Below, piece after piece: positions 1-64,000 of a stretch of DNA of 64,000 bases. The notes below the pieces were generated by a model. It had not been told where the DNA came from. It saw nothing but the letters and a program-made list of their open reading frames with translations, and did not search any database. Within the stretch, counting starts at the first letter, position 1. Every line of letters starts with the position of its first letter. Origin of the DNA: a virus. The stretch is taken from the IMG/VR virus record IMGVR_UViG_3300045988_165521, one strand, 5' to 3'. The position numbers were made by a program, and so were the translations under genes.

Positions 1-46
1 AATTTGGGCCATAAAAATAAAAATAAGACTTATTTATTTTTTTACT

Positions 47-57
47 CCCCCCCCCCC
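47..57. repeat. C11 homopolymer tract in intergenic DNA
   Basis: 11 consecutive C in an AT-rich spacer. Comparable tracts are C8 at 4672-4679 and G9 at 29037-29045. Confidence 0.9.
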
Positions 58-81
58 GTGATATTTTGTGATATAAACTGT

Positions 82-231
82 TTAATCATCTTCTTTATAA
101 TATTTTCCACTAATTATAAAGGATACTAAACTCAGCAATGCATATAAAGGCACTGCTGAGTTTAGCGTACTTAAAAAGAATAATGCCATAAACATTAATC
201 CTAATATGTAGAATATTTTATATATTTTCAT
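82..231 (-). CDS. small hydrophobic protein (49 aa, below ORF-track cutoff)
   Basis: ATG at 231 overlaps the upstream stop (TAATG). Translation is MKIYKIFYILGLMFMALFFLSTLNSAVPLYALLSLVSFIISGKYYKEDD, ending in TAA. Confidence 0.35.
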   Translation of the reverse strand: MKIYKIFYILGLMFMALFFLSTLNSAVPLYALLSLVSFIISGKYYKEDD

Positions 232-422
232 TACTTATCTTTGAAATATTTATCATAAATATTTTTTGCATACCACCCACAAGCAGAACCTACTATAAAG
301 CTAGTTAAAGCTAGTAAAAGACTTCCAAAGCTCATAGCTGATACAATGCCACAACCTGCTAATACTAAAGCAATTACGATTGCAGCAATAATTAATTTTG
401 TTTTTCAAGTCATTGTTTTCAT
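231..422 (-). CDS. small membrane protein (63 aa) with one in-frame TGA read as Trp
   Basis: Translation is MKTMT[W]KTKLIIAAIVIALVLAGCGIVSAMSFGSLLLALTSFIVGSACGWYAKNIYDKYFKDK. The TGA is at 405-407, and the gene is tightly packed with its neighbours. Confidence 0.4.
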
Positions 423-423
423 A

Positions 424-672
424 TTATTTATATGTTAAGTTACTATAAGTTGCCCCATTTTCAGAAACAATATAGTTTTGTTGTCCTCTATATAATGGTA
501 ATACTCCATCTTTTCAGTAAATAAAGGCATAAGCTTCATCATAATTAGGATGATCTTTCATTTTATCTTCAAATTCTTCTGGAGAACGTTCTTTTGTAAT
601 TAAACTATAATAGTCTCCTAAATCGAAATTTATTTCACCTCCATTACTTGAAATTTTTCTTAATGCAAACAT
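424..672 (-). CDS. hypothetical protein (82 aa) with one in-frame TGA
   Basis: Translation runs MFALRKISSNGGEINFDLGDYY...AYAFIY[W]KDGVLPLYRGQQNYIVSENGATYSNLTYK. The TGA is at 514-516 and the stop TAA at 424-426. Confidence 0.45.
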
Positions 673-724
673 GTATTTATATATTTATGTATTTATCAGT
701 TTATTTTAAATATATTAGAAATAT

Positions 725-1021
725 TCAAGTATAAACGTCATCTAGAATATCAATTATAACATCACAAATTGTGACATCATCTATTTCTTGATATTCCTGT
801 TTTAATAGTTCCATAATTGAAACTACCTCTTTCATTGGATTTAATATAGAGTTTTCACTACCATTAGATCCATTATTTAAAACTGCATAATATACTTTTG
901 AATCTTTAATAAAAGTTACAGCTGCATTTTTATAAAAACCATAATCTTTTAATTCAATTTTTGGAGTATCTTTATCTTGCAGTTTTGTTATTACTTTATC
1001 ATATAATTTATTGTTTTCCAT
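725..1021 (-). CDS. hypothetical protein (98 aa)
   Basis: ORF-track ORF. Its ATG at 1019-1021 overlaps the stop of the upstream hydrolase gene. Confidence 0.6.
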   Translation of the reverse strand: MENNKLYDKVITKLQDKDTPKIELKDYGFYKNAAVTFIKDSKVYYAVLNNGSNGSENSILNPMKEVVSIMELLKQEYQEIDDVTICDVIIDILDDVYT

Positions 1022-3257
1022 ACCAGTACTTATTTATAGCTTCTCCTGCTCTTATTCTTTTATTTAGATTAGGCTTTCCTGCTCTAAGAAATAATGCTTC
1101 AAATGCTTTAGTAGCTCTAGTTAGATCTCCACTTTCTCAATCCTGCCAAGCTTGCTCTGTAGTATATCCTTTGTGCATAAAAATGCTTCTTTCTCAATCT
1201 TTTAATTTGTCTATGTCTTTTTCAGATGTATTAAGAGCTTTTTGTTTATCTTTTTCGGTGGCTCTATCTCAAGGAGTTTTAAGTATTTTATTTTTTTCAT
1301 TAAATAACTCAGAAACATATTGAACTTGTAGTGCAATAGAATCTTCTCTTCCATTTAATCATTTGTTATACAATTCTAGAGCTTTTGGTTCAAACATCAT
1401 TATACCCTTTGCTGGACCCTTTTTATTTTGTTTTAACCTAGTTCATCCTTGAGTTTCGGTATATGTATTTGCTAATACTGCATTTATTTGTGAGTCATTG
1501 CCTTTAAAGTTATCTGTAACTATTTTTGCTCATTCATAGTTTGAATTTCTTACCATTATTGGTTCATATCACGTTTTCCCAGAATTATATAATGTTTCTA
1601 TATCTCCTTTCTGCCTAGCAGTTTTATATTCATTATAAAAATCTAGTGCTTTAGTTGGATTAGTCATTAAACTATCTCTAAATTCTAATTTAGATAAATC
1701 GTTATTTGTATTTCATAAACTAACATCTTTTATTAGTTTATTAATTCTTTGATCTTTTATTACATTTGAATTACCAACTATACCCTCTGAATTTAAAGGA
1801 GGAAGTTCAATCGGCTTTGAAGGATTTTGATATTTAGGTATTTTTAATCCCAACTGAGCATATAATGTAGTATCTTTCTTTTTAGTAGGCGCTTGAGCTA
1901 CATTATTAAATAAATAAAGTAAGAAATCATCACTATATCTATTCAATAAATTATATGTATTCTCTTTATTATAATGTGGAGTAACTGTAGACTCTTCAGG
2001 TACAATTTTATATTCGGGATTAAATGGTTCTGATTGAATTATCTTTCCATCTTTATCAAATTGTGATACTGAGAAACTACCTTTACCTTCTGAATTTTTA
2101 AGTCTATTTGTAAGAGTATAATGATCTAAATGTTCCTTCTTAATATTTTGTATTTCTTCTTTAGTAAATTTATGATTAGGATCTGCATTAATACTATATC
2201 TTAACTGCATTAATCTAGCATAAATTTCTTGAGGATTATCTAAATATTCATCAGGAACGATTGTTTTATTATCATAGACAGTATCTCCAAAATTATCTTG
2301 ATACTTCTTAATTACTTTCTCTTGTGCATCAGGTAAACTACTATGAGTTCATTCATGAATTGCAGTACTAGTTGATCCATCTGTTAAAAATATTCTTCTA
2401 CCAAACGGATAATAAACTCCTGAAGCATTATCAGGGACTTTACTCGGATTTATCTTTGCTCTAGTAAGATCTAAATTTCTTTTAAGTGCATTAAATACTA
2501 AAGATTCAGTTACAGGGAGAGGAATTGGTAGAACTTGTTTAACATTTTGTTTTACTAAACCTTTACGTGATTTATATCAATCTTCAAGCCACTGTTTTCC
2601 TTCTTGAATTCCTCCTTGTTGAAATTTTAATACTCCTCCATGTTTAGCAGAAGCTATAACTTGATTTAAAATATTTGCATATCTTGGATCTGTAGCATAT
2701 CCTCCTCTATGAACTCTATTTGCAAATTCTTTTATATCTCCAGAGAATGCGTTATAACGTTTATTATTTAATAGATCAATTTTAAAGTTTGCATAATCTT
2801 CAAGTGATTTGAAATTTCTAAATTGATCATTTATATAAATATCCTTACCATTAATAACTTCTCTAGTTCGTTTAGTTGTTCCCTTTCCTTTAATACCTCC
2901 AAAATTATATGATCCTGCAGGTTTAGAACCTCAAGCTGATTCTAATCCGTCTTGTGCTACTAATGATTTAGCAAATGCAGGATTTAAACCTTTTGATTTT
3001 AATAATCTTTCATAAATAGGAAGCATTGTATCTTTGAAATCCTTTTTAGAATTGAATTTATGAACTGTAGTTTCTTGAACTATTGGTTCTGGATTTCTTA
3101 TCTCTTCTACTTGAGATTGTACTTCTGTCTCTGTATCATCTTCCAAAGGTTGAGAATATCTGGGTTTATATACAGGTATTTCAAGATTTGGAATTTGAAT
3201 ATTAATATCTCCTAAAGCACTATCTCGTATGAATGGTCTGTATGTGATATCGTTCAT
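1008..3257 (-). CDS. multi-domain peptidoglycan hydrolase-like protein (about 749 aa), translated with TGA=Trp
   Basis: One 750-codon frame is interrupted only by TGA (about ten; no TAA or TAG). Track fragments 2931..3257 and 1713..2210 are in the same frame. LVAQDGLESA[W]GSKPAGSYNFGGIKGKG resembles a glucosaminidase/FlgJ-type motif, and AIHE[W]TH is an HExxH motif. Confidence 0.8.
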
Positions 3258-3298
3258 AATAATTGTTTTATATTATTTTGCAAATATATACATTATTT

Positions 3299-3658
3299 TT
3301 ATAAATCACAAATTACAGCACCTATTTCTGGATCTAATTTACAACGATTTGAATTCTCTAATTCAGAAATTCTAGATGTTAAATTATCTACTTTATTTTC
3401 TAATTCAGAAACTTTAGATAATAAATAACTTGTTACGCTTTCTAAAGCTGCGATTCTTTGTTCTAATTCATTTTTTATATTAGTTGCTGTAGTACCTACT
3501 GAGTTTGCCATAGCACTCGCTACCCCTATAGTACTTACCATACCTATATATGGATTAGGTGTTGTATTAATTATACTTCCAGGAAATGAAATAGTACCCG
3601 ACAAATCTGCTGTAGTCTTATCTGTTATAGTCATATTTGTTGTATCCATATTATGCAA
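3299..3658 (-). CDS. hypothetical coiled-coil protein (119 aa)
   Basis: ORF-track ORF. The C-terminal half has heptad-like repeats (ELEQRIAALESVTSYLLSKVSELENKVDNLTSRISELE). The start overlaps the upstream stop. Confidence 0.6.
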   Translation of the reverse strand: MHNMDTTNMTITDKTTADLSGTISFPGSIINTTPNPYIGMVSTIGVASAMANSVGTTATNIKNELEQRIAALESVTSYLLSKVSELENKVDNLTSRISELENSNRCKLDPEIGAVICDL

Positions 3659-4394
3659 AATTAAAATCAGAATTAGTATTTAATCTACTTAAAAGTTTTT
3701 CATTTTCTTGTTTTAATTTCATAATTTCCTTACGTAGATTTTTAATATCTTCTGAATGTTTTTCAATCTGTTCTGAATGTTGATCTACTTTTTGATTTAC
3801 AAATAAGATTGCTTGACATACTAAAGATAAATCAATAAGTTTAGCAGATTTACGTAATCCTGATATTTTATCTAAAGCAGATGTTCTACTTGTAATTAAA
3901 ATACCTTTATCTTCTAATTGTCTAAATACTCTAGTTAATACTTTAGTACTTATGTCCATTTTTGCTGCAAGTTCTTTATTAGTTTTAGTTGTAATAGCAA
4001 ATTGTCCATCATTTGTACTAGTGTATTGTTGCATTGCTAATAGAACTCCTTTTTCTTCAGGAGTAGTATTCTCAGCATCCATAAACTCGTAAGTAAATCT
4101 TTCAAAATATCTTCCCGATTTTTGAATCTCATAAATATTACTCCTACCTTTTTTCTTTTCTAGAATTTTAATTTCACCTGCTGCATTTAGTTTTTTAATA
4201 CTACTTTGCACTGTATTAATAGATACTCTTGCTAATTCTGCAAGAGTTCTTAGTGAAACAAAAGTTTGGAATGTATCTTTATCCATATTTTTTCTCATAT
4301 AACCATAAATGAGATAATCAGTAGGATTCATTTTAATTTCTTTTGCAACCCCCAAATCATGAGGGACTTGAATGTGTTGTACTTTATTATCCAT
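3651..4394 (-). CDS. winged-helix DNA-binding protein, candidate replication initiator or regulator
   Basis: Two HTH-like segments (LRTLAELARVSINTVQSSIKKLNAAGEI and NKELAAKMDISTKVLTRVFRQLEDKGIL) plus a C-terminal coiled coil. The gene abuts the iteron-like repeats at 4512-4601. Confidence 0.65.
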   Translation of the reverse strand: MDNKVQHIQVPHDLGVAKEIKMNPTDYLIYGYMRKNMDKDTFQTFVSLRTLAELARVSINTVQSSIKKLNAAGEIKILEKKKGRSNIYEIQKSGRYFERFTYEFMDAENTTPEEKGVLLAMQQYTSTNDGQFAITTKTNKELAAKMDISTKVLTRVFRQLEDKGILITSRTSALDKISGLRKSAKLIDLSLVCQAILFVNQKVDQHSEQIEKHSEDIKNLRKEIMKLKQENEKLLSRLNTNSDFNFA

Positions 4395-4899
4395 AAATTA
4401 ATATTTTTAATATTACAAAGATATAACATTTATTTAATATTACCAAATATTTATACCAATATTTATTTAAAGTGTATAAGAATTTGATATAGTACATTCA
4501 ATTTAAAAATAGCCCTGGGAGATACACTAAGGTGTCGTTTTTGATACACCTATTTTAAAAAAGTGCCCTGGGAGATACACTTATATGCCCTGGGAGATAC
4601 CTATCTATATATGTTCTCGCTTCGCGGAGGCGCTCGAACAGATCTATATACCTGTTGGGTTGTTTAAACAACCCCCCCCATTGAGTTTAGAAAAAGAGAT
4701 TTGTGTATGGATATCATGTATACATACGAATATTGTATATATTGTATACACATATGGATACTCTATTAAAACTCCCCCTGGGGGTTTCAGATGGAAAATC
4801 GAAATTTTTTCGAGTAAAATATTTCTGACAAAAGTTCTATTTTTAGAAACCAAAGCATCTGAACTGTCTATATGTTAAACTTTTTCATCTAATACCATT
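4395..4899. promoter_or_regulatory. divergent intergenic control region, origin-like
   Basis: It lies between the minus-strand and plus-strand gene blocks. It contains 3 direct repeats, a CCCCCTGGGGG near-palindrome (4774-4784), a C8 tract and AT-rich TGTATAC palindromes. Confidence 0.4.
4512..4601 (+). repeat. three direct repeats GCCCTGGGAGATAC (iteron-like)
   Basis: Copies are at 4512-4527, 4565-4580 and 4587-4601. GATACAC recurs at 4542-4549. Confidence 0.85.
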
Positions 4900-5352
4900 A
4901 TGAAAAACATCGCACTTATCAAATCGATCGTCGCTACTTCCATTTCGTCGGCAAACCCTGCTGAGCTCACTGAGCACATAGCAGCTCTCATTCAGGCTCA
5001 TCCTGAAGAGACTCGAGAGAACGCGCTTGCCATCCTCACTGGCACTGCAGAACTCACGGTTCGTCCTGTAGACCAGGTTGAACTGACCTGCAACAGCAGC
5101 AACTACACCAACCTCTCGTTCATGGGCGAGCCTACCGTAAATCTGCTCGAAGGAACGGTTTGTTGCTCTATCAACTACACACGAACCGAAACTCGCTGGT
5201 ACAAGACCGAGGAAGACGCCAATGCTCGAAGGAACGGCAGCTACAACCATGACGACTATGTCATCGCGCGCGAGAAAGCGTATGAAGACTCTACGAGTGT
5301 AACATTCGACATCCGCGAGTGGAACACTGGCAAGGTCGTGTGGAAACGCTAA
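4900..5352 (+). CDS. hypothetical protein (150 aa), GC-richer codon usage
   Basis: ORF-track ORF with an ATG start, followed by a strong hairpin plus T-run. G+C is visibly higher than in the flanks. Confidence 0.7.
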   Translation: MKNIALIKSIVATSISSANPAELTEHIAALIQAHPEETRENALAILTGTAELTVRPVDQVELTCNSSNYTNLSFMGEPTVNLLEGTVCCSINYTRTETRWYKTEEDANARRNGSYNHDDYVIAREKAYEDSTSVTFDIREWNTGKVVWKR

Positions 5353-5360
5353 CCACCTCA

Positions 5361-5397
5361 ATCTATCTCGGAGAAATCCGAGATAGATTTTTTTTTC
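5361..5397 (+). terminator. rho-independent terminator
   Basis: Hairpin ATCTATCTCGGA-gaaa-TCCGAGATAGAT followed by T9. Confidence 0.85.
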
Positions 5398-5469
5398 TTT
5401 TTACCAAAATATCTGAATATTATTTAGATAGCAATAGTGCTTCTCGGAAACTCATCAAACTATCAAACC

Positions 5470-5670
5470 ATGGTACAGACTGTTTTTCACAACCTGCTCA
5501 TCGAAGCAGAATCTATGTCGGATGTTCACAATTGTGGCACTGCTCGACCTCGTTACACTTATCAGGAGCCGCTCAAGCTGCAGAACGTCGACAAGGTCAC
5601 GGAAGAAGACCGTGCACTCATGGATGTTGCTCGCGATATGTGGGCAGGTGTAATCAAGAAAGGGCTTTGA
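5470..5670 (+). CDS. hypothetical protein (66 aa from the ATG; the track start 5437 is GTG)
   Basis: ORF-track ORF 5437..5670. The first ATG is at 5470. The stop is a TGA lying in the loop of the terminator hairpin. Confidence 0.55.
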   Translation: MVQTVFHNLLIEAESMSDVHNCGTARPRYTYQEPLKLQNVDKVTEEDRALMDVARDMWAGVIKKGL

Positions 5671-5681
5671 GCCCTTTCTTT
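5656..5681 (+). terminator. terminator-like hairpin
   Basis: Hairpin AAGAAAGGGC-tttga-GCCCTTTCTT. The loop contains the TGA stop of the preceding ORF. Confidence 0.6.
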
Positions 5682-5694
5682 AATAGCTTTTGCT

Positions 5695-5865
5695 ATGGAT
5701 GACAGAACCCAACGTGTTGCAGATGAAATAGCTTCTATTGAAGCTATTTCTCACAACACTGTAAAAGCTTTATCGACTGTTACTACTCCGCTCAATGTAA
5801 TTGTTGAGATGTACATTGCAGGACTCGAAGCTAAGCTACAAGCACTTCGAGCACTGGTCAAATAA
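5695..5865 (+). CDS. small hypothetical protein (56 aa)
   Basis: Translation is MDDRTQRVADEIASIEAISHNTVKALSTVTTPLNVIVEMYIAGLEAKLQALRALVK. It is in the same frame as the preceding ORF. Confidence 0.4.
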   Translation: MDDRTQRVADEIASIEAISHNTVKALSTVTTPLNVIVEMYIAGLEAKLQALRALVK

Positions 5866-5926
5866 CAAAAGCTACTGAAAGGTAGCGAATCACTAACTAA
5901 TCATTCATCTTTAACTCATCACGTTT

Positions 5927-6460
5927 ATGAAACAATTAAAAGGCGCCAAGAGGGCCGAAATGCTGCAGGATGCAGTCAACAGGGGATTCGATGACGTAAC
6001 TGTCGAGATCTTGAAGTCGAAGACTATTTTTACCCAGAACTTGCTGTTGAAGGGTGATACGGTCGAGTTTGAGGACTTCGATATCCAGCTCATCAAGCAG
6101 GGGAAGGAATTTAAGACCGTCAACAAAGACGGTGAGGAGATTACCGTTCGGGGTCTCATGATCCTTTGCTGCATCAACGGAGTGTGGCGCTGGTTCCCGC
6201 TCAGCACGTTTCAGCGCGGTTGTCAGATCGCACCTGAAGGTCGCACGGACTACATGGAGGCCATTCGCGAGAAACACGACCTCAATCTGCGCATACTCAC
6301 CTGCGGTGATGCGTTGGAGGTCGCCCAACTCCTCGCAGGCAAGCGGCTCAAAGTCACGGAGAACCAGTCCTTTAAGTTCCAGCGGTTCAACAAGGACCGT
6401 GAGAAGCTGGAGGGAGAGTTTGACCTCAAACCAGTCTCGTTATTCGAGGAACTGGCATAA
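5927..6460 (+). CDS. hypothetical protein (177 aa), GC-richer
   Basis: ORF-track ORF with an ATG start and its own downstream terminator. Confidence 0.7.
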   Translation: MKQLKGAKRAEMLQDAVNRGFDDVTVEILKSKTIFTQNLLLKGDTVEFEDFDIQLIKQGKEFKTVNKDGEEITVRGLMILCCINGVWRWFPLSTFQRGCQIAPEGRTDYMEAIREKHDLNLRILTCGDALEVAQLLAGKRLKVTENQSFKFQRFNKDREKLEGEFDLKPVSLFEELA

Positions 6461-6465
6461 TAACT

Positions 6466-6502
6466 GGAGAGTGGGGAGCAATCCCTGCTCTCCTTCTTTT
6501 TT
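6466..6502 (+). terminator. rho-independent terminator
   Basis: Stem GGAGAG...CTCTCC enclosing GGGGA-gcaa-TCCCT, followed by a T-run. Confidence 0.75.
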
Positions 6503-6619
6503 CCATCAACCAAAGCCACCAACAGATACCAAAGCTCCCGACAAGTTCGTAGTACATCACAAGTATAAAATAAACGTGATTGTAGTACATAGAAGTTTAA
6601 TTTAATTTATTTATAAAAC

Positions 6620-7093
6620 ATGAAAATTTCTGAAGTAAAAAATCTGCCGAAGATTGCAGCTCCTGGTGGGCGTGTAGTAGCAGAAGTGTCTCCCGAATTC
6701 CTGAAGGAAAAGGGTATAGGTATAGTAACCTACGGTATCGCACCGAATGAAGTTGTCGAATTTCCTGACACGGAAGCTGATATTCAGCTTTTCACTCGTA
6801 CTGTTCGTCCGAACAGTGATGCAGTTGAAACACTGCTCGTAGTGAAACGAAACGGTCAGGACGGCTATTTCTCGGTCGCAGCACTTCGTCGCATGGACTA
6901 TCAGGGCAACTTCGTCGGTCCTGTATGTAAGGATCTGCAGAAGGCAGAGAATGACTACGATCGTGTAGTCAAGACGTGTGGCAAGAAGCTGACGTGCAAG
7001 GAGATGACGAAGATCAAGGTTCGTAAGTTCAACAACGGTGTCGCAACCGATGAACTGACCGAGCGCGAAGTACCCGTTCTCGAGTATGCGTAA
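6620..7093 (+). CDS. hypothetical protein (157 aa), GC-richer
   Basis: ORF-track ORF with an ATG start and a long hairpin downstream. Confidence 0.7.
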   Translation: MKISEVKNLPKIAAPGGRVVAEVSPEFLKEKGIGIVTYGIAPNEVVEFPDTEADIQLFTRTVRPNSDAVETLLVVKRNGQDGYFSVAALRRMDYQGNFVGPVCKDLQKAENDYDRVVKTCGKKLTCKEMTKIKVRKFNNGVATDELTEREVPVLEYA

Positions 7094-7103
7094 CGGTCAA
7101 ATT

Positions 7104-7141
7104 ACAGTTAAGGGGTCGTGAGTACGGCCTCTTAACTGTTT
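7104..7141 (+). terminator. terminator-like long hairpin
   Basis: ACAGTTAAGGGG...CCTCTTAACTGT. The trailing T-run is weak. Confidence 0.5.
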
Positions 7142-7263
7142 AGAAACTAATATGGGTAGAATATATGTAGCTAATGCAGATAGCTGATATAGTAATCCAG
7201 AAAGTTTCTGAGTCCTTGAAAAAGGACGGTATGACATGTGGTACATTGTACGATGTGTCCATT

Positions 7264-7293
7264 GTCTATAAGTCTTTGATCGGACTTATAGGC
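7264..7293 (+). repeat. conserved-loop hairpin, copy A
   Basis: Stem CTATAAGTC/GACTTATAG around loop TTTGATCG. Confidence 0.8.
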
Positions 7294-7331
7294 CCTAGTG
7301 ATGATTTGATGAGTTTAGATGATTAGTGACC

Positions 7332-7368
7332 GTGGGAAGAGAAGTGATGAGCTCTTCCCACATTTTTA
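7332..7368 (+). terminator. rho-independent terminator
   Basis: Hairpin GTGGGAAGAG-aagtgatga-CTCTTCCCAC followed by ATTTTT. Confidence 0.75.
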
Positions 7369-7377
7369 TTAAAGATT

Positions 7378-7524
7378 ATGGATGCAATTAAAGTAATACT
7401 CGGTATAATCTTTGGCTTGATTATGCTTGGATGGATTGCTACAGTAATAGTCATGGCTTGTGGTCCTTGGGCAGCTGTAGTAATTGCCGCGATCGCTTTA
7501 ACTATATATCTTAACCGAGATTAA
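7378..7524 (+). CDS. small membrane protein (48 aa, below cutoff)
   Basis: Translation is MDAIKVILGIIFGLIMLGWIATVIVMACGPWAAVVIAAIALTIYLNRD. Confidence 0.4.
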   Translation: MDAIKVILGIIFGLIMLGWIATVIVMACGPWAAVVIAAIALTIYLNRD

Positions 7525-8180
7525 CTGCGATTGCATAGTAATAATAGTTCTTTGACATATTGACATGACAAAATGACAGAAACACCTGACAAAATGTCAT
7601 GTTGTGACTGAAGTAGAGGGTGAAGTGATCGGTGTAAGTCGTTGATTATCACACTGTTATTCATCCTCTACTCTTTTTAAAACTGTCAATTTGTCAGACC
7701 AACTTCCTTCATGTAAAATATCTATTATTCTCACATTCAGAAAGTTACTCCTCAATAATAATAATTTCAATTACTATTTTGAAGTTTAAACAATCGCTTT
7801 TGGTAATATTAGTTATTTTATAATTTGACAATTCAAAGTTTCAAACTTTAAACATACATAAACTCGAAATCCTGCTGATGATTACCAGAAACTAATGTCT
7901 GGATTTACTATGATTAGTTTACCTAATGTAAGTAGGGTTTAAACGAGTATAAATAAGACCCGAAATTGGCTTTTCACACTCGTCGAATAGTGTAAGGGAG
8001 CGAAGTACAGTAGGTCGACAAGTAATGTATATATTCCTTAACTGACTGTCACAAAGGAAGTGAGTACATTATGAGTTATATTATTGCTCAAGACGGTAGT
8101 AATAATTATTTAATGAATTGTGGAAGCGATATCTTTTCCAAATCACAATGGAACTTGGAGTTTCAAACATTAATCTATAT
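7525..8180 (+). ncRNA. ORF-free block A, candidate structured RNA or regulatory region
   Basis: No ORF of at least 60 aa in any frame. It contains a long hairpin (AGTAGAGGGTGAA...TTCATCCTCTACT plus T-run) and ends at a tRNA-like gene. Confidence 0.3.
7553..7696 (+). promoter_or_regulatory. cluster of TGACA/TGTCA pentamers, operator-like
   Basis: TGACA occurs at 7553, 7561, 7566, 7574 and 7587. The palindrome TGACAaaaTGTCA is at 7587-7599, and TGTCA recurs at 7684 and 7692. Confidence 0.45.
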
Positions 8181-8267
8181 CGCGGAGTGTATTGCGCATG
8201 GTAACTGGATAACCAGCCTGGGCCACGCATAACCCAGGAGATTCAGGTTCGAATCCTGACTCCGCAA
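8181..8267 (+). tRNA. tRNA-like gene with initiator-type hallmarks, an expanded D region and a 10-nt anticodon loop
   Basis: Acceptor CGCGGAG/CTCCGCA has a C1xA72 mismatch. The T arm is TCAGG-TTCGAAT-CCTGA. Stem CTGGG/CCCAG (three G-C pairs) encloses CCACGCATAA, which contains CAT. It is about 12 nt longer than a class I tRNA. Confidence 0.5.
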
Positions 8268-8355
8268 CTAATTTTCTTCATTATGGCATTTTTTATCTCT
8301 TTTAATTGCTCTTGTAATTATTATAGTATGAAAACGTAAGGAATAAATATTGGAT

Positions 8356-8440
8356 GCCGAGATGGCGAAATGGCAGCCGCAGGGGACTTAAAATCCCCTG
8401 GTCAGTAATGGCCGTACGGGTTCGACTCCCGTTCTCGGTA
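8356..8440 (+). tRNA. tRNA-Leu(TAA), class II
   Basis: Acceptor GCCGAGA/TCTCGGT (G1-U72). Anticodon arm is GGGGA-CTTAAAA-TCCCC, with a long variable arm and T arm ACGGG-TTCGACT-CCCGT. Confidence 0.9.
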
Positions 8441-8642
8441 CAAAAAATCCTATGAGTTCTGCAGAGCTTACATAGGTCGCATATGTGCCTCATCAGCCTT
8501 ATGTATGAGATAATAAGAGTGATTCTCAAACTTGATTAGGAAAATAGTTTTTTCTAGTTAGTGATTCTAAGTTATCCAGTGTACAATGAGATTATATGAA
8601 TCTTTTTAATAAAAGTCTAACAAAATTTTAATTTTAAATAAT

Positions 8643-8918
8643 ATGCTCTGTAAGAATAATATTTTTAAGCTTTTTGTTCAAGAATTTATTTTATTCTTGC
8701 ATACCAAAGACTCTGAAGAATTTTGTAAAAGACTTTGTAAAAAGCATAATTTCAAAAAAGAAGAATTTGAGGAATATTTTAAAATAGTCCAAGAAAAATT
8801 CAATGAAATACCTAGTGATCAAGAAATTGCATCTCAAGAATGCAAACAGTCTCAAATAAAAAATCAAGTTATTGAAACACTTGAAAAAGTTATTTTAGAC
8901 ATTAAAACTCTTAAATAA
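8643..8918 (+). CDS. hypothetical acidic protein (91 aa)
   Basis: ORF-track ORF with an ATG start. Confidence 0.55.
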   Translation: MLCKNNIFKLFVQEFILFLHTKDSEEFCKRLCKKHNFKKEEFEEYFKIVQEKFNEIPSDQEIASQECKQSQIKNQVIETLEKVILDIKTLK

Positions 8919-8948
8919 AGTTTAACAATATCTAAAATTGTAATTATG
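8918..8948 (+). promoter_or_regulatory. 31-nt conserved upstream cassette, copy 1
   Basis: AAGTTTAACAATATCTAAAATTGTAATTATG is identical to 11226-11256 and ends in the start codon of the downstream gene. Confidence 0.8.
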
Positions 8949-9194
8949 TTCATTTCTAAGAAAACTATGCGAAAGAAAGATTTCGCATGTCTCAAAGCAG
9001 AGAAGCCGAACTATAAGGCTTTTCGCGCACCGAAAGAAAATGCGAGACACAAGTTTCAGACGCTTTTCAAAACTCCTCGTGGCTGGTTTCTCAGCATGAT
9101 GCAAGACAAAAAGCGTGTGATCGGCGAAATCTCTGTTCCTGCAGCTCAGGAATGGCTCGACGAGTGTCATTTCAAATACGAAACTGGCTGGTAA
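8946..9194 (+). CDS. hypothetical basic protein (82 aa), GC-richer
   Basis: ORF-track ORF preceded by the conserved 31-nt cassette. Confidence 0.6.
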   Translation: MFISKKTMRKKDFACLKAEKPNYKAFRAPKENARHKFQTLFKTPRGWFLSMMQDKKRVIGEISVPAAQEWLDECHFKYETGW

Positions 9195-9230
9195 GCCACC
9201 TCCTTTCTTTGTAGTTAATGAATTCATAGC

Positions 9231-10368
9231 GAGAACCTTTGGGGCTATCTTGCCGTGACTGAACCATTAACAACGAGCAACCCTGGCACAACTCGTAAAC
9301 GCCAGGAACAGTCTATCTACACATAAGGTCTAAGGACTAATTTGTGAATATAAATCCTCCTCCCCAAGTTGAATTTTATTCCGAATTGGATAGTTAATAG
9401 AGATGTCTGCGTGAGCAGGATTGGTAGTACCCTCTATTGTTAAAACTGTTTCTTTTTGACATTTTTTATCTAAATATATAAATCTAGATTATGAAATTCG
9501 CAGTAGGCTAGCTTTAATGCTTAAAAGTTCTTAGTTTAATTTTATTTCCTCTGATTTAATTCGAGTGAACAAATTGCAGAAGTAACTCACCTGCACTAAC
9601 AAGCTAGAATATGAAAGCAAGAGACGGTCCGAATATGTAGGATTTATTTTTTATTCATAATAATTTATTTGGAGAAATTAAACATAAAAATGCCTAAGAA
9701 ATTAGGTGTGTTGAATAGGAAGGCACTTGTCCTATTGCACGCAAGTTAATTACGGTTATTTCTAATATATGCTAGCAACATTGATGTAATCCAATTAATA
9801 TTGCCTATATAAGAGATGCGGAAGACTGTTAAGTGTCGAACTACCAAGCGGTTTAACAGGGATAGAGACTCTATGGTAACATAGAGAATTTGCTGGATAG
9901 CGTGGATTCACATACGTAAATGTGGAGCAAAGGAAAATGGCAGAATTACCAAACTTCTTTTCAATAGGGACGAAATTTATCTATAGACAATAACCAGTTA
10001 GCTCGTAATGTCTGCCTTTCAGATTAGCTAGTCTAGAAAGTTGAGTGAGTTATATAGACAAGAAAAGAAGAAAACCCTCGAGTTAGAGGTCATATAAGAA
10101 TTATTATCTTACCTAGCTAGTAAGATTGATCTGTAATGTTGACTGTAGTACGACAGATGATCGTAATCTTATATGTTGATTAACCGTAACAGTAGTAATT
10201 GTAATTCTTTATTATTAAAGTTTTTACATGCTGGAGAGAAGGCAGAACTCTCTTTGGAATCTGTCGTTTAGGTATAGCTTCTTTGATCGGAAGCTATACC
10301 ACTAAAATGTCTGTAATTGCACTTTTTCATTTTAAAGAGAGTTTCCGATCTCTATAAAAATCGGATTC
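9231..10368 (+). ncRNA. ORF-free block B (about 1.1 kb), candidate large structured RNA
   Basis: All six frames are closed by TAA, TAG and TGA. G+C is intermediate. It contains hairpin copy B near its 3' end and is followed directly by tRNA-Glu. Confidence 0.35.
10271..10300 (+). repeat. conserved-loop hairpin, copy B
   Basis: Stem GGTATAGCTTC/GAAGCTATACC around loop TTTGATCG. Confidence 0.85.
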
Positions 10369-10443
10369 GCTCGGTTCGTCTAGTTGGCCTAGGACGCAAG
10401 ATTTTCATTCTTGAAATCACGGGTTCGAATCCCGTACCGAGTA
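10369..10443 (+). tRNA. tRNA-Glu(TTC)
   Basis: Acceptor GCTCGGT/ACCGAGT (G1-U72). D arm is GTC-TAGTTGGCCTAG-GAC, anticodon arm CAAGA-TTTTCAT-TCTTG, T arm ACGGG-TTCGAAT-CCCGT. Confidence 0.9.
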
Positions 10444-10478
10444 CATAAAATTGAAATCTAAAATTGACTAAAAGAGTA

Positions 10479-11006
10479 ATGGAAGTATATTTTGAAGGCA
10501 CTATAGGTATCCGAAAATGGTTGCGAATTCGAAAGAATCGCATCTCTACACTTGAAGAACTTACTAAGTTAGTAATCAAACACGAACCTCGTGAATTAAC
10601 TATTCACATCAATTCACTTGGAGGAAGTACATATCAAGCTTTAGCTATTTACTTCTATCTTCTTTCTCTTAGCATTCCAGTTACTACTTTTTGTCATGGT
10701 CAAGTGGCTTCTGCAGCAACTATTATTGCTCAAGCAGGAAAAAAGAGATATATGGATAAAGATGCAGAAATCCTTATTCATACTCCTCGGATTAATACAA
10801 GTAATGCAATTACTTTCAGACTTTTAGGTATTATTAAAGAAGATCTTGCATTTTCTAATAAAATACTTAAAACTATATTCAAAAGAAAGTCAGCTTTAAC
10901 TGAAAAACAAGTTGAAAGAGTCATGCACTTACAAAATGAAGAAGGCGTATGGTTGAACTACGAAACTGCACTTCAGTTTAAGTTAGTTGATGAACTTGAA
11001 GAATAA
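10479..11006 (+). CDS. ClpP-family (S14) serine protease-like protein
   Basis: Motifs INSLGGS, VASAATII (Ser) and ILIHTP (His) are in ClpP order. The track start 10464 is TTG; the first ATG is at 10479. Confidence 0.75.
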   Translation: MEVYFEGTIGIRKWLRIRKNRISTLEELTKLVIKHEPRELTIHINSLGGSTYQALAIYFYLLSLSIPVTTFCHGQVASAATIIAQAGKKRYMDKDAEILIHTPRINTSNAITFRLLGIIKEDLAFSNKILKTIFKRKSALTEKQVERVMHLQNEEGVWLNYETALQFKLVDELEE

Positions 11007-11030
11007 TATGTATTTTCCATAGTTAGTAGC

Positions 11031-11083
11031 TGGATCTTAGTGAGAGTGAGCTACCTCTCTGAGCTTAACTAAGATCCATTTTT
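11031..11083 (+). terminator. rho-independent terminator
   Basis: Stem TGGATCTTAG...CTAAGATCCA followed by TTTTT. Confidence 0.7.
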
Positions 11084-11225
11084 AGAAACCCCTGTTTGCA
11101 TTTGATTATATAACACACCTAGTTCCATATAACTTTTCAGTTGGCATTAGTTAGATGAAAACTACGATTTTAATCCAGCGAGCGATAGTGTGGTTGCCAT
11201 GACCTGGAGATTTTTAAAATCCTTT

Positions 11226-11256
11226 AAGTTTAACAATATCTAAAATTGTAATTATG
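11226..11256 (+). promoter_or_regulatory. 31-nt conserved upstream cassette, copy 2
   Basis: Identical to 8918-8948 and ends in the ATG of the ParB-like gene. Confidence 0.8.
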
Positions 11257-11982
11257 TCTAAAGATCTTTTTTCGAGTCGTACTCCCTTTGAGAAGTGTTA
11301 TCTCGTAGAAAACGTAAAACATCTTTCGTTCATTCCAGGGAATCGTACTCTGAGAACAGCTCATGTAAATCGAATCTTCAAAGCTTTTCTCGATGGAGAG
11401 TGGATGCCGCCTATCTATGTTTCTGCAGACGGTGAAGTTCTCGATGGTCAGAATCGTCTCGCAGCATTTCGTATGCTGAAAGAGAAGTATCCGCAGAACA
11501 AAACTGCAATTCGAGTGATTATTATCAACTCGGATGCATCTCCTCTGAATCTCGCAATCAAGTTCAATGCAGGACATGCAAACTGGGTAATCACTGACTA
11601 CATGAAAGCTTATCTGGAAAAAGGTCTTCATGGCTATCAGCAGCTCCAGGATTTCACGAAAGCTTTCCCTGAGTTCGAATTCAAGGCAGCTATTCAACTG
11701 ATCAAGGGTTCGCACTCTTCGAGAAAGTTCAATAACGGTCTCTTAGAGATCTCTAACGAAGAGTACATGGAAGCATGTAAGAAAGCTGCTGCTCTCATTC
11801 AGATCGCAGAAAAGTTGAACAATAAGATCGTCCTTCGACGAGACATTGTTCTCGCTTTCTATCATGTCTGGAACAAGATTCCTAATATTCAAACGTATCT
11901 CAAACGTATCGGTAATCTTCAGGTTCCGAGCGTTGAGAATCGTAAGGAGTGGGAACTTGCATATAGTGCTCTGTTGCGATAA
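11254..11982 (+). CDS. ParB/sulfiredoxin-fold nuclease-like protein (DGQxR motif)
   Basis: IPGNRTLRTAHVNRIFKAFLDGEWMPPIYVSADGEVLDGQNRLAAF matches the ParB N-terminal / DGQHR-type pattern. Codon usage is GC-richer. Confidence 0.7.
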   Translation: MSKDLFSSRTPFEKCYLVENVKHLSFIPGNRTLRTAHVNRIFKAFLDGEWMPPIYVSADGEVLDGQNRLAAFRMLKEKYPQNKTAIRVIIINSDASPLNLAIKFNAGHANWVITDYMKAYLEKGLHGYQQLQDFTKAFPEFEFKAAIQLIKGSHSSRKFNNGLLEISNEEYMEACKKAAALIQIAEKLNNKIVLRRDIVLAFYHVWNKIPNIQTYLKRIGNLQVPSVENRKEWELAYSALLR

Positions 11983-12138
11983 TTTCTGGTTTTTATTTGT
12001 TAATCGGCACGTTAATAGAGTTTACTCTATGCCTACTACCACTCGAAGGTGTGATTAACAAGGGTCGCCTAGCGTCCTTGTATGAACGTAGGTCGGTGAT
12101 GGTCACTATCTCAGCCTCGCCATAACAACTTTAAGAAA

Positions 12139-12507
12139 ATGAATAATTTAGGTAAAGCTATAGGATTAATTCTCTTCATGGGAATTATTCTGACTTCCTG
12201 TTTATTACTTGTTTCTAAACCTAAAGATCAAGTAGTAACTATTACAGAGTTTCCTCAGGATGGAGTAAAAGTATCTAAAGTAGCTCCTATTTCTGAGTTC
12301 GAACGTAATCAGATTACAATATCTGTAATGCATGAACTTGATTCACTCGATAATATTTATCGAGTAGAAGCAGGTATGCAAAAGATTCCTGCTGAAGTAT
12401 TCGATAACTACTGTATTGAAGTAATGAATCACTACAAAGGTCAGATTCGAAGTATCTTTTATGATCCTTTAGAAAATCCTCGTATAAAAATCAGATGGGT
12501 TAATTAA
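12139..12507 (+). CDS. membrane-anchored hypothetical protein (122 aa)
   Basis: ORF-track ORF with an N-terminal TM segment (LILFMGIILTSCLLLV). Confidence 0.6.
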   Translation: MNNLGKAIGLILFMGIILTSCLLLVSKPKDQVVTITEFPQDGVKVSKVAPISEFERNQITISVMHELDSLDNIYRVEAGMQKIPAEVFDNYCIEVMNHYKGQIRSIFYDPLENPRIKIRWVN

Positions 12508-12509
12508 CT

Positions 12510-12698
12510 ATGATTATTTCTTGTATTACAACAGCTTCTAATAAAGCTGTACTCATTAAAGGAATTCCTTTTCGTATTGTTCAAATTAAAGGCTTTGTTG
12601 TAAATACAGAGACAAATCAAGTTCTTCACATTTGCATTAACAGATTGTATGATTTGTTAATGACTTGTTGTTTATACGAAAAAGTCTTTACAGAATAA
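12510..12698 (+). CDS. hypothetical protein (62 aa)
   Basis: ORF-track ORF with an ATG 3 nt after the upstream stop. Confidence 0.35.
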   Translation: MIISCITTASNKAVLIKGIPFRIVQIKGFVVNTETNQVLHICINRLYDLLMTCCLYEKVFTE

Positions 12699-12742
12699 TG
12701 TAGGAAGTTGTATCTATAATTAATAATAAATAAATTAACAGT

Positions 12743-12937
12743 ATGAAGGGTGGAAAACCTGGACTGAATGTCCGTCGCAAAGGTGCTCTTGCTCGCCTGG
12801 AAGTTACGTATGAAGCTTTCAAAAAAGCAGGTGAAGACAAAAGGAATTTGATTACGGGAAAAACTATTCCCTACGATCAAGAAATCGCACGCATGGAGCG
12901 TGAGATTGCAACACTCAAATCTCGAATCTATAACTAA
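12743..12937 (+). CDS. hypothetical basic protein (64 aa), GC-richer
   Basis: ORF-track ORF. TTAACAGTATG lies upstream, as at 17570. Confidence 0.55.
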   Translation: MKGGKPGLNVRRKGALARLEVTYEAFKKAGEDKRNLITGKTIPYDQEIARMEREIATLKSRIYN

Positions 12938-12951
12938 AACAAAGAAAGAAG

Positions 12952-13155
12952 ATGTCAACGATTGGACAGGTAAGACGCATGCTTCGTATTCAGGCACTCG
13001 AAGCTGCAAAACGTGAGGATTATCGAACACGTACTCGTGTTCAGAAAATCTATATCAAGGATAAGATTACGAGGAATATCACTATAAAGGAGATTACTCA
13101 TTTTCCTAAGAAGGAAGAGACTCCTGCAGAGGTAGAAACTCAGGTAACTGAATAA
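12952..13155 (+). CDS. hypothetical protein (67 aa)
   Basis: ORF-track ORF. Confidence 0.5.
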   Translation: MSTIGQVRRMLRIQALEAAKREDYRTRTRVQKIYIKDKITRNITIKEITHFPKKEETPAEVETQVTE

Positions 13156-13417
13156 AATTACGTATACTTTCAGGCTTCAGTAAAAGATTTGGTGAATTTA
13201 GATGATTCCACTGCTGTACAGAATTTTTCTGTTAGGATAACATAAGGCAGCATAATTGATTCTAATACTTGCATCCTTGAGAGTTCGAACTGTATCAATG
13301 ACCAAATAAGAGATACAGATTTTTAATAAAATATAGGCTGCAACCTATTTGGGACGCTAACGGATATTATTATGATGTTGTTGCAGTAAAACATATAGTA
13401 AGAAGGTTAGTGAAAAG

Positions 13418-13487
13418 ATGTGAATAGCTCAGTTGGTAGAGCGGCAGGTTGTGCTGAGGGTCGCAGGTTCGAGTCCTGTTTCACATC
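13418..13487 (+). tRNA. tRNA-like gene with a truncated anticodon arm (14 nt instead of 17)
   Basis: The acceptor (ATGTGAA/TTCACAT), D arm (GCTC-AGTTGGTA-GAGC) and T arm (GCAGG-TTCGAGT-CCTGT) are all regular. Only GCAGGTTGTGCTGA lies between position 26 and the variable loop. Confidence 0.45.
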
Positions 13488-13507
13488 CAAAATTAAAAAT
13501 TAAAATT

Positions 13508-13723
13508 ATGTTTTGGTTTATATATAAAATAACTCTCGTAGTTATTGTAATGATAATAATTGCAGTATACTTTAAAGATCGAGAACTTTTCAAGTCGCAA
13601 ATTTTTAACTTATTTACGACAGGAGAATTTATTATCTTATTGACTCCCATTATCAATACACTTCTTATTATTTATGGTGTATATAGAGCCATTCAAATTA
13701 CAACTAAAAATGGTAGGAAGTAA
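13508..13723 (+). CDS. membrane protein (71 aa)
   Basis: Track ORF 13433..13723 begins inside the tRNA-like gene. The first ATG after it is at 13508 (MFWFIYKITLVVIVMIIIAVYF...). Confidence 0.5.
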   Translation: MFWFIYKITLVVIVMIIIAVYFKDRELFKSQIFNLFTTGEFIILLTPIINTLLIIYGVYRAIQITTKNGRK

Positions 13724-13877
13724 ATATTGTGTAGAATATTATTTTTATAACGAGGATAATTTACCAGTTCAAAGTTTTGCTTTTGTTATTGCAACTTCTG
13801 ATGAGGAAGCAATACAAAAAGCACAAAATTATTCTACAAGTAAAATAACAATTATATCTTGTACTAAATACGCTTAG
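13710..13877 (+). CDS. hypothetical protein (55 aa)
   Basis: Track ORF 13674..13877. An ATG at 13710 gives a short overlap with the upstream gene. Confidence 0.45.
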   Translation: MVGSKYCVEYYFYNEDNLPVQSFAFVIATSDEEAIQKAQNYSTSKITIISCTKYA

Positions 13878-13966
13878 GCATGGAAGATATTGAGACGAAT
13901 GATATTGGGCAATCTTTAGTAGATGAATTTGTCGATGATAATGCTATTGAAGCTCAAGAAAAATAG

Positions 13967-15453
13967 CCTACGGACTTAAGAGGGTTAACACAAACCTAAA
14001 CTATTATGGATAAACCCATAATTCAATTATAATAAGCCTATAATGAATTTGAGGGGAGTTAAGGCAATTCTGAACAATTAAAACCAGCCGTATCCTAACT
14101 TCAACATGGTCTGTCAGTTTAGTGTTGAAGGAATAAGTTCTGTAATTATTTAGGGTGAACCATTTGAAGAAGTTGTAATTCTTCTACGATGACTTGTGTC
14201 GTATAATAAAAGAACAAGATCTATGTACAGTTGCATGGATTACTCCGTGAGATTCGGAGAGTTAAACTGCAGGTCAATAGAAGTGGTTAATCTATTGATG
14301 AGTCCTTTGTCTACTAAGGGAGTCCACTCGTTATAAGTTTAGAGGGAAGGAGTAGAATAACTTGAGTCGAGGCCATGAGTATTTAGTTAGCATGAGTTAT
14401 ATTATCCCAGATTAACAAATGTGTAAATACAAAAGGTACAGCAAGGATATCTCTAATTGAATAACTTTACTTCTAAATTCTGTAGTTTAGGTTTAGAGAT
14501 CTTTTAATAGGGAAAGCCAGCTTATTATAACGAAATTAATACCACTGCAAGGGCATGCGTTACAGAGTGGTATTTTTAATAGAATGTGTTAAATATTATA
14601 TAACTGATAACAATGGGAGTAGATGCTTAGTTCTACAAAAATCTCTATCTGATAAGCTTATGATCCTGCCAGTGATTAAGTAAAACAGAGATGCCTTGGC
14701 AGAGGCTGCAACGGCTAGCAGATCATAAGAGATCCTAGTATCGGGCGGAGGGAAGTTGCATACGTAAGTACCTCTAATTTTTTAAATCCTTCTGATCAAG
14801 CCTATGAGTAGATGAAGGTGCATAGTGACAGTAGGCTGCTTGATCTATGTTTAAGGTGGTTGACTAAGAGACGAATGCAGTAAAAGACTGGCCCGAGAAG
14901 GTCAGTAGAGTAGGGGCGGAGCCTACCGTAGTCACAATGAAAAACGAAAAGATTAAGTTGTCGCAAGGAAACTTACACTTAGTAGTTTATAAGAGCAAAC
15001 AGACGTCAAGCAATGTACAGATTAAATGATGTTTGGGAAAATAGAAACTATTAGTAGCTGTAACTACGAATGTTTGATGTAGCAGTCAATTGCATATGAG
15101 AGGTCATATGATTGATAGCCAAATGAATATCTGCTCTTATTGATAAACATGCCTGTACAAGTAATATCGAAGGTTGCACACGGATGATACGAAGGTTAAA
15201 GAGCTGGTGCAATAAGCTCATAATTAGAATTTATCTAGCTGGAATGTTTATCACTTTTTACCTATAACACTTTGATCGGTGTTATAGGTCCTAGAAAATA
15301 ATAGAGATAGGTGGCAAAGTCTGAAGATTCGAAAGAATATATGGCAACAGTACCTAGCTGTAGGGTTGTAACCATTGTGAGGTCACATTTTAGATGATCC
15401 AAACGTACAGTCTATCTCTTTTATTTTTTTAAGAAAATAATTATGGTAAAAAT
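13967..15453 (+). ncRNA. ORF-free block C (about 1.5 kb), candidate large structured RNA(s)
   Basis: It is the largest ORF-free stretch, with stops of all three kinds in all frames. It has many local and long-range complementarities (for example AGAGATAG at about 15304 with CTATCTCT at about 15411, then a T-run). It contains hairpin copy C. Confidence 0.35.
15260..15289 (+). repeat. conserved-loop hairpin, copy C
   Basis: Stem ACCTATAACAC/GTGTTATAGGT around loop TTTGATCG. Confidence 0.85.
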
Positions 15454-15696
15454 ATGAAAAAGTTACTCATTGTACTCGCATTATGTGTATTTGCAGTATC
15501 TTGTTGTGAAGTAGACCACAACAATTCTCAGAAAAAAGAACCAGAAAAGATTACTGCAACTTCCTTTAAAGTTTATACACAAAGAGGAAGTCTTGTTTGT
15601 GAATACTATGAATTCATATATCATGGGCATAAGTATATTACAAACTATGGAGAAAAATTTTTACTTCATTCTCCTGAGTGTTCTTGTCAGTATTAG
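15454..15696 (+). CDS. putative lipoprotein (80 aa), paralog of 39418..39636
   Basis: Signal peptide with lipobox-like VFAVSC. The C-terminal region (GH.Y...H.P.C.C) is shared with 39418..39636. Confidence 0.6.
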   Translation: MKKLLIVLALCVFAVSCCEVDHNNSQKKEPEKITATSFKVYTQRGSLVCEYYEFIYHGHKYITNYGEKFLLHSPECSCQY

Positions 15697-15699
15697 TTT

Positions 15700-15999
15700 A
15701 TGGAAAATAAAAGTTTACGAGCTCTTGCAATATTTATTATAATAGGTTTTGTCTTTATAGTAAATTTTGCTTTTTTTGGAGTTCAAGGTAGAATTACTGA
15801 AGACTGGACAGATAAGTTTACAAAAGAGATTAACTATCTTGAATATAAGGTAGATTCTTTAGAAAAGGTAGTTAATAGTAATCTTACACATCGTCGTGAT
15901 ACATTAATCATTGATGTACGCCCTCAAACAATCAAAATTTATCAACCTAATGGAAATAGTATTAATAATAATTCTAGTATTGCTAGTACTCCAAGATGA
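15700..15999 (+). CDS. membrane-anchored hypothetical protein (99 aa)
   Basis: ORF-track ORF ending in TGA. Under TGA=Trp it would run to the TAG at 16021-16023. Confidence 0.55.
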   Translation: MENKSLRALAIFIIIGFVFIVNFAFFGVQGRITEDWTDKFTKEINYLEYKVDSLEKVVNSNLTHRRDTLIIDVRPQTIKIYQPNGNSINNNSSIASTPR

Positions 16000-16009
16000 C
16001 GATTAAACT

Positions 16010-16165
16010 ATGTGGTTCTTTAGATTTGCAATTATTCTCTTAGAATTTTTATTTATTTTTTATTATACTGCAGTTGTTTTTCAACTGTTAGATGTATGGA
16101 AAATAACTAATCGTAAGATAACATGGAAGGCTATTATACCTTTCTATTACTTTATTAAGAGGTAG
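16010..16165 (+). CDS. small membrane protein (51 aa, below cutoff)
   Basis: Translation is MWFFRFAIILLEFLFIFYYTAVVFQLLDVWKITNRKITWKAIIPFYYFIKR. Confidence 0.35.
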   Translation: MWFFRFAIILLEFLFIFYYTAVVFQLLDVWKITNRKITWKAIIPFYYFIKR

Positions 16166-16270
16166 AAAATATATGGCGCCTCTATTTATAATTCTTGTAA
16201 TCTGTTTATTGATATTATTAATAGATTGCTTTAAAAACAAAAGAAAACATTAATCACTTTATAAAATCAT

Positions 16271-17449
16271 ATGAATTTAAAAAAGATTATTGCTGTCTTC
16301 GTGGCAGTGTTCGCAGTTTTCTGCGTTGTGTTTCTCGGTAAGATTGGAGAGGATGTGAAGAACGAAACTATTGTGGTCAACCAGTACCCCCTTACGGGTA
16401 ACATGGAGTATTGGACGACGCCTGGCTTCCACTGGCAGTGGTGGGGTAAGACGACGGTCTATTACAAGACTCAGCAGCTCTGGTTCGGATCTGACAACGA
16501 TGCTGGTCAACAGATGGGAAGTCCTATTCCCGTGATCTTTAATGATGCGTCGGATGGTATGGTGTATGGTTCACTTCGAGTTAAACTCCCTACTGATCCT
16601 AAGTATCTAGCACGTATTCAGACGGATTATAACGGTATGGATAGGCTTATTAATGACCTCGTTCGGCCTACTGTTACCAAGGTTATTTATGCGTCTGGTC
16701 CTCTGATGTCTGCATTTGAATCTTATGCTGAAAAGAAGAACGACCTTATTGAGTATATCACTGACCAGCTCAATAATGGTGTATACAAAACTTCTGTAAA
16801 GCGAGTTGAGATTCTGGATGCAATTTCAGGAGATAAAAAGCTGGTTAATATTGCAACTCTTATCCCTGATTCTCTCTCTGCTGGTGGATACAAACGTAGT
16901 GAATCTTCGCCGTTTGCCTACTATGGTTTAGAGATCGGTCAGGTAGCAGTTTCTAAAATTGACTATTCTGAAACAGTTAAGAAGCAGATTGCTCAGCAAC
17001 AGAAAGCAAACATGGATATCCAGACTGCAAAGGCGCAAGCCGCTGCTGCTCAACAGGATGCAATTAAGGCAGAGGAGCTTGGTAAAGCTGCTGCTATGAC
17101 TGCAAAGTGGGAGCAGGAAAAAGTAAAAGCAGTCGAGGTAACTAAGGCTCAACAGGCTTATGAAGTAGCATCACTTGCTGCTAAAGAAGCTATGGAAAAT
17201 GCAAAGAAAGTGAAGGCTGAAGGTGATGCAGAAGCATTCCGTCAGGCAGCATTAGTACGTGCAGGTCTTAGTCCTAAGGAAAAGGCAGAGATTGAGATGC
17301 AAACGAAGATTGGTGTAGCTGAAGCTTTATCGAAGCTGGAACTTCCTAAAATTGTTATGGCTGGTGGAAACACTAGTAATGGCAATGCTGCCATGGATGC
17401 GATGGGACTTAAGATGGTATCGGATCTTGTAGATAAGATGTCGAATTAA
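16271..17449 (+). CDS. SPFH/Band 7 (prohibitin/HflK-like) domain protein
   Basis: An N-terminal TM is followed by an SPFH-like core and an Ala/Gln/Lys-rich coiled coil (QQQKANMDIQTAKAQAAAAQQDAIKAEELGKAAA). Codon usage is GC-richer. Confidence 0.8.
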   Translation: MNLKKIIAVFVAVFAVFCVVFLGKIGEDVKNETIVVNQYPLTGNMEYWTTPGFHWQWWGKTTVYYKTQQLWFGSDNDAGQQMGSPIPVIFNDASDGMVYGSLRVKLPTDPKYLARIQTDYNGMDRLINDLVRPTVTKVIYASGPLMSAFESYAEKKNDLIEYITDQLNNGVYKTSVKRVEILDAISGDKKLVNIATLIPDSLSAGGYKRSESSPFAYYGLEIGQVAVSKIDYSETVKKQIAQQQKANMDIQTAKAQAAAAQQDAIKAEELGKAAAMTAKWEQEKVKAVEVTKAQQAYEVASLAAKEAMENAKKVKAEGDAEAFRQAALVRAGLSPKEKAEIEMQTKIGVAEALSKLELPKIVMAGGNTSNGNAAMDAMGLKMVSDLVDKMSN

Positions 17450-17493
17450 GTTCTTTAAGGCTAGGGAGGAGCCTACGGCAATCCTCCCAACAA

Positions 17494-17564
17494 ACAGAAG
17501 TAGTTCAATGGTAGAACGTAACACTGATAAGGTTAAAATAGGGGTTCGATTCCTCTCTTCTGTT
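17494..17564 (+). tRNA. tRNA-Ile(GAT)
   Basis: Acceptor ACAGAAG/CTTCTGT. D arm is GTTC-AATGGTA-GAAC, the anticodon loop is CTGATAA, T arm is AGGGG-TTCGATT-CCTCT. Confidence 0.85.
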
Positions 17565-17580
17565 CTAATTTAACAGTATA

Positions 17581-17796
17581 ATGTTTAAGAATATGTTAAA
17601 GTTTAGAGGTAAACAACTTGCAAGTGGTGCAGTTGTAAATGAAAGGATGTACTATTATGTTCTTGATGCACTTGATAGTAATAAAGACATAACTCTTACT
17701 TCTATTCTTGGAGTTGAAGTGAGTCGGTGTAACGATTTAACTAAAGAACAGTTAGAACAAGTTTTTGATTACTTAGTTGAAAAGGAATTAGAATAA
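17581..17796 (+). CDS. hypothetical protein (71 aa)
   Basis: ORF-track ORF. Confidence 0.5.
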   Translation: MFKNMLKFRGKQLASGAVVNERMYYYVLDALDSNKDITLTSILGVEVSRCNDLTKEQLEQVFDYLVEKELE

Positions 17797-17825
17797 AAAT
17801 ATCATTCATTAAATAAAAAGAAACG

Positions 17826-17990
17826 ATGGCAAAAATGAACATGAAGGCTATTACGATGGCTTTCAAAGAAGTTCTTCTCGATGAGGAGGGAAATCCTGTA
17901 AAGGATAATGAAGGTAAACCTGTTTATGTACGTGTGTTCCGAAAGGTTCGCCACAATGCAGCATACTTTCCCCGCACTTATCGCCGTTAG
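17826..17990 (+). CDS. small basic protein (54 aa, below cutoff), GC-richer
   Basis: Translation is MAKMNMKAITMAFKEVLLDEEGNPVKDNEGKPVYVRVFRKVRHNAAYFPRTYRR. Confidence 0.45.
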   Translation: MAKMNMKAITMAFKEVLLDEEGNPVKDNEGKPVYVRVFRKVRHNAAYFPRTYRR

Positions 17991-18540
17991 GCAGAAAATC
18001 CTACCTGCTTCACCAAAGGTGTAGTCCCTGTAATAGAACGTTACAGTTTTCTCTATTAAATATATGGAAAAACCATATATAAGAGAAGGAACCCATACTA
18101 AAACTATGAAGTTCTAAAAGGACGATAAACATTGCCTACATCTCTTTGATCGGAGGTGTAGGCTCTATTTTTTACCTATTTTCAAACGAATTCGTTAGGA
18201 GAAAGCAGAGCCTCTAATGCTTACGCAATAAGTATTATGCAGAAAACGCGACTAAAACTTGATTCCACAAGTGTTGAATTTTGTTGATTAAACGATACCA
18301 GATAGAGTGGCTCATACCCACAAACCTGAATTAAACTACATGATCGTAAAGTGTAGATTCTCCTGTAGGCATACAGGCTGTTATTGTTTACCCATTGGAA
18401 GGCGTGGGAATAGGTAGAGTTAAGGAGGAAGGTTAGTCTACTGGTGTATAGTAGTATAGAGAACATGGCCCAGTACTAGGCTGAATAATAGCCCATGTTA
18501 GCACACCTTAACTTTTTAATTATTAAATTTCTATTAAGTT
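17991..18540 (+). ncRNA. ORF-free block D, candidate structured RNA
   Basis: There is no sense ORF (the 18221..18466 minus ORF looks spurious). It contains hairpin copy D followed by a T-run. Confidence 0.3.
18134..18163 (+). repeat. conserved-loop hairpin, copy D
   Basis: Stem GCCTACATCTC/GAGGTGTAGGC (one G-U pair) around loop TTTGATCG, then TCTATTTTTT. Confidence 0.85.
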
Positions 18541-18761
18541 ATGGAAGAAGATTTTGATGGAAATCAAATATTAGGAGTAGGACTATTAATAGTAGCTGCA
18601 CTTGCAGCAATAATTCTAGCTCTAATGTAATCACATAAGTACTAAGCGAAAGCCGAGCGATGAGGGTTCATCTTCCTAATACGCGTTAAAGCTCCCGAGA
18701 GGTATCAGAACTGAGAATCAGAGTATGTTAAGTCTCAAAACGAAGAACAGTACTTATTTTA

Positions 18762-18835
18762 GGGCCCTTAGCTCAATTGGTTAGAGCAACTGACTCATAA
18801 TCAGTAGGTTATCAGTTCAAGTCTGGTAGGGCCCA
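18762..18835 (+). tRNA. tRNA with CAT anticodon, most similar to tRNA-Ile2 (lysidine type); Met not excluded
   Basis: GGGCCCTTAGCTCAATTGGTTAGAGC...CTCATAA...AGGGCCCA closely parallels E. coli ileX (GGCCCCUUAGCUCAGUGGUUAGAGC...). Confidence 0.9.
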
Positions 18836-19170
18836 CTATATTAAAGTTATCTGAGGTAGAAGGAAAGTACCGCTCTGTACTGAACACGGACAGGTAGAAG
18901 GTGGAAGTGAATTCCTTAAATCTCTTAGGTGTTCAGCTGAGGTTTAAGAAGGTTCATGTGTAAGATAACTTTAATTTAAACTAGCTCGCCGTCTCACCTT
19001 TCATTGGAAAGATAGTGTACCGTATATTTAGTTCTAGTACATGAAGGAGACATACTTCGAGGATAATCTGGAGGTCGCGAACGAAAGATGAAAGTAAGAT
19101 GTTAGATAGGGCCTGGTAATACAGGGGAACTGAGAGCGAGACTCAGGATGGACACAAAATTTTTAGTAAA
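18836..19170 (+). ncRNA. ORF-free block E with long-range inverted repeats
   Basis: TTAAAGTTATCT (about 18841) pairs with AGATAACTTTAA (about 18966). No ORF is present. Confidence 0.3.
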
Positions 19171-19470
19171 ATGATAACAAAAGAAGATATAATTCACTGG
19201 TTTGAAGCTCTCAAAAATAAATGTGATAAAGTAACAACAGGCAATTGTTCTCATGAAGTTAATTCGATTCGTTTCTTAGCATCTAATTGGGCGGATAAAA
19301 TGAAGAAAGAGCAAGGAGAAACTATGTTTTATCATAATTTCATTGGTATATCTGAAGTTTGTGTTAAGATAACTTCTGGAAATCTTGCTCATCATATAGC
19401 AACGATTAAAAGAATGTGTACTCGAAATATAGAGTTCATTGAAAAGTATGGAATAGAAGAAATAAGTTAA
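19171..19470 (+). CDS. hypothetical protein (99 aa)
   Basis: ORF-track ORF. Confidence 0.55.
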   Translation: MITKEDIIHWFEALKNKCDKVTTGNCSHEVNSIRFLASNWADKMKKEQGETMFYHNFIGISEVCVKITSGNLAHHIATIKRMCTRNIEFIEKYGIEEIS

Positions 19471-19472
19471 GT

Positions 19473-20165
19473 ATGAGTAGTTATTATCAAAAAATCAATA
19501 CTCTCTATAAAAGAGATATGACAAAACCTAAGAAACCGATAATTCTTGGAGAATATTCGGAATCTGAGTTTGAAGTTCTTAAAGATCTTAAATGGGAAGC
19601 TACTGAAAAGATTGATGGAACTAATATGTCTTGTTGTTTTCATCCAGGTCTAAGAATGATTGAAATTCGAGGCAAAACTGAAAATGCAAGCATTCCCACT
19701 CACTTACATAAGCGAATGGAGGAATTGTTTCAGTTTGATCTCTTATATAAAGCTTTCGGAGTACAAACAGAAATAGGAGAAACTGTTTATCCTGAAAAAG
19801 TAGAAATCTTTGGAGAAGGGTATGGCCTAAAGATTCAAAAAGGTGGAAACTATATTAAAGATCATTGTGATTTCATTTTGTTTGATATAAGAATTCTTAC
19901 ATCTACAGGTGAATCTCTTTGGTTAACTCGAGAAGCATGTGAAGATATTGCTAAAAAGCTTAATCTTAAAATTGTTCCTTTAGTAGGTTATATGACTATT
20001 AAAGAAGCTGAGGATTTTGTAAAAGCAGGTTTCAAGTCTTTAATTGCAGAAAATAAAGACTATATTGCTGAGGGTCTTGTACTTAAAGCACCTTGTGGTC
20101 TATTAAATCGCAGAGGTAAGAGAATTATTACAAAGATTAAGTATTGCGATTATAAAGATCTTTAA
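19473..20165 (+). CDS. ATP-dependent RNA ligase-like nucleotidyltransferase
   Basis: Motif I is EKIDGTN (KxDG). Downstream motifs FGEGYG and ILFDI follow in ligase order. It is a small (230 aa) Rnl-type protein. Confidence 0.75.
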   Translation: MSSYYQKINTLYKRDMTKPKKPIILGEYSESEFEVLKDLKWEATEKIDGTNMSCCFHPGLRMIEIRGKTENASIPTHLHKRMEELFQFDLLYKAFGVQTEIGETVYPEKVEIFGEGYGLKIQKGGNYIKDHCDFILFDIRILTSTGESLWLTREACEDIAKKLNLKIVPLVGYMTIKEAEDFVKAGFKSLIAENKDYIAEGLVLKAPCGLLNRRGKRIITKIKYCDYKDL

Positions 20166-20166
20166 T

Positions 20167-20343
20167 ATGAGAGCCCTCAACATTTTAGTACTATTAGCAA
20201 TTGTATTGCTACTCTTTCTTTTAATAATTGTTTTAATAGGATATATAATGTTTAAAGCGTCTATTTGGTTAGGTGTTGGATATATTATGATTCTTATTGC
20301 AATTATTATATATCTTTTATACAAACAAATAGAAAAATACTAA
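20167..20343 (+). CDS. small two-TM membrane protein (58 aa, below cutoff)
   Basis: Translation is MRALNILVLLAIVLLLFLLIIVLIGYIMFKASIWLGVGYIMILIAIIIYLLYKQIEKY. Confidence 0.4.
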   Translation: MRALNILVLLAIVLLLFLLIIVLIGYIMFKASIWLGVGYIMILIAIIIYLLYKQIEKY

Positions 20344-20347
20344 ACAT

Positions 20348-21214
20348 ATGACTGAAAAGAATAAAGTCTTTTTTGCAGCAGATGGTATTACTGCTACTTC
20401 TGCAAATCATCTCTGCAACATAGGTAAAGAATATGTTGCATCTGCTCACAGTCGTCTTGATAACATTCGATTTATCACTACAACTGTAGAAACATTAAGT
20501 GCAGACAACCGCATTACTCTCTCGCAAGGATTAAATTCTGCAGAAGTACTTTCTTTAAAAGAAGAGATCAGAAAAATTGCTGAAATCAATGCATTTATTG
20601 CATATATGCGAGAGGCAATTAAAGCAAAAGATGCTGAGCATCGTGCTGTAAAAGAGCTTTCTTTTAAGGATTGGTGCGAGCAGGAAAGTATTACTCTTCC
20701 TGAATATCCCGCTAGTCCTAAGTATCCTTCTTTTGAAGATATCTTAGGAGAGTTAGATATCAAGGAGCGTAATCGTTATTACACTCTTGGGGCAGAAGCT
20801 GCTATCATTGGTAAGCAGATTCATCCTCGTGGTGCTATTCATGAAGCACGTGAAAAGCTGTTTGATGCAATATCAAATCCTGCGTTAGTAGAAGATGATA
20901 AAGTTTATCGTCATGTTGCATCAGTAAAACAGGAAGAAGTTGAAGAACTTTACTTTGAGCTGCAAAAGCAACATCGTGCTGTTGAAGCAAGTCTCAATGC
21001 CATTAAAGGTTCTATTGATCAACGTGTTGCAGAAGAAACTGCAAAACTTGATACAGAAACTGCAGTTAAATTCAAGCAATATTCAAATGAAATAGAGCTT
21101 TTGAATAAGCAGTTTACAACCTGGAAAAATGAGGAAATAAGTAAAATTGGTAAACTTCGGATTATAATTCCGAATGAACTGAAAGATACTTATGATTTCT
21201 TAAGTTCTCTCTAA
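20348..21214 (+). CDS. hypothetical protein (288 aa), GC-richer
   Basis: ORF-track ORF with an ATG start. Confidence 0.7.
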   Translation: MTEKNKVFFAADGITATSANHLCNIGKEYVASAHSRLDNIRFITTTVETLSADNRITLSQGLNSAEVLSLKEEIRKIAEINAFIAYMREAIKAKDAEHRAVKELSFKDWCEQESITLPEYPASPKYPSFEDILGELDIKERNRYYTLGAEAAIIGKQIHPRGAIHEAREKLFDAISNPALVEDDKVYRHVASVKQEEVEELYFELQKQHRAVEASLNAIKGSIDQRVAEETAKLDTETAVKFKQYSNEIELLNKQFTTWKNEEISKIGKLRIIIPNELKDTYDFLSSL

Positions 21215-21964
21215 TAGGTAGATAGATGCTATACTGTATTTTCATCAGTATACTCTATCTTTTACATAGGACTAAATCCTACAAGATATATTGTGTGTTA
21301 TACGCGTGTTGCGGATAATACAAATATAGACAAACACTTGCTCTAGTAAAGCACATGTATGCTAAGCATTATTAGTATTGTACAAACTTGTGAAATACTT
21401 CAAATATAAATATAATTGACTTTGTTTTTAGCTTTGAGAAGTATTTCGTCATGGTCATTGTTTTTACTTTTGCCTCTGTTAGGATTTAGTCCTATGACTA
21501 TTTCTTTATATACCTGCTGACTCCTGCGGTATAGAAAATGGGTAGTTTTCCTTCGACTATATGTAAGGGTATGTAACTCAGTGATACTTAAGACTGAGGG
21601 AGTTAAAACTAATCTTAAAAGTTTGGTAGATTGGCTATTAGATCCCCACAAGAAATAGCCCTCCGCGATGTTCAGGCAACTTCACGCGTATCTGAAGTAT
21701 CCCTATCGTCTTTCCTAGGACATTAAACAAGGATCTTGAGCCTATCGAGAATACGGGGCAATTCGGTCGGTTTTTTCATGTTAGGTTCCGCAGAAATAAA
21801 GAACATGCTATGTAGTTTCCATCGTGAAATAATAGCCGCGGTTAGTGTTTTCACACTAATCTCCGTTATAATTAGAGTAGGGATACTCTAGACTACAAGC
21901 TTGGAGTTCCACAAGTTTAAAAAAGAATCCTACTAGGGAGGTGATGGTTAATTTCTCCCTGCTC
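21215..21964 (+). ncRNA. ORF-free block F upstream of the tmRNA
   Basis: No credible ORF (the minus-strand ORFs 21400..21651 and 21856..22044 lack support). G+C is intermediate. Confidence 0.25.
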
Positions 21965-22342
21965 GGGGCTGCTAGGTATTTGATCCTAATGTCAAGTAAT
22001 ATCAATCGTGTCGAGTTTGATTCATACTCGTAAAACAGATTCAAACAATAAACGCAAATAACATTTTTTCGCGCATTATCAACAAGGTTGAGACGGCGCT
22101 GTTTGGCGACATTGAAGGAGTAGCTTTAATAGCTGCGTAAATCAATGGGAGGTTCGTCACTCTTAAACTGGCGAGAACAACACTTCCTTTCAAGGTTTGG
22201 CTTCGTTCCTTAAAAATGAGCTGGTGGATGGGTCACCTTCGGGTACCCCTATTGGGTAGTTCCAATTAAAACAAAACTAACACACGTAATAAGTTGATAT
22301 TAGGAGAATTAGGAGACACGCGTTCGATTCGCGTCAGCTCCA
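21965..22342 (+). ncRNA. ssrA: tmRNA (transfer-messenger RNA)
   Basis: 5' GGGGCTG pairs with 3' CAGCTCC, including G3-U70, and is followed by A73. The T arm is ACGCG-TTCGATT-CGCGT. The ends resemble E. coli GGGGCUGAUUCUGGAUUCGAC and ...CCAGCUCCACCA. An internal frame ...GDIEGVALIAA-TAA (stop at 22138-22140) looks like a tag. Length is 378 nt. Confidence 0.85.
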
Positions 22343-22350
22343 CTATTTAA

Positions 22351-22382
22351 TACTCAGCTACTTAGGTGGCTGAGTATTTTTT
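22351..22382 (+). terminator. rho-independent terminator after the tmRNA
   Basis: Hairpin TACTCAGC-tacttaggtg-GCTGAGTA followed by T6. Confidence 0.8.
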
Positions 22383-22395
22383 AAAATTGAAATTT

Positions 22396-22668
22396 ATGAG
22401 TAGTAAATTAAAGATATTTCAATATCATAACGTACATCTATACAATCTAAAACAATATAGAATAGCTTTAGAAGTTGGAGTATATAATTCTATGGAAGGT
22501 TTTCTAAGTGTATTAGGAAGTAATCAACGTTTAGCTTGGGAATTTAAAAAATGGTTACCTATACATAAAGAAGATTTTATTCCATATTCTATGAATTATC
22601 GATATGGGCATGTAATAGTATATAGTGATATGTGTATACAAATAGTTTATAGAATATGGGTAAGATAG
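22396..22668 (+). CDS. YRI-tail family small protein (tandem copy 1)
   Basis: The track ORF starts at a GTG inside the terminator; the ATG is at 22396. It ends ...QIVYRIWVR. Its last codons contain the ATG of the next copy. Confidence 0.6.
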   Translation: MSSKLKIFQYHNVHLYNLKQYRIALEVGVYNSMEGFLSVLGSNQRLAWEFKKWLPIHKEDFIPYSMNYRYGHVIVYSDMCIQIVYRIWVR

Positions 22669-22925
22669 TTCAAATTATAGATTCTTTCTATGCTGAACGA
22701 TTGTCATTTAGAATTTGTGAGGTCGTAGGAACTTACAATAATCCTTTTGCACCTCCAAGTAGACTTATAGTTGGAAGTAATAAATTTTTGTCTTGGGAAT
22801 TTGATGAGTGGCTTCCAGAAGTTAAGGATTTTGTTAACCTAGAGAAAAAATCATTAAGATATGGAAGAGTACTTGTTGTAGGGGATGAATATGAGATTAC
22901 AAAATATCGTATATGGATAAAATAG
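22656..22925 (+). CDS. YRI-tail family small protein (tandem copy 2)
   Basis: Starts MGKIVQI and ends ...ITKYRIWIK. It shares L[AS]WEF..WLP with copy 1. Confidence 0.65.
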   Translation: MGKIVQIIDSFYAERLSFRICEVVGTYNNPFAPPSRLIVGSNKFLSWEFDEWLPEVKDFVNLEKKSLRYGRVLVVGDEYEITKYRIWIK

Positions 22926-23182
22926 TACAGATTAAATATGCCCGTGGATTACGGTATGCAAAAAACAAGATATGCTTGATATTAGGTATAGATGAAGGTG
23001 GAACTGTTATTTTGGCTCGAAGTTCTAGTTTAAGTTGGAAGATTCCTAAGGATCTAATATCTCATCTTGTTAAATGTAATTTTACTTCTAAAGAATCTAA
23101 AAAATTAAATCTTATTTGTGGAAGATATATAGAACCTAAGGATATTACTTGTTATGTAAAATACCGTATATGGATAAGTTAA
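22913..23182 (+). CDS. YRI-tail family small protein (tandem copy 3)
   Basis: Starts MDKIVQI and ends ...YVKYRIWIS. Confidence 0.65.
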   Translation: MDKIVQIKYARGLRYAKNKICLILGIDEGGTVILARSSSLSWKIPKDLISHLVKCNFTSKESKKLNLICGRYIEPKDITCYVKYRIWIS

Positions 23183-23292
23183 CTTCTTATGACATTTGTA
23201 CAAAATACGGATGTCTTTCTCGGATATTTACTTTAATTACATATTTTATTATGTTATTTGTAGTAATTTTATTACTTAATATTATATTATAA
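23170..23292 (+). CDS. small membrane peptide (40 aa)
   Basis: Its ATG is embedded in the RIW codons of copy 3, the same overlap geometry as the tandem copies. Translation is MDKLTSYDICTKYGCLSRIFTLITYFIMLFVVILLLNIIL. Confidence 0.3.
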   Translation: MDKLTSYDICTKYGCLSRIFTLITYFIMLFVVILLLNIIL

Positions 23293-23399
23293 TGAAAACT
23301 TCTGATTATACTATATATTCTATAGTAGCTTATTTATACTATTTCTCCAAGTCTTTGTTTTAAGATTGGATTACTTTTAAGTATTATTAAGAAATTATA

Positions 23400-23765
23400 A
23401 TGTTAAGAAAACTTAGCATAATTTTCATTAGATTAGCTCCTGTACTTCTTGCAATTAAAATTTTAGTATTGCTACTAGCTGAATATTTTGTAGTTAGTTC
23501 TTTGTTGATTGGGTTGGTCAGTTCAATTACTGATCTTTTAATTGCAATTGGATTACTTATACTCTCACTAACATTTAAGTTTTGTATCTATCATAGACTG
23601 ATAATATATTATGTCTTTGTAAGTTACATCAGTTATATTGTTAGTATATTATTTGGATTTTCATTAACAAATATAATATTCGTATCTTTATTTCTATGTC
23701 TAACTATTATTATTATATTTTTAGTAGTTTATACATATTTGAGATATGGAGATAGAAAACAATGA
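23400..23765 (+). CDS. multi-pass membrane protein (121 aa)
   Basis: ORF-track ORF, hydrophobic throughout. Its TGA stop is followed immediately by TAA and overlaps the next ATG. Confidence 0.6.
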   Translation: MLRKLSIIFIRLAPVLLAIKILVLLLAEYFVVSSLLIGLVSSITDLLIAIGLLILSLTFKFCIYHRLIIYYVFVSYISYIVSILFGFSLTNIIFVSLFLCLTIIIIFLVVYTYLRYGDRKQ

Positions 23766-24676
23766 TAAATTGGAAATGTAATTCTTGCGATGGAATTTAC
23801 GAGTCATTAGATATTCGATTCACTAAGGCTTGTGATAATAATTGTTCTTTCTGCATTGAAAAATTTGGAATCAAGTCATTAGGAAAAACAGATGTAGCTG
23901 CCTTAGCTAAATCTGTTTTTGATAGTGATTTTAAAAATATACTTATAGTAGGTGGAGAACCTTTATTAGACTTACAGAAACTCTATCAATTTGTACATTT
24001 AGTTCGTTCATACACTAAAGTAAAGAAAATTTATGTTACAACTTCTTTACCCATAAGTATAGATATAAATCTTGATACTAAAAATCTATTAATAGATATT
24101 ATAAAGTTAATTGATGGATTAAATGTATCACTTCAACATTATGATTCCAGAATCAATAATGTAGTATTACACGCTTCTTCAAAACATGATAGACTTGAAA
24201 CTTTATTTATGTTAACGCACATAAATCCTGAAATTCGGAATAAAATTCGCGTTAATCTTAATTTAGTTCAAGGATATATTGATAATAAAATAGAAGTTCT
24301 TAAAGCAATAAGATTATTATCAAATGTATATCATGTTAAAACAATCAAGCTAAACGAATTACAAAATAGTGATAAGTATGTATCTTTTGAAAATATATTC
24401 CTAGATTGTGAGTTATCATCTCCTTATGCTCATGGCTGTCAAACAGATATTACACATTATTTTGATTCTTTAAGTTTAATGCACGATATACAAATTCTCC
24501 TTAAAAGAAGTTGTTTTCTTGTTGAACCCTCTAAAACAGCTACTTTTTCTGATTTAGTTAAAGTAGTTGGTAAACGAATTAAGAATGAAAAACATAAGTT
24601 TGGAGTTCTATATGAGAATGGAAAATTAGAAAGTCATTGGTTAACAAATGAAGAAATTAATAACAAAACTCGCTAG
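23762..24676 (+). CDS. radical SAM domain protein
   Basis: CDNNCSFC is a CX3CX2C cluster motif, and GGEPLL lies downstream. Confidence 0.8.
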   Translation: MINWKCNSCDGIYESLDIRFTKACDNNCSFCIEKFGIKSLGKTDVAALAKSVFDSDFKNILIVGGEPLLDLQKLYQFVHLVRSYTKVKKIYVTTSLPISIDINLDTKNLLIDIIKLIDGLNVSLQHYDSRINNVVLHASSKHDRLETLFMLTHINPEIRNKIRVNLNLVQGYIDNKIEVLKAIRLLSNVYHVKTIKLNELQNSDKYVSFENIFLDCELSSPYAHGCQTDITHYFDSLSLMHDIQILLKRSCFLVEPSKTATFSDLVKVVGKRIKNEKHKFGVLYENGKLESHWLTNEEINNKTR

Positions 24677-24738
24677 AGCAATCTCTCGGAGTAGAGGCTG
24701 TCATGAAATCGAGACAGGTTGTCACTAAGTAACAATAT

Positions 24739-24810
24739 ACTCTCGTTGTTCAAGGCATAGGACGCAAAACTACGGATTTTGTAATAGAGGTTGGATTCCT
24801 CTCGAGAGTG
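24739..24810 (+). tRNA. tRNA-Arg(ACG)
   Basis: Acceptor ACTCTCG/CGAGAGT. Anticodon arm is CAAAA-CTACGGA-TTTTG. The T loop TTGGATT is unusual. Confidence 0.85.
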
Positions 24811-24833
24811 CAGACGTTTAATTTTTACACACT

Positions 24834-25025
24834 ATGCATTATAAACTTGTAATTTTCGAAAATCACACTAAATCTACTAGCTTAGACATCACTCCTGAAC
24901 AAGCTAGACAAATCTTAGGAGTAACAGACTATACTCCTGAACAGTATGAAATACTGGCAGAAATAACCAATCGTCCTGCATCCTACTTTATGGATGATTT
25001 AGTCGATTATTATGTAGACTTCTAA
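24834..25025 (+). CDS. hypothetical protein (63 aa)
   Basis: ORF-track ORF. Confidence 0.5.
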   Translation: MHYKLVIFENHTKSTSLDITPEQARQILGVTDYTPEQYEILAEITNRPASYFMDDLVDYYVDF

Positions 25026-25032
25026 TAAAAAT

Positions 25033-25317
25033 ATGGATCTTAAAGAACATATTGTAGGAGAAGTTGAAGGATATCCTGTAATCTACATTGAAGAAAAAGA
25101 TACAATTTTCTGTAAGAACACTGCTGTAAAATATTCTTTATTAAAAAGATTATATGATAGTCCTTTCTCAAGAGAAAAAATTGAGGAAAAATCTCTTACT
25201 ATAACAAAAGAAGAACATTTTGTTACATTTGGTTGTTTAACTACAACTAAAGAATATTGTCAAACTGTAATAAAAAATATAAATAAAATTAAAAATGGGA
25301 AATCCTGTAGGAGTTAA
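25033..25317 (+). CDS. hypothetical protein (94 aa)
   Basis: ORF-track ORF. Confidence 0.55.
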   Translation: MDLKEHIVGEVEGYPVIYIEEKDTIFCKNTAVKYSLLKRLYDSPFSREKIEEKSLTITKEEHFVTFGCLTTTKEYCQTVIKNINKIKNGKSCRS

Positions 25318-26704
25318 AAGCGTAATGCGAAGTACTGTTTCTAAGTATGAGCAGGAGCAAAAAGAGAAATTTATTCAGGTAATGTCTGATCCTCGTATGC
25401 GTTATTCGGACGCTTTAAATTTTGTTGAAAACGAGATTAAGCAGTCGAAGCGTATGGGTACATTCAATCATAAGATCTTGTGTTTTATGAATGATGGAGT
25501 TTATCAGCTGAATCGTGCAATCCAGGAAGTTTTTGGAATTGTATCAGCAGCTAAAAACGATAACCCTTCAGGAGGTGATGATACTGTTAATACTATTGAA
25601 GTTATCCTTGCTGATGGACGTCGTGTTAAAGTTCCGTATGGAGATATTGAACTTGCGGATTTAGGAGAAGGAAGTGTTATTTCTATCTCTTATAATGGTA
25701 ATGATCACCATCTCTATATCAAGGGTAAGTGTCAGTTCAGGTTTACTACTCTGATGGACGACATTATCGATCGGACAAAAGAACTTCTTGCAACTGATTC
25801 TATTTATAAGAGTCAGGCATTAGAGATCTCTGATCTCAACAATCCTCTTGTCATGGATCTGTCAAATATTGACCGTGAAATGATGGTTCTTTCTGAAGAT
25901 ACAGCTCTCGGATTACGTCCTCTTAAATCTCGTATCAAGTATCCTGAGAAGTGTACTGAACGAGGAATTCCTCTGAAGTATGGTGCACTGTTTGAAGGTC
26001 CTTATGGAACTGGCAAAACTCTGCTTGCTTTTAAGCTTATTCAGGAAGCTATTCAGAATAATTGGGTAAGTGTATATCTGAAAGATCCTACATTACTTGC
26101 TGAGACTATTCGTCTTTGTAAAGTAATCGACGGAACTGGGCATGGAGTTGTTATCTTTGTTGAGGATATCGATCAGGTAACTCGTGGTAAACGAGATGCT
26201 GCTATGCAGGATATTCTTAATACTCTTGATGGTGGTGATACTAAGGGTATGAATGTAATTACTCTGTTTACTACTAATCATCTTGAGCTTATTGAGCCGA
26301 CTTTTCTGCGTGGTAAGCGTATTGGCAAAGTTATCTCTTTAGGTGCTTTAGATGAAGCTACTGCTAAAGAGTTCATTGAGCGTTCTTTTGTAGGAGATTA
26401 TACTCTTCAGGGAGATTTCTCTGCAGTATGTAAGCAGATCCGAGATTCGAACATTGCTCCTGCATTCATGGCTGAGATTGTAGAATCTGTAAAGAGTGAT
26501 ATGATCTTTATGGATGATACTAAGGTTGTATTACCTCAGTATATTAAAGTAGCAGTTGAATCTTATCTGCGTCAAGTAGGTCTTGCTCAGAAGAAAGATA
26601 TGACTGAAACTCCTGAAGTTAAATTTGCTGAATCAATTCGCGAAATTACTGGTATTGATCGCGTTGAGAAGAAAGTAGATGAACTTATTGAAATGCAAGA
26701 CTAA
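25295..26704 (+). CDS. AAA+ ATPase
   Basis: Walker A is GPYGTGKT and Walker B is VVIFVEDID. Codon usage is GC-richer. Confidence 0.85.
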   Translation: MGNPVGVKSVMRSTVSKYEQEQKEKFIQVMSDPRMRYSDALNFVENEIKQSKRMGTFNHKILCFMNDGVYQLNRAIQEVFGIVSAAKNDNPSGGDDTVNTIEVILADGRRVKVPYGDIELADLGEGSVISISYNGNDHHLYIKGKCQFRFTTLMDDIIDRTKELLATDSIYKSQALEISDLNNPLVMDLSNIDREMMVLSEDTALGLRPLKSRIKYPEKCTERGIPLKYGALFEGPYGTGKTLLAFKLIQEAIQNNWVSVYLKDPTLLAETIRLCKVIDGTGHGVVIFVEDIDQVTRGKRDAAMQDILNTLDGGDTKGMNVITLFTTNHLELIEPTFLRGKRIGKVISLGALDEATAKEFIERSFVGDYTLQGDFSAVCKQIRDSNIAPAFMAEIVESVKSDMIFMDDTKVVLPQYIKVAVESYLRQVGLAQKKDMTETPEVKFAESIREITGIDRVEKKVDELIEMQD

Positions 26705-26711
26705 GTGCTAT

Positions 26712-26729
26712 GGAGAGCATATGCTCTCC
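26712..26729 (+). terminator. perfect palindromic hairpin, terminator-like
   Basis: GGAGAGCATATGCTCTCC lies directly after the AAA+ gene. There is no strong T-run. Confidence 0.45.
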
Positions 26730-26825
26730 TATGACACCTTTATTCTACCTTCACGTGGTGGTGTTGTAAGTAGATAGATATCGAAACCAAAGAATAAATA
26801 AAATGTAAATTATTTTAAAACAACT

Positions 26826-27404
26826 ATGATAGTACAGTATTTTGACGTAATTCACTGTAAAACTCAGGAACAGGTAACGGCAGTAATTAACAAACTTCAT
26901 TCTGAACAAGGACTTACTTGGATGCACGATGATGAAAATCCTCTTATCGAAAACCCTGCAGATTTTGAAATAGAACAGAAGTTCTTTAAAAATATTAATG
27001 AAGAAGAAAAGGAGGAGTTTTATATTGTAACAGTGAAATTTCCTGAATTAGATAAGTGTATTGTTCACATATCTCGAAAGGAACATAATACAAAAACAAT
27101 GCGAGCTGCTCTTGCAGAAACTGATGAAGAAGAAAGTTCTGCAGAAACTGTTTTCTATGAAGCTGAAGAATTTCTTGGGAGTTTTATAGGAAGCGATCTC
27201 TTTGGAGTATTTTCTATAGACTACGAAGTCTATGATACTGAAGATAATCATATCTGTAGTATTAAGAACAAAAAGGAACTTTCTGAAATTTATAACAAAG
27301 CTATAGAAGAAGGAACTACATTTGTTGTCTACGTGGGTAGTGAAAAAGTAGAAATCAATTCTGAGCATAATATTGATTATTATGATGAAAAAATTGCATT
27401 CTAA
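26826..27404 (+). CDS. hypothetical acidic protein (192 aa)
   Basis: ORF-track ORF. Confidence 0.6.
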   Translation: MIVQYFDVIHCKTQEQVTAVINKLHSEQGLTWMHDDENPLIENPADFEIEQKFFKNINEEEKEEFYIVTVKFPELDKCIVHISRKEHNTKTMRAALAETDEEESSAETVFYEAEEFLGSFIGSDLFGVFSIDYEVYDTEDNHICSIKNKKELSEIYNKAIEEGTTFVVYVGSEKVEINSEHNIDYYDEKIAF

Positions 27405-27678
27405 TCGAGAATTCTGAGATCAATTAAAGGAAAATGATAAAGTATTAGTAAAATCTAAAGACTGGTATGATAAAAACGCTGTTGAGGAAAATGTTCCTAT
27501 AGGTCCTAAATTTGTTTCAGCAATGACTGAAGACTGTAATAAATTCTTAACAGTTTCTGGTGTTATAGGTTGGTATGGCAGAGAAGACTTGCACTTTGAA
27601 ATTAAACATAACTGGTATAGATACTCAAGTCTTTTTGTTCATAAGCTAATTATTCGTAACTATAGAATTTTATTGTAA
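27382..27678 (+). CDS. YRI-tail family member (98 aa), needs TGA=Trp at 27415-27417
   Basis: Translation runs MMKKLHSNREF[W]DQLKENDKVLVKSKDWYDK...HKLIIRNYRILL. No ATG is available downstream of the TGA. It is a paralog of 28311..28578. Confidence 0.45.
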
Positions 27679-27766
27679 TAATTTTTTAAAAATAAGTGTA
27701 TAAATATTTGGATATATTAACTTTTGTCCTTATATTTGTACACTTTTCTGATGAAATCAGACTGAT

Positions 27767-27839
27767 TGCCCTGTCGTTTAATAGGCTAAGACGTTGCCCT
27801 TTGGAGGCAAAGTTCCAGGATCGTACCCTGGTGGGGCAA
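27767..27839 (+). tRNA. tRNA-Gln(TTG)
   Basis: Acceptor TGCCCTG/TGGGGCA with U1-A72. Anticodon arm is TTGCC-CTTTGGA-GGCAA, T arm is CCAGG-ATCGTAC-CCTGG. Confidence 0.85.
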
Positions 27840-27854
27840 CTAAATTTTAAATAT

Positions 27855-28298
27855 ATGAAAGAGTGGTGGTATAAAATTAGGAACTTCTTTAGAAATCTCT
27901 ATATTTATAGAAAAATATTATCAGCAGATTATCAATTTGATTATGGGTATCTTCTTGATTTAGAAAAGTTTAAGTTACAGTTAATGCTTAAATCTTTTAA
28001 AGATGAATCTCATACAGATCACACTAACGATATTCGTTGGATATCTATATGTATTAAACTTATTGATATTATTCAAGAAGAAGATTCTGCTTTAGAAGTT
28101 GTTGAAATGGAAATGAGTAAACCTCAATTCAAACTTGTTAAATATGTAAATATTAATAATGCATTTCGGTTCGGAATTGAATATCTTGATCGATATGATG
28201 GACTTCAAGTATATCGAAGAGAATTATTAAGGCAACAAAAGGCTCTTTACTTATATAATAAAATTAGATATAACTATATGTTAGAATGGTGGGATTAA
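27855..28298 (+). CDS. hypothetical protein (147 aa)
   Basis: Track ORF 27696..28298 starts at a GTG upstream of tRNA-Gln and runs through it. The first ATG after the tRNA is at 27855 (MKEWWYKIRNFF...). Confidence 0.6.
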   Translation: MKEWWYKIRNFFRNLYIYRKILSADYQFDYGYLLDLEKFKLQLMLKSFKDESHTDHTNDIRWISICIKLIDIIQEEDSALEVVEMEMSKPQFKLVKYVNINNAFRFGIEYLDRYDGLQVYRRELLRQQKALYLYNKIRYNYMLEWWD

Positions 28299-28310
28299 TA
28301 AATAAGATAT

Positions 28311-28578
28311 ATGATAATACGCTCAGAATATTTTCATAAACATGGACTAAAAATTAGAGATAAAATAGTAATTGCAAGTAAGGAGGTCTTAAAAGATAAT
28401 AAAACTGTACACCCCCTTTGTAGTTAACGAAATGCTAAAATATGCGGATCAAATTCATACTTTAAAGTATGAACCCAAGGATGTAGTTTATCTTGCAAAT
28501 ACTCAAAACTGGGTATGGGGTCCAACCTTTTTCAGAAATTTAATTATTCGCAATTATAGACTTCTATTAGAAAATTAA
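28311..28578 (+). pseudogene. YRI-tail family paralog disrupted by a frameshift at a C5 run
   Basis: The frame from ATG 28311 (MIIRSEYFHKHGLKIRDKIVIASKEVLKDNKTVH) stops soon after C5 (28412-28416). The +1 frame continues PFVVNEMLKYADQ...FRNLIIRNYRLLLEN and aligns to 27382..27678. Confidence 0.45.
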
Positions 28579-28599
28579 TTATTCAAGATTTTTTAATGT

Positions 28600-28776
28600 T
28601 TGATTAAAAAGATTTATTTTCTTAGTGAGAAGAAATATATACAAATATGTAAGGAAGGGAATAGTTGTTTCTCTGAGAAGCAATTGCCTTGTTGTTTTCA
28701 ATATAGTTCAGATTGTTCTTTTTATCCTTGTCCAAGTAGAGTATATATACGTATTAAATATAGAATAACTTTATAA
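28600..28776 (+). CDS. Cys-rich YRI-tail family member without an ATG start (possible TTG start)
   Basis: Open frame ...KKYIQICKEGNSCFSEKQLPCCFQYSSDCSFYPCPSRVYIRIKYRITL ends 5 nt before tRNA-Asp. Confidence 0.3.
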   Translation: MIKKIYFLSEKKYIQICKEGNSCFSEKQLPCCFQYSSDCSFYPCPSRVYIRIKYRITL

Positions 28777-28781
28777 ATAAT

Positions 28782-28853
28782 GGTCTTATAGGGTAGTGGT
28801 TATCCTTCCAGCTTGTCACGCTGGAGACACGAGTTCGATTCTCGTTAAGACCG
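28782..28853 (+). tRNA. tRNA-Asp(GTC)
   Basis: Acceptor GGTCTTA/TAAGACC. Anticodon arm is CCAGC-TTGTCAC-GCTGG, T arm is ACGAG-TTCGATT-CTCGT. Confidence 0.9.
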
Positions 28854-28956
28854 CGAAGTTCTTAATTATTAGCTGCAAATATACCCTATTTGGGAGAGCT
28901 TGTTATTCGTGTGTAAAGACGTTTGCTGTAAGCACGATTAAGAACTTTATTTTAAT

Positions 28957-29028
28957 GGCCCCTTAGTTTATTTGGAAAAATGTCAGTTTTGTAACCTGAG
29001 GAGAACGGATCGTAACCGTTAGGGGCCT
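28957..29028 (+). tRNA. tRNA-Thr(TGT)
   Basis: Acceptor GGCCCCT/AGGGGCC. The anticodon loop is TTTGTAA, T arm is AACGG-ATCGTAA-CCGTT. Confidence 0.85.
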
Positions 29029-29036
29029 CTATTATT

Positions 29037-29045
29037 GGGGGGGGG
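29037..29045. repeat. G9 homopolymer tract
   Basis: Nine consecutive G lie 9 nt after tRNA-Thr. Confidence 0.9.
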
Positions 29046-29090
29046 TATGTAAATACTCTCTCACAATATTAACTTTTAAAATTATTAAAC

Positions 29091-29324
29091 ATGTTTAATT
29101 CAAAAGGTACAACATCTACAGATCTGTCGAAGAAAGTAGACAATGTTTTAAATGCTTTTAAAACAGCAATTGATGGACTTAATGCAGTTAATACTCAGGC
29201 AAAAGAAGGTATTGCTGCTAAAGAAGAGGAAATTAAAGCTGCTCAAACTGAGAAAGAAGCACTTGAGACAATCTGCAAAAAGAACGAAAGTGTTCTTGCA
29301 AAATTAACTGCTATCCTTGAATAA
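29091..29324 (+). CDS. hypothetical coiled-coil protein (77 aa)
   Basis: ORF-track ORF. Confidence 0.5.
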   Translation: MFNSKGTTSTDLSKKVDNVLNAFKTAIDGLNAVNTQAKEGIAAKEEEIKAAQTEKEALETICKKNESVLAKLTAILE

Positions 29325-29426
29325 AGGATAGTTTTCGAGTATGGGGTGTGGAAGTAGCACGAGAAATTTGGGATTTCTAGGGGATTGAGCGTTACAATCA
29401 TACTCGACTAATAATTAATTATATTT

Positions 29427-29687
29427 ATGGAATCTTTTATTGATAACCCTAATCTATTCTGTATTCAATTTATTGATGGTTATATAATTCAAACAACTCC
29501 TGCAGATAGTAAGTCTTGTGCAGATCCTGATCAATTTGGTAATTATTGCATATGTCGATCTCGAGGAGATAACTCAGCAAAAATAGGGTGTTGTTTTACT
29601 TGTGAGAATCATTCAGAGTATAGTGATTATACAATACAAGCTCAAGTTAAATACAGAATCTATGTAAATAGTAAAATGGAGAGTTAG
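29427..29687 (+). CDS. Cys-rich YRI-tail family protein
   Basis: Contains ...CADPDQFGNYCICRSRGDNSAKIGCCFTCENH...QVKYRIYVNSKMES. Its 3' end overlaps tRNA-Val by 10 nt. Confidence 0.6.
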   Translation: MESFIDNPNLFCIQFIDGYIIQTTPADSKSCADPDQFGNYCICRSRGDNSAKIGCCFTCENHSEYSDYTIQAQVKYRIYVNSKMES

Positions 29688-29751
29688 CCAAGTGGTTCAC
29701 GGCACCTGACTTACATTCAGGAGATCGGGAGTTCGACTCTCTCACTCTCTA
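29678..29751 (+). tRNA. tRNA-Val(TAC)
   Basis: Acceptor GGAGAGT/ACTCTCT (G1-U72). Anticodon arm is CCTGA-CTTACAT-TCAGG, T arm is GGGAG-TTCGACT-CTCTC. Confidence 0.85.
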
Positions 29752-29772
29752 CTAATAATTAATGTATATAAG

Positions 29773-30867
29773 ATGATAACATTAGATCATGTAAATAAAA
29801 ATTCTGGAAACTTTCTTCCAACACTTTGGTTAGTAGATAAATATAAACAATATCCAAATTGTGTATCAGTAATCTGTAACCTTGAACAAAAGAAGTTAAA
29901 TGAAAATAAGTTCTTAAAGAAGTTTAAAGAAAAGTTTACTAACTTTTGTATATGGGAAGATAATGTAATTGGAGTCAAACCTGAAGTTTCTGAAGAGGTA
30001 CTTGAAGAATTGGATCGTCCATTTTATGTAAGTCAACCTACTGCCTTACAATTTAGTGGAATTTGTGAAGAGTATAGATGCGCTTTGAATTATTATTCTT
30101 CTAGAATGTTAATTTATTTTTGTGATAAAGCTCTTATAGGTAACTTTATAGAGGATATTAAATCTTTATTTGAAGAATGTTCAGAAAAAGTAGTTTCTAC
30201 AACAAAAGTTAACTTAATTACTTTTGATGGTCAGGATTATGGTTTAACTGAATGTAAGATTAGAGATGTTAATGTTGACCTTGATAAACACTATAATGAT
30301 GATTTCAAACCTGTTTATAAAGATATTTCTGACTTCTTAAATAGTCCAAAATCTGGTTTAGTTATTCTTCATGGAACTCAAGGTACTGGTAAAACCTATA
30401 TGATTCGTCACTTAGTTAATAATTTTGATAAGCAATTTATTATTATTAATAACTCTATGATGAATAGCTTATCTGATCCTGTATTCTTAAACTTTATTCT
30501 TGATCATAAGAATTCAGTAATTATTCTTGAGGATTGTGAACAGCTTCTTAAAGATCGTTCTGAAAATGTATTTACAAATGGTATTAGTAATATTCTTAAT
30601 ATGACTGATGGTATTTATTCAGATATTTTAAATATTAAGTTTATTGCTACATTTAATAGTCCTGATACAAGTATTGATAAAGCATTGATGCGAAAGGGTC
30701 GACTTGCTGCAAAATACAAGTTTGATGAACTCTCTTTAGAGAAGACTAATAGAATACTTAAGGAATTAGGTAAACCTGAGGCAAGTAAAGGTATGACTCT
30801 TGCAGATATCTATAATCTTGATGTTCAGTCTTATGAACATAAGACTAGACGTAAAATTGGATTCTAA
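29773..30867 (+). CDS. AAA+ ATPase
   Basis: Walker A is HGTQGTGKT and Walker B is VIILEDCEQ. Confidence 0.85.
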   Translation: MITLDHVNKNSGNFLPTLWLVDKYKQYPNCVSVICNLEQKKLNENKFLKKFKEKFTNFCIWEDNVIGVKPEVSEEVLEELDRPFYVSQPTALQFSGICEEYRCALNYYSSRMLIYFCDKALIGNFIEDIKSLFEECSEKVVSTTKVNLITFDGQDYGLTECKIRDVNVDLDKHYNDDFKPVYKDISDFLNSPKSGLVILHGTQGTGKTYMIRHLVNNFDKQFIIINNSMMNSLSDPVFLNFILDHKNSVIILEDCEQLLKDRSENVFTNGISNILNMTDGIYSDILNIKFIATFNSPDTSIDKALMRKGRLAAKYKFDELSLEKTNRILKELGKPEASKGMTLADIYNLDVQSYEHKTRRKIGF

Positions 30868-31067
30868 TGATGTTTTGGATATTTATTTATTGGTTACTTT
30901 GTGCGTTTATTGTTATTGGAACAGATGATGGAGAACCATGGACTGTTGGAGATAAATGGTACATAGTATTTGCAGGATTTTATGTTCCTATAATAATTGG
31001 CCTATTTATAGGTAGTTACATTAAAGAAACTGGATTTTTTGATAAAAAACATCCATGGGAACATTAA
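30867..31067 (+). CDS. small membrane protein (66 aa)
   Basis: ORF-track ORF with a TAATG overlap with the upstream gene. Confidence 0.55.
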   Translation: MMFWIFIYWLLCAFIVIGTDDGEPWTVGDKWYIVFAGFYVPIIIGLFIGSYIKETGFFDKKHPWEH

Positions 31068-31074
31068 TCTATAT

Positions 31075-31149
31075 GTTGTCCGTAGCTTAGTTGATTAAAG
31101 CGCAAGTTTGTGGCACTTGAGATCGGGAGTTTGAATCTCCTCGGACACC
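31075..31149 (+). tRNA. tRNA-His(GTG) with encoded G-1
   Basis: G-1 (31075) lies opposite C73. Anticodon arm is CAAGT-TTGTGGC-ACTTG, T arm is GGGAG-TTTGAAT-CTCCT. Confidence 0.85.
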
Positions 31150-31328
31150 TAAAAGTATTCTTTAAACATACGAATCTGGACAAATGGTTAGACCTTATCT
31201 TATAAACCCCAAACTATAAGAATTAAGAAGTATTTCTCTCGAAATTAGGTAGATCCAGCTTCCTAGAGAGATAGAAGAATACTTACGATATAGTAGATTA
31301 GTTAAAATAATAATAACTTCTACTAAAT

Positions 31329-31402
31329 ACCTACATGGCGCAATTGGTTAGCGTACTTCTCTGATAAGGAAGCGGTTGAAGGTTCAAGTCCTTCTGTAGG
31401 TA
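31329..31402 (+). tRNA. tRNA-Ile(GAT), second copy
   Basis: Acceptor ACCTACA/TGTAGGT. Anticodon arm is CTTCT-CTGATAA-GGAAG, T arm is GAAGG-TTCAAGT-CCTTC. Confidence 0.9.
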
Positions 31403-31417
31403 CTAAAAGAGAAAATT

Positions 31418-31678
31418 ATGAAAGAATATAAGATTTGGAAATTTATACCAGGAAAATATTTACAAACAGTAACTGTTAGTCTTGAAGAGGAATATCCTTG
31501 TAAACAAAAAAGATGTGGATATTCTTGTTTAGGAGATAAAACAGAACATGTATGTTTTGTTAAAGCAAATCTCTCTTTTGAAGAACGTGAAAATTTAAAA
31601 TGTACAGCTTCAGGGAACAAAGAACATAAAAACTTTATACATATTAGACTTTTACATAGAATTTTTATAGATGAATAA
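31418..31678 (+). CDS. Cys-rich YRI-tail family protein (variant tail HRIFIDE)
   Basis: ORF-track ORF lying between tRNA-Ile and tRNA-Lys. Confidence 0.55.
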   Translation: MKEYKIWKFIPGKYLQTVTVSLEEEYPCKQKRCGYSCLGDKTEHVCFVKANLSFEERENLKCTASGNKEHKNFIHIRLLHRIFIDE

Positions 31679-31706
31679 TTATAAAGAGGAGTGTAATCCT
31701 TAGGCA

Positions 31707-31779
31707 GAGCTTATAATATAATCGGTTAGTATCCTACACTTTTAATGTAGTTGTCAGGGTTCGAGTCCCTGTAGGCTCA
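31707..31779 (+). tRNA. tRNA-Lys(TTT)
   Basis: Acceptor GAGCTTA/TAGGCTC. Anticodon arm is CTACA-CTTTTAA-TGTAG, T arm is CAGGG-TTCGAGT-CCCTG. Confidence 0.85.
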
Positions 31780-31804
31780 CACAATTTTTAAGTCAGAATT
31801 ACAA

Positions 31805-31999
31805 ATGATAAAACGTTTTGAAAATAAGTATATACAATCTATAAGAAGAGGTTATTTATGTCATATTACCCCTAATAAAAAATGTTATGGATTTGAATAT
31901 CATCATAATTCAAATGGATGTGAGATTTTTAATGAGAAATTTGGAGGATGTAGTAACAGACGTTATAATATGATTAAATATAGGATCTATGCAGATTAA
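31805..31999 (+). CDS. Cys-rich YRI-tail family protein
   Basis: Ends ...MIKYRIYAD. The ATG of the next member is embedded in its tail codons. Confidence 0.55.
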   Translation: MIKRFENKYIQSIRRGYLCHITPNKKCYGFEYHHNSNGCEIFNEKFGGCSNRRYNMIKYRIYAD

Positions 32000-32195
32000 A
32001 TATTTTCCTGAAATAAAGTGTTGTATACAAGCAGTTAGATCTCTAAAACAAAACCATTGTAGTAATAATCAATGCTATAAGTCAACCAATTATTGTATTT
32101 TGTTTTTACCTGCTTTCAATAAAAGTTGTCTTAAATATTATTTTTGGAGAGTTTCTTATCGTGTATTCTTAGAAGCTTCTTATGATAGAATATAA
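31989..32195 (+). CDS. YRI-tail family protein (tail SYRVFLE)
   Basis: ORF-track ORF that ends 8 nt before tRNA-Asn. Confidence 0.45.
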   Translation: MQIKYFPEIKCCIQAVRSLKQNHCSNNQCYKSTNYCILFLPAFNKSCLKYYFWRVSYRVFLEASYDRI

Positions 32196-32203
32196 AATAT
32201 AAT

Positions 32204-32276
32204 TGGAATGTGGCTGAGTGGTTGAAGCACCAAACTGTTAATTTGGGTTACGTGGGTTCGAGCCCCACCGTTCCAG
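32204..32276 (+). tRNA. tRNA-Asn(GTT)
   Basis: Acceptor TGGAATG/CGTTCCA. Anticodon arm is CCAAA-CTGTTAA-TTTGG, T arm is GTGGG-TTCGAGC-CCCAC. Confidence 0.9.
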
Positions 32277-32290
32277 CTAATATTAAACTT

Positions 32291-32551
32291 ATGCAACAGA
32301 TAAATACTTATGCAGAACTTAGAAAACTTAAACTAAATAAGTTATTCAAACATCCAACTTATAATATATATCAAGTTATTAAAAATAGAAATGCAGGATT
32401 TTGTCAGGGTGGATCTAGTAATATTAACCAGTGTGGTTTTATGTATCGTACTAGTTTTAATAAGCCATTTTGTTATAGAGCATGTGTACAAGGAAAACAA
32501 TATTTCTGGTATATAAAAATCAAATATAGAATTATACTAGATGATAAATAA
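32291..32551 (+). CDS. Cys-rich YRI-tail family protein
   Basis: Track ORF 32210 starts at a GTG inside tRNA-Asn; the ATG is at 32291. It ends ...WYIKIKYRIILDDK. Confidence 0.6.
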   Translation: MQQINTYAELRKLKLNKLFKHPTYNIYQVIKNRNAGFCQGGSSNINQCGFMYRTSFNKPFCYRACVQGKQYFWYIKIKYRIILDDK

Positions 32552-32588
32552 TTTGCTACAAATTTATTAACTTTTTGTGTTAAAATAC

Positions 32589-32679
32589 GGAGGATTGAGC
32601 CAAGTTGGACTAATGGCAGCACTCTTGAAAAGTGTAGGTCGCTTAAAACGGCGTGGGGGTTCGAGTCCCTCATCCTCCG
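32589..32679 (+). tRNA. tRNA-Ser(TGA), class II
   Basis: Acceptor GGAGGAT/ATCCTCC. Anticodon arm is GCACT-CTTGAAA-AGTGT, with a long variable arm. Confidence 0.9.
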
Positions 32680-32689
32680 CAATAAATAT

Positions 32690-32935
32690 ATGAAAACAGT
32701 AGAAGATCTTACAGAACTTAACAAAATCAAGTTAAATCAACTATTTAAATATATAAATAACTATATATTCCAGGCTATTCGAAGTAAAAAACATTTCTAT
32801 TGTTTTGATAATAAGAAGAATATTGGATGTAATTTATATAAGATTGGTCGTAGATGTAGCTTAGTTTGTATAAAATCTAAAGAAGAAAATTTCTGGTATA
32901 TAAGAATCATATATAGAATTAGACTAGATGAGTAG
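32690..32935 (+). CDS. Cys-rich YRI-tail family protein
   Basis: Ends ...WYIRIIYRIRLDE and shares KLNQLFK with 32291..32551. Confidence 0.6.
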   Translation: MKTVEDLTELNKIKLNQLFKYINNYIFQAIRSKKHFYCFDNKKNIGCNLYKIGRRCSLVCIKSKEENFWYIRIIYRIRLDE

Positions 32936-33161
32936 AGATATTGTATTAAAATATTGGAAAATAATTAGATATAAAACTTTAATTATTCAATGTGTACCTG
33001 AAGGAACACCTATAAAAAGATTTTGTTATGAATCTTCTGTTGGAAAGCCATGTGCTTTTACAGGAAAGGCTTGTAGTGATTTTAAATGTATAGATAGAGT
33101 AGATGGTCTTCGAGTTAGGTATATTAAAATAGATCATAGAGTTTATGTCAGCAAAACATAG
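32928..33161 (+). CDS. Cys-rich YRI-tail family protein (tail DHRVYV)
   Basis: Its start is embedded in the tail codons of the previous member. It shares RVRYIKID with the next member. Confidence 0.55.
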   Translation: MSRDIVLKYWKIIRYKTLIIQCVPEGTPIKRFCYESSVGKPCAFTGKACSDFKCIDRVDGLRVRYIKIDHRVYVSKT

Positions 33162-33405
33162 AGTTTCTCAAATAATTCTATTATTTGGTTATAGATATCG
33201 ATTACATCAGGTTATTCTAGGTATACAAGGAGAATCATCGTGTTATATGAGTGTTATTAAAGGTAAATCTTGTATATTTCGTGAGTATAATAGAATAAAT
33301 GGTAAGACATGTTGTGTCGATATTGCATGTACTCCTTTAGAACGAAAAGATGATATTAGAGTACGTTATATTAAATTAGACTATCGAATTTATTTGTTTA
33401 AATAA
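33145..33405 (+). CDS. Cys-rich YRI-tail family protein
   Basis: Ends ...RVRYIKLDYRIYLFK. Its stop is immediately followed by tRNA-Trp. Confidence 0.55.
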   Translation: MSAKHRVSQIILLFGYRYRLHQVILGIQGESSCYMSVIKGKSCIFREYNRINGKTCCVDIACTPLERKDDIRVRYIKLDYRIYLFK

Positions 33406-33477
33406 GCACTCTTGATGTAACTGGTAACATGACAGTCTCCAAAACTGTTCTTTGGGGTTCGAATCCTTAAGAGTGTG
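33406..33477 (+). tRNA. tRNA-Trp(CCA)
   Basis: Acceptor GCACTCT/AGAGTGC. Anticodon arm is ACAGT-CTCCAAA-ACTGT, T arm is TGGGG-TTCGAAT-CCTTA. Confidence 0.85.
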
Positions 33478-33491
33478 CTTATATATAATTA

Positions 33492-33563
33492 GGGCTGTTA
33501 GTATAGTGGCTATTACATCTGGTTTGCAACCAGAAAACAGGGTTTCGATTACCCTACGGTCCA
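33492..33563 (+). tRNA. tRNA-Ala(TGC)
   Basis: Acceptor GGGCTGT/ACGGTCC with the G3-U70 identity pair. Anticodon arm is TCTGG-TTTGCAA-CCAGA. Confidence 0.9.
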
Positions 33564-33705
33564 CAATCTTCTGTAGATTAGGATTCTATACAGAAAGAGT
33601 ACTGTAATCTGTTAAGAGCTTATAAATCAGACGTTAAAGAAAAAAGTTTTCGGGGCTGAAGAGCCCTGCTATGAATCTAATCCTAGTAGAAATACTAGGA
33701 TTTTT

Positions 33706-33778
33706 GGAACTGCGGTGTGCTAGGTGCGCTCGCTGGACTGAAAATCCAGAGGTAAATGTTCGACTCATTTCAGTTCCG
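33706..33778 (+). tRNA. tRNA-Phe(GAA)
   Basis: Acceptor GGAACTG/CAGTTCC. Anticodon arm is CTGGA-CTGAAAA-TCCAG, T arm is AAATG-TTCGACT-CATTT. D-stem pairing is imperfect. Confidence 0.8.
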
Positions 33779-33867
33779 CACTATCGTCTTCCTTATTAAG
33801 TTTGGTAACACGTGCACTGCCTGTAAATCTTAATAATAGATATGCTTAGTACTTGTTTTTATTAATG

Positions 33868-33939
33868 GATGTATTAGCTCAGTGGTAGAGCTCTGGCAAG
33901 GAGTGCCAGAAGTCATAGGTTCGAATCCTATATGCATCC
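33868..33939 (+). tRNA. tRNA-like gene with non-canonical anticodon loop AAGGAGT (no U33)
   Basis: The acceptor (GATGTAT/ATGCATC), D arm (GCTC-AGTGGTA-GAGC) and T arm (ATAGG-TTCGAAT-CCTAT) are regular. Anticodon stem CTGGC/GCCAG encloses AAGGAGT, which can also fold as a 7-bp stem with loop AGGAG. Confidence 0.5.
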
Positions 33940-34235
33940 CTTAAATCAAAAAATTATGATTATACCTCCAAATTTTTTAGTTAAAACTATTCCACTATAT
34001 AGTGAAGGAGATGTATCTACTCCACATGTAGTAATAAATTATCTTACAAGAAGTCTATTTTTATTCTTTTAAAATTTCCTCCGAATTGGAAATTGATAAA
34101 AGTTAAAGAAATAAAAGATAGAATTTTTATTAAAAATCTTGATTATAAGATGACTATGGGTCTTATGGAAGCAAAACGAATTGTAGATGAATTAACTATA
34201 GAATATGATATGAATAATATCTATAGAATACGATT

Positions 34236-34307
34236 GGTAGAATAGCCAAGTTGATAAGGCAGTGGTCTGCAACACCACGATCGCAGGTTTGAGTCCTGCT
34301 TCTACCT
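34236..34307 (+). tRNA. tRNA-Cys(GCA)
   Basis: Acceptor GGTAGAA/TTCTACC. Anticodon arm is GTGGT-CTGCAAC-ACCAC, T arm is GCAGG-TTTGAGT-CCTGC. Confidence 0.9.
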
Positions 34308-34310
34308 CTA

Positions 34311-34383
34311 AGCGAGTTGGAGAAGATGGTTACCTCGAGAGTTTCATAAGCTCTAGACCTCGGTTCAAATCCGAGACTCGCTA
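34311..34383 (+). tRNA. tRNA-Met(CAT), elongator-like
   Basis: Acceptor AGCGAGT/ACTCGCT. Anticodon arm is AGAGT-TTCATAA-GCTCT, T arm is CTCGG-TTCAAAT-CCGAG. Confidence 0.85.
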
Positions 34384-34400
34384 CACAAAATTTTAAAGTT

Positions 34401-34718
34401 ATGAGAAATATATTTAACGTACTTATATGGAATTTTAATACACAAACAATAGAAGAATATAATGTTATTCCATATTTTGTAAGAGAATGGAAAGAAGAAA
34501 AAGATAAATCTAAATTTAAGTCTTTTGATGATATTAAAGAATTTGTTAGAAGTAAATCTTTATATCAATTCTGGTCTCGATGTGAATATGAAATGATTGT
34601 TAAAGGATGGCCTGTAACTAAAAGAGAAATTAAATTAGATGTACATGAACAAATCATGATGAATCTTGATTTAGTTACACAAGTTTTTATAAATACTATT
34701 GGATGGAAAGTAAAGTAA
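34401..34718 (+). CDS. hypothetical protein (105 aa)
   Basis: ORF-track ORF. Confidence 0.55.
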   Translation: MRNIFNVLIWNFNTQTIEEYNVIPYFVREWKEEKDKSKFKSFDDIKEFVRSKSLYQFWSRCEYEMIVKGWPVTKREIKLDVHEQIMMNLDLVTQVFINTIGWKVK

Positions 34719-34867
34719 AGAATATTTTGTTACTTTTAGAACAAAATGGATGATCTGATCTTATCGATAGTCGATGGGAACAACAGGTTAGAGAGGAAAT
34801 ATTAACAGCTTATCCTGATATTGATATAGATACTTTAGATAAGGTATTAGAAATTGTATTAATTTAA
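34703..34867 (+). CDS. small ORF (54 aa) readable only with TGA=Trp
   Basis: Translation is MESKVKNILLLLEQNG[W]SDLIDSRWEQQVREEILTAYPDIDIDTLDKVLEIVLI. It fills an otherwise empty gap. Confidence 0.35.
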
Positions 34868-34879
34868 TTAGGATTACAA

Positions 34880-35155
34880 GTGAAAATAATTGTAAGTCCA
34901 GTTGACTATAATCACGATGAAACTGCAATTATATTTTACTGTAGAGCAAAAGATCGTGAGGATTATATGCGAGTATATGGTATTTTTGATACAGAACAAT
35001 TTGAAATTATTGAATCAAGAATTACTGATATAACTATTTTTAGAAAAATGGTTGAAAAACTTAACGATTTTGGATTTGAAAATGAAAAATATAAAGAAAA
35101 TAATCCTAATTTTGATATTAATATTGTTAAGCTCATGTGCAACAACAAAGTTTAA
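34880..35155 (+). CDS. hypothetical protein (91 aa), GTG start
   Basis: ORF-track ORF. Confidence 0.45.
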   Translation: MKIIVSPVDYNHDETAIIFYCRAKDREDYMRVYGIFDTEQFEIIESRITDITIFRKMVEKLNDFGFENEKYKENNPNFDINIVKLMCNNKV

Positions 35156-35221
35156 CTTAATGGTTGGTCCTACAGGTGAGGAACAGAAAACATATATAGA
35201 AAATATAAAACAGTATAAATA

Positions 35222-35470
35222 ATGATAATTATTATTTTCATTTTATTTTATTTACTTCCTATATTTTTAATTCATATCGTTGGATTATATTTTTGGAAGA
35301 AGCGCACTGATTGTGGGAAAACAATAGGAGATATGTATGAATATTATGATGCAGCTGATGGAAATCCTTTAGTAATTTTTACTTGGGTTCCTCTCGCTAA
35401 TATTTTTATATTATTAGCAGGACTTATTATATTTTTTATAAATTTAATGAGTAATATAAAAATTCGATAG
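35222..35470 (+). CDS. two-TM membrane protein, paralog of the next gene
   Basis: ORF-track ORF. It shares its layout and the I[GE].(M/I)(Y/F)EY(Y/W) motif with 35472..35735. Confidence 0.55.
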   Translation: MIIIIFILFYLLPIFLIHIVGLYFWKKRTDCGKTIGDMYEYYDAADGNPLVIFTWVPLANIFILLAGLIIFFINLMSNIKIR

Positions 35471-35471
35471 G

Positions 35472-35735
35472 ATGTATACTTTTTTTGTTATTATTTTATG
35501 TTATATTATTCCTGTATTTATTAATGCTTTTCTTTTTGTTTTTGCTTATAAAGTAAGTCATAAAGAAAAGATTGCTATTGGAAAAATATTTGAATATTGG
35601 AATGATAAGTTTAGGGATAGTGATGGTGATAGTAGTCTTTGTCTATTTCTTTTTATTCCTGGAATGAATATACTATTTATACTCTATACCTTTTTCTTAT
35701 CATTGTATAACATATTTAAAAATATAGAAGTCTAA
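35472..35735 (+). CDS. two-TM membrane protein, paralog of the previous gene
   Basis: ORF-track ORF. Confidence 0.55.
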   Translation: MYTFFVIILCYIIPVFINAFLFVFAYKVSHKEKIAIGKIFEYWNDKFRDSDGDSSLCLFLFIPGMNILFILYTFFLSLYNIFKNIEV

Positions 35736-36115
35736 TGTTTACTTTTATTACAGGTCTAATTGCAGTTTTGGTATGTGGAGCTCTTATAGGATATGAACGA
35801 CAATTTAAATCTAAAATAATTGGAATTAGAACCTGTATATTAATTATGTTAGGTTCTTTTGTTTTTACATATATCTCAATTAAAATAGGTGGAGATCCGT
35901 CTAGAGTTGCTGCACAAATTGCTTCTGGTGTTGGTTTTATTGGCGCAGGTATAATATTTAAGAATGGAATTGATGATATTCGGCATTTAACTACAGCTGT
36001 ATTAGTTTGGGTATTAGCGGCTTTAGGTAGTTTAATTTCTCTTGGATATTTATTTGAATCGTTAATGATAACTGGAATAATCTATATAATCCTTAAAATA
36101 AAAATACTAAAATGA
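35735..36115 (+). CDS. MgtC/SapB-family membrane protein
   Basis: CGALIGYERQFKSKIIGIRTCILIMLGS...IASGVGFIGAGIIFK matches the MgtC N-terminal domain pattern. Its TGA stop overlaps the next ATG. Confidence 0.7.
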   Translation: MFTFITGLIAVLVCGALIGYERQFKSKIIGIRTCILIMLGSFVFTYISIKIGGDPSRVAAQIASGVGFIGAGIIFKNGIDDIRHLTTAVLVWVLAALGSLISLGYLFESLMITGIIYIILKIKILK

Positions 36116-36369
36116 ACAAAATTGAAAAGCTGTACAGGTCTATGTATGAAAATGAATTACGTAAACTAAGAAAATGTGCAGAATCTGTTCAAAAACCTTC
36201 TCAATATGTTGTATTTAAAGCATGGAGTAAGGAAGTAATGGCTTACTTGTTTTTTAAAATAGATCGTTTAGATTATACTTGGGAATGGGAATATAAGGAT
36301 AAAATTGCAATGTTTATTCAGGATTGTCAAGAAATTGCTTTGCGAAAAGTAAAACTTAGTTCTAAATGA
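36112..36369 (+). CDS. hypothetical protein (85 aa)
   Basis: ORF-track ORF with a TGA stop in an ATGA overlap. It has a paralog immediately downstream. Confidence 0.55.
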   Translation: MNKIEKLYRSMYENELRKLRKCAESVQKPSQYVVFKAWSKEVMAYLFFKIDRLDYTWEWEYKDKIAMFIQDCQEIALRKVKLSSK

Positions 36370-36613
36370 CAGAAGAAAGAAAACTTTGGTTATCAATATG
36401 TAATAATGATTTAAAGAAATTAGAAGCTTGTGCTGAATCTATTCAAACTGAAATTCAAAGAAATGTGTTTTGAATTGGAGCGAAAAGGTAAAGTGGAATA
36501 TTATCTTTAAATTAGATAAAGCTACTCGTTGGGGGCATAGTCCTCATAGAAGAGAAATTTCTTATATTATTTCTGTATATCAACAAAGAGTTAGAGAAAT
36601 GATGCTAGAATAA
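36366..36613 (+). pseudogene. frameshifted paralog of 36112..36369 (break at a T4 run)
   Basis: The ATG frame gives MTEERKLWLSICNNDLKKLEACAESIQTEIQRNVF and then TGA. The -1 frame continues LNWSEKVKWNIIFKLDKATRWGHSPHRREISYIISVYQQRVREMMLE, which aligns with the paralog. One extra T at 36468-36471 would restore a single ORF. Confidence 0.5.
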
Positions 36614-36626
36614 ATATTAATGGTTT

Positions 36627-36698
36627 GCGTCGTTGGTGTTAGTGATAGCATATTAGACTTCCAATCTAAAGGGGAGAGTTTGAATCTCTTACGACGCT
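36627..36698 (+). tRNA. tRNA-Gly(TCC)
   Basis: Acceptor GCGTCGT/ACGACGC. Anticodon arm is TTAGA-CTTCCAA-TCTAA, T arm is GAGAG-TTTGAAT-CTCTT. Confidence 0.9.
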
Positions 36699-36720
36699 CT
36701 AAAGTGAATAATGAATATTG

Positions 36721-37449
36721 ATGAAAACTATTAAAGAACTTTCAGATAGACAAATTAAACTTGCGTGAATTAGTAGTAAAAGTTTATATGAAATTTGTAA
36801 AAAATTAGAAATTCACGATAATACTTATAATAGAAAATATTTAAGAGTTTGAGGAGTTAAGGAAGGACTAAAAATTCCTGTTTTTACACGATTTACTAAA
36901 ACAGATTATATAAAAAATCCTAAATTGTGTAAAAAATGTAAAAAACCTATTCCTTGAAATCAAAGAGAAAATAACTTCTGTTCTCACTCTTGTGCAACTA
37001 GTTATACAAATATAAAAAGAGGTGCTATAACTAGTGGTAAATATGTCAAAAATGCAACTAGTAAATGCTTAAATTGTGGAAAGGAAATTTTTGCAAGAAA
37101 TAAATATTGTAGTATTATTTGTCAAGTTGAATTTAAATATAAGGAGTATATTCAAAGGTGGAAAGACGGGAAAGAAACAGGAATGTCTGGTACAGATGGT
37201 CTTTCAAATCATATAAGAAAATATTTATTAGATAAGACTAATTATACTTGTGAAATTCCAGGGTGTGGATGCAATTTTATTAATCCTTATACTGGATTAT
37301 CTATTTTGCAAATTCATCATATAGATGGAGATGCAACTAATAATAAAGAGCAAAATCTTCAGGTTTTATGTCCTAATCATCATGCTATGACAGAACATTT
37401 TGGCTCCAGAAATAAAAATAGTACTAGAAAGTATCGTTATAAAAAGTAA
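36721..37449 (+). mobile_element. HNH homing-endonuclease-like gene, copy 1 (242 aa, three in-frame TGA)
   Basis: A 243-codon frame is broken only by TGA. It contains the HNH motif LQIHHIDGDATNNKEQNLQVLCPNHH, Cys4 zinc-ribbon pairs and an N-terminal HTH-like region. It starts 22 nt after tRNA-Gly. Confidence 0.8.
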
Positions 37450-37476
37450 TTACCCACTCTAATAAATTTTAAAAAC

Positions 37477-38346
37477 ATGAAATCCTTATCTAAAATTTTT
37501 AATGCAATATATTTGTGTATAAGATTTCCATTCTTATATCCAAGAAATAGATTTTCAGATAAACATACAGTTTATATAAGATGGATGTCTAATTTAGTAT
37601 ACAAATACTATAGTAAGTCTTATTATGATATCAGTTTAGCTTATAAGTTTTATAAAGATCCTCAAGAATGTACTACTATTACAAAGCAAGTAATCTTCAA
37701 GGATAAATACAATTTTAAAGCAAGGCTTATACGTAATAATACTATTTTAAGATTTTATAGTGATATATTGAAAGAACCTTATGATTTTAATATACAAAAG
37801 TATGTGGGTGATAATTTTAAGATTTCAGGAATTACTGTAAGTAAATCAACCTTCAATAATATACCTGTTTTATATTATCATATACATAAAAAGGAAGTTA
37901 CTAATACTAATTATGGATTTAGTTATAAGAAGTTAGAATTTGTAGCTGATACCAAAAGTGTCAAGATCTATACTATTCTAAACTATATTTACGAAAATAT
38001 AATTCCTAAAATTTGTTTTATTCCAACTTATACAGAACTTAATAGTATGCCAATTGGTTGGAGAAAAGCATTTGGCATTCAAATGTGTAAAGAAATAAAA
38101 CAAGCTCTTAAAAAGCATAATTATTTATATAATTATAGAATTATGCAGATTAAAGAGAAGTACGGTTCTCTTCGTTGGTATGATGCAGGAGCTCCAGAAG
38201 AAATACAGACTATAATTAATAAGTATGAAGATATTTCTTATCATACATGTATAAGTTGTGGAAAACCTGCTAAATATTTAAGTACAGGGTGGATATGTCC
38301 TTATTGTGAAAAATGTGCTCCAAGGGGCAGTAAGTTAATGAAATAA
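37477..38346 (+). CDS. hypothetical protein with a C-terminal zinc ribbon (289 aa)
   Basis: ORF-track ORF containing CISCGKPAKYLSTGWICPYCEKC. Confidence 0.65.
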   Translation: MKSLSKIFNAIYLCIRFPFLYPRNRFSDKHTVYIRWMSNLVYKYYSKSYYDISLAYKFYKDPQECTTITKQVIFKDKYNFKARLIRNNTILRFYSDILKEPYDFNIQKYVGDNFKISGITVSKSTFNNIPVLYYHIHKKEVTNTNYGFSYKKLEFVADTKSVKIYTILNYIYENIIPKICFIPTYTELNSMPIGWRKAFGIQMCKEIKQALKKHNYLYNYRIMQIKEKYGSLRWYDAGAPEEIQTIINKYEDISYHTCISCGKPAKYLSTGWICPYCEKCAPRGSKLMK

Positions 38347-38678
38347 TGACTTTTAAAGAATTTTGTAAAGAACTATTAGAGGAGTATGGATATATAATAT
38401 TTCAATATGATAGTGTTATTTCTTTTACTCAAACTTTTCCTGATACAACTTGTGGATTAGGTGGAATAGGAGGACAAGCATTTACTGATGCTCAAATATT
38501 TATATTTGTTGATCAAAGTAATAGAAATGCTATTGTAATTGGTCCTGCATGGAGTTATTACATAGAAGGTATTACTGAAAAATTTTCAGTAGATTGTTGT
38601 AACCATCATATGGCTGGAATTAATAATATTGCAAGAATTAAAAAATATGGTGACATTAAAGAAATTAAAAGAGCTTAA
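38346..38678 (+). CDS. hypothetical protein (110 aa)
   Basis: ORF-track ORF with a TAATG overlap. Confidence 0.55.
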   Translation: MTFKEFCKELLEEYGYIIFQYDSVISFTQTFPDTTCGLGGIGGQAFTDAQIFIFVDQSNRNAIVIGPAWSYYIEGITEKFSVDCCNHHMAGINNIARIKKYGDIKEIKRA

Positions 38679-39051
38679 GCAGATTAAGCGAGATAATAAG
38701 GTAATTTATAATTTGTTAAATACTATCATTGGAGAGTGTGAACAGATTAGTAAAGATCCTTCTTGTAGTCAGGTTATGGATGTTATACAGAAAATGTATA
38801 AAGATAATAAACAGACTATTAGTGAATGTTCGGTGGATAGAGTTGATCAACTTAATACCCTAAACGAAGAAAATGCTTTCCTTGAGAGTTATTTACCTCA
38901 ACCTCTTACTAAGGAGGAATTAACTGCACTTATTGGTTCACAATTAACTGCAGGTAACAATATGTCAAAAATTATGAAATATCTTTCAGAAGAATATAAA
39001 GGAAGATATGATGGCAAAGTTGCAGTAGAAATTATTAAATCCTTACAATAA
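38629..39051 (+). CDS. GatB/YqeY-domain-like protein
   Basis: YLPQPLTKEELTALIGSQLTAGNNMSKIMKYLSEEYKGRYDGKVAVEIIKSL follows the YqeY C-terminal pattern. An alternative start is at 38647. Confidence 0.6.
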   Translation: MQELKNMVTLKKLKELKQIKRDNKVIYNLLNTIIGECEQISKDPSCSQVMDVIQKMYKDNKQTISECSVDRVDQLNTLNEENAFLESYLPQPLTKEELTALIGSQLTAGNNMSKIMKYLSEEYKGRYDGKVAVEIIKSLQ

Positions 39052-39413
39052 TGTTAATTGTATTTATTATAATATTCATAGCTTTATATGAACTAATAAC
39101 AGTTATGTATTATGAAAGTCTTAAGATAAGACTTGTCAAAGTAGGCGCTTTTATAGATCATCTTAATACTTTTGGTTCTACAGAAGATAAACAAATTTTC
39201 TATAAGTTTTTAAAAGAAGTTAATACAGAATCTATTAGATGCAATGCTAAACTTGATATAACTATAGAAAATGCAAGTAAACCTGAACTTTGGTACAGAT
39301 ATCCTTCAAATCCTAATACCTTTAAAGAGTGTTTCAAACTTTTTAATTTATGTTTTTATCGAAATGTAGTTAAAGATTCAGTTGATAAAATAATTAACTG
39401 GTTTAAGAAATAA
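39051..39413 (+). CDS. membrane-anchored hypothetical protein (120 aa)
   Basis: ORF-track ORF. Confidence 0.55.
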   Translation: MLIVFIIIFIALYELITVMYYESLKIRLVKVGAFIDHLNTFGSTEDKQIFYKFLKEVNTESIRCNAKLDITIENASKPELWYRYPSNPNTFKECFKLFNLCFYRNVVKDSVDKIINWFKK

Positions 39414-39417
39414 AAAT

Positions 39418-39636
39418 ATGAAATTTTTACTTTGTCTAATTTGTTTAATTACAGTTAGTTGTAATGCTGTAATTGATCCTAAGTCAGAAACTATAAGATC
39501 TGAAGATGGATACTATATTGGTACTGCACATAAATTTAAGTTTGAAGGACATGATTATATTAGTTTTACTAAAGGTCATGGTGTAGCAGTTGTTCATAAT
39601 CCTAAATGTCATTGTAATCTAAATGAAGACTATTAA
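39418..39636 (+). CDS. putative lipoprotein, paralog of 15454..15696
   Basis: Signal peptide with LITVSC and a shared C-terminal Cys/His pattern. Confidence 0.6.
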   Translation: MKFLLCLICLITVSCNAVIDPKSETIRSEDGYYIGTAHKFKFEGHDYISFTKGHGVAVVHNPKCHCNLNEDY

Positions 39637-39811
39637 AACATATTGCCCAGAATGTGACAAAGAAACAGTTCATATAATTTGGACGGAGGATGCATATGGA
39701 GCTTCTGGTGTAGCTAGAATCTTTTCAACTTTACTTTCTGTTGGAATGTCAAACTTAGCTTGTACTACATACAGTAAGTGTATTAGTTGTGGAAATACTA
39801 AAGAATTATAA
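39623..39811 (+). CDS. zinc-ribbon small protein (62 aa)
   Basis: Contains CPECDK...CISCGN. Confidence 0.5.
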   Translation: MKTIKTYCPECDKETVHIIWTEDAYGASGVARIFSTLLSVGMSNLACTTYSKCISCGNTKEL

Positions 39812-39812
39812 A

Positions 39813-40076
39813 ATGATTAATGACCAAATTAAAAAGTTAGCTAATAAAAAGATTCCATTATATAATAACTCTTCTAGTTTATATGATATTTTGGATTGGC
39901 TGCGGGAGAAAAAATTCCTACATGTAGAGATACAATGGTATCCTCATGGTTGGATGTTTGTTATTTATAAAATTGATTCTCAAGAGGATGAACCATATGA
40001 TACTTTCTCTGAAGTATATACTAGTTATCTAAATTGTTTAGAAGCTGGAATTATAAGAGCATTAAATATTATATAA
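39813..40076 (+). CDS. hypothetical protein, paralog pair member 1
   Basis: The track start 39789 is GTG; the ATG is at 39813. LYDILDWLREKKFLHVEIQWYPHGW parallels the next gene. Confidence 0.55.
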   Translation: MINDQIKKLANKKIPLYNNSSSLYDILDWLREKKFLHVEIQWYPHGWMFVIYKIDSQEDEPYDTFSEVYTSYLNCLEAGIIRALNII

Positions 40077-40078
40077 TT

Positions 40079-40294
40079 ATGAAAAATACAGGTTTACATG
40101 ATATTCTGGATGAACTAAGAGATAAAGAGTCTTTACATGTAGAAATCGGATGGCATCCTAATGGATATGCATACTCTATTTATAGAATTAATAGGCGAGA
40201 TACAGAGCCGTGTTATGCTTCTTCTGAAAGATACCATAATTATCGGGAATGCTTAGGAGCGGCAATTGTAAAAGCAATGAACTTGGCGGATTAA
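40079..40294 (+). CDS. hypothetical protein, paralog pair member 2
   Basis: ATG at 40079. Contains LHDILDELRDKESLHVEIGWHPNGY. Confidence 0.55.
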   Translation: MKNTGLHDILDELRDKESLHVEIGWHPNGYAYSIYRINRRDTEPCYASSERYHNYRECLGAAIVKAMNLAD

Positions 40295-40299
40295 TAAAA

Positions 40300-40719
40300 A
40301 TGAAAACATTACTTTGGGTGGACGATGCTCGTAATCCTCTTGAGAATGATTGGTTAAATTTTAGTCCTATCGGTCGAAACTGTTTTGTAATATGGGCGCA
40401 AACTTATCAAGAAGCAATACAATTTCTTGAAAAAGACTGGCCTGATGCAATTTGTCTTGATCACGATTTAGGAGAAGAAGAAAGCGGTTATGATATAGCT
40501 AAATATATTGTAAATCGTTGTATTGATGAGGGAAAGAAACTTCCATTATTTGCAAGTCAATCTGCAAATCCTGTAGGTAGAGAGAATATCTTAAGATTGT
40601 TTAAAAATTATCAAAAACAGGAATTATTAGAACATGTTCAAGAAGCAGTTCAATATAAACATGATTGGTTAAATGCTGTTGAAAATGGTACAGAAATTCC
40701 CAAAAAGAGACGAATGTAG
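40300..40719 (+). CDS. receiver (REC)-like fold protein
   Basis: MKTLLWVDDARNP...ICLDHDLGEEESGYDIAKYIV has the acidic-pocket spacing of receiver-type domains. The ATG is at 40300. Confidence 0.5.
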   Translation: MKTLLWVDDARNPLENDWLNFSPIGRNCFVIWAQTYQEAIQFLEKDWPDAICLDHDLGEEESGYDIAKYIVNRCIDEGKKLPLFASQSANPVGRENILRLFKNYQKQELLEHVQEAVQYKHDWLNAVENGTEIPKKRRM

Positions 40720-41032
40720 AATTCTTTATCATATAACCTTAAAAGAAAATTTAGATAGTATTTTAGATAAAGGACTTATTCCAGATATTGGTTCTCAGTG
40801 TACTCATTGTAAAAATGATAATCCAACTGAGAAGTTAGTTTATATGACTGATTTAGAAGGAATTGCTAAATGGAAGAAAGCGTTATATGGTAATAGTAAT
40901 TCTTGTGTAATTCTTGAAGTTAATACTCTTAATCTTGAAATAATCTATCGCAGAAAGTTTGTTGAAGGAACTGAATATGCATGTAAAGAAACTATTTTAC
41001 CTGACAGATTAAAGATTATAACTCTTAAATGA
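40673..41032 (+). CDS. hypothetical protein (119 aa)
   Basis: ORF-track ORF. Its TGA stop is in an ATGA overlap with the next gene. Confidence 0.5.
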   Translation: MLLKMVQKFPKRDECRILYHITLKENLDSILDKGLIPDIGSQCTHCKNDNPTEKLVYMTDLEGIAKWKKALYGNSNSCVILEVNTLNLEIIYRRKFVEGTEYACKETILPDRLKIITLK

Positions 41033-41217
41033 AAAATTTTATTCAACATGTTGTTTATAGTCATAGAGAGGGATTACGTTGGTACTTTAAATCAACAGAG
41101 CGTAAAGGTACATTTGTAATTTCTTTATATCCTTGGGATATTAGACTTTTAAAATATGGACTTTATTTACTAATTCCACCTCTTAAAGAGACTCATATTA
41201 AAGGCAACTGGAATTAA
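41029..41217 (+). CDS. hypothetical protein (62 aa)
   Basis: ORF-track ORF. Confidence 0.45.
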   Translation: MKNFIQHVVYSHREGLRWYFKSTERKGTFVISLYPWDIRLLKYGLYLLIPPLKETHIKGNWN

Positions 41218-41226
41218 AAAAGGTAT

Positions 41227-41309
41227 GCCCACGCAGCAGAGTTGGAGATCTGCACGAAACTGTAAATTTCGCGTCTCAGACTAATGAGGTTCGAATCCTC
41301 ACGGGGGCA
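41227..41309 (+). tRNA. tRNA-Tyr(GTA), class II
   Basis: Acceptor GCCCACG/CGGGGGC. Anticodon arm is CGAAA-CTGTAAA-TTTCG, with a 13-nt variable arm and T arm TGAGG-TTCGAAT-CCTCA. Confidence 0.9.
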
Positions 41310-41332
41310 CAAAATAATAAAAATTGCAAATA

Positions 41333-41854
41333 ATGAAAAATTTTCAAGTAACTTCAAAAGAAGATAATCAAAAATACTGGATTTCGAGGTCTTGTGCAGT
41401 TGCTATGTTTCTATTTTCTAGAGATAAATTTGGAAACTTATGTATTTTAGCAAATAAACGTGGTACTGGAACTCCTGATTTTCAAGGATATTGGAATTGT
41501 CCTTGTGGTTATATAGACTTTGATGAAACTGGAGAAGATGCCGTTTGCAGAGAAATTATGGAAGAAACAGGATATGTAATTACTCCTGAAGTTCCTAAAT
41601 TTGTAGAGGTTGAAACAAGTCCAAAGGCTAATAAGCAAAATATTACTCTTAGATATACTGCTTTAGTACCTTATAAATTACTTTCTCAAGTTAAACCTAT
41701 TGGAGGCGAAGATAATGAAGTTGAAGAGGTTAAATGGATTGATATAAGAAAATTAAACAACTATAAATGGGCATTTAATCACAACAAAATAATTGAAAGA
41801 ATTATACTTTTAAAACAATATATACAAAATGACAGACATAAACACTTTAGCTAA
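41333..41854 (+). CDS. NUDIX hydrolase
   Basis: The Nudix box is GYIDFDETGEDAVCREIMEETGY. The track start 41324 is TTG; the ATG is at 41333. Confidence 0.85.
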   Translation: MKNFQVTSKEDNQKYWISRSCAVAMFLFSRDKFGNLCILANKRGTGTPDFQGYWNCPCGYIDFDETGEDAVCREIMEETGYVITPEVPKFVEVETSPKANKQNITLRYTALVPYKLLSQVKPIGGEDNEVEEVKWIDIRKLNNYKWAFNHNKIIERIILLKQYIQNDRHKHFS

Positions 41855-42386
41855 AAGTGGTTGGTATGAAACTAATCACGATAAGTATAAGTATGTTTAC
41901 TTAGAGCTTGATTATAGTAAAAAAATTAACAAGTTTGTATTTTCAGGCTGTTTAAGCCCTCAAGGGTTAGCTTATTTTCCACTTCCTAATCAAATTTATA
42001 GAGAACCAGATAGTGGAAATATGTTTTGTATCCCTTTTACATTATTTTCGCTTGTAAAATTTTGTGACGGGACTTTACTTCCACTAGTTTTAACTGAAGA
42101 CTTAGTAAAAAGGTACGCAGATCCTGAAAATATTGTTCTAACTTCTTTATGTATTAATATCTCTCGTTATGCAAGTAGTTTAGACTTTAGTACTATTCAT
42201 CTTACTCGAGATACTCCTTTAAGAAATCTCTTGAGTGAAGAGGCATTAAGAGTTGTTACTGGTAGTATGTTTGATTATTTTATGATAAGTGTATTAGAAC
42301 ATAAGAAGGAGTTTGATGAGCTTAACACTTCTCATTCAAATATAGAGTCTTTCATTAAGGTAATCTTAAAAATAATAGACTTATAA
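41829..42386 (+). CDS. hypothetical protein (185 aa)
   Basis: ORF-track ORF. Confidence 0.6.
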   Translation: MTDINTLAKSGWYETNHDKYKYVYLELDYSKKINKFVFSGCLSPQGLAYFPLPNQIYREPDSGNMFCIPFTLFSLVKFCDGTLLPLVLTEDLVKRYADPENIVLTSLCINISRYASSLDFSTIHLTRDTPLRNLLSEEALRVVTGSMFDYFMISVLEHKKEFDELNTSHSNIESFIKVILKIIDL

Positions 42387-42387
42387 A

Positions 42388-42705
42388 ATGTTTACTTTTA
42401 TTATTCTTTATTTTTTAAACTTAGTTCTAGATTATCCATTGCAAGGAACATTTCTTGCAGAATATAAATGTAAAAATAATTATATTTTATTTGTTCATTG
42501 TGCTATTTGGGCATTAGGTATTTATATTGCTTTATATTTTCTAGGGCTAGCTACAGTTTGGAAACTTGTAATGTTATTAGTTGGACATTATCTTATTGAC
42601 TACTGGAAATGTAGAGGCTTATATAAGAAATATATGAAAGACTTTACCGCTTATTATATTGATCAAAGTCTTCATATTGTTCAGGTTCTACTTTGTTTAA
42701 TATAA
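42388..42705 (+). CDS. membrane protein (105 aa)
   Basis: ORF-track ORF with three hydrophobic segments. Confidence 0.55.
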   Translation: MFTFIILYFLNLVLDYPLQGTFLAEYKCKNNYILFVHCAIWALGIYIALYFLGLATVWKLVMLLVGHYLIDYWKCRGLYKKYMKDFTAYYIDQSLHIVQVLLCLI

Positions 42706-42732
42706 AACAAGTTCTATAAAAACTTGTTTTTT

Positions 42733-42821
42733 GGAGAGTTGGGGGAGTTGGCTTAACCCATCGTCCTGCTAAGACGACGTACCTCAAAAGGGTGCCACTA
42801 GTTCGAATCTAGTACTCTCCG
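42733..42821 (+). tRNA. tRNA-Ser(GCT), class II
   Basis: Acceptor GGAGAGT/ACTCTCC. Anticodon arm is TCGTC-CTGCTAA-GACGA, with a long variable arm. Confidence 0.9.
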
Positions 42822-42836
42822 CAAATTTAAAATAAC

Positions 42837-43103
42837 ATGAGTAAACTAATAATTAATAAACATCAAATTTGTTATATACCAGAATACAATTTATATTTAC
42901 AGAGAGTAGGAGTAGATAATACAAGCGTTCGTCATACTTGTGAACGTATATGTTCGATTTATCAGATCTGTAGGTATGGTTATTGTCGTAATAAGACTAT
43001 AGACCCACATTATGGTAATCATGGTTGCGCAGATAACGGAGAGCAAGACGCTTATAAAATTATTTGTTATAGAATATACTTAGAACCTATAGAATGGAAA
43101 TAG
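42837..43103 (+). CDS. Cys-rich YRI-tail family protein
   Basis: Ends ...AYKIICYRIYLEPIEWK and starts 16 nt after tRNA-Ser. Confidence 0.6.
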   Translation: MSKLIINKHQICYIPEYNLYLQRVGVDNTSVRHTCERICSIYQICRYGYCRNKTIDPHYGNHGCADNGEQDAYKIICYRIYLEPIEWK

Positions 43104-43852
43104 CAAATTTAAAGGTATATAATGATAATATGCGAAAATCACTTTTAGATAAAGCATATTTTCTATCTTTTGTAGATTCGGATACGTTCATTGATTTTGG
43201 ATGTGCTGATGGATCTTTATTAAAATATATTCATGAGATGTTTCCTGATAAGAAACTAATTGGATATGATATATCTCCTGAAATGCTTCAAGTTGCAGAA
43301 AAGAATCTTGAAGGATGTAATGTTTCTTTATATAATAATTTTGAAAACGTTATATCCTTAAAGTTAGATAATGCTACTTTAATACTTTCTTCTGTTATTC
43401 ATGAAGTTTATAGTTACGGTGATAATCAAAGTGTAAATGAATTTTGGAGACAAGTTTTTAATGAAAACTTTAGATATATTGCTATTCGAGATTTAACTCC
43501 TCGAAAATCAATTGATAGAATGTCTGATATTAATGATGTTTCTAGAGTTTTACATAATGCTAATCCCACACATTTAGCTGAGTTTCAATCTATTTGGGGA
43601 AATATTAGTAACAATAAAAATCTAGTTCATTTCCTTATGAAATATAAATGGGTTGAAAATTGGGCTAGAGAAGTTAGAGAAAATTATTTTCCAATAACTA
43701 TCGAAGAGTTTTTATCAAAAGTTCCTAATAACTATGTTATTGATTATTTTTACGAATTTATTATGCCTCAAACTCAGCAAGGAATTCTTAAAGATTTTAA
43801 TATCCTATTAAAGGATACAACACACTTCAAATGCATTTTAAGAAAAATATAA
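43094..43852 (+). CDS. SAM-dependent methyltransferase
   Basis: Motif I is FIDFGCADGS, followed by a class I methyltransferase-like layout. Confidence 0.7.
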   Translation: MEIANLKVYNDNMRKSLLDKAYFLSFVDSDTFIDFGCADGSLLKYIHEMFPDKKLIGYDISPEMLQVAEKNLEGCNVSLYNNFENVISLKLDNATLILSSVIHEVYSYGDNQSVNEFWRQVFNENFRYIAIRDLTPRKSIDRMSDINDVSRVLHNANPTHLAEFQSIWGNISNNKNLVHFLMKYKWVENWAREVRENYFPITIEEFLSKVPNNYVIDYFYEFIMPQTQQGILKDFNILLKDTTHFKCILRKI

Positions 43853-43853
43853 T

Positions 43854-44144
43854 ATGAAAGTAGTACAAGTAAATGTGGATTACACTGAAGAAGTTAATTC
43901 TTCGAATAAGAATTGGTTAAATTCTGATTCTAGGCATTGTGATATCTTAGTTAGAAGTGATGATGCAGAAACTATTAAGTATAGTGGAACTTTATCTCAA
44001 TCACAAGTAGAACATATCGTGTTTCTAATTCAAGATAATTATTCTGGAAAAGATATTAAAGATCAAATTATCGAATATGAAGTTCAAAATCTATCTCCTA
44101 CAGTAACTTCTCAGATTGGAGATCCTGAATTTTTAGAAGAATAA
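43854..44144 (+). CDS. hypothetical protein (96 aa)
   Basis: ORF-track ORF. Confidence 0.55.
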   Translation: MKVVQVNVDYTEEVNSSNKNWLNSDSRHCDILVRSDDAETIKYSGTLSQSQVEHIVFLIQDNYSGKDIKDQIIEYEVQNLSPTVTSQIGDPEFLEE

Positions 44145-44166
44145 TAGAGAGATTTACTCTCTATTT

Positions 44167-44254
44167 GCCCTCGTGATGGAACTGGCAGACATGCCGCTCT
44201 TAGAAAGCGGTCTGAAGTAATAGTAGGGTGCAGGTTCAAATCCTGTCGAGGGCA
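44167..44254 (+). tRNA. tRNA-Leu(TAG), class II
   Basis: Acceptor GCCCTCG/CGAGGGC. Anticodon arm is CCGCT-CTTAGAA-AGCGG, with a long variable arm. Confidence 0.9.
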
Positions 44255-44298
44255 CTCTAATAGCTTCCTATCTTGGAGGCATTTTCTATTTTATAGAT

Positions 44299-45042
44299 AT
44301 GTTTAAGTTTATTAAAAAGATGTTTAACAATAGAAATATTCTAACTAAAAACTTATATAAAGTAAAGTTAGATAAATATGATGAAGCTCTGATTATTATT
44401 TGTAAAGCTTTAGGAGTAAACTTACTAAAAGCAAATTTCTTCCATATAGATTCTTATACAAAAGTAATGAAATCATATGGCTCTTTGATAACTATTATTG
44501 ATTTTGATAATGCTATTGATTTAATTTTTGGTAATTTAAGTTCTAAAAGAAATCATGACGAAATTGTTTTACAATACATGATTAAGGTTATGCAGCTTCC
44601 TTCTAGTGTTATTGATAATGATAGATTTTATCGTAGTATTCATAGGACCTTTAATAAGATTTCTGTGTATTATTCTAAAGAAGATAAATTTACATGGTTT
44701 CAAGAATATTGTCAAAAATTTATAAAACCTGAATGGTCTAATTCTTTTTGCTTTTACTATAAATCTGCAGAATTTTATGTAACTTTTTATCAAGGATATT
44801 TTAAATATAAACGTAAACAGGAAGACTATCGAAGAAAAAGTAGAGAGAATTATCAATCTCAAAAACAACCTAATATAAATGAGTATTATAGAATACTTGG
44901 AATTAATATTACTAAAGATAAGGCTATTATCAAAACTGCTTATCGTAAGTTGTGTTTTCAGTATCATCCTGATAAAGGAGGCTCTAAGGAAAAGTTTATT
45001 GAAATTAATCAAGCATATGAATATTTAATTACACATGTCTAA
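44299..45042 (+). CDS. J-domain (DnaJ-like) protein
   Basis: C-terminal YYRILGINITKDKAIIKTAYRKLCFQYHPDKGGSKEKFIEINQAYEYL contains the HPD motif. Confidence 0.8.
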   Translation: MFKFIKKMFNNRNILTKNLYKVKLDKYDEALIIICKALGVNLLKANFFHIDSYTKVMKSYGSLITIIDFDNAIDLIFGNLSSKRNHDEIVLQYMIKVMQLPSSVIDNDRFYRSIHRTFNKISVYYSKEDKFTWFQEYCQKFIKPEWSNSFCFYYKSAEFYVTFYQGYFKYKRKQEDYRRKSRENYQSQKQPNINEYYRILGINITKDKAIIKTAYRKLCFQYHPDKGGSKEKFIEINQAYEYLITHV

Positions 45043-45295
45043 AATGTATAAATTAATGAGTCTTAAAGGCTATAACGGGCCTGAAGATGTAATAAAACTT
45101 CAAGAATGGTTAGCTATAGAAAAACAAATATTTATTGAGACAAGAGTGTGTTGGAATAAAGAAGGAACTTTCCCTATTGGATATAGTGCAAGAGCTTGGA
45201 TGCCTCCGTATATATTATATACAGTAGCTCCAACAGAATTAACTATTGAAGAAGCAGTTATGGCAATTCTAGCAAGAATTTATGATTATATTTAA
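45035..45295 (+). CDS. hypothetical protein (86 aa)
   Basis: ORF-track ORF. Confidence 0.55.
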   Translation: MSKMYKLMSLKGYNGPEDVIKLQEWLAIEKQIFIETRVCWNKEGTFPIGYSARAWMPPYILYTVAPTELTIEEAVMAILARIYDYI

Positions 45296-45303
45296 ATAAT
45301 CTT

Positions 45304-45347
45304 GCTCCCGTAGTTCAAGGGATAGAAATTAATTTTTGATTCGAACT
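45304..45347 (+). pseudogene. tRNA 5' fragment (acceptor 5' strand plus D arm only)
   Basis: GCTCCCG-TA-GTTC-AAGGGATA-GAA... is present, but I found no matching 3' strand CGGGAGC or T arm downstream. It is followed by a promoter-like box and an HNH gene. Confidence 0.35.
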
Positions 45348-45370
45348 TTGTATTTTTAATAAAATTTTTG

Positions 45371-45378
45371 TATCTTTG
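45371..45378 (+). promoter_or_regulatory. Bacteroidota-type -7 box candidate (TAnnTTTG)
   Basis: TATCTTTG lies 28 nt upstream of the HNH copy 2 ATG. The 16-mer context AAATTTGTATCTTTG recurs at about 60586-60600. Confidence 0.35.
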
Positions 45379-45405
45379 TGTACGAAAATTTTAAATATAA
45401 AATAT

Positions 45406-46017
45406 ATGATAAGTTGAAAATTAGAAAAAGAAAATTTAATTAAGTTCCTTATTGATGAAAAATTAAGTTTTGAAGAAGTAGGTCGTAAGTATAAATGTAG
45501 TGGTAGCAATATTAGAAAAGTAGCACAACGTTTAAATATAATTGTTCCTTCTAGAAGAGCAGTAAATCCATGCGAAACTTTTAGAAGAGGAACTGCTAAA
45601 AAAGGTATCTGTAAGAACTGTGGAAAAGAATTTATATTATATTTATCTCATAGCGGAATTTATTGTAGTAGTAAATGTCAACAAGAGTACCAATCTAAGA
45701 AAAGATATGAATTAATTCTTAATGGAGATCCTTCTATTATGAGAGCTAATTATAACCCTAGATCATCTAAGAAGTATATATTAGAGGAACAGAATAATAA
45801 ATGTGCCATTTGTGGGATGGAACCCAGTTGAAATGGGAAAGAGTTAGTTTTTATTTTAGATCATATTGACGGTCATGCTTCTAATAATAAAAGAGATAAT
45901 TTAAGATGTATATGTCCTAATTGCGATTCTCAGTTGGATACTTACAAATCTAAAAATAAAAACGGAGACAGATATTATTATAGATACTATAAAAGTAGGA
46001 GTGACCAGAATGGATAA
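45406..46017 (+). mobile_element. HNH homing-endonuclease-like gene, copy 2 (203 aa, two in-frame TGA)
   Basis: Contains MIS[W]KLEKENLIKF...CAICGMEPS[W]NGKELVFILDHIDGHASNNKRDNLRCICPNC. Its last 23 nt overlap the downstream tRNA. Confidence 0.75.
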
Positions 46018-46081
46018 TGGACCAGACTTCTAATCTGGCGAGCTGCAATGCTCATTGCGGGTTCGACTCCCGCCTCCTATA
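45995..46081 (+). tRNA. class II (long variable arm) tRNA with anticodon TCT
   Basis: Acceptor GTAGGAG/CTCCTAT (G1-U72). It has a Ser-like 3-bp D stem, anticodon arm CCAGA-CTTCTAA-TCTGG, an 18-nt variable arm with stem GAGC/GCTC, and T arm GCGGG-TTCGACT-CCCGC. Confidence 0.75.
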
Positions 46082-46097
46082 CTAAATAAATATAACT

Positions 46098-46370
46098 ATG
46101 ATATTATATAAAGTTCAGAAATACTTTCCTACAGATTTTTCACAAAATTTTATAGAATGTAATATTTGTTCTATAGACAATTTTGAAAGAGAAAGTATAA
46201 AACATGCTATTCGCGATGGTCTTAAACCACATATTTGTTCAGGCATGTGTAGAGAATGTAATAATTTTATAGGTTTGATTGGAGTAGATCTTGAAAAACG
46301 AACAGGAACTGTAATATGTTCTCATAAAAATTATTACAGACTTGAATTTGATGAAAACGAAGGTGCATAA
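46098..46370 (+). CDS. Cys-rich small protein with a YRI-like tail (YYRLEFDENEGA)
   Basis: ORF-track ORF that starts 17 nt after the TCT tRNA. Confidence 0.55.
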   Translation: MILYKVQKYFPTDFSQNFIECNICSIDNFERESIKHAIRDGLKPHICSGMCRECNNFIGLIGVDLEKRTGTVICSHKNYYRLEFDENEGA

Positions 46371-46380
46371 ATTATTATAT

Positions 46381-47238
46381 ATGAAATTATACGATTCAAC
46401 TGAAAACACATTTCATTGGGAAAAATTAGATTTAATCCCTGAAATAGAAAAACTAAAACGAATACCTCAAAATGAAATATGGCACAAAGAGGGTAATGCT
46501 TTTGTACATACTTGTATGGTTGTACAAAGTGCATTAGATCATATTTCAAATGAAACTATTGATTATTTAGCATCACCTGAAATTAGAGAAATTTTAGTAT
46601 ATGCTGCTTTATTGCATGATGTTGGCAAAGCTTTTACAACAAAGAAAGGAGAAGATGGCCTATATCATGCAAGTAACCATGCAATTAAAAGTGCAGAAAT
46701 TGCAAAAGATTTATTAGTTAAGTTAGAAGTAGATAAACATTTACATACAGCAATTATTTCATTAGTTCGCTGGCATATGCAGCCTATGTATATTCTTGAA
46801 CAGACAAATCCTGAAAAAGCTATACTAAAACTAGCTAATAATCTTAATGAAGTAAATGTAGAACTTTTAATTCTACTAAAACAATGTGATTGTGAAGGTT
46901 CAATCTACGATAAGGATGATCATCGAGACGAAATACTCCAAAAGGTAAGAGAGATTTATTATGATAAAATTACTTACAAACGTGGAGAAACCGTTAAAAT
47001 TACTAAGTTATCAGATAATGATACTTGTAGTTATGTTCCAGGACATCATCCTAATGGAATTAATACTGGATATGAAAAAATAGGTAGGCTAATTGAACCT
47101 ATTACAAAAGGACATAGAGTATATCTAGGACTTGGATTCTCTACATCTCCTGTTGTAGAAATTGTTAGCAAAAATTGTTTTAAAACAAGAAATTCTGTAT
47201 ATGAAATTACAGAAGTTTGTAAAACTACAGAAAAATAA
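46381..47238 (+). CDS. HD-domain phosphohydrolase (resembles the HD domain of CCA-adding enzymes)
   Basis: Contains IPQNEIWHKEGNAFVHTCMV...AALLHDVGK. The track start 46342 overlaps the previous gene; an ATG is at 46381. Confidence 0.7.
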   Translation: MKLYDSTENTFHWEKLDLIPEIEKLKRIPQNEIWHKEGNAFVHTCMVVQSALDHISNETIDYLASPEIREILVYAALLHDVGKAFTTKKGEDGLYHASNHAIKSAEIAKDLLVKLEVDKHLHTAIISLVRWHMQPMYILEQTNPEKAILKLANNLNEVNVELLILLKQCDCEGSIYDKDDHRDEILQKVREIYYDKITYKRGETVKITKLSDNDTCSYVPGHHPNGINTGYEKIGRLIEPITKGHRVYLGLGFSTSPVVEIVSKNCFKTRNSVYEITEVCKTTEK

Positions 47239-47249
47239 AATTTAATATA

Positions 47250-48029
47250 ATGCGTTATTTATTAGTAAAAACCGAAAACATGCCTATTTTGGCTCTGGCT
47301 CTTGGAAGTCTAGATTACAAAGCTGGAAACTCACCTATTTTTCCTATTGCATTTGGAGAATTCTCAATTTTAATTGATAAGGAGGATAAAACATTCTTCT
47401 ATGTTAAAGGTCGAAAAGAAATTGATAAATTTGTTGAAGATCATGCTAAAATCTATACAACTAATGATTTATCACATGCTCTTGAATTTCTTAAGGAAGA
47501 CGAAGATGAGGAAACCGATAAGTCTGAAGAAGATAAAGAGGAGATCGATCTTAAAACTATTTTTGAACATCCTTTAATGCAGGTTTTTAGTCGGCATATT
47601 CCTAAAGAGATTTTGGCTAAGTGTATTATGGAAGCTAAAGAAGAACGAGAACAGGAAGAAGAAAACGCTGCAGAGGAAAAATCTGAAGATAAAGAGTCTA
47701 ACTTCCATAAAGAGTTGGTACCTGGACGAATCGTTCAGTTTGAAAATGCAGGTATGATTCGGTATGGAATTGTACTTAGTAATGGTACAGTAATGCACTT
47801 TTCAGGAAGTAATTTAGCTGCTTCAGGATATATTAATAATATTACTGAAGATCGTCCTTATAGAGTTGTACGTATTCTTAAGCCTACAAGTAAATATTAC
47901 AATCTAAAGGATGTAAGTAATATGGAAGTAGCTTGGGAACGTAAAGTTCGCAAACCTAAAGTTACTAAAACAATAACCGAGATTGAAAAGGAATTAGGGC
48001 TTGCTCCTGGTTCGTTAGTCATTGAATAA
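47250..48029 (+). CDS. hypothetical protein with an acidic central region (259 aa)
   Basis: ORF-track ORF. Confidence 0.65.
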   Translation: MRYLLVKTENMPILALALGSLDYKAGNSPIFPIAFGEFSILIDKEDKTFFYVKGRKEIDKFVEDHAKIYTTNDLSHALEFLKEDEDEETDKSEEDKEEIDLKTIFEHPLMQVFSRHIPKEILAKCIMEAKEEREQEEENAAEEKSEDKESNFHKELVPGRIVQFENAGMIRYGIVLSNGTVMHFSGSNLAASGYINNITEDRPYRVVRILKPTSKYYNLKDVSNMEVAWERKVRKPKVTKTITEIEKELGLAPGSLVIE

Positions 48030-48056
48030 GAGGGATTAATTCCCTCTTTTTGTTTT
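48029..48056 (+). terminator. rho-independent terminator
   Basis: Hairpin AGAGGGA-ttaat-TCCCTCT followed by a T-run. Confidence 0.7.
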
Positions 48057-48063
48057 TATAAGT

Positions 48064-48201
48064 ATGGGTAAGTTTATTCGGGATTATCAAGTTGGTAAGA
48101 CATTTAGTAAAGAAGAGGAAACTTTTAAGCCTAATCGTAAAAAGGTAAAAAAGTTTAAAGACCCTGAAAAACGTGAAAAGAAACAATCTAAAAAAGATTA
48201 A
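48064..48201 (+). CDS. small Lys-rich protein (45 aa, below cutoff)
   Basis: Translation is MGKFIRDYQVGKTFSKEEETFKPNRKKVKKFKDPEKREKKQSKKD. Confidence 0.35.
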   Translation: MGKFIRDYQVGKTFSKEEETFKPNRKKVKKFKDPEKREKKQSKKD

Positions 48202-48204
48202 AAG

Positions 48205-49245
48205 ATGACATATGGATTGAACGATATTTGTTTAGTACCTGCTAGGATTAGTGATATTGAACATCGTGAACAATGTAATCCATATAATGCTGATAATATG
48301 CTCCCGTTGTTTACTGCTCCTATGAGTTCAGTAATTAACGAGAGCAATTATCAGGTATTTATGGATAATAAAATAAATACTATAATTCCTCGTTCAGTAG
48401 ATTTATCTACTAGATATGAGTTAATGTCAAAAACTTTTGTGGCCTTAAGTTTATCTGAATTTGAAACATTTGCAGGTCTAGAATTAGGTGAAATTAAGGA
48501 GGAAGAAATATTTTATATATGCGTAGATATTGCTAATGGTCATATGCGTAAGCTTATTGATCTTTGTAAATCTGTAAAACAGAAATATGGAGGTCATGTT
48601 ATACTAATGGCAGGCAATATTGCAAATCCTGATACTTATATAGATTATGCCTTAGCTGGTATTGATTTTGTACGTGTTGGAATTGGTGGTGGATCAGTAT
48701 GTACTACTTCTGCAAATGGAGGAGTTCATTATGCTATGGCTTCTTTAATTAAAGAGGTTGTAGATCGTAAGTGGGAGATAGAAAAAGCAATTAAAGATGC
48801 AGAAGCTATGCGTATTTCCCATAAATATGAGTCTTTGCCATTTATTGTAGCTGATGGAGGATTTGATAATTATGATAAGATTATTAAAGCGTTAGCATTA
48901 GGTGCAGATTATGTAATGGTAGGCAAAATCTTTGCTCAAGCAGAAGAAGCTTGTGGTAAAGTAATAGAACATTGGGTACGAGGAGAGTATATTGCTCGAG
49001 ACCGAGTTTATTATGGGATGTCTACTAAAAAAGCTCAAGTAGAAACTGGAAGTCAAAAATTAAAAACAGCAGAAGGAATAGAAGTTACAGTACCTATTTT
49101 GTATCCTTTAAGTGGATGGTGTGAGAATTTTGTTCATTATCTTCGATCAATGATGAGTTATACAAACTCTTTTACACTTAGTGATTTTAAAAATACAGAA
49201 TATCGTATTGTTAGTCCTTCTGAATATTTATCATATTATAAGTAA
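48205..49245 (+). CDS. guaC: GMP reductase / IMP dehydrogenase-family enzyme
   Basis: 346 aa. Contains ICVDIANGH, VGIGGGSVCTT (catalytic Cys loop) and VADGG...GADYVMVG. The size and motif order match GuaC. Confidence 0.8.
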   Translation: MTYGLNDICLVPARISDIEHREQCNPYNADNMLPLFTAPMSSVINESNYQVFMDNKINTIIPRSVDLSTRYELMSKTFVALSLSEFETFAGLELGEIKEEEIFYICVDIANGHMRKLIDLCKSVKQKYGGHVILMAGNIANPDTYIDYALAGIDFVRVGIGGGSVCTTSANGGVHYAMASLIKEVVDRKWEIEKAIKDAEAMRISHKYESLPFIVADGGFDNYDKIIKALALGADYVMVGKIFAQAEEACGKVIEHWVRGEYIARDRVYYGMSTKKAQVETGSQKLKTAEGIEVTVPILYPLSGWCENFVHYLRSMMSYTNSFTLSDFKNTEYRIVSPSEYLSYYK

Positions 49246-50420
49246 TGGCAGAGATAATTTATTGTAAATTAACTGAAACTAGATCTCGAAGAACTTGGCA
49301 AATATTGCCTAAGCAGTATTTTCCTGACAAAACTCCTGTTTATGAATTAGCTGTATCTATTTCTCAGTATACAATTGATAGGGTACAACATCCTTTTGAT
49401 TGTATAGTTGGATTATATGCTAAACAGCTAAATTTTGCATCAACACAAAAGTATTATTCTTATTCTGGAGACGTATATTCAATAGCGGATAATCCTGAGG
49501 CAGATTCTGGATATCAAAAATACCTTAAAAATAGGGATAAGACTCCTGAAGAAATAGAAGAGGAAGAAGCTAAATTAAAGTCAAAAGTTTTATATCAAAT
49601 TAAAAATAATCCTGATATAGTTCCTATGTCTATTGATAAAGATGGTTTCTATATTAAGGATGAAACTTTTTATCTACTTACTCGAAATATTTATAAACGT
49701 GTAAATACAATGCTAACTGGTCCTACTGGATCTGGTAAAACACAAGTAGTAGAATTAATTTGTAAGCAATTAGGACTTCCTTGTACTATTTATGATATGG
49801 GTGCCATGCATGATCCTATATCAGACTTACTTGGTGTTCATCGTCTCGAAGAGGGGAAGTCTATCTTCGACTATGCTAAATTTACTCAAGATGTTCAAAA
49901 ACCTGGAGTTATTGTTTTAGATGAGCTGTCGCGTGCGCCTGCTACCTGCCTCAATATACTTTTTCCTGCTCTTGACCATCGTAGGACTTTGCCTGTAGAA
50001 ATTGCAGGTTCTAAGGATATTCGTGAAATTCCTATTCATCCTGAAGTATGCTTTATATCAACTTGTAATATTGGTATTGAATATACTGGTACCTCAACTC
50101 TTGATAAAGCATTAAAGAATCGTTTCTTCCCAATTGAATTTACATATCTTCCTGCAGACATTGAAGCTCGAGTTCTCATGAAGAGATGTGATATTGAGAA
50201 ACAGGATGCTGATATGATTACTTCTATTGCTGCTAAACTTCGTAGGATGGCAGAAAATGCAGAGGCTGCAACTACAGTATCAACTCGAGAAACTTTAATG
50301 ATTGCAGAATTAATTCATGATGGATGGTCAACATTAGATGCATTAAATTATGTATTAATTCCACTATGTGATAGTAAAGAGTCTCGAGAATTAGTACGAA
50401 AATTGTTAATGAGTAAATAA
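49245..50420 (+). CDS. AAA (MoxR/CobS-like, AAA_5-type) ATPase
   Basis: Walker A is TGPTGSGKT and Walker B is VIVLDELSRA. It is adjacent to a vWA partner gene. Confidence 0.8.
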   Translation: MAEIIYCKLTETRSRRTWQILPKQYFPDKTPVYELAVSISQYTIDRVQHPFDCIVGLYAKQLNFASTQKYYSYSGDVYSIADNPEADSGYQKYLKNRDKTPEEIEEEEAKLKSKVLYQIKNNPDIVPMSIDKDGFYIKDETFYLLTRNIYKRVNTMLTGPTGSGKTQVVELICKQLGLPCTIYDMGAMHDPISDLLGVHRLEEGKSIFDYAKFTQDVQKPGVIVLDELSRAPATCLNILFPALDHRRTLPVEIAGSKDIREIPIHPEVCFISTCNIGIEYTGTSTLDKALKNRFFPIEFTYLPADIEARVLMKRCDIEKQDADMITSIAAKLRRMAENAEAATTVSTRETLMIAELIHDGWSTLDALNYVLIPLCDSKESRELVRKLLMSK

Positions 50421-50421
50421 T

Positions 50422-52368
50422 ATGTCATTTACTGACTGGTTTGGGCGTAAAGGTAAGAATTATACATCTACTTATAAAGGATCTACTCGTTTAGGGTGGG
50501 ATACTAAAGTAAGTGGATCGTATTCTTCTTTCTTTGCACCTGATTTAAACAAAAGAAAGCTTTTAAGAGATTCCTATCGTCACGCATGTGATATTAGGGA
50601 TATTATGGATATTCCAAGAAATATTCGAATACAGTTAAATGTAGACACAGAAACTTCATGTACAGATGGAAAAACAGTTATTGTTTCTACTAAAGTATAT
50701 GATGATAATAAAATCGATAATAATGTTAAATTAGATGTATTCTTAGGTACAACTATTCATGAATTTTCTCACATATTATATACAGATATGGCAGAAATTC
50801 GTAAAAATAGACCTAATAAGTTCCTTTTTAATCTGTTCAATACTATTGAAGATGAACGAATTGAATACAATACTACACAAAATTATCCTGGGTATGCTAA
50901 TTTTATTGGGCAAGCAAAATATTATTATTTTGATTTGTTATATAAAAAAGCTGAAAAACAGGATGATTTAATGGATGTATTACAAAACATTTTATATATT
51001 GTAAGATATCCTGCAAGAGTAGATACTAAGGTTATTTATCGACATCAGGTTTTGTTTGATAAAATTAAGAAAGTTCTTTGTGACTTTGGAAATAATTCTA
51101 AAGAAGCTTATGATAAAGCAGAAAAAATTTATAAGCTATTACTAGATTACTTTAAGTTCCCACCTCCTCCGCCTGAAGAACAACAAGAAGGAGATGAAGA
51201 ACAAGATCAATCTGATTCTAGTGAAGGACAGTCTGATTCAGGTGAAGGCCAAGAAGGATCAGACGGAAGTTCTGACCCTCAAAATTCTAAACAGTCTTCT
51301 CAAAAACAAGATTCTAAAGATAATGAAGGATCAGATAAGAATAGTAAAACACAAAGTTCTCCCAAAAGTGGTTCTGATGAGGGATCTGCGGGCAAAAAGA
51401 AACAAGAACCTATTAAAGCATATACTCAAGAAGAAATAAAACAGGCAGCTGAGAAATTAGCTGAACAAATGCGACGTTTAATTACTTCTAATACTTCTTT
51501 AAATAGTAATGAAATTAAAGATGAGTGGGATTCTAAAGAAATTGCTGATGAGTGTAAGCAAATAAAAGATGATGTTTTTATTGTAAAACAAGAAGATTAC
51601 GAAAGACGTTATAAAGCGGATTTTGATACAGTAAAACAACATATTAATGGTTTAGTTAATACTTTTAGCAAATTCTTTGTTGAACAGGAATATCGTTTAA
51701 CAGGAATGCGAAGAGGTGTGCTAGATACTAATAAATTAGCTGAAGCTTATCAAGCAGTAGAAACTGTCTATTCAAATAAGTTTAAACGTACTACTCCTGG
51801 TTTAGATGTTTGTGTATTGATTGATGAGAGTGGCTCTATGAGCGGAACTAATATCGCATCTGCAAGAAAATGTGCAATATTACTTAATGAGGTATTTTTA
51901 CGTTTAAAGCAATGTGACTTTTATGTTTATGGTCATACTGCAGATAATCGACATATGGGAGAAGTTACTATTAATGTATATCGTGATCACTGGAATAGGA
52001 ACCGTTATGCTTTAGGTAAAGTTGAAAGTTATTCTAATAACAAAGACTCTGTTGCTATTGAAGAGACATATAAAATGGTTAGAAAGCAAACTTCGAAACC
52101 ACTTTTAATGTTTGTAATTTCTGATGGAGCACCTAATGCATATGGTTTAAGAGGACAACCTGCTGTAGAGGAAGTTAAAAAGGTAGTAAATAGAATTGAA
52201 TCAAATGGAGATACTCTAGTTTGTCAAATTGCTATTGAAAGCCACTTCCGACCTCAGGATATGTTTAATCATTATGTTGTCATGACAGATATGAATACTT
52301 TTCCAAGTGACTTATCTGGATACGTTATGAATACGTTAATATCTAAACTTAAAAGAGTAGATGTTTAA
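50422..52368 (+). CDS. vWA-domain (CobT-like) protein with an HExxH motif and an acidic/Ser-rich linker
   Basis: The MIDAS motif is VCVLIDESGSMSG and the HExxH motif is TIHEFSHILY. There is a low-complexity PPPPPEEQQEGDEEQDQSDSSEG... linker. Confidence 0.8.
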   Translation: MSFTDWFGRKGKNYTSTYKGSTRLGWDTKVSGSYSSFFAPDLNKRKLLRDSYRHACDIRDIMDIPRNIRIQLNVDTETSCTDGKTVIVSTKVYDDNKIDNNVKLDVFLGTTIHEFSHILYTDMAEIRKNRPNKFLFNLFNTIEDERIEYNTTQNYPGYANFIGQAKYYYFDLLYKKAEKQDDLMDVLQNILYIVRYPARVDTKVIYRHQVLFDKIKKVLCDFGNNSKEAYDKAEKIYKLLLDYFKFPPPPPEEQQEGDEEQDQSDSSEGQSDSGEGQEGSDGSSDPQNSKQSSQKQDSKDNEGSDKNSKTQSSPKSGSDEGSAGKKKQEPIKAYTQEEIKQAAEKLAEQMRRLITSNTSLNSNEIKDEWDSKEIADECKQIKDDVFIVKQEDYERRYKADFDTVKQHINGLVNTFSKFFVEQEYRLTGMRRGVLDTNKLAEAYQAVETVYSNKFKRTTPGLDVCVLIDESGSMSGTNIASARKCAILLNEVFLRLKQCDFYVYGHTADNRHMGEVTINVYRDHWNRNRYALGKVESYSNNKDSVAIEETYKMVRKQTSKPLLMFVISDGAPNAYGLRGQPAVEEVKKVVNRIESNGDTLVCQIAIESHFRPQDMFNHYVVMTDMNTFPSDLSGYVMNTLISKLKRVDV

Positions 52369-52424
52369 TTTGTATATTTTCAGATTTTTTACTACCTTTG
52401 CTGTATAACTAAAGGTAGTAAAAT

Positions 52425-52862
52425 GCGAGCTTAGTGTAATGGTAGCACAGCGGTCTTCGAATTGGAGCACGCTTGGCGTGAAAATTGTGGCAAATTCGGT
52501 AAAAGCGAAATAAGATGATAAAAATCATGCGAATCAGCTTTCTAAGAAAGTCTAAGGTCCCGAAATATGGATAGCTGATAATACCGAGCTAAATTAGAGT
52601 AAAATACAGTAGAGAACATAGGCTGTCTATGCCGTGTAAAATAGGCGGAGTGCTTAGTAGGTCGAAAATTAAAGCCGTACACTTCTCTATGTATCCTACT
52701 TTACTCTATAAATGTGTAGAGACTAAATGCCACACTTGTATATCAAGCTGATATAGTCCAGACCACAAACAGTAAAACTGGTAGTGAAAACTATAGTGGT
52801 AAGCAAAACCGTATTGTAGGGCTCCAAACCCTACGGTCTCTGTTCGAATCGGAGAGCTCGTG
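52425..52862 (+). tRNA. intron-containing tRNA with anticodon TCA (TGA decoder, Trp-like) plus an extra CCA-looped arm
   Basis: The exons 52425-52457 and 52804-52862 give acceptor GCGAGCT/AGCTCGT (G1-U72), G73 and D arm GTGT-AATGGTA-GCAC. The anticodon arm is GCGGT-CTT|CAAA-ACCGT, the variable region is ATT-GTAGGG-CTCCAAA-CCCTAC-GGT, and the T arm is CTCTG-TTCGAAT-CGGAG. Confidence 0.8.
52458..52803 (+). ncRNA. group I intron (ORF-less, IC3-like) in the anticodon loop
   Basis: P1 pairs CTTC (52455-58) with GGAG (52464-67), with U52457-G52465 at the 5' splice site. The core strings TAGAGACTA (52717-25) and GATATAGTCC (52750-59) can form P7. A terminal G is at 52803. Confidence 0.75.
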
Positions 52863-52876
52863 CTAATAAGTTGATT

Positions 52877-53446
52877 ATGAGTAAGTTAAAGGAACAAATT
52901 CTTATTTTAAGAAGTGATAATAAAAGTTATAATGAAATTGCTAAGATACTTGGATGTAGCAAAAGTATTGTTGGATATTATTGTAATGATATAACTAATA
53001 GTAAACAACGAAAATCTACTTCATTATGACGTAATACACTTAAGGGGAGAATTAAATCTAGACTATGTACTTTTTGTGCTAGAATCTCTCATGGAGGTAG
53101 AAGAATCTCTAATAGAACATGACGTAAACGTTTAAGGAGATATATTGAACATTTTCAAAATAGAGGAACGAAGAGTTTAAATAAAATTAAGACTTTAGAT
53201 ATTATTAATAAATTTGGTACAAAAACAAAGTGCTATTTAACAGGTACTCCTATAGATTTAGAAAAAGATAATTATTGTTTTGATCATATAGTTCCTGTTT
53301 CTAAAGGTGGAACAAATGATTTGTCAAATTTAGGTATTACAATTCCTATTGCTAATTATTCTAAATCTGATTTAACAGTAGAAGAATATTTAGAATTATG
53401 TAAGAAAGTACTTGAACATTATGGTTATACCGTTAATAAGATATAA
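52877..53446 (+). mobile_element. HNH homing-endonuclease-like gene, copy 3 (189 aa, two in-frame TGA)
   Basis: Contains MSKLKEQILILRSDNKSYNEIAKILGC...STSL[W]RNT...NRT[W]RKR...CFDHIVPVSKGGTNDLSNLGITIPIANYSK. It starts 15 nt after the intron-containing tRNA. Confidence 0.75.
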
Positions 53447-53448
53447 CA

Positions 53449-53613
53449 ATGCAACATAGTCCTTATAAGATAAAGTATGAGCAATATTTTGTAATGTATT
53501 CTGATAGATTAAAAAGAAGGTATTATCAAGGAAAGCCTTGGGCAGAAGCAGGCTCTTATACAGTTTGAAATCTTCATTATATTAATAAAACTTATCGAAT
53601 TGTTATACAATAG
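53449..53613 (+). CDS. small YRI-tail protein (54 aa) with one in-frame TGA
   Basis: Translation is MQHSPYKIKYEQYFVMYSDRLKRRYYQGKPWAEAGSYTV[W]NLHYINKTYRIVIQ, followed by a terminator. Confidence 0.4.
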
Positions 53614-53645
53614 GCATCTAGAGTAATCTAGGTGCCTTTATTTTT
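53612..53645 (+). terminator. rho-independent terminator
   Basis: Hairpin AGGCATCTAG-agtaat-CTAGGTGCCT followed by TTTATTTTT. Confidence 0.75.
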
Positions 53646-53745
53646 AAAACGAAGAATATTATGGTAATTGGAGTATTAATTTTAGGAACATTAGTTGCTT
53701 TGGATAGTTTGGCAATTATAGAATATTTTATAGATAAAAAGTAAA

Positions 53746-54351
53746 ATGAAATCAATTTTAATAAAAATTGGGATATTAGCTGTTTTAGGTTTAACAATAT
53801 TTTTCATGGGACAAAGAATTCATGATTTAAATATTGCATTAGATAATTCAGTTAATAACGAAAAGGCTTATGCTGCAGAAAATTCTGGTTTAAAAGAAAG
53901 TAATCGAGTATTTAAATTAACTATTGAACAATTAGATTATTATAATGATTCACTTATGTTAGCTATGAAAAAAATAGCTAATGATAATGGTATTAAAGAT
54001 AAAAAAATTAAGTCTTTACAGTATCAATTAGAACATTATTCTAAAAGAGATACTTTAATTCTTAGAGATACTGTATTTAAAGATCCTAATTTTGTTCTTG
54101 ATACATGTATTATTGATCGTTGGAATAAGAGCTGTTTACACTTACAATATCCTGGTACAATTGCTCTAAGTAATGAGTATGAAAATGAAAAGTTTATTAC
54201 TTTAAGTTCTCATCGAGAACCTATTAAACCTCGTAAATGGTTTTTACCTAGATGGTTTACTAAGAAACAAACTGTAGTAGAGGTTTTAGTAGTTGATGAA
54301 AACCCTTATGTTAAAACAAAACAACAAAGATTTGTTGAAATTATAGACTAA
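53746..54351 (+). CDS. membrane-anchored hypothetical protein (201 aa)
   Basis: ORF-track ORF with an N-terminal TM followed by a coiled-coil-like segment. Confidence 0.6.
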   Translation: MKSILIKIGILAVLGLTIFFMGQRIHDLNIALDNSVNNEKAYAAENSGLKESNRVFKLTIEQLDYYNDSLMLAMKKIANDNGIKDKKIKSLQYQLEHYSKRDTLILRDTVFKDPNFVLDTCIIDRWNKSCLHLQYPGTIALSNEYENEKFITLSSHREPIKPRKWFLPRWFTKKQTVVEVLVVDENPYVKTKQQRFVEIID

Positions 54352-54352
54352 T

Positions 54353-54661
54353 ATGAAAGCTGCACTTCCAAGAGATGTTTCTTTAAATATATTATTTGTA
54401 ATAGATATCTGTAAATTAACTTTAGAAGAAAAAGGTAAACTCCAGGAAGATTTATTTGGAGTAGGAGCTTATTGGAGTAATAGTCAGAGAGTTATTATTG
54501 AAGAGGGCACGGATAATTCAGTTGGATATTATTTTATATATCCTAATCGAAGAATAACTTATTTACAAAAAGATCATAATATTTTTGATTTTACCTTTGA
54601 TCGTATTGTAGATAAAGATACTGCGCTAAATCTTTTAAGATATAGAATTTTTCTAAAGTAA
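54353..54661 (+). CDS. YRI-tail family protein (tail LLRYRIFLK)
   Basis: ORF-track ORF. Confidence 0.55.
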   Translation: MKAALPRDVSLNILFVIDICKLTLEEKGKLQEDLFGVGAYWSNSQRVIIEEGTDNSVGYYFIYPNRRITYLQKDHNIFDFTFDRIVDKDTALNLLRYRIFLK

Positions 54662-54825
54662 TGAAAAAGAAAGCTATTGCATTAATAGATTATATTGATG
54701 ATGATGGAATGATTGCATTTCAAGTTAATCAAAGAGTTAATATAATTGAATTTACAGATAATTGTCTAGTTAAAACTAAGTATGGTTATATAAAAATCTC
54801 TAAAGAATATTTAAAAATATTATAA
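54661..54825 (+). CDS. small hypothetical protein (54 aa, below cutoff)
   Basis: Translation is MKKKAIALIDYIDDDGMIAFQVNQRVNIIEFTDNCLVKTKYGYIKISKEYLKIL, with a TAATG overlap. Confidence 0.4.
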   Translation: MKKKAIALIDYIDDDGMIAFQVNQRVNIIEFTDNCLVKTKYGYIKISKEYLKIL

Positions 54826-54826
54826 A

Positions 54827-55114
54827 ATGTCTGAAAAATCTCTTTCAATTAAAATTCGAAGAGCTAGAAAAGAGCTAAGAATAATGCAAGGTGAAGCTAC
54901 TAATATTTATTCTTATCTTACTGTAATAAAGAATATTGATAAAAATAATCATATGGCTCGCAATATATATGTAAGTTTAATAGCTGACAATTTAGAGCAA
55001 TACTCAGTTAAAAGTATTACTGAACTAGAAAAACTTATTCGAAAACAGAAAAGTAAAATACGTAAATATGATCAAAGAATATGCAAATTACGGTCAACAC
55101 AAAATATGAAATAG
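54827..55114 (+). CDS. hypothetical protein (95 aa)
   Basis: ORF-track ORF. Confidence 0.5.
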   Translation: MSEKSLSIKIRRARKELRIMQGEATNIYSYLTVIKNIDKNNHMARNIYVSLIADNLEQYSVKSITELEKLIRKQKSKIRKYDQRICKLRSTQNMK

Positions 55115-55341
55115 GACAGCAGGTATATCTTTGTAAAACAAAGTTAAAATTTAAAGATGGAGATTTTGTAAACGCAAGTGTACCTAATTTGAATCCTTTT
55201 ACTGTAACTTCTATTCGGATTCATCAACATCCTAATTCTCAGAGTATTTATTATCGCTTAGATGGCTTACAAAAATCTATTCGAGAAGATCAGATTTTTG
55301 AATCTATTGAAGCAGCTAAAAAATTTTGTCATGAGCAATAG
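55081..55341 (+). CDS. hypothetical protein (86 aa)
   Basis: ORF-track ORF. Confidence 0.5.
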   Translation: MQITVNTKYEIGQQVYLCKTKLKFKDGDFVNASVPNLNPFTVTSIRIHQHPNSQSIYYRLDGLQKSIREDQIFESIEAAKKFCHEQ

Positions 55342-55840
55342 TTTTAATCATCAATCTTTTTTAAAAGCAGGAGCTGAAAAAGAACAAGAATTTGCTAATT
55401 TATTAGTTCTTAGGAATGGTGGGGTCATTTCACATTCTGATAGAAGTACAGATATTAAAGATCATATAGATCTTTTCTGAACTAAAGACAATAAAACATT
55501 TTCTTTTGATGTTAAGGGCTTAAAAAAGAGTAATTGATCAGATATTAATACCGATAGTAGTATTCATTGGATTGAAATTAGTAATGTAAGAGGAAATCCA
55601 GGCTGGTTATACGGAAAAGCAGATTATATTGCTTTTGAGACAGATAAAGAATGGCTTTTAGTAAAAAGACGTAAGTTAATTGATTTAATCAATTCGAAAG
55701 TAACAGATACTGCAGTTAAAAATACTAAAGAATTATATACTTACTATCAAAGATATGGTAAAAAAGATATAATTGTTAAGGTTTTAACTAAAGATTTAGC
55801 TGAAATAGCTTCAAAAACTATTAGTAAATGAGAAAATTAA
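55331..55840 (+). CDS. PD-(D/E)xK nuclease-like protein, translated with TGA=Trp
   Basis: The frame from ATG 55331 is broken only by TGA. DHIDLF[W]...SFDVKGLKKSN[W] gives a D...(D/E)xK pattern. The final TGA (55829-31) overlaps the mgsA ATG, so the end is either 55831 or 55840. Confidence 0.5.
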
Positions 55841-56313
55841 ATATAGCATTAGTTGCACACGATGCTAGAAAACAAGAATTAGTAGACTGGGTTAAGTTCA
55901 ATAAACAAGTTTTATTTCCACATCATTTAATAGCTACTGGAACTACCGCAAAGTTACTAAGTGAGATTAATATTGATGAGATCAGTCCAGACTGGCCAGG
56001 TAAAGGAGATTATTATAATACTTATTTAGCTGTAACTCCTGTTCTTTCAGGACCACTTGGAGGAGATCAAATGATAGGAGCTATGATTGCTCAAGGACAA
56101 ATTGATGTATTAATTTTCTTTTGTGATAATCTTATTACTCAAGGGCATCAAACTGATATATCTGCATTAACTCGTTTAGCATCATTATACAATATTGCTT
56201 TTGCAACAAATAGAACTACTGCGGACATGATTCTTACATCCTCATTATTTGGAAATGAAGATTATGTTCCTATTAAACAAGATTTTAGTTCTTATTTAAA
56301 TAGAAAATTATAG
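55828..56313 (+). CDS. mgsA: methylglyoxal synthase
   Basis: IALVAHDARKQELVDWV...IATGTTAKLL...LSGPLGGDQMIGAMIAQGQIDVLIFFCD...ALTRLASLYNIAFATNRTTADMIL aligns motif by motif with E. coli MgsA. Confidence 0.85.
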   Translation: MRKLNIALVAHDARKQELVDWVKFNKQVLFPHHLIATGTTAKLLSEINIDEISPDWPGKGDYYNTYLAVTPVLSGPLGGDQMIGAMIAQGQIDVLIFFCDNLITQGHQTDISALTRLASLYNIAFATNRTTADMILTSSLFGNEDYVPIKQDFSSYLNRKL

Positions 56314-56334
56314 ATAATTTAAAAATAAGAAGAT

Positions 56335-56733
56335 ATGAGTAAAGTAGTTAAATTTTATTACACTAGACCTCTTTCCTTTCTTGAAGTAGCAATTGTGCCA
56401 ATTCGAGAAACTGTAGCAGTACCTCAGCAAAAAACTCGTATGAGTGAGCGATATACAATTGCTGCAATATACGATGAGGAAGCTAAAACTATTAAGTTTG
56501 GTCTTGCAACATGTGTTCCTGCCGATCCTTTTGTTAAAAAGATTGGTCGAGAAATTGCTGAAAAGAGAGCAGAAACTGAACCTTTCTTTGAAGTAAAAGA
56601 TTTTGATGGAACTTTTGCAGATTTTAGGCGTTTGGTTATAGAGGTTGGTACTAATAAAGAAGAGGAATTACTTTATCGGAAGTATAACCGTTATATGCAG
56701 GCTGCTGATGAAAATCCTAGATCTAGCATTTAA
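56335..56733 (+). CDS. hypothetical protein (132 aa)
   Basis: ORF-track ORF followed by the hairpin AAAGGG-aaggtaa-CCCTTT. Confidence 0.6.
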   Translation: MSKVVKFYYTRPLSFLEVAIVPIRETVAVPQQKTRMSERYTIAAIYDEEAKTIKFGLATCVPADPFVKKIGREIAEKRAETEPFFEVKDFDGTFADFRRLVIEVGTNKEEELLYRKYNRYMQAADENPRSSI

Positions 56734-56870
56734 AGGGAAGGTAACCCTTTCTTTGGAAAAAGAACAAGACTTCTTAAAAGATTTCGAAGACTTACTAGCT
56801 AAATACGATGCCTATTTTGATGGCACAATTAGGTCTTATGAATTTGACGATTGTGAAATTATAGAAGAAA

Positions 56871-57212
56871 TTGAAGAAGTGAGAAGTTAATATTCCAATT
56901 TTTGATAAAGATATTTTAGTTATTCAGGATGAAGATATAAGTAAGATCACATCTTATTTAGAAGATATGTATTCTGTGCATCTTGAGTACCAATCTAATC
57001 TAACAGATGGTATTACTTGTATACTACCTAACGGATTAATTGTTATTGGATTAACCAATAACGATCCATATATTGCTTTACATGAATGTACTCATGCTGT
57101 ATTTGCTTTAAAAGAGATAATAGGATGATCAGATAACGATGAAGAAGTATTTTGTTATACTTTAGAATGAGTCTATAAGCATGTAACAAAGTATATAAAT
57201 TCTCATGATTAG
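56871..57212 (+). CDS. HExxH-motif protein, TGA=Trp; start uncertain
   Basis: The frame contains ...PYIALHECTHAVFALKEIIG[W]SDNDEEVFCYTLE[W]VYKHVTKYINSHD. There is no ATG before 56963 (TTG at 56871). Its end overlaps the rnhA start. Confidence 0.4.
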
Positions 57213-57645
57213 AGTATATACAGATGGTAGTTATAAACCAACATTAAATCAAGGTGGATATTCTTCAGTTATAACTGAAGATGGAAAAGTAATTAAAATT
57301 CTTTATCAAGGTTTTAAAAATACTACTAATAATAGACAAGAACTAAAAGGAGTTTTAGAAGCCTTAAAGTATTTTAAAACTCCTCAAGTTCTTGAAATTT
57401 ATTCTGATTCAAGCTATGTAGTTAGTAGTATAAATAATGGCCATGTGGCTAGATGAATCGAAGAAAAAGACGATTCAAAGAAAAATATGGATTTATGAAC
57501 TGAAATCTACAAGTTAATTCAGTTTCATAAAGTTACATTTGTCTGAGTAAAAGGACATAATAACAATGAATTTAATGAACTTGCAGATTTATATGCACAA
57601 CATGCTGCAGAATGTTTAGAATTAACAGAAGATGAAAAGTTTTAA
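57205..57645 (+). CDS. rnhA: ribonuclease HI, three in-frame TGA codons at conserved Trp positions
   Basis: Translation runs MIRVYTDGS...TTNNRQELKGVLEAL...IYSDSSYVV...HVAR[W]IEE...NMDL[W]TEI...VTFV[W]VKGHNNNEFNELADLYA. The bracketed TGAs align with the Q-W-I, D-L-W and W-V-K-G-H Trp residues of E. coli RNase HI. Confidence 0.9.
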
Positions 57646-57991
57646 ATTAAGAAAAATTGGAAATCATTGGTATCCTTGTATTGATCATGAACTTGGAGAT
57701 CCTATTAATCTTACTGAAAAAGTTGACCGATATTTAAATATATTAGATCTCTCTAAATCAGGAGAAATTACAGTAGAACTAGAAGAATTAGGAATTTTAT
57801 TTGGAGGTATAAATATTATCTATTTTAACGAAGAGGATATTGTTCGATATTTGACTACTGATGATAATTTTGATATTCGTTTTGTTGTAAACGAACATGA
57901 GTTTCTTATATCTTCTGATGTTTATTGGTTATTGGAAAATCAATTTAATTTTAATTTTCATAAGACTAGTTATAAAATTCATATTTATTAG
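57632..57991 (+). CDS. hypothetical protein (119 aa)
   Basis: ORF-track ORF. Confidence 0.55.
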   Translation: MKSFKLRKIGNHWYPCIDHELGDPINLTEKVDRYLNILDLSKSGEITVELEELGILFGGINIIYFNEEDIVRYLTTDDNFDIRFVVNEHEFLISSDVYWLLENQFNFNFHKTSYKIHIY

Positions 57992-58030
57992 AGATAGCAG
58001 AAATGCTTTGTATTTTTAACCATTATAATT

Positions 58031-58606
58031 ATGGTAGTTAAAGAAACTGCAAAAGATCCTACTGGACCTAAAGATATTAGTAGGAGAGAATGTACATTAA
58101 GTAAAGAAATTCAAGAGTTATTACTTCGACAGCTTAAACATGAATTACAAAATCATAATATATACATGAATTTTGCTAATTATTTTGGAGTTCGTGGATT
58201 TGTAGTTCTCGAAGAGTATTTTAAATTAAGAGCCGATGAAGAATATTTGCATCATAGTTGGATTCGTAAGTATTTAAATGAAAATGATGCAGAATATATT
58301 TATCCTACTATTGATCAATTTGATAAAAAGATAGTGGATATGGTTGATCCATTCAAGATGACTGTTGATCTTGAAATTGAAACTACTCAAATGATCTATG
58401 AAATAGTTGATCAAGCTGCTGCTGAATGTGATTGGGCAACGTTTAACTGGCTTAATGGTCATGATCCTGTAACAGGTATGCTTGTAAATGAGCAAGTTGA
58501 GGAAGAATCTATTAGTCGTACAGCTTTAGATATTGCAGAATCAGAAGGTTCTTGGCTTCGGAAAGAGAAGTCTATTATGAACGCTTATAAAGGCGATACT
58601 GATTAA
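58031..58606 (+). CDS. ferritin-like protein
   Basis: LKHELQNHNIYMNFANYF...LRADEEYLHHSWIRKYL...DLEIETTQMIYEIVDQA follows the spacing of ferritin-like di-iron ligands (E, ExxH, E). Confidence 0.6.
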   Translation: MVVKETAKDPTGPKDISRRECTLSKEIQELLLRQLKHELQNHNIYMNFANYFGVRGFVVLEEYFKLRADEEYLHHSWIRKYLNENDAEYIYPTIDQFDKKIVDMVDPFKMTVDLEIETTQMIYEIVDQAAAECDWATFNWLNGHDPVTGMLVNEQVEEESISRTALDIAESEGSWLRKEKSIMNAYKGDTD

Positions 58607-58617
58607 TAGTTAAATCT

Positions 58618-59418
58618 ATGTTAATTCAACTTCCAGATACAATTAAAGACTTATACTTTGTTGGCGATGTTCATGCTGGATGAAATATAGTTACTTATTA
58701 TATTCGACAATACAAAATTAAGGACTCTGTTTTTATTTTTTGTGGAGATGTTGGTATTGGATTTGAAAGTCTAATGCATTATGCTAATTGTGTAGTTCCT
58801 CAACTTCATAAGACATTAAAGAAATTTAATGACATATTTATTTGGGTTAGAGGTAATCATGATGATCCATCCTATTTTGAACAAAGGCTAATTGATACTA
58901 AATACGTAAAATGTGTTTCAGATTATGATATTATTAATGTTTGTAATTTAAACGTTTTATGTATAGGTGGAGGTATTAGTATTGATAGACAGTTTCGTAT
59001 GCAAAATGATAGTGTTAGTATAGTTAGATATATGAAATATCATAATTGTGACTATCAAACTGCAGAACTGAGTTGTCTTAAATCATATTGGCCTGATGAG
59101 CCAGTAATATATCGTCCAAAAGTAGAAGAACACATTGATATTATTTGTAGTCATTCCGCTCCTTCTTTTTGTTATCCAAATGATAAAGGAGGAATTGTAA
59201 AAGACTTTGCAGCATACGATTCTGAGTTATTAAATGATATTGACAATGAGCGAGCTGTATTAGATCGAGTATATGAGGATTATAAGAATGAAGTAACACA
59301 TTGGTATTATGGTCATTTTCATAAAAACCAAATGCAGACTATTAATAATACAATGTTTAAACTTTTAAATATTGGCGAAATTGTTCGACACTACTCAGAC
59401 AATAACAATACATTGTAA
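58618..59418 (+). CDS. calcineurin-like metallophosphoesterase, one in-frame TGA
   Basis: Contains LYFVGDVHAG[W]N, FCGDVGIG and VRGNHDD in the canonical order. The track only found 58774..59418. Confidence 0.8.
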
Positions 59419-59710
59419 GATAGTTGCTATTGAAGATGGTCAGTATACAGCTATTGTAGTAGAAGATCTGAATCGAATAGAAACAGATGATCTTAAATAT
59501 GTTACTGTTGTTAAATGTCCAAACTGAGATATTTCTACTTTTGAAATTGGAGATATAGGTTATCTTCAATTTCAATATGTAGAAGGAGGAAAGACACAAT
59601 GATACAACAAAGATTCAAAAGATTTTGAAATTTATAAATATACAAATAATTATTTTATAAGTTTTATTAAAGAAAAAGATATATGTAATCAAAAAGAATT
59701 TAATTTTTAA
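59372..59710 (+). CDS. hypothetical protein, TGA=Trp, non-ATG start likely
   Basis: The open frame ...KIVAIEDGQYTAIVVEDLNRIETDDLKYVTVVKCPN[W]DISTFEIGDIGYLQFQYVEGGKTQ[W]YNKDSKDFEIYKYTNNYFISFIKEKD... has no in-frame ATG. TTG codons are at 59372 and 59381. Confidence 0.35.
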
Positions 59711-59712
59711 AT

Positions 59713-60555
59713 ATGCGTAAAGAGACAGAATTTGGCGAGAAGTTACGTAGCGTGTTAGAATCAATTGATTCCTTAACATGGAGAGACAAAAGTGGGAATG
59801 ATGTTAAACTTGTTGATGCATCTGTAGAGGACTTACGTAAATGATATAAGCACTGTTATGAGATGTTACATAACGTTAGTCCTTGGAATCCTGGTAAGTT
59901 TATAGTTAGAGAAAACATTCATCGAACTTGAGATTCATGTAATACGGAACTATTTGTTAGATACATTCTTCATGAATGCGAAACAGATATCAAAACTAAG
60001 AAAGATATCTTAGATTATATTAATAAACAAAGAGCAGCATCTGAAAAAGATATACTAAATGATTCAATAGCAAGTATATTTAATGGTGTTCCTCCTATTT
60101 TTGAAAAAGTAACAGTAAATCGTCTTATGGATGCTTGTTTTGATAAACTTGACGTTCTTAATAAGAAAATGATTACTGATAAATTCATTTTAGCACAAGG
60201 AATTTGGCTAACGGACGAGGAAAAAATTGAGCTAACTGAAGTTGGCAAAGACGGCAAAGCAAGAAATAGAATGGAAGTTATTAAGGAACGATTGTGTTTA
60301 AATCCTGATATCAAATTAAGAGTTAGTCCTACAGGGTTATCTTTTACAGAATTTAGATCTTTAGTTCAACTTAGCTCTTTACCAAAAATTTCTTCTTTAA
60401 CTACAATTGCACTGAAAACACTAAGAGATAAGATCTTATTACTTTTAGATAACGATCTCGATTATCATATAAATAAATGAAGTACATTAATGTCTAATAT
60501 TCAACGAGTTGCGGATGCTCGAAATATTGAAATTAATCCTCCTGCAGGAAATTAA
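59713..60555 (+). CDS. hypothetical protein (280 aa), TGA=Trp
   Basis: The frame from ATG 59713 is in phase with track ORF 60127..60480. It is interrupted only by TGA (59842, 59929 and 60478) and ends with the TAA at 60553-55. Confidence 0.6.
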
Positions 60556-60600
60556 TTAGTACTAAAAATTTTATTTTTTAAATAAAAATTTGTATCTTTG

Positions 60601-61824
60601 ATGAACAGAACGGAACGTCAAAAGCTTGCTATTAGACGTTGATTAGATAGTAATGGGATAGGCACAATTGTTGCTGCAACTGGATTTGGTAAGACCTATA
60701 TGACTTGCATGTTGATAAAGGCACTATATAATAAAAATCCTAGACTATCTGTATTAATTGGAGTTCCTACAGAGGTTCTAAAAGAACAATGACTTAGAGA
60801 GTTGGCTAAAAACCAACTCTTTTCTGTCTGTAAGGTAGAGATATTTAACACTATTGTTAAAAATCAGTATACAGTTGATTTATTTGTAATTGATGAAATT
60901 CATTGCGCATGTAGTGAAAATAACATCAATATGTTTAAAGCTGTAAAATATCGTTATTTTTTAGGATTAACTGCTACATTTGAGAGATTAGACGGAAAAG
61001 AAGACCGATTATCTGAGTTTACTTATGTTTGTGATCGTATAAATATAAAGGAAGCAGTTGATAATAATTGATTATCTGATTATAGAAATTATAAAGTTTT
61101 AATTGATGTAGACTTATCTCTATATCATGAATGAAATCAGAAATTTCAAAATCTATTTTCTATATTTAATTTTGAATTTAATACAGTAATGAATTGTATT
61201 AGTCGTCCTGGTTTTGCAAGTAAATATGCAAAGAAAACAGGATGAAGTGAATCTCAAGTTAAAGGATTTGCAGCAGCTTGAATGAGAATGTTAAGAAAAC
61301 GTAAGTCTTTTGTAATGTCTCATCCTAAGAAATTTGAAATAGCAGATAAGATATTAGATGCAAGAAGTAATAAAAAAGCAATTACTTTTTCAGCTACTAT
61401 TAAAGATGCAGAATATTTTAAGAAACGAGGATATGTTTTACATAGTAAACAGAAAAAGAAGGAAAATAATACCATTATAGAAAGTTTTAACCAACAAACT
61501 ATAGGTGTATTAAGTACTTCAAAATCTTGCGACGCAGGTGTAGATATAAAAGGGTTAAGTGTTGGAATTATATTAAGTGGAGATAGTTCAAAGACAAGGA
61601 CTACGCAGAGGATTGGAAGAATTTGTCGATTCGAACAAGGTAAACTCGCAGAAATGTTTACACTAGTTATTAAGGGAACTATAGAAGAAACCTGATATAA
61701 TAACTCTAATTCAAACCAACAGTATATAACTATTGATGAATCACAATTAGATATAGTGTTAAGTGGAAAGGAGATTTCTACTAGACCAAAAAAAGGCATA
61801 ATAGATATAGAACATAGATTTTAA
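60601..61824 (+). CDS. superfamily 2 (DEAD/DEAH-type) helicase, TGA=Trp
   Basis: Motif I is AATGFGKT, motif II VIDEIH, motif III GLTAT and motif VI TQRIGRICR. The 407-aa frame is broken only by TGA codons. Confidence 0.85.
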
Positions 61825-61870
61825 TAAATAGATCTAACGTAGTACGTTTGTTTATTTTTTATCGTATTAT

Positions 61871-62476
61871 ATGGAGTTAGATACGATTCTTAATATTATG
61901 GCTAAATATAAACTAACAGCTGATGAGTTACTGTTAGTTTATTTAACGTTTATTGCTCAAACAGAAAATGGAGATCCTAAAATAAATAGGAACTATTTTC
62001 GAAGGTGATATGAAGGGGGCGGCAAAGAAAGATTACGAGAATTATTCAATTCACTAAAAGAGAAAGGAGTAATCAGGAAAAACTATAACCCAAGTACTTA
62101 TGATCCTGATGAAATTGAATTTAATCAGAATTTTATAAAACAATATTTTAAACTTTCTGGAGAGCTTGGCATGGAATTAGAGGATGCTTATCCAACTAAT
62201 TTATACTTTAATGGGAAAACAGTTAGTTTAAAAAATATTGCAAAGAAATTCTTAAATATGTCAGAATTCTACTTCTGATATTCCTCTACTATTGGACATA
62301 GTATTGAAAAGCATCGTGAAATATTAGAGATACTAGAATGAGCTAAATCTAAAGATCTTGTACAAGTTTCTATGATTGAATTTGTTTCCAGTCAAAAATG
62401 GAAAGAGTTTAAAGAAATGCGAGATAAAGGAATTAATGGCAAAGTTAGTACTGAACAACTTTACGATACTGCTTAA
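61871..62476 (+). CDS. hypothetical replication-module protein (201 aa), TGA=Trp
   Basis: The frame from ATG 61871 has three in-frame TGA and a TAATG overlap with the DnaB-like gene. Confidence 0.55.
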
Positions 62477-63600
62477 TGTCTATTGTAGATGAATTATATT
62501 CTGAAATTGACAATGGTAGAGAAGGTAGAAACTTAGGTTTAAAAACTGGATTGCCAAAGTTGGATTGATATACAGGCGGATTCCAAAAAGGAGTTTACAA
62601 ATTAATATTTGGACAAAGTGGTTCAGGTAAAAGTTCATATGTAATATATTCTGATTTATATCGTATATTACGAGATTATCCAGATAGAGATATTGTACAT
62701 GTATATTTTAGTCTGGAAATGAGTTCGAAAGTTTTACTTGCTAAATTGCTTAATCTATATATATATGATACTTATGGAATAGAAATTTCTTATATGACAC
62801 TAATGTCCGTTCGAGAAAAACTATCTGATAAATATTATAAGTATATTCAAGAGTCCAGAGTATGACTAAACTCAATCATACATAAGCTTATTATCTTTGA
62901 TAAACAGCTAAGTTCTAATACTTTCTATGGTAATATGAAAGAACTTCTAAAACAATGAGGTACTTTTCAAGATATTGATGAAGGTAGAAGAAATATTTAT
63001 ATTCCAAGTAATCCCGATAAAATAATAAATGTAATAATTGATCATGCTGGTTTATTAACTCCAGTTGATGGTAGAACTAAAAAACAGGAAATTGATCAAA
63101 CCTCGCAATACTGCGTTTATTTTAGAGAAAAGTGTGGAATATCTATTGACTTTATTATGCAAGAAAATAGAAACACAAGTGATGTAAATAGATTAAAAAT
63201 GGATCTTGCAGAGCCAACCCTTGATGATGTTAAGGATTCTGGTAATGCAGGTAATGACTGTAATATTTGTGTTGCAGTATATAATCCTATAAAACATCAA
63301 CGTAGTACTTATAGAGGATATACTATCATTAATAAAGAATATCCAGAAGAATCTTTAGGTTCTGCTATGCGTGGATTAATATTATTAAAACATCGATTTG
63401 GAGTTGCAAATAAAGTTTTTTGTACTGGCTTTCAAGGTAGTTTAGGACGATTTGAGGAACTTCCTGATCCAGGAAGTATTAATTATGAAGTATATCAATC
63501 TTGAAAAGATGAGAAGTTAGAAGATGAAATAACAAAAGATACAGCTGCAAAAGATGCAGAAGAAAAAGATAGCTTACAAAAACCAATATTCAAATTTTAA
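62476..63600 (+). CDS. DnaB-like (RecA-fold) replicative helicase domain protein, TGA=Trp
   Basis: Walker A is FGQSGSGKS; SLEM, IIDHAGL and LKHRFG follow in DnaB C-terminal order. The track only found 63157..63504. Confidence 0.8.
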
Positions 63601-63602
63601 AT

Positions 63603-63710
63603 ATGGCTATCACATTACCAACAAACAAAATTCCTGCAGAAACTCAGGACCCAAGAAATTTAATTATTTTCTCAAAACCAAAATACGGTGGCTTTCGCCG
63701 TGTATTATAG
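63603..63710 (+). CDS. 35-aa ORF resembling the N-terminus of a P-loop ATPase, truncated within the P-loop
   Basis: Translation is MAITLPTNKIPAETQDPRNLIIFSKPKYG then GFRRVL-stop. The break coincides with the hairpin ACGGTGGCTTTCGCCGT, and an endonuclease-like ORF follows. Confidence 0.35.
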   Translation: MAITLPTNKIPAETQDPRNLIIFSKPKYGGFRRVL

Positions 63711-63801
63711 TAATATAATACTTATGAATGGGCAAAAACGGTGAATTCTAAAAATTTGCCATATATTTACATTCTTAGTTGGAATTTCCAGAATCTTTAT
63801 G

Positions 63802-63809
63802 TAAATTTG
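63802..63809 (+). promoter_or_regulatory. Bacteroidota-type -7 box candidate (TAnnTTTG)
   Basis: TAAATTTG lies 31 nt upstream of the ATG at 63841. Confidence 0.35.
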
Positions 63810-63840
63810 CATTATTAATTTTTAAACTAAAATAATTATT

Positions 63841-64000
63841 ATGCAAATTAAAAGACAAAAATATTCGTATGAATTATTACAAGAGTGTTCAAATTATTTA
63901 AATACACACTCTCTTAAGGAAACAGCTATACACTATAACCTTAGTTATAAAACAATGATAAATGGGTTAATTAGGTTTGGATTTTATACTCCAACTAGAA
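63841..64000 (+). mobile_element. partial ORF resembling the N-terminal HTH region of the HNH endonuclease family (copy 4, truncated by the window end)
   Basis: MQIKRQKYSYELLQECSNYLNTHSLKETAIHYNLSYKTMINGLIRFGF parallels the N-termini of copies 1-3 (for example SYNEIAKILGCSKSIVGYY). Confidence 0.4.

Follow-up and report, generated by a model that had tools for sequence, protein, structure and literature searches.

Evidence for a group I intron in a phage suppressor-type tRNA(UCA) gene whose variable arm repeats the tRNA-Trp anticodon loop

Introduction

How the stop-codon suppressor tRNAs of phages with standard-code hosts become charged is an acknowledged open question, and in about 60–65% of recoded phage genomes no suppressor was detectable at all (Borges et al., preprint 2021; Yutin et al., 2021). 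The locus described here touches on both points. It lies in a stretch of 64,000 nt (hereafter the window) from a viral genome of about 170 kb, IMG/VR record IMGVR_UViG_3300045988_165521; all coordinates refer to the window and all features are on its plus strand. An initial annotation, made from the letters alone, had proposed that positions 52425–52862 encode a UGA-reading tRNA that is split by a group I intron and has a second anticodon-like arm. Each string and coordinate that it gave for this gene was found in the window.

Results

Default ARAGORN and an Rfam scan at gathering score reported no tRNA at 52425–52862. Intron-aware ARAGORN returned a single split tRNA in the entire window (52425–52863) and labelled it Ala(cgc). 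This mode sets the splice site by a rule of its own, and we rejected its placement since it breaks the group I splice-site rules and is contradicted by intron-less alleles.

The 5′ exon (52425–52457) consists of the acceptor 5′ strand GCGAGCT (52425–52431), TA, the D arm GTGT-AATGGTA-GCAC (52434–52448), A26 (52449), the anticodon-stem strand GCGGT (52450–52454) and, as its last letters CTT, C32-U33-U34 (52455–52457). The 3′ exon (52804–52862) begins with CAAA, that is C35-A36-A37-A38 (52804–52807), and continues with the anticodon-stem strand ACCGT (52808–52812), a variable region of 25 nt (52813–52837), the T arm CTCTG-TTCGAAT-CGGAG (52838–52854), the acceptor 3′ strand AGCTCGT (52855–52861), which creates a G1·U72 pair, and the discriminator G73 (52862). 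A 3′-terminal CCA is not encoded. Joining the exons yields a tRNA of 92 nt whose anticodon loop is CUUCAAA and whose anticodon is thus UCA. The spliced form has the features of the Rfam tRNA model RF00005, namely a 7-bp acceptor stem, a D arm with GG, a 5-bp anticodon stem with a 7-nt loop and the TTCGAAT T arm, and the minimum free energy structure of the joined exons, folded unaided, is a five-arm cloverleaf (−34.1 kcal/mol).

The splice junction read from the DNA is CUU|CAAA, based on P1 and P10 pairing, the terminal G of the intron and intron-less relatives. Its predicted ligated form is GCGGUCUU|CAAAACCGUAUUGUAGGGC, and intron-less homologues carry exactly GCGGTCTTCAAAACCGT. Intron-less loci, among them L035 and L039, differ from the 5′ exon in the acceptor strand but are identical to it from position 8 on, beginning with the D arm. 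Intron-less relatives score 38–62 bits on RF00005 (gathering score 29). The split tRNA, as judged from sequence, far exceeds what chance would produce: dozens of further viral contigs have these exon sequences as uninterrupted tRNA genes, with scores of 56–62 bits on RF00005. In JGI metagenome contigs, the ligated or intron-less junction of variants A and B had 0 matches.

Splice sites could in principle lie elsewhere: excising GCGGT...ACCGT together with the linker would also remove the UCA hairpin and leave a canonical tRNA-Trp(CCA). However, the 5′ boundary would then have no U·G pair and the 3′ boundary no terminal G, while the guide sequence of the intron pairs with CUU and CAA. Moreover, intron-less genes keep the UCA hairpin in their DNA, and a canonical tRNA-Trp(CCA) is encoded by the phage anyway, at 33406–33478. 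We consider this alternative scarcely credible. Compensatory pairs in the intron, the guide sequence, the intron-less homologues and, as described below, a pair of alleles and TGA codons at conserved Trp positions all agree with the initial proposal of a group I intron that interrupts a tRNA(UCA) at 34/35, which we regard as highly probable.

The intron (52458–52803) has 346 nt and no open reading frame; its assignment is based on a match to the group I model RF00028, a count of structural changes and homology. In our hand model, P1 (52455–52458/52464–52467) pairs CUU|c with GGAG and places the U·G wobble at the splice site as U52457·G52465, as the initial annotation had it; P1 is unchanged in 10 variants. 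The contiguous guide UUGGAG would pair with both exon ends, forming P1 and, through UUG and the CAA of the 3′ exon, P10. Further hand-modeled helices are P2 (52468–52472/52476–52480), P3 (52486–52491/52729–52734), P4 (52495–52500/52583–52588), P5 (52533–52537/52575–52579), P6 with a long extension (52595–52603/52700–52708), P7 (52721–52725/52754–52758), P8 (52735–52738/52744–52747) and P9 (52763–52766/52796–52799), which is followed inwards by a GAAA hairpin at 52782–52793. The core strings AGACUAAA and GAUAUAGUCC match the RF00028 consensus, and the terminal intron nucleotide, omega-G, is G52803. The conserved catalytic core, with the P3–P7 pseudoknot, P4–P6, P8 and J8/7, is present. The hand-built structure comprises 87 pairs; 98.5% of cells can pair, and both partners changed in 12 pairs, compared to 0–3 such pairs for slid structures as a control. 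With RF00028 itself the intron reached 19.8 bits (E = 0.011) of the 50 required at the gathering score; the model places P1 wrongly and penalizes the 110-nt P6 extension. The bona fide DnaB group I intron known from crAss-like phages shares 89% identity with the 3′ part of this one. A relaxed-threshold Rfam scan of the entire window revealed no group I intron elsewhere.

The gene sits where the use of TGA changes. Between 4.9 and 52.4 kb, plus-strand ORFs of 150 aa or more have no in-frame TGA, save for three with HNH-endonuclease matches, of which the one at 52877 is above the Pfam cut-off and those at 36721 and 45406 are below; from 55 kb onward TGA is frequent in ORFs. In a helicase, TGA at residues 14 and 64 aligns with tryptophan of archaeal XPB, which uses the standard code, and bears out the reading of TGA as tryptophan in this window. 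We discarded a second test as circular: all Trp-majority columns in 98 helicase homologs coincide with TGA codons, and the homolog checked itself uses TGA there. Six-frame ORF coverage under code 4 versus code 11 gained no more at family-bearing loci than at control loci. The split gene is the sole tRNA with a UCA anticodon found within the 64-kb window. The rest of the genome could hold a further UGA suppressor or a phage TrpRS.

Directly upstream of the tRNA, the 5′ leader contains a 9-bp hairpin, ACTACCTTT...AAAGGTAGT (52391–52419), that had no match in the terminator scan and is identical between variant A and variant B loci. The promoter and terminator scan around the tRNA gene found nothing exceeding shuffled expectation. 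Searched with megablast, 24 kb of the window had no match among GenBank phages. The closest relatives of the helicase, at 39–41% identity, are in unannotated fecal phage records, and an affiliation with the Zeta-crAss-like phages is only a guess.

Downstream, a free-standing gene for an HTH and HNH endonuclease (52877–53446; Pfam HNH_4, 23.7 bits, cut-off 22) begins 15 nt 3′ of the tRNA and has two in-frame TGA codons. This gene is a likely homing partner of the ORF-less intron; it is missing at some variant-A loci (L013, L017). At least 24 distinct alleles of the tRNA family described below have group I introns, which range from 183 to 707 nt and all occupy the identical site, and many family members have none. 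Related introns contain PD-(D/E)XK and HNH ORFs; the PD-(D/E)XK nucleases of the long ones match PF11645 (63.7 bits) and PDB 2ost (E = 1e-3), which we take to be I-Ssp6803I. Two near-identical phage loci differ in the presence of the intron: L186 with an intron of 606 nt and intron-less L066 are identical at 93 of 94 exon positions and at 192/200 and 198/200 positions of the flanks.

These observations bear on the suggestion of the initial annotation that splicing sets the timing of the change to TGA = Trp decoding, as it would if it were slow or conditional and delayed the appearance of the suppressor. Such a timer would fit a gene at the border of TGA-free and TGA-rich blocks, and translation of the downstream HNH gene itself requires UGA suppression. 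Nonetheless, the intron comes and goes between near-identical phages, is absent from many relatives and belongs to a mobile family with homing endonucleases, and we consider a timer quite improbable. Since different introns, some with homing endonuclease genes, share one site, the intron is best read as a selfish mobile element that stands outside the decoding design.

The second unusual feature is the variable region, which forms a pseudo-anticodon arm. Between the flanking ATT and GGT, the stem GTAGGG/CCCTAC (52816–52821/52829–52834) closes the loop CTCCAAA (52822–52828), the sequence of the tRNA-Trp anticodon loop; flanking A-U and U·G pairs can extend the stem to 9 bp. The hairpin that had been noticed initially is thus present as a fifth arm of the spliced RNA. 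The decoding anticodon is U34-C35-A36 and not the C34-C35-A36 of tRNA-Trp, and CCA is confined to the loop of the variable arm. This arm is unnecessary for reading UGG, as the canonical tRNA-Trp(CCA) is encoded in the same window; in 13 related loci, too, a canonical tRNA-Trp(CCA) is paired with a two-arm tRNA(UCA). Comparing each of the arms with the co-resident canonical tRNA-Trp(CCA) to find the ancestral one did not separate the two readings.

We collected 39 distinct relatives, nearly all on phage contigs. The arm is conserved in 39/39 with an invariant loop, N-UCCA-(A/U)-A, on 23 distinct inner stems, whose four inner base pairs are paired in 100% of cases, compared to 61% with shuffled strands. 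The stems mainly have 5–6 bp, 3–6 unpaired linker nucleotides flank the arm on each side, and the total length of the variable region is held to 24–28 nt. Even in a search blind to the arm, 20 of 23 matches nonetheless carry it. Only one true match occurred in 185,579 species genomes. G73, which is G52862 in the window, is found in 39/39 members; it is a major determinant of tRNA-Trp in E. coli and B. subtilis. Acceptor stems of the family are mostly Trp-like, with AGGGG/CCCCU in the majority and A1-U72 in 34/39, when compared to the bacterial tRNA-Trp set A1-U72, G2-C71, G3-C70, G4-C69 and G5-C68. The copy in the window has G1·U72, C2-G71, G3-C70, A4-U69 and G5-C68.

The layout extends beyond tryptophan. 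Amber suppressors whose variable arm displays the anticodon loop of tRNA-Gln make up 60 of 76 IMG/VR pattern matches; these UAG readers have loops with CUG or UUG on stems of just 2–5 bp. One further tRNA, tRNACUA-44, combines a Trp body and a CCA loop in the variable arm with the anticodon CUA. The five-arm layout is shared by a large family of phage stop-codon suppressor tRNAs that has apparently not been described. The initial statement that no tRNA of this layout is known holds insofar as we found no description; family sequences do already stand, unremarked, in a published table of suppressor tRNAs. Our full-text search found no natural tRNA with an anticodon-like variable arm, in a literature in which subscription journals were thinly covered, so that a prior description is possible.

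Published suppression data connect the arm with charging. Seki et al. (bioRxiv 10.1101/2025.10.30.685624) screened UGA suppression by tRNA(UCA) in an E. coli cell-free system, with the family member tRNAUCA-3 as positive control. When we sorted their tRNAs, 13/13 arm-bearing and 2/18 arm-less ones suppressed UGA (Fisher p = 5e-7). Shared ancestry and the A1-U72/G73 acceptor identity are confounders of this correlation; the two active arm-less tRNAs have such an acceptor. Mass spectrometry in the same study found tryptophan inserted by 13/13 tRNA(UCA) analyzed. As only 15 of 31 tRNAs were active and 13 of these have the arm, at least 11 of the 13 were arm-bearing. The two suppressors that accompany a phage-encoded TrpRS, tRNAUCA-11 and -13, are arm-less and are uncharged by E. 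coli.

These data also speak against a tRNA that accepts selenocysteine or serine. Such a reading could point to the UCA anticodon, the long variable arm and G73, and ARAGORN labels the spliced form tRNA-SeC(tca); SerRS recognizes long variable arms mainly by size. On the other hand, the acceptor and T stems are 7/5 and not 8/5, the D stem has 4 bp and not 6, TGA is frequent and falls on conserved Trp positions, and tryptophan is what the mass spectra revealed. We consider selenocysteine or serine very improbable, and the split tRNA is very probably a Trp-inserting UGA suppressor.

As to what reads the CCA loop, the initial annotation had proposed an identity mimic that recruits TrpRS. Of the mechanisms considered, this one is best supported, by the invariant loop on 23 different stems, the published association with charging and the Gln parallel; the case is still inferential, and we give a role of the arm as TrpRS recognition element about an even chance. 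A mimic is not strictly required, because E. coli tryptophanylates TGA suppressor tRNAs, according to earlier work as summarized in a citing passage of Borges et al. Structural points speak against a mimic as well: the tip of the variable arm sits away from the normal location of the anticodon, and the stems of the Gln parallel are short. GlnRS, moreover, is a monomer and binds the opposite face of the tRNA.

It is unlikely that the two arms swap places within a five-way junction, so that the CCA arm stacks under the D stem for charging by TrpRS and the UCA arm stacks there for decoding of UGA. In the former state the RNA would be an ordinary tRNA-Trp(CCA) with a hairpin at its side, which makes the swap a version of the identity hypothesis that works by other physical means. 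Deleting either arm leaves a canonical class I tRNA of 71–73 nt: the UCA arm follows A26 as in a normal tRNA, and a normal variable loop of 3–4 nt and the T arm come after the CCA arm. Stem lengths like those of real anticodon stems and the narrow length range of the variable region fit this idea as well. However, the arms of the Gln type are too short to substitute for an anticodon stem, and in L035, the one Rfam tRNA-model alignment examined, the UCA arm was placed as the anticodon arm.

A reader other than TrpRS has a similarly low probability in our view. The CCA loop might be bound by a modifying enzyme, a T-box leader or a phage protein, act as a decoy for an anticodon nuclease, or simply help folding or stability. 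Loop conservation demonstrates that there is some reader without naming it, and E. coli is already able to charge arm-less tRNA(UCA) with Trp-like acceptor ends. Against this, the loops copy the sense anticodon of the inserted amino acid, Trp for UGA and Gln for UAG, in both suppressor classes, which points to an amino-acid-specific enzyme. We know of no nuclease or modification enzyme common to tRNA-Trp and tRNA-Gln. With a role in stability only, the seven loop nucleotides would not be fixed.

Discussion

Overall, the locus is probably best explained as a Trp-inserting opal suppressor whose variable arm maintains charging by the TrpRS of the host and whose gene was invaded by a mobile intron. 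In this model, a self-splicing group I intron entered the suppressor gene at anticodon position 34/35. After transcription of the precursor the intron would fold, with UUGGAG pairing with CUU|c to form P1 and afterwards with CAA to form P10, and GTP-dependent splicing would join CUU to CAAA, as suggested by the intron structure and the intron-less alleles. The mature tRNA would have the UCA anticodon, G73 and an acceptor end similar to that of bacterial tRNA-Trp, with CCA added post-transcriptionally, and its variable region may be regarded as a tandem second copy of the anticodon arm of tRNA-Trp. The anticodon-binding domain of the standard-code TrpRS of the host could then read the pseudo-anticodon CUCCAAA, which may keep the UCA tRNA an efficient acceptor of tryptophan across the hosts infected. 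Once charged, the tRNA would decode in-frame TGA codons, which start just 3′ of its gene. More tentatively, and with slightly less than even confidence, we propose that phages recode by a general, portable device: the variable arm of the suppressor would retain the anticodon loop of its sense parent, and an unmodified host synthetase that identifies its tRNA by the anticodon would still charge it, via the arm or via an arm swap, with introns that hide some of the genes.

An anticodon-loop copy that is conserved among Trp/UGA as well as Gln/UAG suppressors would offer a concrete and testable answer to the question of charging, and the arm, if it functions in this way, would represent a novel class of identity element in natural tRNAs. 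Intron-containing suppressor genes escape default finders; intron-aware searches should recover some of those now considered missing, and colonization by introns, if this holds more widely, may explain part of the missing-suppressor problem in recoded phages. Arm-bearing tRNAs are by nature efficient UGA suppressors in E. coli extracts, and the arm may also be a transferable module for tuning charging or orthogonality.

Compared to the suppressors of recoded gut phages (Borges et al., preprint 2021; Yutin et al., 2021), including the Zeta crAss-like phages, the tRNA of the window shares the UCA anticodon and in-frame TGA at Trp positions. Its gene, as there, lies in DNA that is compatible with the standard code, upstream of recoded genes, and homing endonuclease genes are preferentially recoded. 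Neither intron-split suppressors nor an anticodon-like variable arm are mentioned in these studies, whereas the gene of the window has both.

The closest counterpart of the arm is synthetic. Mukai 2020 (PMC7590224) placed an anticodon-arm mimic in the variable arm of suppressor tRNAs that was meant to recruit the anticodon-binding domain of an aminoacyl-tRNA synthetase, and this pseudo-anticodon arm enhanced aminoacylation. That study worked on an allo-tRNA chassis with HisRS fused to an extra anticodon-binding domain and cited no natural example; the phage arm is natural and would have to act through the unmodified TrpRS of the host. Class II tRNAs (Ser, Leu and bacterial Tyr), tRNA-Sec and allo-tRNAs also have a long base-paired variable arm as a potential identity element. 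Unlike these, the phage tRNA combines a class I-like D arm (4-bp stem, 7-nt loop) and 7/5 acceptor and T stems with a 7-nt variable loop of fixed anticodon-loop sequence and linkers of 3–6 nt. Hairpins that copy a cognate anticodon loop for the anticodon-binding domain of a synthetase occur in the E. coli thrS operator and in viral tRNA-like structures. These mimics sit in mRNAs or viral genomes, where they serve regulation or 3′-end aminoacylation, and do not form the second arm of a decoding tRNA.

The intron resembles the anticodon-loop introns of cyanobacterial and plastid tRNA-Leu(UAA), Azoarcus tRNA-Ile and Synechocystis tRNA-fMet in that P1 and P10 are formed with anticodon-loop nucleotides. 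Its site, 34/35, is that of the tRNA-Leu(UAA) introns, and the PD-(D/E)XK homing endonuclease found in related phage alleles belongs to the I-Ssp6803I family, as does that of the tRNA-fMet intron. In contrast to the bacterial introns, however, the host gene is a phage tRNA and the target a stop-codon suppressor; a review from 2014 placed all phage introns then known in protein-coding genes, a picture with which this gene contrasts as well. The copy in the window further differs from the bacterial introns by the absence of an ORF, by its large P6 extension and by the HNH gene adjacent to it.

Split tRNA gene and splice junction

The gene for the UCA-anticodon tRNA is split, and every sequence string and coordinate that the initial annotation gave for it was found in the window. 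An exact sequence check places the 5' exon at 52425-52457, an insert of 346 nt ending in G52803 at 52458-52803 and the 3' exon at 52804-52862, all on the plus strand. Default ARAGORN predicted 26 tRNA/tmRNA genes in the whole window, including a canonical tRNA-Trp(CCA) at 33406-33478, and made no call at 52425-52862, where an Rfam scan at the gathering threshold also gave no match. Intron-aware ARAGORN found a single split tRNA in the whole window (52425-52863), mislabelled as Ala(cgc) because the program follows a rule of its own for intron placement. Once joined, the exons take up a five-arm cloverleaf on their own (computed fold, -34.1 kcal/mol), and this is the sole UCA-anticodon tRNA detectable in the window by default and intron-aware tRNA scans and Rfam scans. 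Scanning around the gene for a promoter or terminator gave no signal. Its 5' leader contains a 9-bp hairpin (ACTACCTTT/AAAGGTAGT, 52391-52419) that has the same sequence in the diverged variant loci A and B and, with T6 before and A4 after it, is unlike a terminator. None of the GenBank phages searched with 24 kb of the window was near-identical.

The junction is fixed by related viral loci. A pattern search of IMG/VR for uninterrupted tRNA genes returned 24 loci reading ...GCGGTCTTCAAAACCGT... or close variants. An intron-less copy also occurs at L143, in synteny with genes downstream in the window. Searching again with omega-G as anchor yielded at least 24 distinct intron-containing alleles with introns of 183-707 nt and one common insertion point, GGTCTT/...G/CAAAACC (slashes mark the intron boundaries). 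The near-identical alleles L186 and L066 (exons 93/94, upstream flank 192/200, downstream flank 198/200) differ by a 606-nt insertion exactly at CTT/CAAA. It follows that the mature loop reads CUUCAAA, with UCA as the anticodon, as initially proposed. Splice sites that would leave an ordinary tRNA-Trp(CCA) are contradicted, as the intron-less alleles keep the UCA hairpin. No ligated junction was found in the metagenome contigs searched for it.

Group I intron and its mobility

Several lines of evidence strongly support the initial assignment of the insert to group I. The Rfam model RF00028 scored 19.8 bits (E=0.011, 651-nt search), below its gathering score of 50; despite this low score, the aligned core AGACUAAAUGCC and GAUAUAGUCC is the classic P7/P3/J8-7 consensus. 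The contiguous guide UUGGAG forms P1 with CUU/c, placing the U52457.G52465 wobble at the splice site, and P10 with CAA of the 3' exon; the terminal intron base is G52803. In a hand-built P1-P9 model, counted on an alignment (A1) of 10 distinct variants from related contigs, 98.5% of cells were paired and both sides had changed in 12 pairs; three of these belong to P3 and the others to P5a, P6, P6a, P6b and the P9 region. In slid controls there were 0-3 such both-side changes, and shuffles never reached the observed values. Sequences of cultured and uncultured crAss-like phages match the 3' part (P7'-P9) at 88-89% identity; in these phages the match is an ordinary phage group I intron, with an ORF for a GIY-YIG endonuclease on one side and the 3' portion of a split DnaB helicase gene on the other. 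Group I introns at position 34/35 of bacterial tRNAs are already known. According to a 2014 review, protein-coding genes were the only sites of phage group I introns known up to then, whereas the window's intron lies in a phage tRNA gene.

The intron is clearly polymorphic, and its mobility is strongly supported. Long introns at related loci (L185-L221, e.g. L186, L200, L185, L187, L214 and L191) code for nucleases of about 150 aa, most of them of the PD-(D/E)XK type (PF11645, 63.7 bits; PDB 2ost, E=1e-3) and in one case (L191) HNH/EndoVII-like. PDB entry 2ost is I-Ssp6803I, which serves the tRNA-fMet intron of cyanobacteria as its homing enzyme. No ORF lies within the window's intron; 15 nt 3' of the tRNA there is a free-standing HTH-HNH gene (52877-53446, plus strand; HNH_4, 23.7 bits vs a cut-off of 22). 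At the related locus L057 (~2633-5239), an IMPDH/GMP-reductase-like gene homologous to window 48205-49245 is found in two tblastn pieces ~1.5 kb apart, which may reflect another intron or intein.

Genetic code of the window

The split tRNA gene marks the boundary between a TGA-free and a TGA-rich coding regime. Plus-strand ORFs of 150 aa or more lack in-frame TGA from 4.9 to 52.4 kb, bar three ORFs with HNH-endonuclease matches (36721-37449, 45406-46017 and 52877-53446), of which only 52877-53446 passes the Pfam cut-off. From 55262 onward in-frame TGA is frequent, replication genes included: a helicase (60601-61824) has seven TGA and no TGG, and a DnaB-like gene four TGA and no TGG. The helicase TGA residues 14 and 64 align with Trp of archaeal XPB structures (RRxL/ERWL, EQx/EQW), which strongly supports the reading of TGA as Trp put forward at the outset. 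A Trp-column test on helicase homologues was dropped as circular, since the homologue checked uses TGA there too, and six-frame ORF gain was uninformative as a recoding test of family loci, control loci gaining as much. The initial annotation had further suggested that splicing times the code switch; presence/absence polymorphism of the intron disfavours such a timer.

The ORFs at 36721-37449 and 45406-46017, with weak, below-cut-off HNH/Endonuclease VII matches, contain TGA and adjoin tRNA-Gly(UCC) (36627-36698) and tRNA-Arg(UCU) (45995-46082), which suggests homing endonucleases aimed at the tRNA array. The window also encodes a tmRNA (21965-22345; Rfam 100.4 bits; predicted tag peptide ANNIFSRIINKVETALFGDIEGVALIAA) and a tRNA-like gene (13418-13488; Rfam 48.8 bits) for which ARAGORN draws an anticodon loop of 6 nt with an 'anticodon' of two bases (tg).

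A second arm conserved across the family

As judged by sequence comparison, the second arm is a conserved and covarying feature of the family, and it recurred in all 39 distinct two-arm tRNA(UCA) sequences collected. Their variable regions of 24-28 nt form a hairpin with a 4-9 bp stem and the loop CUCCAAA (30), GUCCAAA (8) or GUCCAUA (1). There are 23 distinct inner stems, and the inner 4 bp are 100% paired vs 61% (maximum 73%) with shuffled partner strands. Because the first pattern required both loops, the search was repeated with the D arm and UCA arm only: 20 of 23 matches had the arm, with UCCA in the loop every time, and the other three were ordinary 71-72-nt tRNAs. A scan covering 185,579 species of bacteria and archaea, with one genome per species, returned one true match, located on a MAG contig of 42 kb; this is essentially a viral family. 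At L135, a related locus, a ROOL RNA (RF03087, 298 bits, 8971-9618) lies inside a phage tRNA array with a two-arm tRNA(UCA).

The layout corresponds to an anticodon arm duplicated in tandem, and removing either arm leaves a canonical tRNA of 71-73 nt. Intron-less members that were scored reach 38-62 bits with the Rfam tRNA model; in the sole alignment printed (L035), the UCA arm is the anticodon arm and the CCA arm an insertion. ARAGORN labels intron-less members 'tRNA-SeC(tca)'. Comparison with the co-resident canonical tRNA-Trp(CCA) showed no difference between readings of which arm is ancestral. The window and 13 family loci with tRNA arrays encode this canonical tRNA as well, so reading of UGG does not require the CCA loop.

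Suppressor activity and the proposed role of the arm

Suppressor tRNAs of recoded phages are already known (Borges et al.; Yutin et al.). They are detectable in just 35-40% of recoded genomes (Borges et al.), and both groups suspected that non-canonical or highly divergent tRNAs escape current detection. The initial annotation knew of no described tRNA with this layout. Our full-text literature search likewise found no anticodon-like variable arm described in a natural tRNA, in a corpus that covers subscription journals poorly, so that a prior description is possible; the sequences themselves already stand in Table S1 of Seki et al. 2025 (bioRxiv 10.1101/2025.10.30.685624), whose text does not mention the arm. 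This table lists UGA-suppression readouts in E. coli cell-free extract for 31 phage tRNA(UCA), which we sorted by presence of the arm. All 13 with a UCCA-loop arm were active (26,699-58,947 RFU); of the 18 without it, two were active and 16 gave at most 11,695 RFU (no-tRNA background 5,403 RFU, wild-type sfGFP 69,124 RFU). The association (Fisher p=5e-7, Mann-Whitney p=1e-5) is confounded by shared ancestry and acceptor identity. Within the G1-(C/U)72 plus G73 subset, tRNAs with the arm gave 26.7-48.7k RFU vs 5.4-11.7k without. These comparisons point the same way, and with the same confounding are no test of the arm itself. Mass spectrometry found Trp inserted by 13 of 13 tRNA(UCA) analysed, of which at least 11 carry the arm because just 15 are active in all; UGA decoding and Trp insertion by family members were thus shown in E. 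coli extract (Seki et al. 2025). The positive control of that study, tRNAUCA-3, is identical to the family locus L038. tRNAUCA-11 and -13, both without the arm, come with phage-encoded TrpRS, and the E. coli enzymes do not charge them (Seki et al. 2025). Readings as a tRNA for selenocysteine or serine, or as an 'ordinary tRNA-Trp(CCA)', are contradicted by the fold, Trp in mass spectrometry, TGA at Trp positions, a check of ARAGORN's SeC label and the L186/L066 pair.

We infer that the CCA-loop arm would act as a pseudo-anticodon read by TrpRS. TrpRS and TyrRS approach the tRNA from the variable-arm side. TrpRS identity comprises G73, the first acceptor pair and the anticodon (identity review); 39/39 family sequences have G73, 34/39 have A1-U72, and the commonest acceptor stem, AGGGG/CCCCU, contains the Trp determinants that the same review lists for B. 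subtilis and E. coli. An engineered pseudo-anticodon V-arm raised charging (Mukai 2020), the closest item to our arm, although a synthetic design whereas the arm here belongs to a natural tRNA. The identity mimic suggested initially thus agrees with published activity data, through associations that are confounded. Weak points of TrpRS recognition are the arm geometry, the short stems of Gln-type arms and some existing tolerance of UCA. The main physical alternative is an arm swap, in which either hairpin may stack on the D stem.

Gln-type arms in amber suppressors

Table S1 of Seki et al. 2025 contains 26 tRNA(CUA) whose variable region is long, and in about 20 of these it has a hairpin with the loop (C/U)U(C/U)UGA(A/G/C), which is the anticodon loop of tRNA-Gln. 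IMG/VR, scanned independently, yielded 76 matches (L222-L297), 60 of them (43 unique) tRNA(CUA) genes with a CUCUGAA loop on a 2-5 bp closing stem in the variable region. Over both sets, the Gln-type loops are CUCUGAA, CUUUGAA or UUCUGAG. In UGA and UAG suppressors alike, the variable arm displays the sense anticodon of the amino acid inserted by recoding.

Two members of Table S1 combine features. tRNAUCA-4 (Cattle_ERR2019366_scaffold_1317679; active, 27,497 RFU at UGA) has a class II-like D arm GCCGAGTGGTTCAAGGC yet the variable-arm loop CGUCCAAAA, which suggests that more than one tRNA body may have gained a pseudo-anticodon arm. The hybrid tRNACUA-44 (Cattle_ERR2019381_scaffold_760851) joins a Trp-family body and a CUA anticodon with a Trp-type variable-arm loop, GUCCAAA, and is active at UAG (56,217 RFU; Seki et al. 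2025).

What the first reader, a model, noticed from the sequence alone, without database searches (positions are those of the whole stretch)
55331..63600. TGA is a sense codon (Trp) across the replication-type gene block
From 55331 to 63600 nearly every recognisable gene is open only if TGA is read through, and TAA and TAG remain stops. The clearest case is RNase HI (57205-57645). Its three in-frame TGAs fall on the Trp residues of the Q-W-I, D-L-W and W-V-K-G-H motifs of E. coli RNase HI. The same holds for the metallophosphoesterase (GDVHAG[W]), the SF2 helicase, the DnaB-like helicase and several unknowns. The six-frame track, which uses the standard code, shows only fragments here. Stop-codon recoding is known in phages. 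Here the decoder tRNA and the recoded genes are visible in one window.
Basis: partly seen in the sequence, partly recalled or inferred. Interest (0 to 1): 0.7.

Follow-up and report, generated by a model that had tools for sequence, protein, structure and literature searches.

The report
Phage reads TGA as tryptophan
This piece of a very common ~170-kb gut phage reads the stop codon TGA as tryptophan in its replication and lysis genes but not in its early genes, which is a known phage trick; its TGA-reading tRNA sits in the same window but standard tRNA finders miss it, because a self-splicing intron splits it and it carries an extra arm that looks like a tryptophan anticodon.

Summary
In the 14 genes of 55331-63600 there are 29 in-frame TGA, 0 TAA and 0 TAG. 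Every gene ends in TAA or TAG. Coding density rises from 53% to 98% when TGA is read as sense.

TGA means Trp. The three RNase HI TGAs align to Trp in solved RNase HI structures. In relatives, invariant Trp columns switch between TGA and TGG, and the most distant relatives use only TGG.

The recoding is patchy. MGS-like, ferritin-like and some unknown genes never use TGA in any relative. A 44-kb early block upstream has 124 TGG and no sense TGA. A lysin gene on the minus strand at the window start has 11 TGAs.

The decoder is in the window, but default tRNA finders and Rfam miss it. It is a tRNA(UCA) at 52425-52862, split after U34 by a 346-nt group I-like intron. Its long variable arm ends in the loop CUCCAAA, which is identical to a tRNA-Trp anticodon loop. 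The arm's stem covaries across dozens of phage tRNA(UCA) genes.

Phage TGA-to-Trp recoding is already known (Borges et al.). The intron-split decoder with an anticodon-like extra arm is the part I could not find described.

The parts
55331..55840 (+). Gene of unknown function with 3 in-frame TGAs (55478, 55535, 55829) and 3 TGG
   Evidence: (called as 169 aa in L015). 55535 is CGA/AGA (Arg) in most relatives.
55828..56313 (+). MGS-like domain gene. It has no TGA and uses only TGG in all relatives.
56871..57212 (+). Gene of unknown function with in-frame TGAs at 57126 and 57168
57205..57645 (+). RNase HI with in-frame TGAs at 57454, 57496 and 57544 and no TGG
   Evidence: Pfam RNase_H 1.8e-29. 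All three TGAs align to Trp in PDB RNase HI chains. Relatives have TGA or TGG at these sites.
58031..58606 (+). Ferritin-like gene with 4 TGG and no TGA. All relatives use TGG.
58618..59418 (+). Metallophosphoesterase with one TGA at 58681 (GDVHAG[W])
   Evidence: Among near-identical strains this site is TGG in 8 and TGA in 7.
59372..59710 (+). Gene of unknown function with TGAs at 59525 and 59600
   Evidence: Relatives have TGA or TGG.
59713..60555 (+). Gene of unknown function with TGAs at 59842, 59929 and 60478, plus 3 TGG
60601..61824 (+). SF2 helicase (ResIII + Helicase_C) with 7 in-frame TGAs and no TGG
   Evidence: Four of the TGAs lie in Trp columns that are invariant in 120 homologs. 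At the DNA level these columns alternate between TGA and TGG.
61871..62476 (+). Gene of unknown function with TGAs at 62006, 62276 and 62339
62476..63600 (+). DnaB-like helicase with TGAs at 62566, 62863, 62956 and 63502 and no TGG
   Evidence: Pfam DnaB_C
52425..52457 (+). 5' exon of the decoder tRNA(UCA). It ends in ...GCGGUCUU, at U34.
   Evidence: The same exon end is followed by five different inserts, or by none, in relatives.
52458..52803 (+). 346-nt group I-like intron inside the anticodon. Its guide sequence UUGGAG lies at 52462-52467 and its last base is G.
   Evidence: Rfam Intron_gpI scores 19.8 bits, E = 0.009 in a local search, below the gathering score of 50. The sequence comes and the intron variants.
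52804..52862 (+). 3' exon of tRNA(UCA). It begins CAAAACCGU and holds a variable arm GUAGGG-CUCCAAA-CCCUAC, the T arm, the acceptor strand and discriminator G73.
   Evidence: ARAGORN calls the spliced sequence a 93-nt tRNA(tca). The variable-arm stem covaries.
52877..53446 (+). HNH endonuclease gene just after the tRNA, with 2 in-frame TGAs. It is absent from some strains.
   Evidence: Pfam HNH_4. Window 52864-53609 is missing from L016 and L008.
33406..33478 (+). Ordinary phage tRNA-Trp(CCA) with anticodon loop CUCCAAA
8600..52368 (+). Early/auxiliary block readable in both codes. Its 74 ORFs hold 124 TGG and no sense TGA, apart from two inserted HNH genes.
1008..3257 (-). 749-aa glucosaminidase plus phage-tail-lysozyme gene with 11 in-frame TGAs and 3 TGG
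36721..37449 (+). HNH-like mobile endonuclease gene with 3 in-frame TGAs inside the TGA-free block
   Evidence: It is absent from strain L162.
45406..46017 (+). HNH/EndoVII-like endonuclease gene with 2 in-frame TGAs. It is homologous to the ORF inside the tRNA intron of L042.

Best explanation
The window comes from a widespread ~170-kb gut phage that runs two genetic codes.

A 44-kb block of early and auxiliary genes can be read in either code: it uses only TGG for Trp and has no sense TGA. The replication genes at 55.3-63.6 kb, a lysin gene at the other end of the window and the mobile HNH genes use TGA as a Trp codon. TAA and TAG remain the only stops.

TGA is decoded by a phage tRNA with anticodon UCA at 52425-52862, between the two blocks. 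This gene is interrupted between U34 and C35 by a 346-nt group I-type intron, so a working decoder exists only after splicing.

The mature tRNA has bacterial tRNA-Trp acceptor features (G73). It also carries an extra arm whose 7-nt loop, CUCCAAA, copies the tRNA-Trp anticodon loop.

Shown here: TGA is in frame and equals Trp; the code use is patchy; the exons and the insertion site are defined; the extra arm is conserved with a covarying stem.

Inferred: the intron self-splices; the host uses the standard code and its TrpRS charges this tRNA; the extra arm acts as a pseudo-anticodon that restores TrpRS recognition lost by the C34-to-U change; expression and splicing of the tRNA time the switch from early to middle and late translation.
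For: Stop-codon counts by frame and coding density.

Trp identity: RNase HI against PDB; TGA/TGG polymorphism among strains 94-99.9% identical; helicase Trp columns alternating TGA and TGG, with TGG-only distant relatives L084, L091, L096 and L099; family-wide tally with W as plurality at 14 of 26 sites and 42% of non-TGA cells.

Patchiness: 124 TGG against 0 sense TGA in 74 early ORFs, with stops TAA 58, TAG 12 and TGA 4; lysin with 11 TGAs; ferritin-like and MGS-like genes TGG-only in all relatives.

Decoder: ARAGORN in intron mode finds the split tRNA. The exon end ...GGTCTT is followed by inserts of 341, 346, 360, 629, 633 or 707 nt, or by none (L087), and then always by CAAAACC. The spliced sequence is called as a tRNA(tca). 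Rfam gives a group I hit with the conserved core segments aligned. The guide sequence UUGGAG is complementary to the joined exons CUU|CAA, with a U.G pair at the splice site (read).

Extra arm: 44 distinct arms are 87% paired, with a covariation score of 0.943 against 0.226 +/- 0.03 in shuffles, 0 of 500 reaching it. Of 63 distinct long-arm tRNA(UCA) genes found without requiring the motif, 29 carry TCCAAA. G73 is present in 48 of 48.

Relatives carry intron-less or short tRNA(UCA) genes at the same place.

The nearest deposited phages infect Bacteroidota.
Against: - There is no protein-level evidence.
- The group I hit is below Rfam's gathering score, and the longer introns of relatives give no hit.
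- Some relatives (L040, L050, L086) manage with a short tRNA(UCA) that lacks the extra arm, so the arm is not essential.
- The invariance of TCCAAA was imposed by the search pattern. Only one search is an unbiased sample.
- Some bacterial tRNA-Sec genes also have UCCAAA in that loop.
- The host was not identified, and its genetic code is only inferred.
- No release factor or TrpRS gene was seen in the window. The rest of the genome was not examined.
Confidence: 0.85

Rival explanations
1. The host itself uses code 4 (TGA = Trp, as in Mycoplasma and Spiroplasma), and the phage simply matches its host. No switch takes place.
For: TGA is almost never a stop anywhere in the window, at most 4 times in 74 early ORFs. 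The G+C content is low, 27-35%.
Against: The 74 early ORFs hold 124 TGG and 0 sense TGA, whereas a native low-GC code 4 genome would favour TGA throughout. Three of the four TGA-ending ORFs stop in ATGA overlaps with the next start codon, as expected for real stops. The phage carries its own tRNA(UCA). Distant relatives use the standard code. The nearest deposited phages infect Flavobacterium, Bacteroides and Cellulophaga.
Confidence: 0.06
2. TGA is read at low efficiency by near-cognate tRNA-Trp(CCA), from the host or from the phage copy at 33406-33478. This would be leaky readthrough with no dedicated decoder.
For: A tRNA-Trp(CCA) is encoded in the window. From general knowledge, tRNA-Trp(CCA) can misread UGA, as in the Hirsh suppressor and in B. 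subtilis.
Against: Genes with 7 or 11 TGAs could not be made by leaky readthrough. A tRNA(UCA) is present and conserved across the family.
Confidence: 0.03
3. The TGAs mark broken genes: pseudogene fragments, or sequencing or assembly errors.
For: Under code 11 the block looks fragmented.
Against: There are no in-frame TAA or TAG codons in 2722 codons, against 115-187 TAA in the other frames. The same TGAs are found in thousands of independent assemblies. TGA sits in conserved Trp columns.
Confidence: 0.005
4. TGA encodes another residue: Gly (code 25), Sec, Cys, or Ser via the long variable arm of the tRNA.
For: ARAGORN labels the spliced tRNA as SeC under code 11. A long variable arm plus G73 resembles bacterial tRNA-Ser (general knowledge).
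Against: At TGA-aligned sites, relatives have Trp in 345 cells, Ser in 15, Gly in 7 and Cys in 7. The tRNA has a 7/5 acceptor/T architecture and a 4-bp D stem, not the 8/5 and 6 bp of tRNA-Sec.
Confidence: 0.02

Closest known systems
TGA-to-Trp (code 4) recoded gut phages of Borges et al. (Jade, Sapphire and Agate clades; bioRxiv 10.1101/2021.08.26.457843)
   Same: Large phages of presumed standard-code hosts. They have in-frame TGA that aligns with Trp, a phage suppressor tRNA, TGA depleted as a stop codon, heavily recoded lysis genes, and homing endonucleases that prefer TGA.
   Different: In the Agate examples shown there, the replication genes use the standard code; here they are recoded. 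That study detected suppressor tRNAs in only 35% of code 4 genomes and describes neither an intron-split tRNA nor an extra anticodon-like arm. Clade membership, which rests on a terminase tree, was not tested here.
Group I introns in bacterial tRNA anticodon loops (cyanobacterial tRNA-Leu(UAA), Azoarcus tRNA-Ile; general knowledge)
   Same: The intron is inserted within the anticodon. The 5' exon ends in U paired to G of a guide sequence. The intron ends in G. The conserved core segments AAAUUCGG and GUAGAGACUAAAUGCCAC...GAUAUAGUC are aligned by Rfam.
   Different: The host gene is a stop-codon suppressor tRNA of a phage. The site carries several unrelated inserts in relatives, some with HNH or other ORFs. 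The Rfam score is below the family threshold.
Engineered tRNAs with a pseudo-anticodon in the variable arm (Mukai 2020, PMC7590224)
   Same: A hairpin in the variable arm copies an anticodon arm, so that a synthetase's anticodon-binding domain can be recruited while the real anticodon reads a stop codon.
   Different: Those tRNAs are synthetic, His-specific and need a fused extra binding domain. Here the arm is natural and Trp-like, and its function is untested.
Theta ribozymes next to phage suppressor tRNAs (PMC10879173)
   Same: An RNA-processing element is attached to the suppressor tRNA of recoded gut phages and is proposed to control the code switch.
   Different: Those are HDV-like cleaving ribozymes that flank mostly TAG (Gln) suppressors. 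Here the element is a splicing intron inside a TGA suppressor.
Native code 4 bacteria (Mycoplasma, Spiroplasma) with tRNA-Trp(UCA)
   Same: UGA is read as Trp by a UCA tRNA, and TAA and TAG are the stops.
   Different: Code 4 is genome-wide there and the tRNA is short. Here only part of the genome is recoded, and the tRNA is of the long-arm type and split by an intron.

Membership tests
Stop-codon-recoded (code 4) phage | Conserved genes are open only if TGA is read as sense, and coding density rises by well over 5-10% under code 4 | tested here: met
   53% rises to 98% in 55331-63600, with 29 in-frame TGA and 0 TAA or TAG
Stop-codon-recoded (code 4) phage | In-frame TGA aligns with Trp in homologs | tested here: met
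Stop-codon-recoded (code 4) phage | Phage-encoded suppressor tRNA with anticodon UCA | tested here: met
   Split tRNA(UCA) at 52425-52862. Not reported by default ARAGORN or by Rfam.
Stop-codon-recoded (code 4) phage | Part of the genome stays compatible with the standard code (a code-switch layout) | tested here: met
   124 TGG against 0 sense TGA in 74 ORFs of 8600-52368
Stop-codon-recoded (code 4) phage | The host uses the standard code | not testable with these tools
   Indirect evidence only: the nearest deposited phages infect Bacteroidota, and one homolog is labelled Bacteroidales MAG
Stop-codon-recoded (code 4) phage | Peptides show Trp at TGA positions | not testable with these tools
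   No proteomic data are available
Agate clade (Borges et al.) | Placement in the large-terminase tree | not tested
   The terminase gene lies outside the window and the fetched flanks
Group I intron | Match to the Rfam Intron_gpI model at its gathering score | tested here: inconclusive
   19.8 bits against a gathering score of 50, E = 0.009 in a 521-nt search, full-length alignment with core segments matched. No hit for the L042 intron.
Group I intron | The 5' exon ends in U paired with G of an internal guide sequence, the guide also pairs with the 3' exon, and the intron ends in G | tested here: met
   Exon ...CUU | intron CGAAUUGGAG...UAAG | exon CAA.... The guide UUGGAG pairs with CUU (U.G at the splice site) and with CAA (sequence). 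The exon borders are fixed by the intron-less allele in L087.
Group I intron | Self-splicing activity | not testable with these tools
   Needs an in vitro splicing assay
Bacterial tRNA-Trp identity set | Discriminator G73 | tested here: met
   G73 in the window tRNA and in 48 of 48 related long-arm tRNA(UCA) genes
Bacterial tRNA-Trp identity set | Anticodon CCA | tested here: not met
   The anticodon is UCA. A CCA occurs only in the variable-arm loop CUCCAAA.
Bacterial tRNA-Trp identity set | A1-U72 pair (as in E. coli tRNA-Trp; from memory) | tested here: not met
   The window tRNA has G1.U72. A1-U72 is present in 35 of 48 related genes.
tRNA-Sec | 8-bp acceptor with 5-bp T stem, and a 6-bp D stem | tested here: not met
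   7-bp acceptor and 4-bp D stem. True selC genes found differ visibly.

The most novel reading that the evidence does not exclude
The decoder tRNA(UCA) is a two-headed adaptor. Its real anticodon reads UGA. A second, anticodon-like arm (loop NUCCAAA) presents the Trp anticodon to the host TrpRS, so a standard-code cell charges it with Trp. The group I intron inside the real anticodon makes the code switch depend on RNA splicing. Intron-split genes of this kind would also explain why most TGA-recoded phages seem to lack a suppressor tRNA.
Probability: 0.35. Interest if true: 0.8.

Novelty: new variant of a known kind. Interest (0 to 1): 0.55.

Why it matters
TGA-to-Trp recoding in gut phages is established, so the recoding itself adds one more very abundant example. 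It also shows that replication genes, and not only late genes, can be recoded.

The useful part is the decoder. Published surveys found suppressor tRNAs in only about a third of code 4 phages, and they left two questions open: how a standard-code host charges such a tRNA, and what triggers the switch. This window gives testable answers.

- The tRNA gene can be hidden by an intron in the anticodon, so standard tRNA finders miss it.
- Maturation needs splicing, which is a possible timer for the switch.
- A conserved extra arm copies the Trp anticodon loop and is a candidate TrpRS handle.

If the extra arm works that way, it would be a natural design for orthogonal suppressor tRNAs.

Tried and rejected
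- Megablast of 46000-64000 against GenBank phages found nothing. tblastn of the helicase found only distant hits of 25-41% identity, so no annotated relative was available.
- ARAGORN at default and lowered thresholds, and Rfam in gathering and E-value modes over the whole window, reported no tRNA(UCA). Only ARAGORN's intron mode found the split gene, and it misnamed it tRNA-Ala(cgc).
- A scan for CUUCAAA-type loops with 5-bp stems found no other candidate decoder.
- Rfam on whole relative loci and on the L042 intron gave no group I hit.
The rest of the ~170-kb genome was therefore not searched for release factor, TrpRS or structural genes.
- A Bacteroidetes-type promoter motif search gave no match, and the sigma-70 scan was at chance level.
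- I tested whether other loci that carry the extra-arm tRNA gain coding density under code 4. The support was only weak: 20 of 34 loci gained at least 10%, against 10 of 34 for the TAG control.
- The odd tRNA at 13418-13488 (6-nt anticodon loop) was considered as the decoder and rejected, because it has no UCA.
- Four literature searches found no description of a natural pseudo-anticodon arm or of an intron-split suppressor tRNA. The library is incomplete, so this is not proof of novelty.

Full report
WHAT THE WINDOW IS. The window has 27-42% G+C and almost all of its genes lie on the + strand. It carries about 26 tRNA genes and a tmRNA. Exact-protein look-ups place it in contigs of 164-178 kb that recur in thousands of public assemblies. 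One example is ENA ERZ28564739 scaffold_78, 169,727 bp. No close relative exists among deposited phage genomes. The nearest helicase hits are uncultured human faecal phages (39-41% identity), followed by Flavobacterium, Bacteroides and Cellulophaga phages. It is therefore a piece of a very common, uncultured ~170-kb gut phage, probably of a Bacteroidota host. The host is an inference.

THE OBSERVATION. In 55331-63600 the + strand genes hold 2722 codons, with 29 in-frame TGA, 0 TAA and 0 TAG. The other two frames hold 115-187 TAA and 70-84 TAG. All 14 genes end in TAA or TAG. ORFs of at least 60 aa cover 53% of the region under code 11, 98% with TGA as sense and 57% with TAG as sense. This rules out pseudogenes and errors. 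Several public gene callers had already called these genes full length: RNase H at 146 aa, the helicase at 407 aa and DnaB at 374 aa. Pfam confirms RNase H, metallophosphoesterase, SF2 helicase and DnaB_C on the read-through products.

WHICH AMINO ACID. Three lines of evidence point to Trp.

- The three RNase HI TGAs align with Trp in solved RNase HI chains. These are K-R-W in 3h08 and K-G-W in 2e4l for the first, D-L-W for the second, and W-V-K-G-H in 2e4l and 4ly7 for the third.
- Among strains 94-99.9% identical to the window, TGA and TGG interchange at 58681 (8 TGG, 7 TGA), 60478, 61132 and 55652.
- I fetched DNA of 80 relatives from IMG/VR and read the codons. In the helicase, the four Trp columns that are invariant in 120 homologs alternate between TGA and TGG. 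Four distant relatives (L084, L091, L096, L099) use only TGG.

Over all genes, 26 window TGA sites have data. TGG is the plurality non-TGA codon at 14 of them. It fills 345 of 821 non-TGA cells, against a background Trp frequency of 1.9%. Gly and Cys fill 7 cells each and Ser fills 15. Conversely, window TGG sites are TGA in 117 cells of relatives. So TGA means Trp, not Gly, Sec, Cys or Ser.

THE RECODING IS PATCHY AND WIDER THAN THE FINDING. Inside the block, the MGS-like and ferritin-like genes and two unknowns have no TGA. They use only TGG in every relative, even at below 60% identity, so TGA avoidance there looks selected.

Upstream, 8600-52368 holds 74 ORFs with 124 TGG and no sense TGA. 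Their stops are TAA 58, TAG 12 and TGA 4. Three of the four TGA stops sit in ATGA overlaps with the next start codon and are followed by TAA or TAG within 0-17 codons. The named genes in this block are ClpP, Band 7, RNA ligase, radical SAM, AAA ATPases, MgtC, YqeY, NUDIX, methyltransferase, DnaJ, HD, IMPDH-like, MoxR and CobT-like. The only TGA users in the block are mobile HNH endonuclease genes at 36721-37449 and 45406-46017.

At the other end of the window, on the minus strand, a 749-aa glucosaminidase plus tail-lysozyme gene (1008-3257) has 11 in-frame TGAs and 3 TGG.

The layout therefore has an early block readable in both codes, with replication, lysis and homing-endonuclease genes that need TGA = Trp. 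This matches the code-switch picture of Borges et al. That study also reports lysis genes and an intron endonuclease as preferentially recoded, TGA depleted as a stop, and variable recoding of replication genes.

THE DECODER. Default ARAGORN and Rfam report no tRNA(UCA), only tRNA-Trp(CCA) at 33406-33478. Relatives, however, carry tRNA(UCA) genes about 9 kb upstream of the helicase.

At the matching place in the window, ARAGORN's intron mode finds a split tRNA at 52425-52863. It names this tRNA-Ala(cgc) with a 344-nt intron. Comparison with relatives fixes the true borders. The 5' exon always ends ...GCGGTCTT. It is followed by an insert of 341, 346, 360, 629, 633 or 707 nt, or by nothing (L087), and then always by CAAAACCGT. 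Joining the exons gives the anticodon loop CUUCAAA, so the anticodon is UCA. ARAGORN calls the joined sequence a 93-nt tRNA(tca).

The 346-nt insert (52458-52803) matches Rfam's group I intron model over its full length, with the conserved core segments aligned. The score is 19.8 bits with E = 0.009 in a local search, below the gathering score of 50. Read directly from the sequence:

- the 5' exon ends in U;
- the intron ends in G;
- UUGGAG at 52462-52467 pairs with CUU of the 5' exon, with U.G at the splice site, and with CAA of the 3' exon.

This is the guide-sequence arrangement of group I introns. The longer inserts of relatives carry ORFs, including an HNH gene with in-frame TGA, but give no Rfam hit. 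In the window the intron has no convincing ORF. An HNH gene with two TGAs follows the tRNA at 52877-53446 and is missing from some strains.

THE EXTRA ARM. The mature tRNA is of the long-arm type. After the anticodon arm comes a hairpin, GUAGGG-CUCCAAA-CCCUAC. Its 7-nt loop is identical to the anticodon loop of the phage's own tRNA-Trp(CCA).

A pattern scan of IMG/VR for UCA-anticodon tRNAs with TCCAAA between the anticodon and T arms returned 60 stretches, 50 of which ARAGORN calls tRNA(UCA). Their acceptor and D arms are very diverse. In 44 distinct arms the stem is 87% paired, with a covariation score of 0.943 against 0.226 +/- 0.03 in shuffles (0 of 500), and at most 0.27 when the pairing partner is slid.

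Because that scan required the motif, I ran a second scan that did not. Of 63 distinct long-arm tRNA(UCA)-like genes, 29 carry TCCAAA in the arm loop and about 10 more carry a CCA-containing loop such as UUCCAAC or GUCCAUA. The rest look like tRNA-Sec.

In 596 Gb of bacterial genomes the motif pattern gave three kinds of hit:

- mostly chance matches in coding sequence;
- about 30 true selC genes with an 8-bp acceptor;
- about 8 phage-like genes on MAG contigs.

All 48 phage-type genes have discriminator G73. Of these, 35 have A1-U72 and 9, including the window's, have G1.U72.

From general knowledge, bacterial TrpRS recognises mainly the CCA anticodon and G73. The simplest reading is therefore that the arm is a pseudo-anticodon that keeps a UCA tRNA chargeable with Trp in a standard-code host. 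An engineered precedent exists (Mukai 2020). I found no description of a natural one. Two facts argue against necessity: relatives L040, L050 and L086 use a short tRNA(UCA) without the arm, and a few tRNA-Sec genes also carry UCCAAA there. This step remains a hypothesis.

HOW IT MOST LIKELY WORKS. Early genes are translated with the host's standard code. The tRNA(UCA) gene lies at the border of the TGA-free block, 2.5 kb before the first non-mobile recoded gene. It is transcribed, its intron splices out, and it is charged with Trp. Once it competes with RF2, replication genes and later lysis genes can be translated, and so can the homing endonucleases. The steps from splicing onward are inferred. 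No release factor or TrpRS gene lies in the window or in the flanks I could read. About 100 kb of the genome was not examined.

COMPARISON AND NOVELTY. As a TGA-to-Trp recoded phage, this meets every defining feature I could test. It is a member of a known kind. Its size and habits resemble the Agate/Jade/Sapphire clades, but clade membership was not tested. Three things differ from published descriptions that I could read:

- the replication genes are recoded;
- the decoder tRNA is split by a group I-type intron within the anticodon, which hides it from routine tRNA finders;
- it carries a conserved Trp-anticodon-like extra arm that is shared by many other phage tRNA(UCA) genes.

VERDICT. The recoding itself is ordinary for this field. 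The decoder's architecture deserves follow-up.

Noticed in passing
window 21965-22345 (+): Phage-encoded tmRNA (Rfam 100.4 bits). ARAGORN predicts an unusually long 28-residue tag, ANNIFSRIINKVETALFGDIEGVALIAA. It could matter for ribosomes stalled at UGA during a code switch, but this was not examined.
   Followed up: no
window 13418-13488 (+): tRNA-like gene (Rfam tRNA 48.8 bits) with a 6-nt anticodon loop. ARAGORN cannot assign an anticodon and reports '(tg)', Gln or Thr.
   Followed up: partly
window 45995-46082 (+): tRNA-Arg(UCU) of 88 nt with an unusually long extra arm and an irregular D arm. The end of the HNH ORF 45406-46017 overlaps its first bases.
   Followed up: partly
window 36721-37449, 45406-46017, 52877-53446; L016, L008, L162: Three HNH-type endonuclease genes use in-frame TGA although they sit in or next to the TGA-free block. 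They are present in some strains and absent from others. The 45406 gene is homologous to the ORF inside the tRNA(UCA) intron of relatives L042 and L049.
   Followed up: partly
window 15997-15999, 23763-23765, 36113-36115, 36367-36369: Four early ORFs end in TGA under code 11, three of them in ATGA stop/start overlaps. Once TGA is decoded they would be extended by 0-17 codons.
   Followed up: partly
window 4000-8000: A G+C-rich island (39-42% against 27-35% elsewhere) lies at the junction of the minus-strand and plus-strand gene blocks. Its ORFs at 4900-5352, 5927-6460 and 6620-7093 have no Pfam match.
   Followed up: partly
window 55828-56313, 57632-57991, 58031-58606: The MGS-like gene, the ferritin-like gene and one unknown gene inside the recoded block use only TGG for Trp in every relative examined. 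This suggests they must be translatable without the suppressor, or were acquired from standard-code sources.
   Followed up: partly
L040 776-847, L050 681-752, L086 1496-1568: Some relatives of the same phage family carry a short (72-73 nt) tRNA(UCA) with G73, no extra arm and no intron, at the equivalent place.
   Followed up: partly
L209, L212, L216, L221, L227, L281, L284 and others (genome contigs): tRNA-Sec genes of Caulobacterales, Bryobacterales, a Rubripirellula MAG and an Acidimicrobiaceae MAG also have UCCAAA in the loop of their variable arm.
   Followed up: no
window ~63841-64000 and L015 15811-16614: A LAGLIDADG endonuclease gene (267 aa) starts right after the DnaB-like gene at the window's end. 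Further replication genes (AAA_24, Toprim) follow beyond the window.
   Followed up: no
window 53612-53637 (+): The only terminator-like hairpin in 51800-55400 lies just after the tRNA(UCA)-HNH unit.
   Followed up: no
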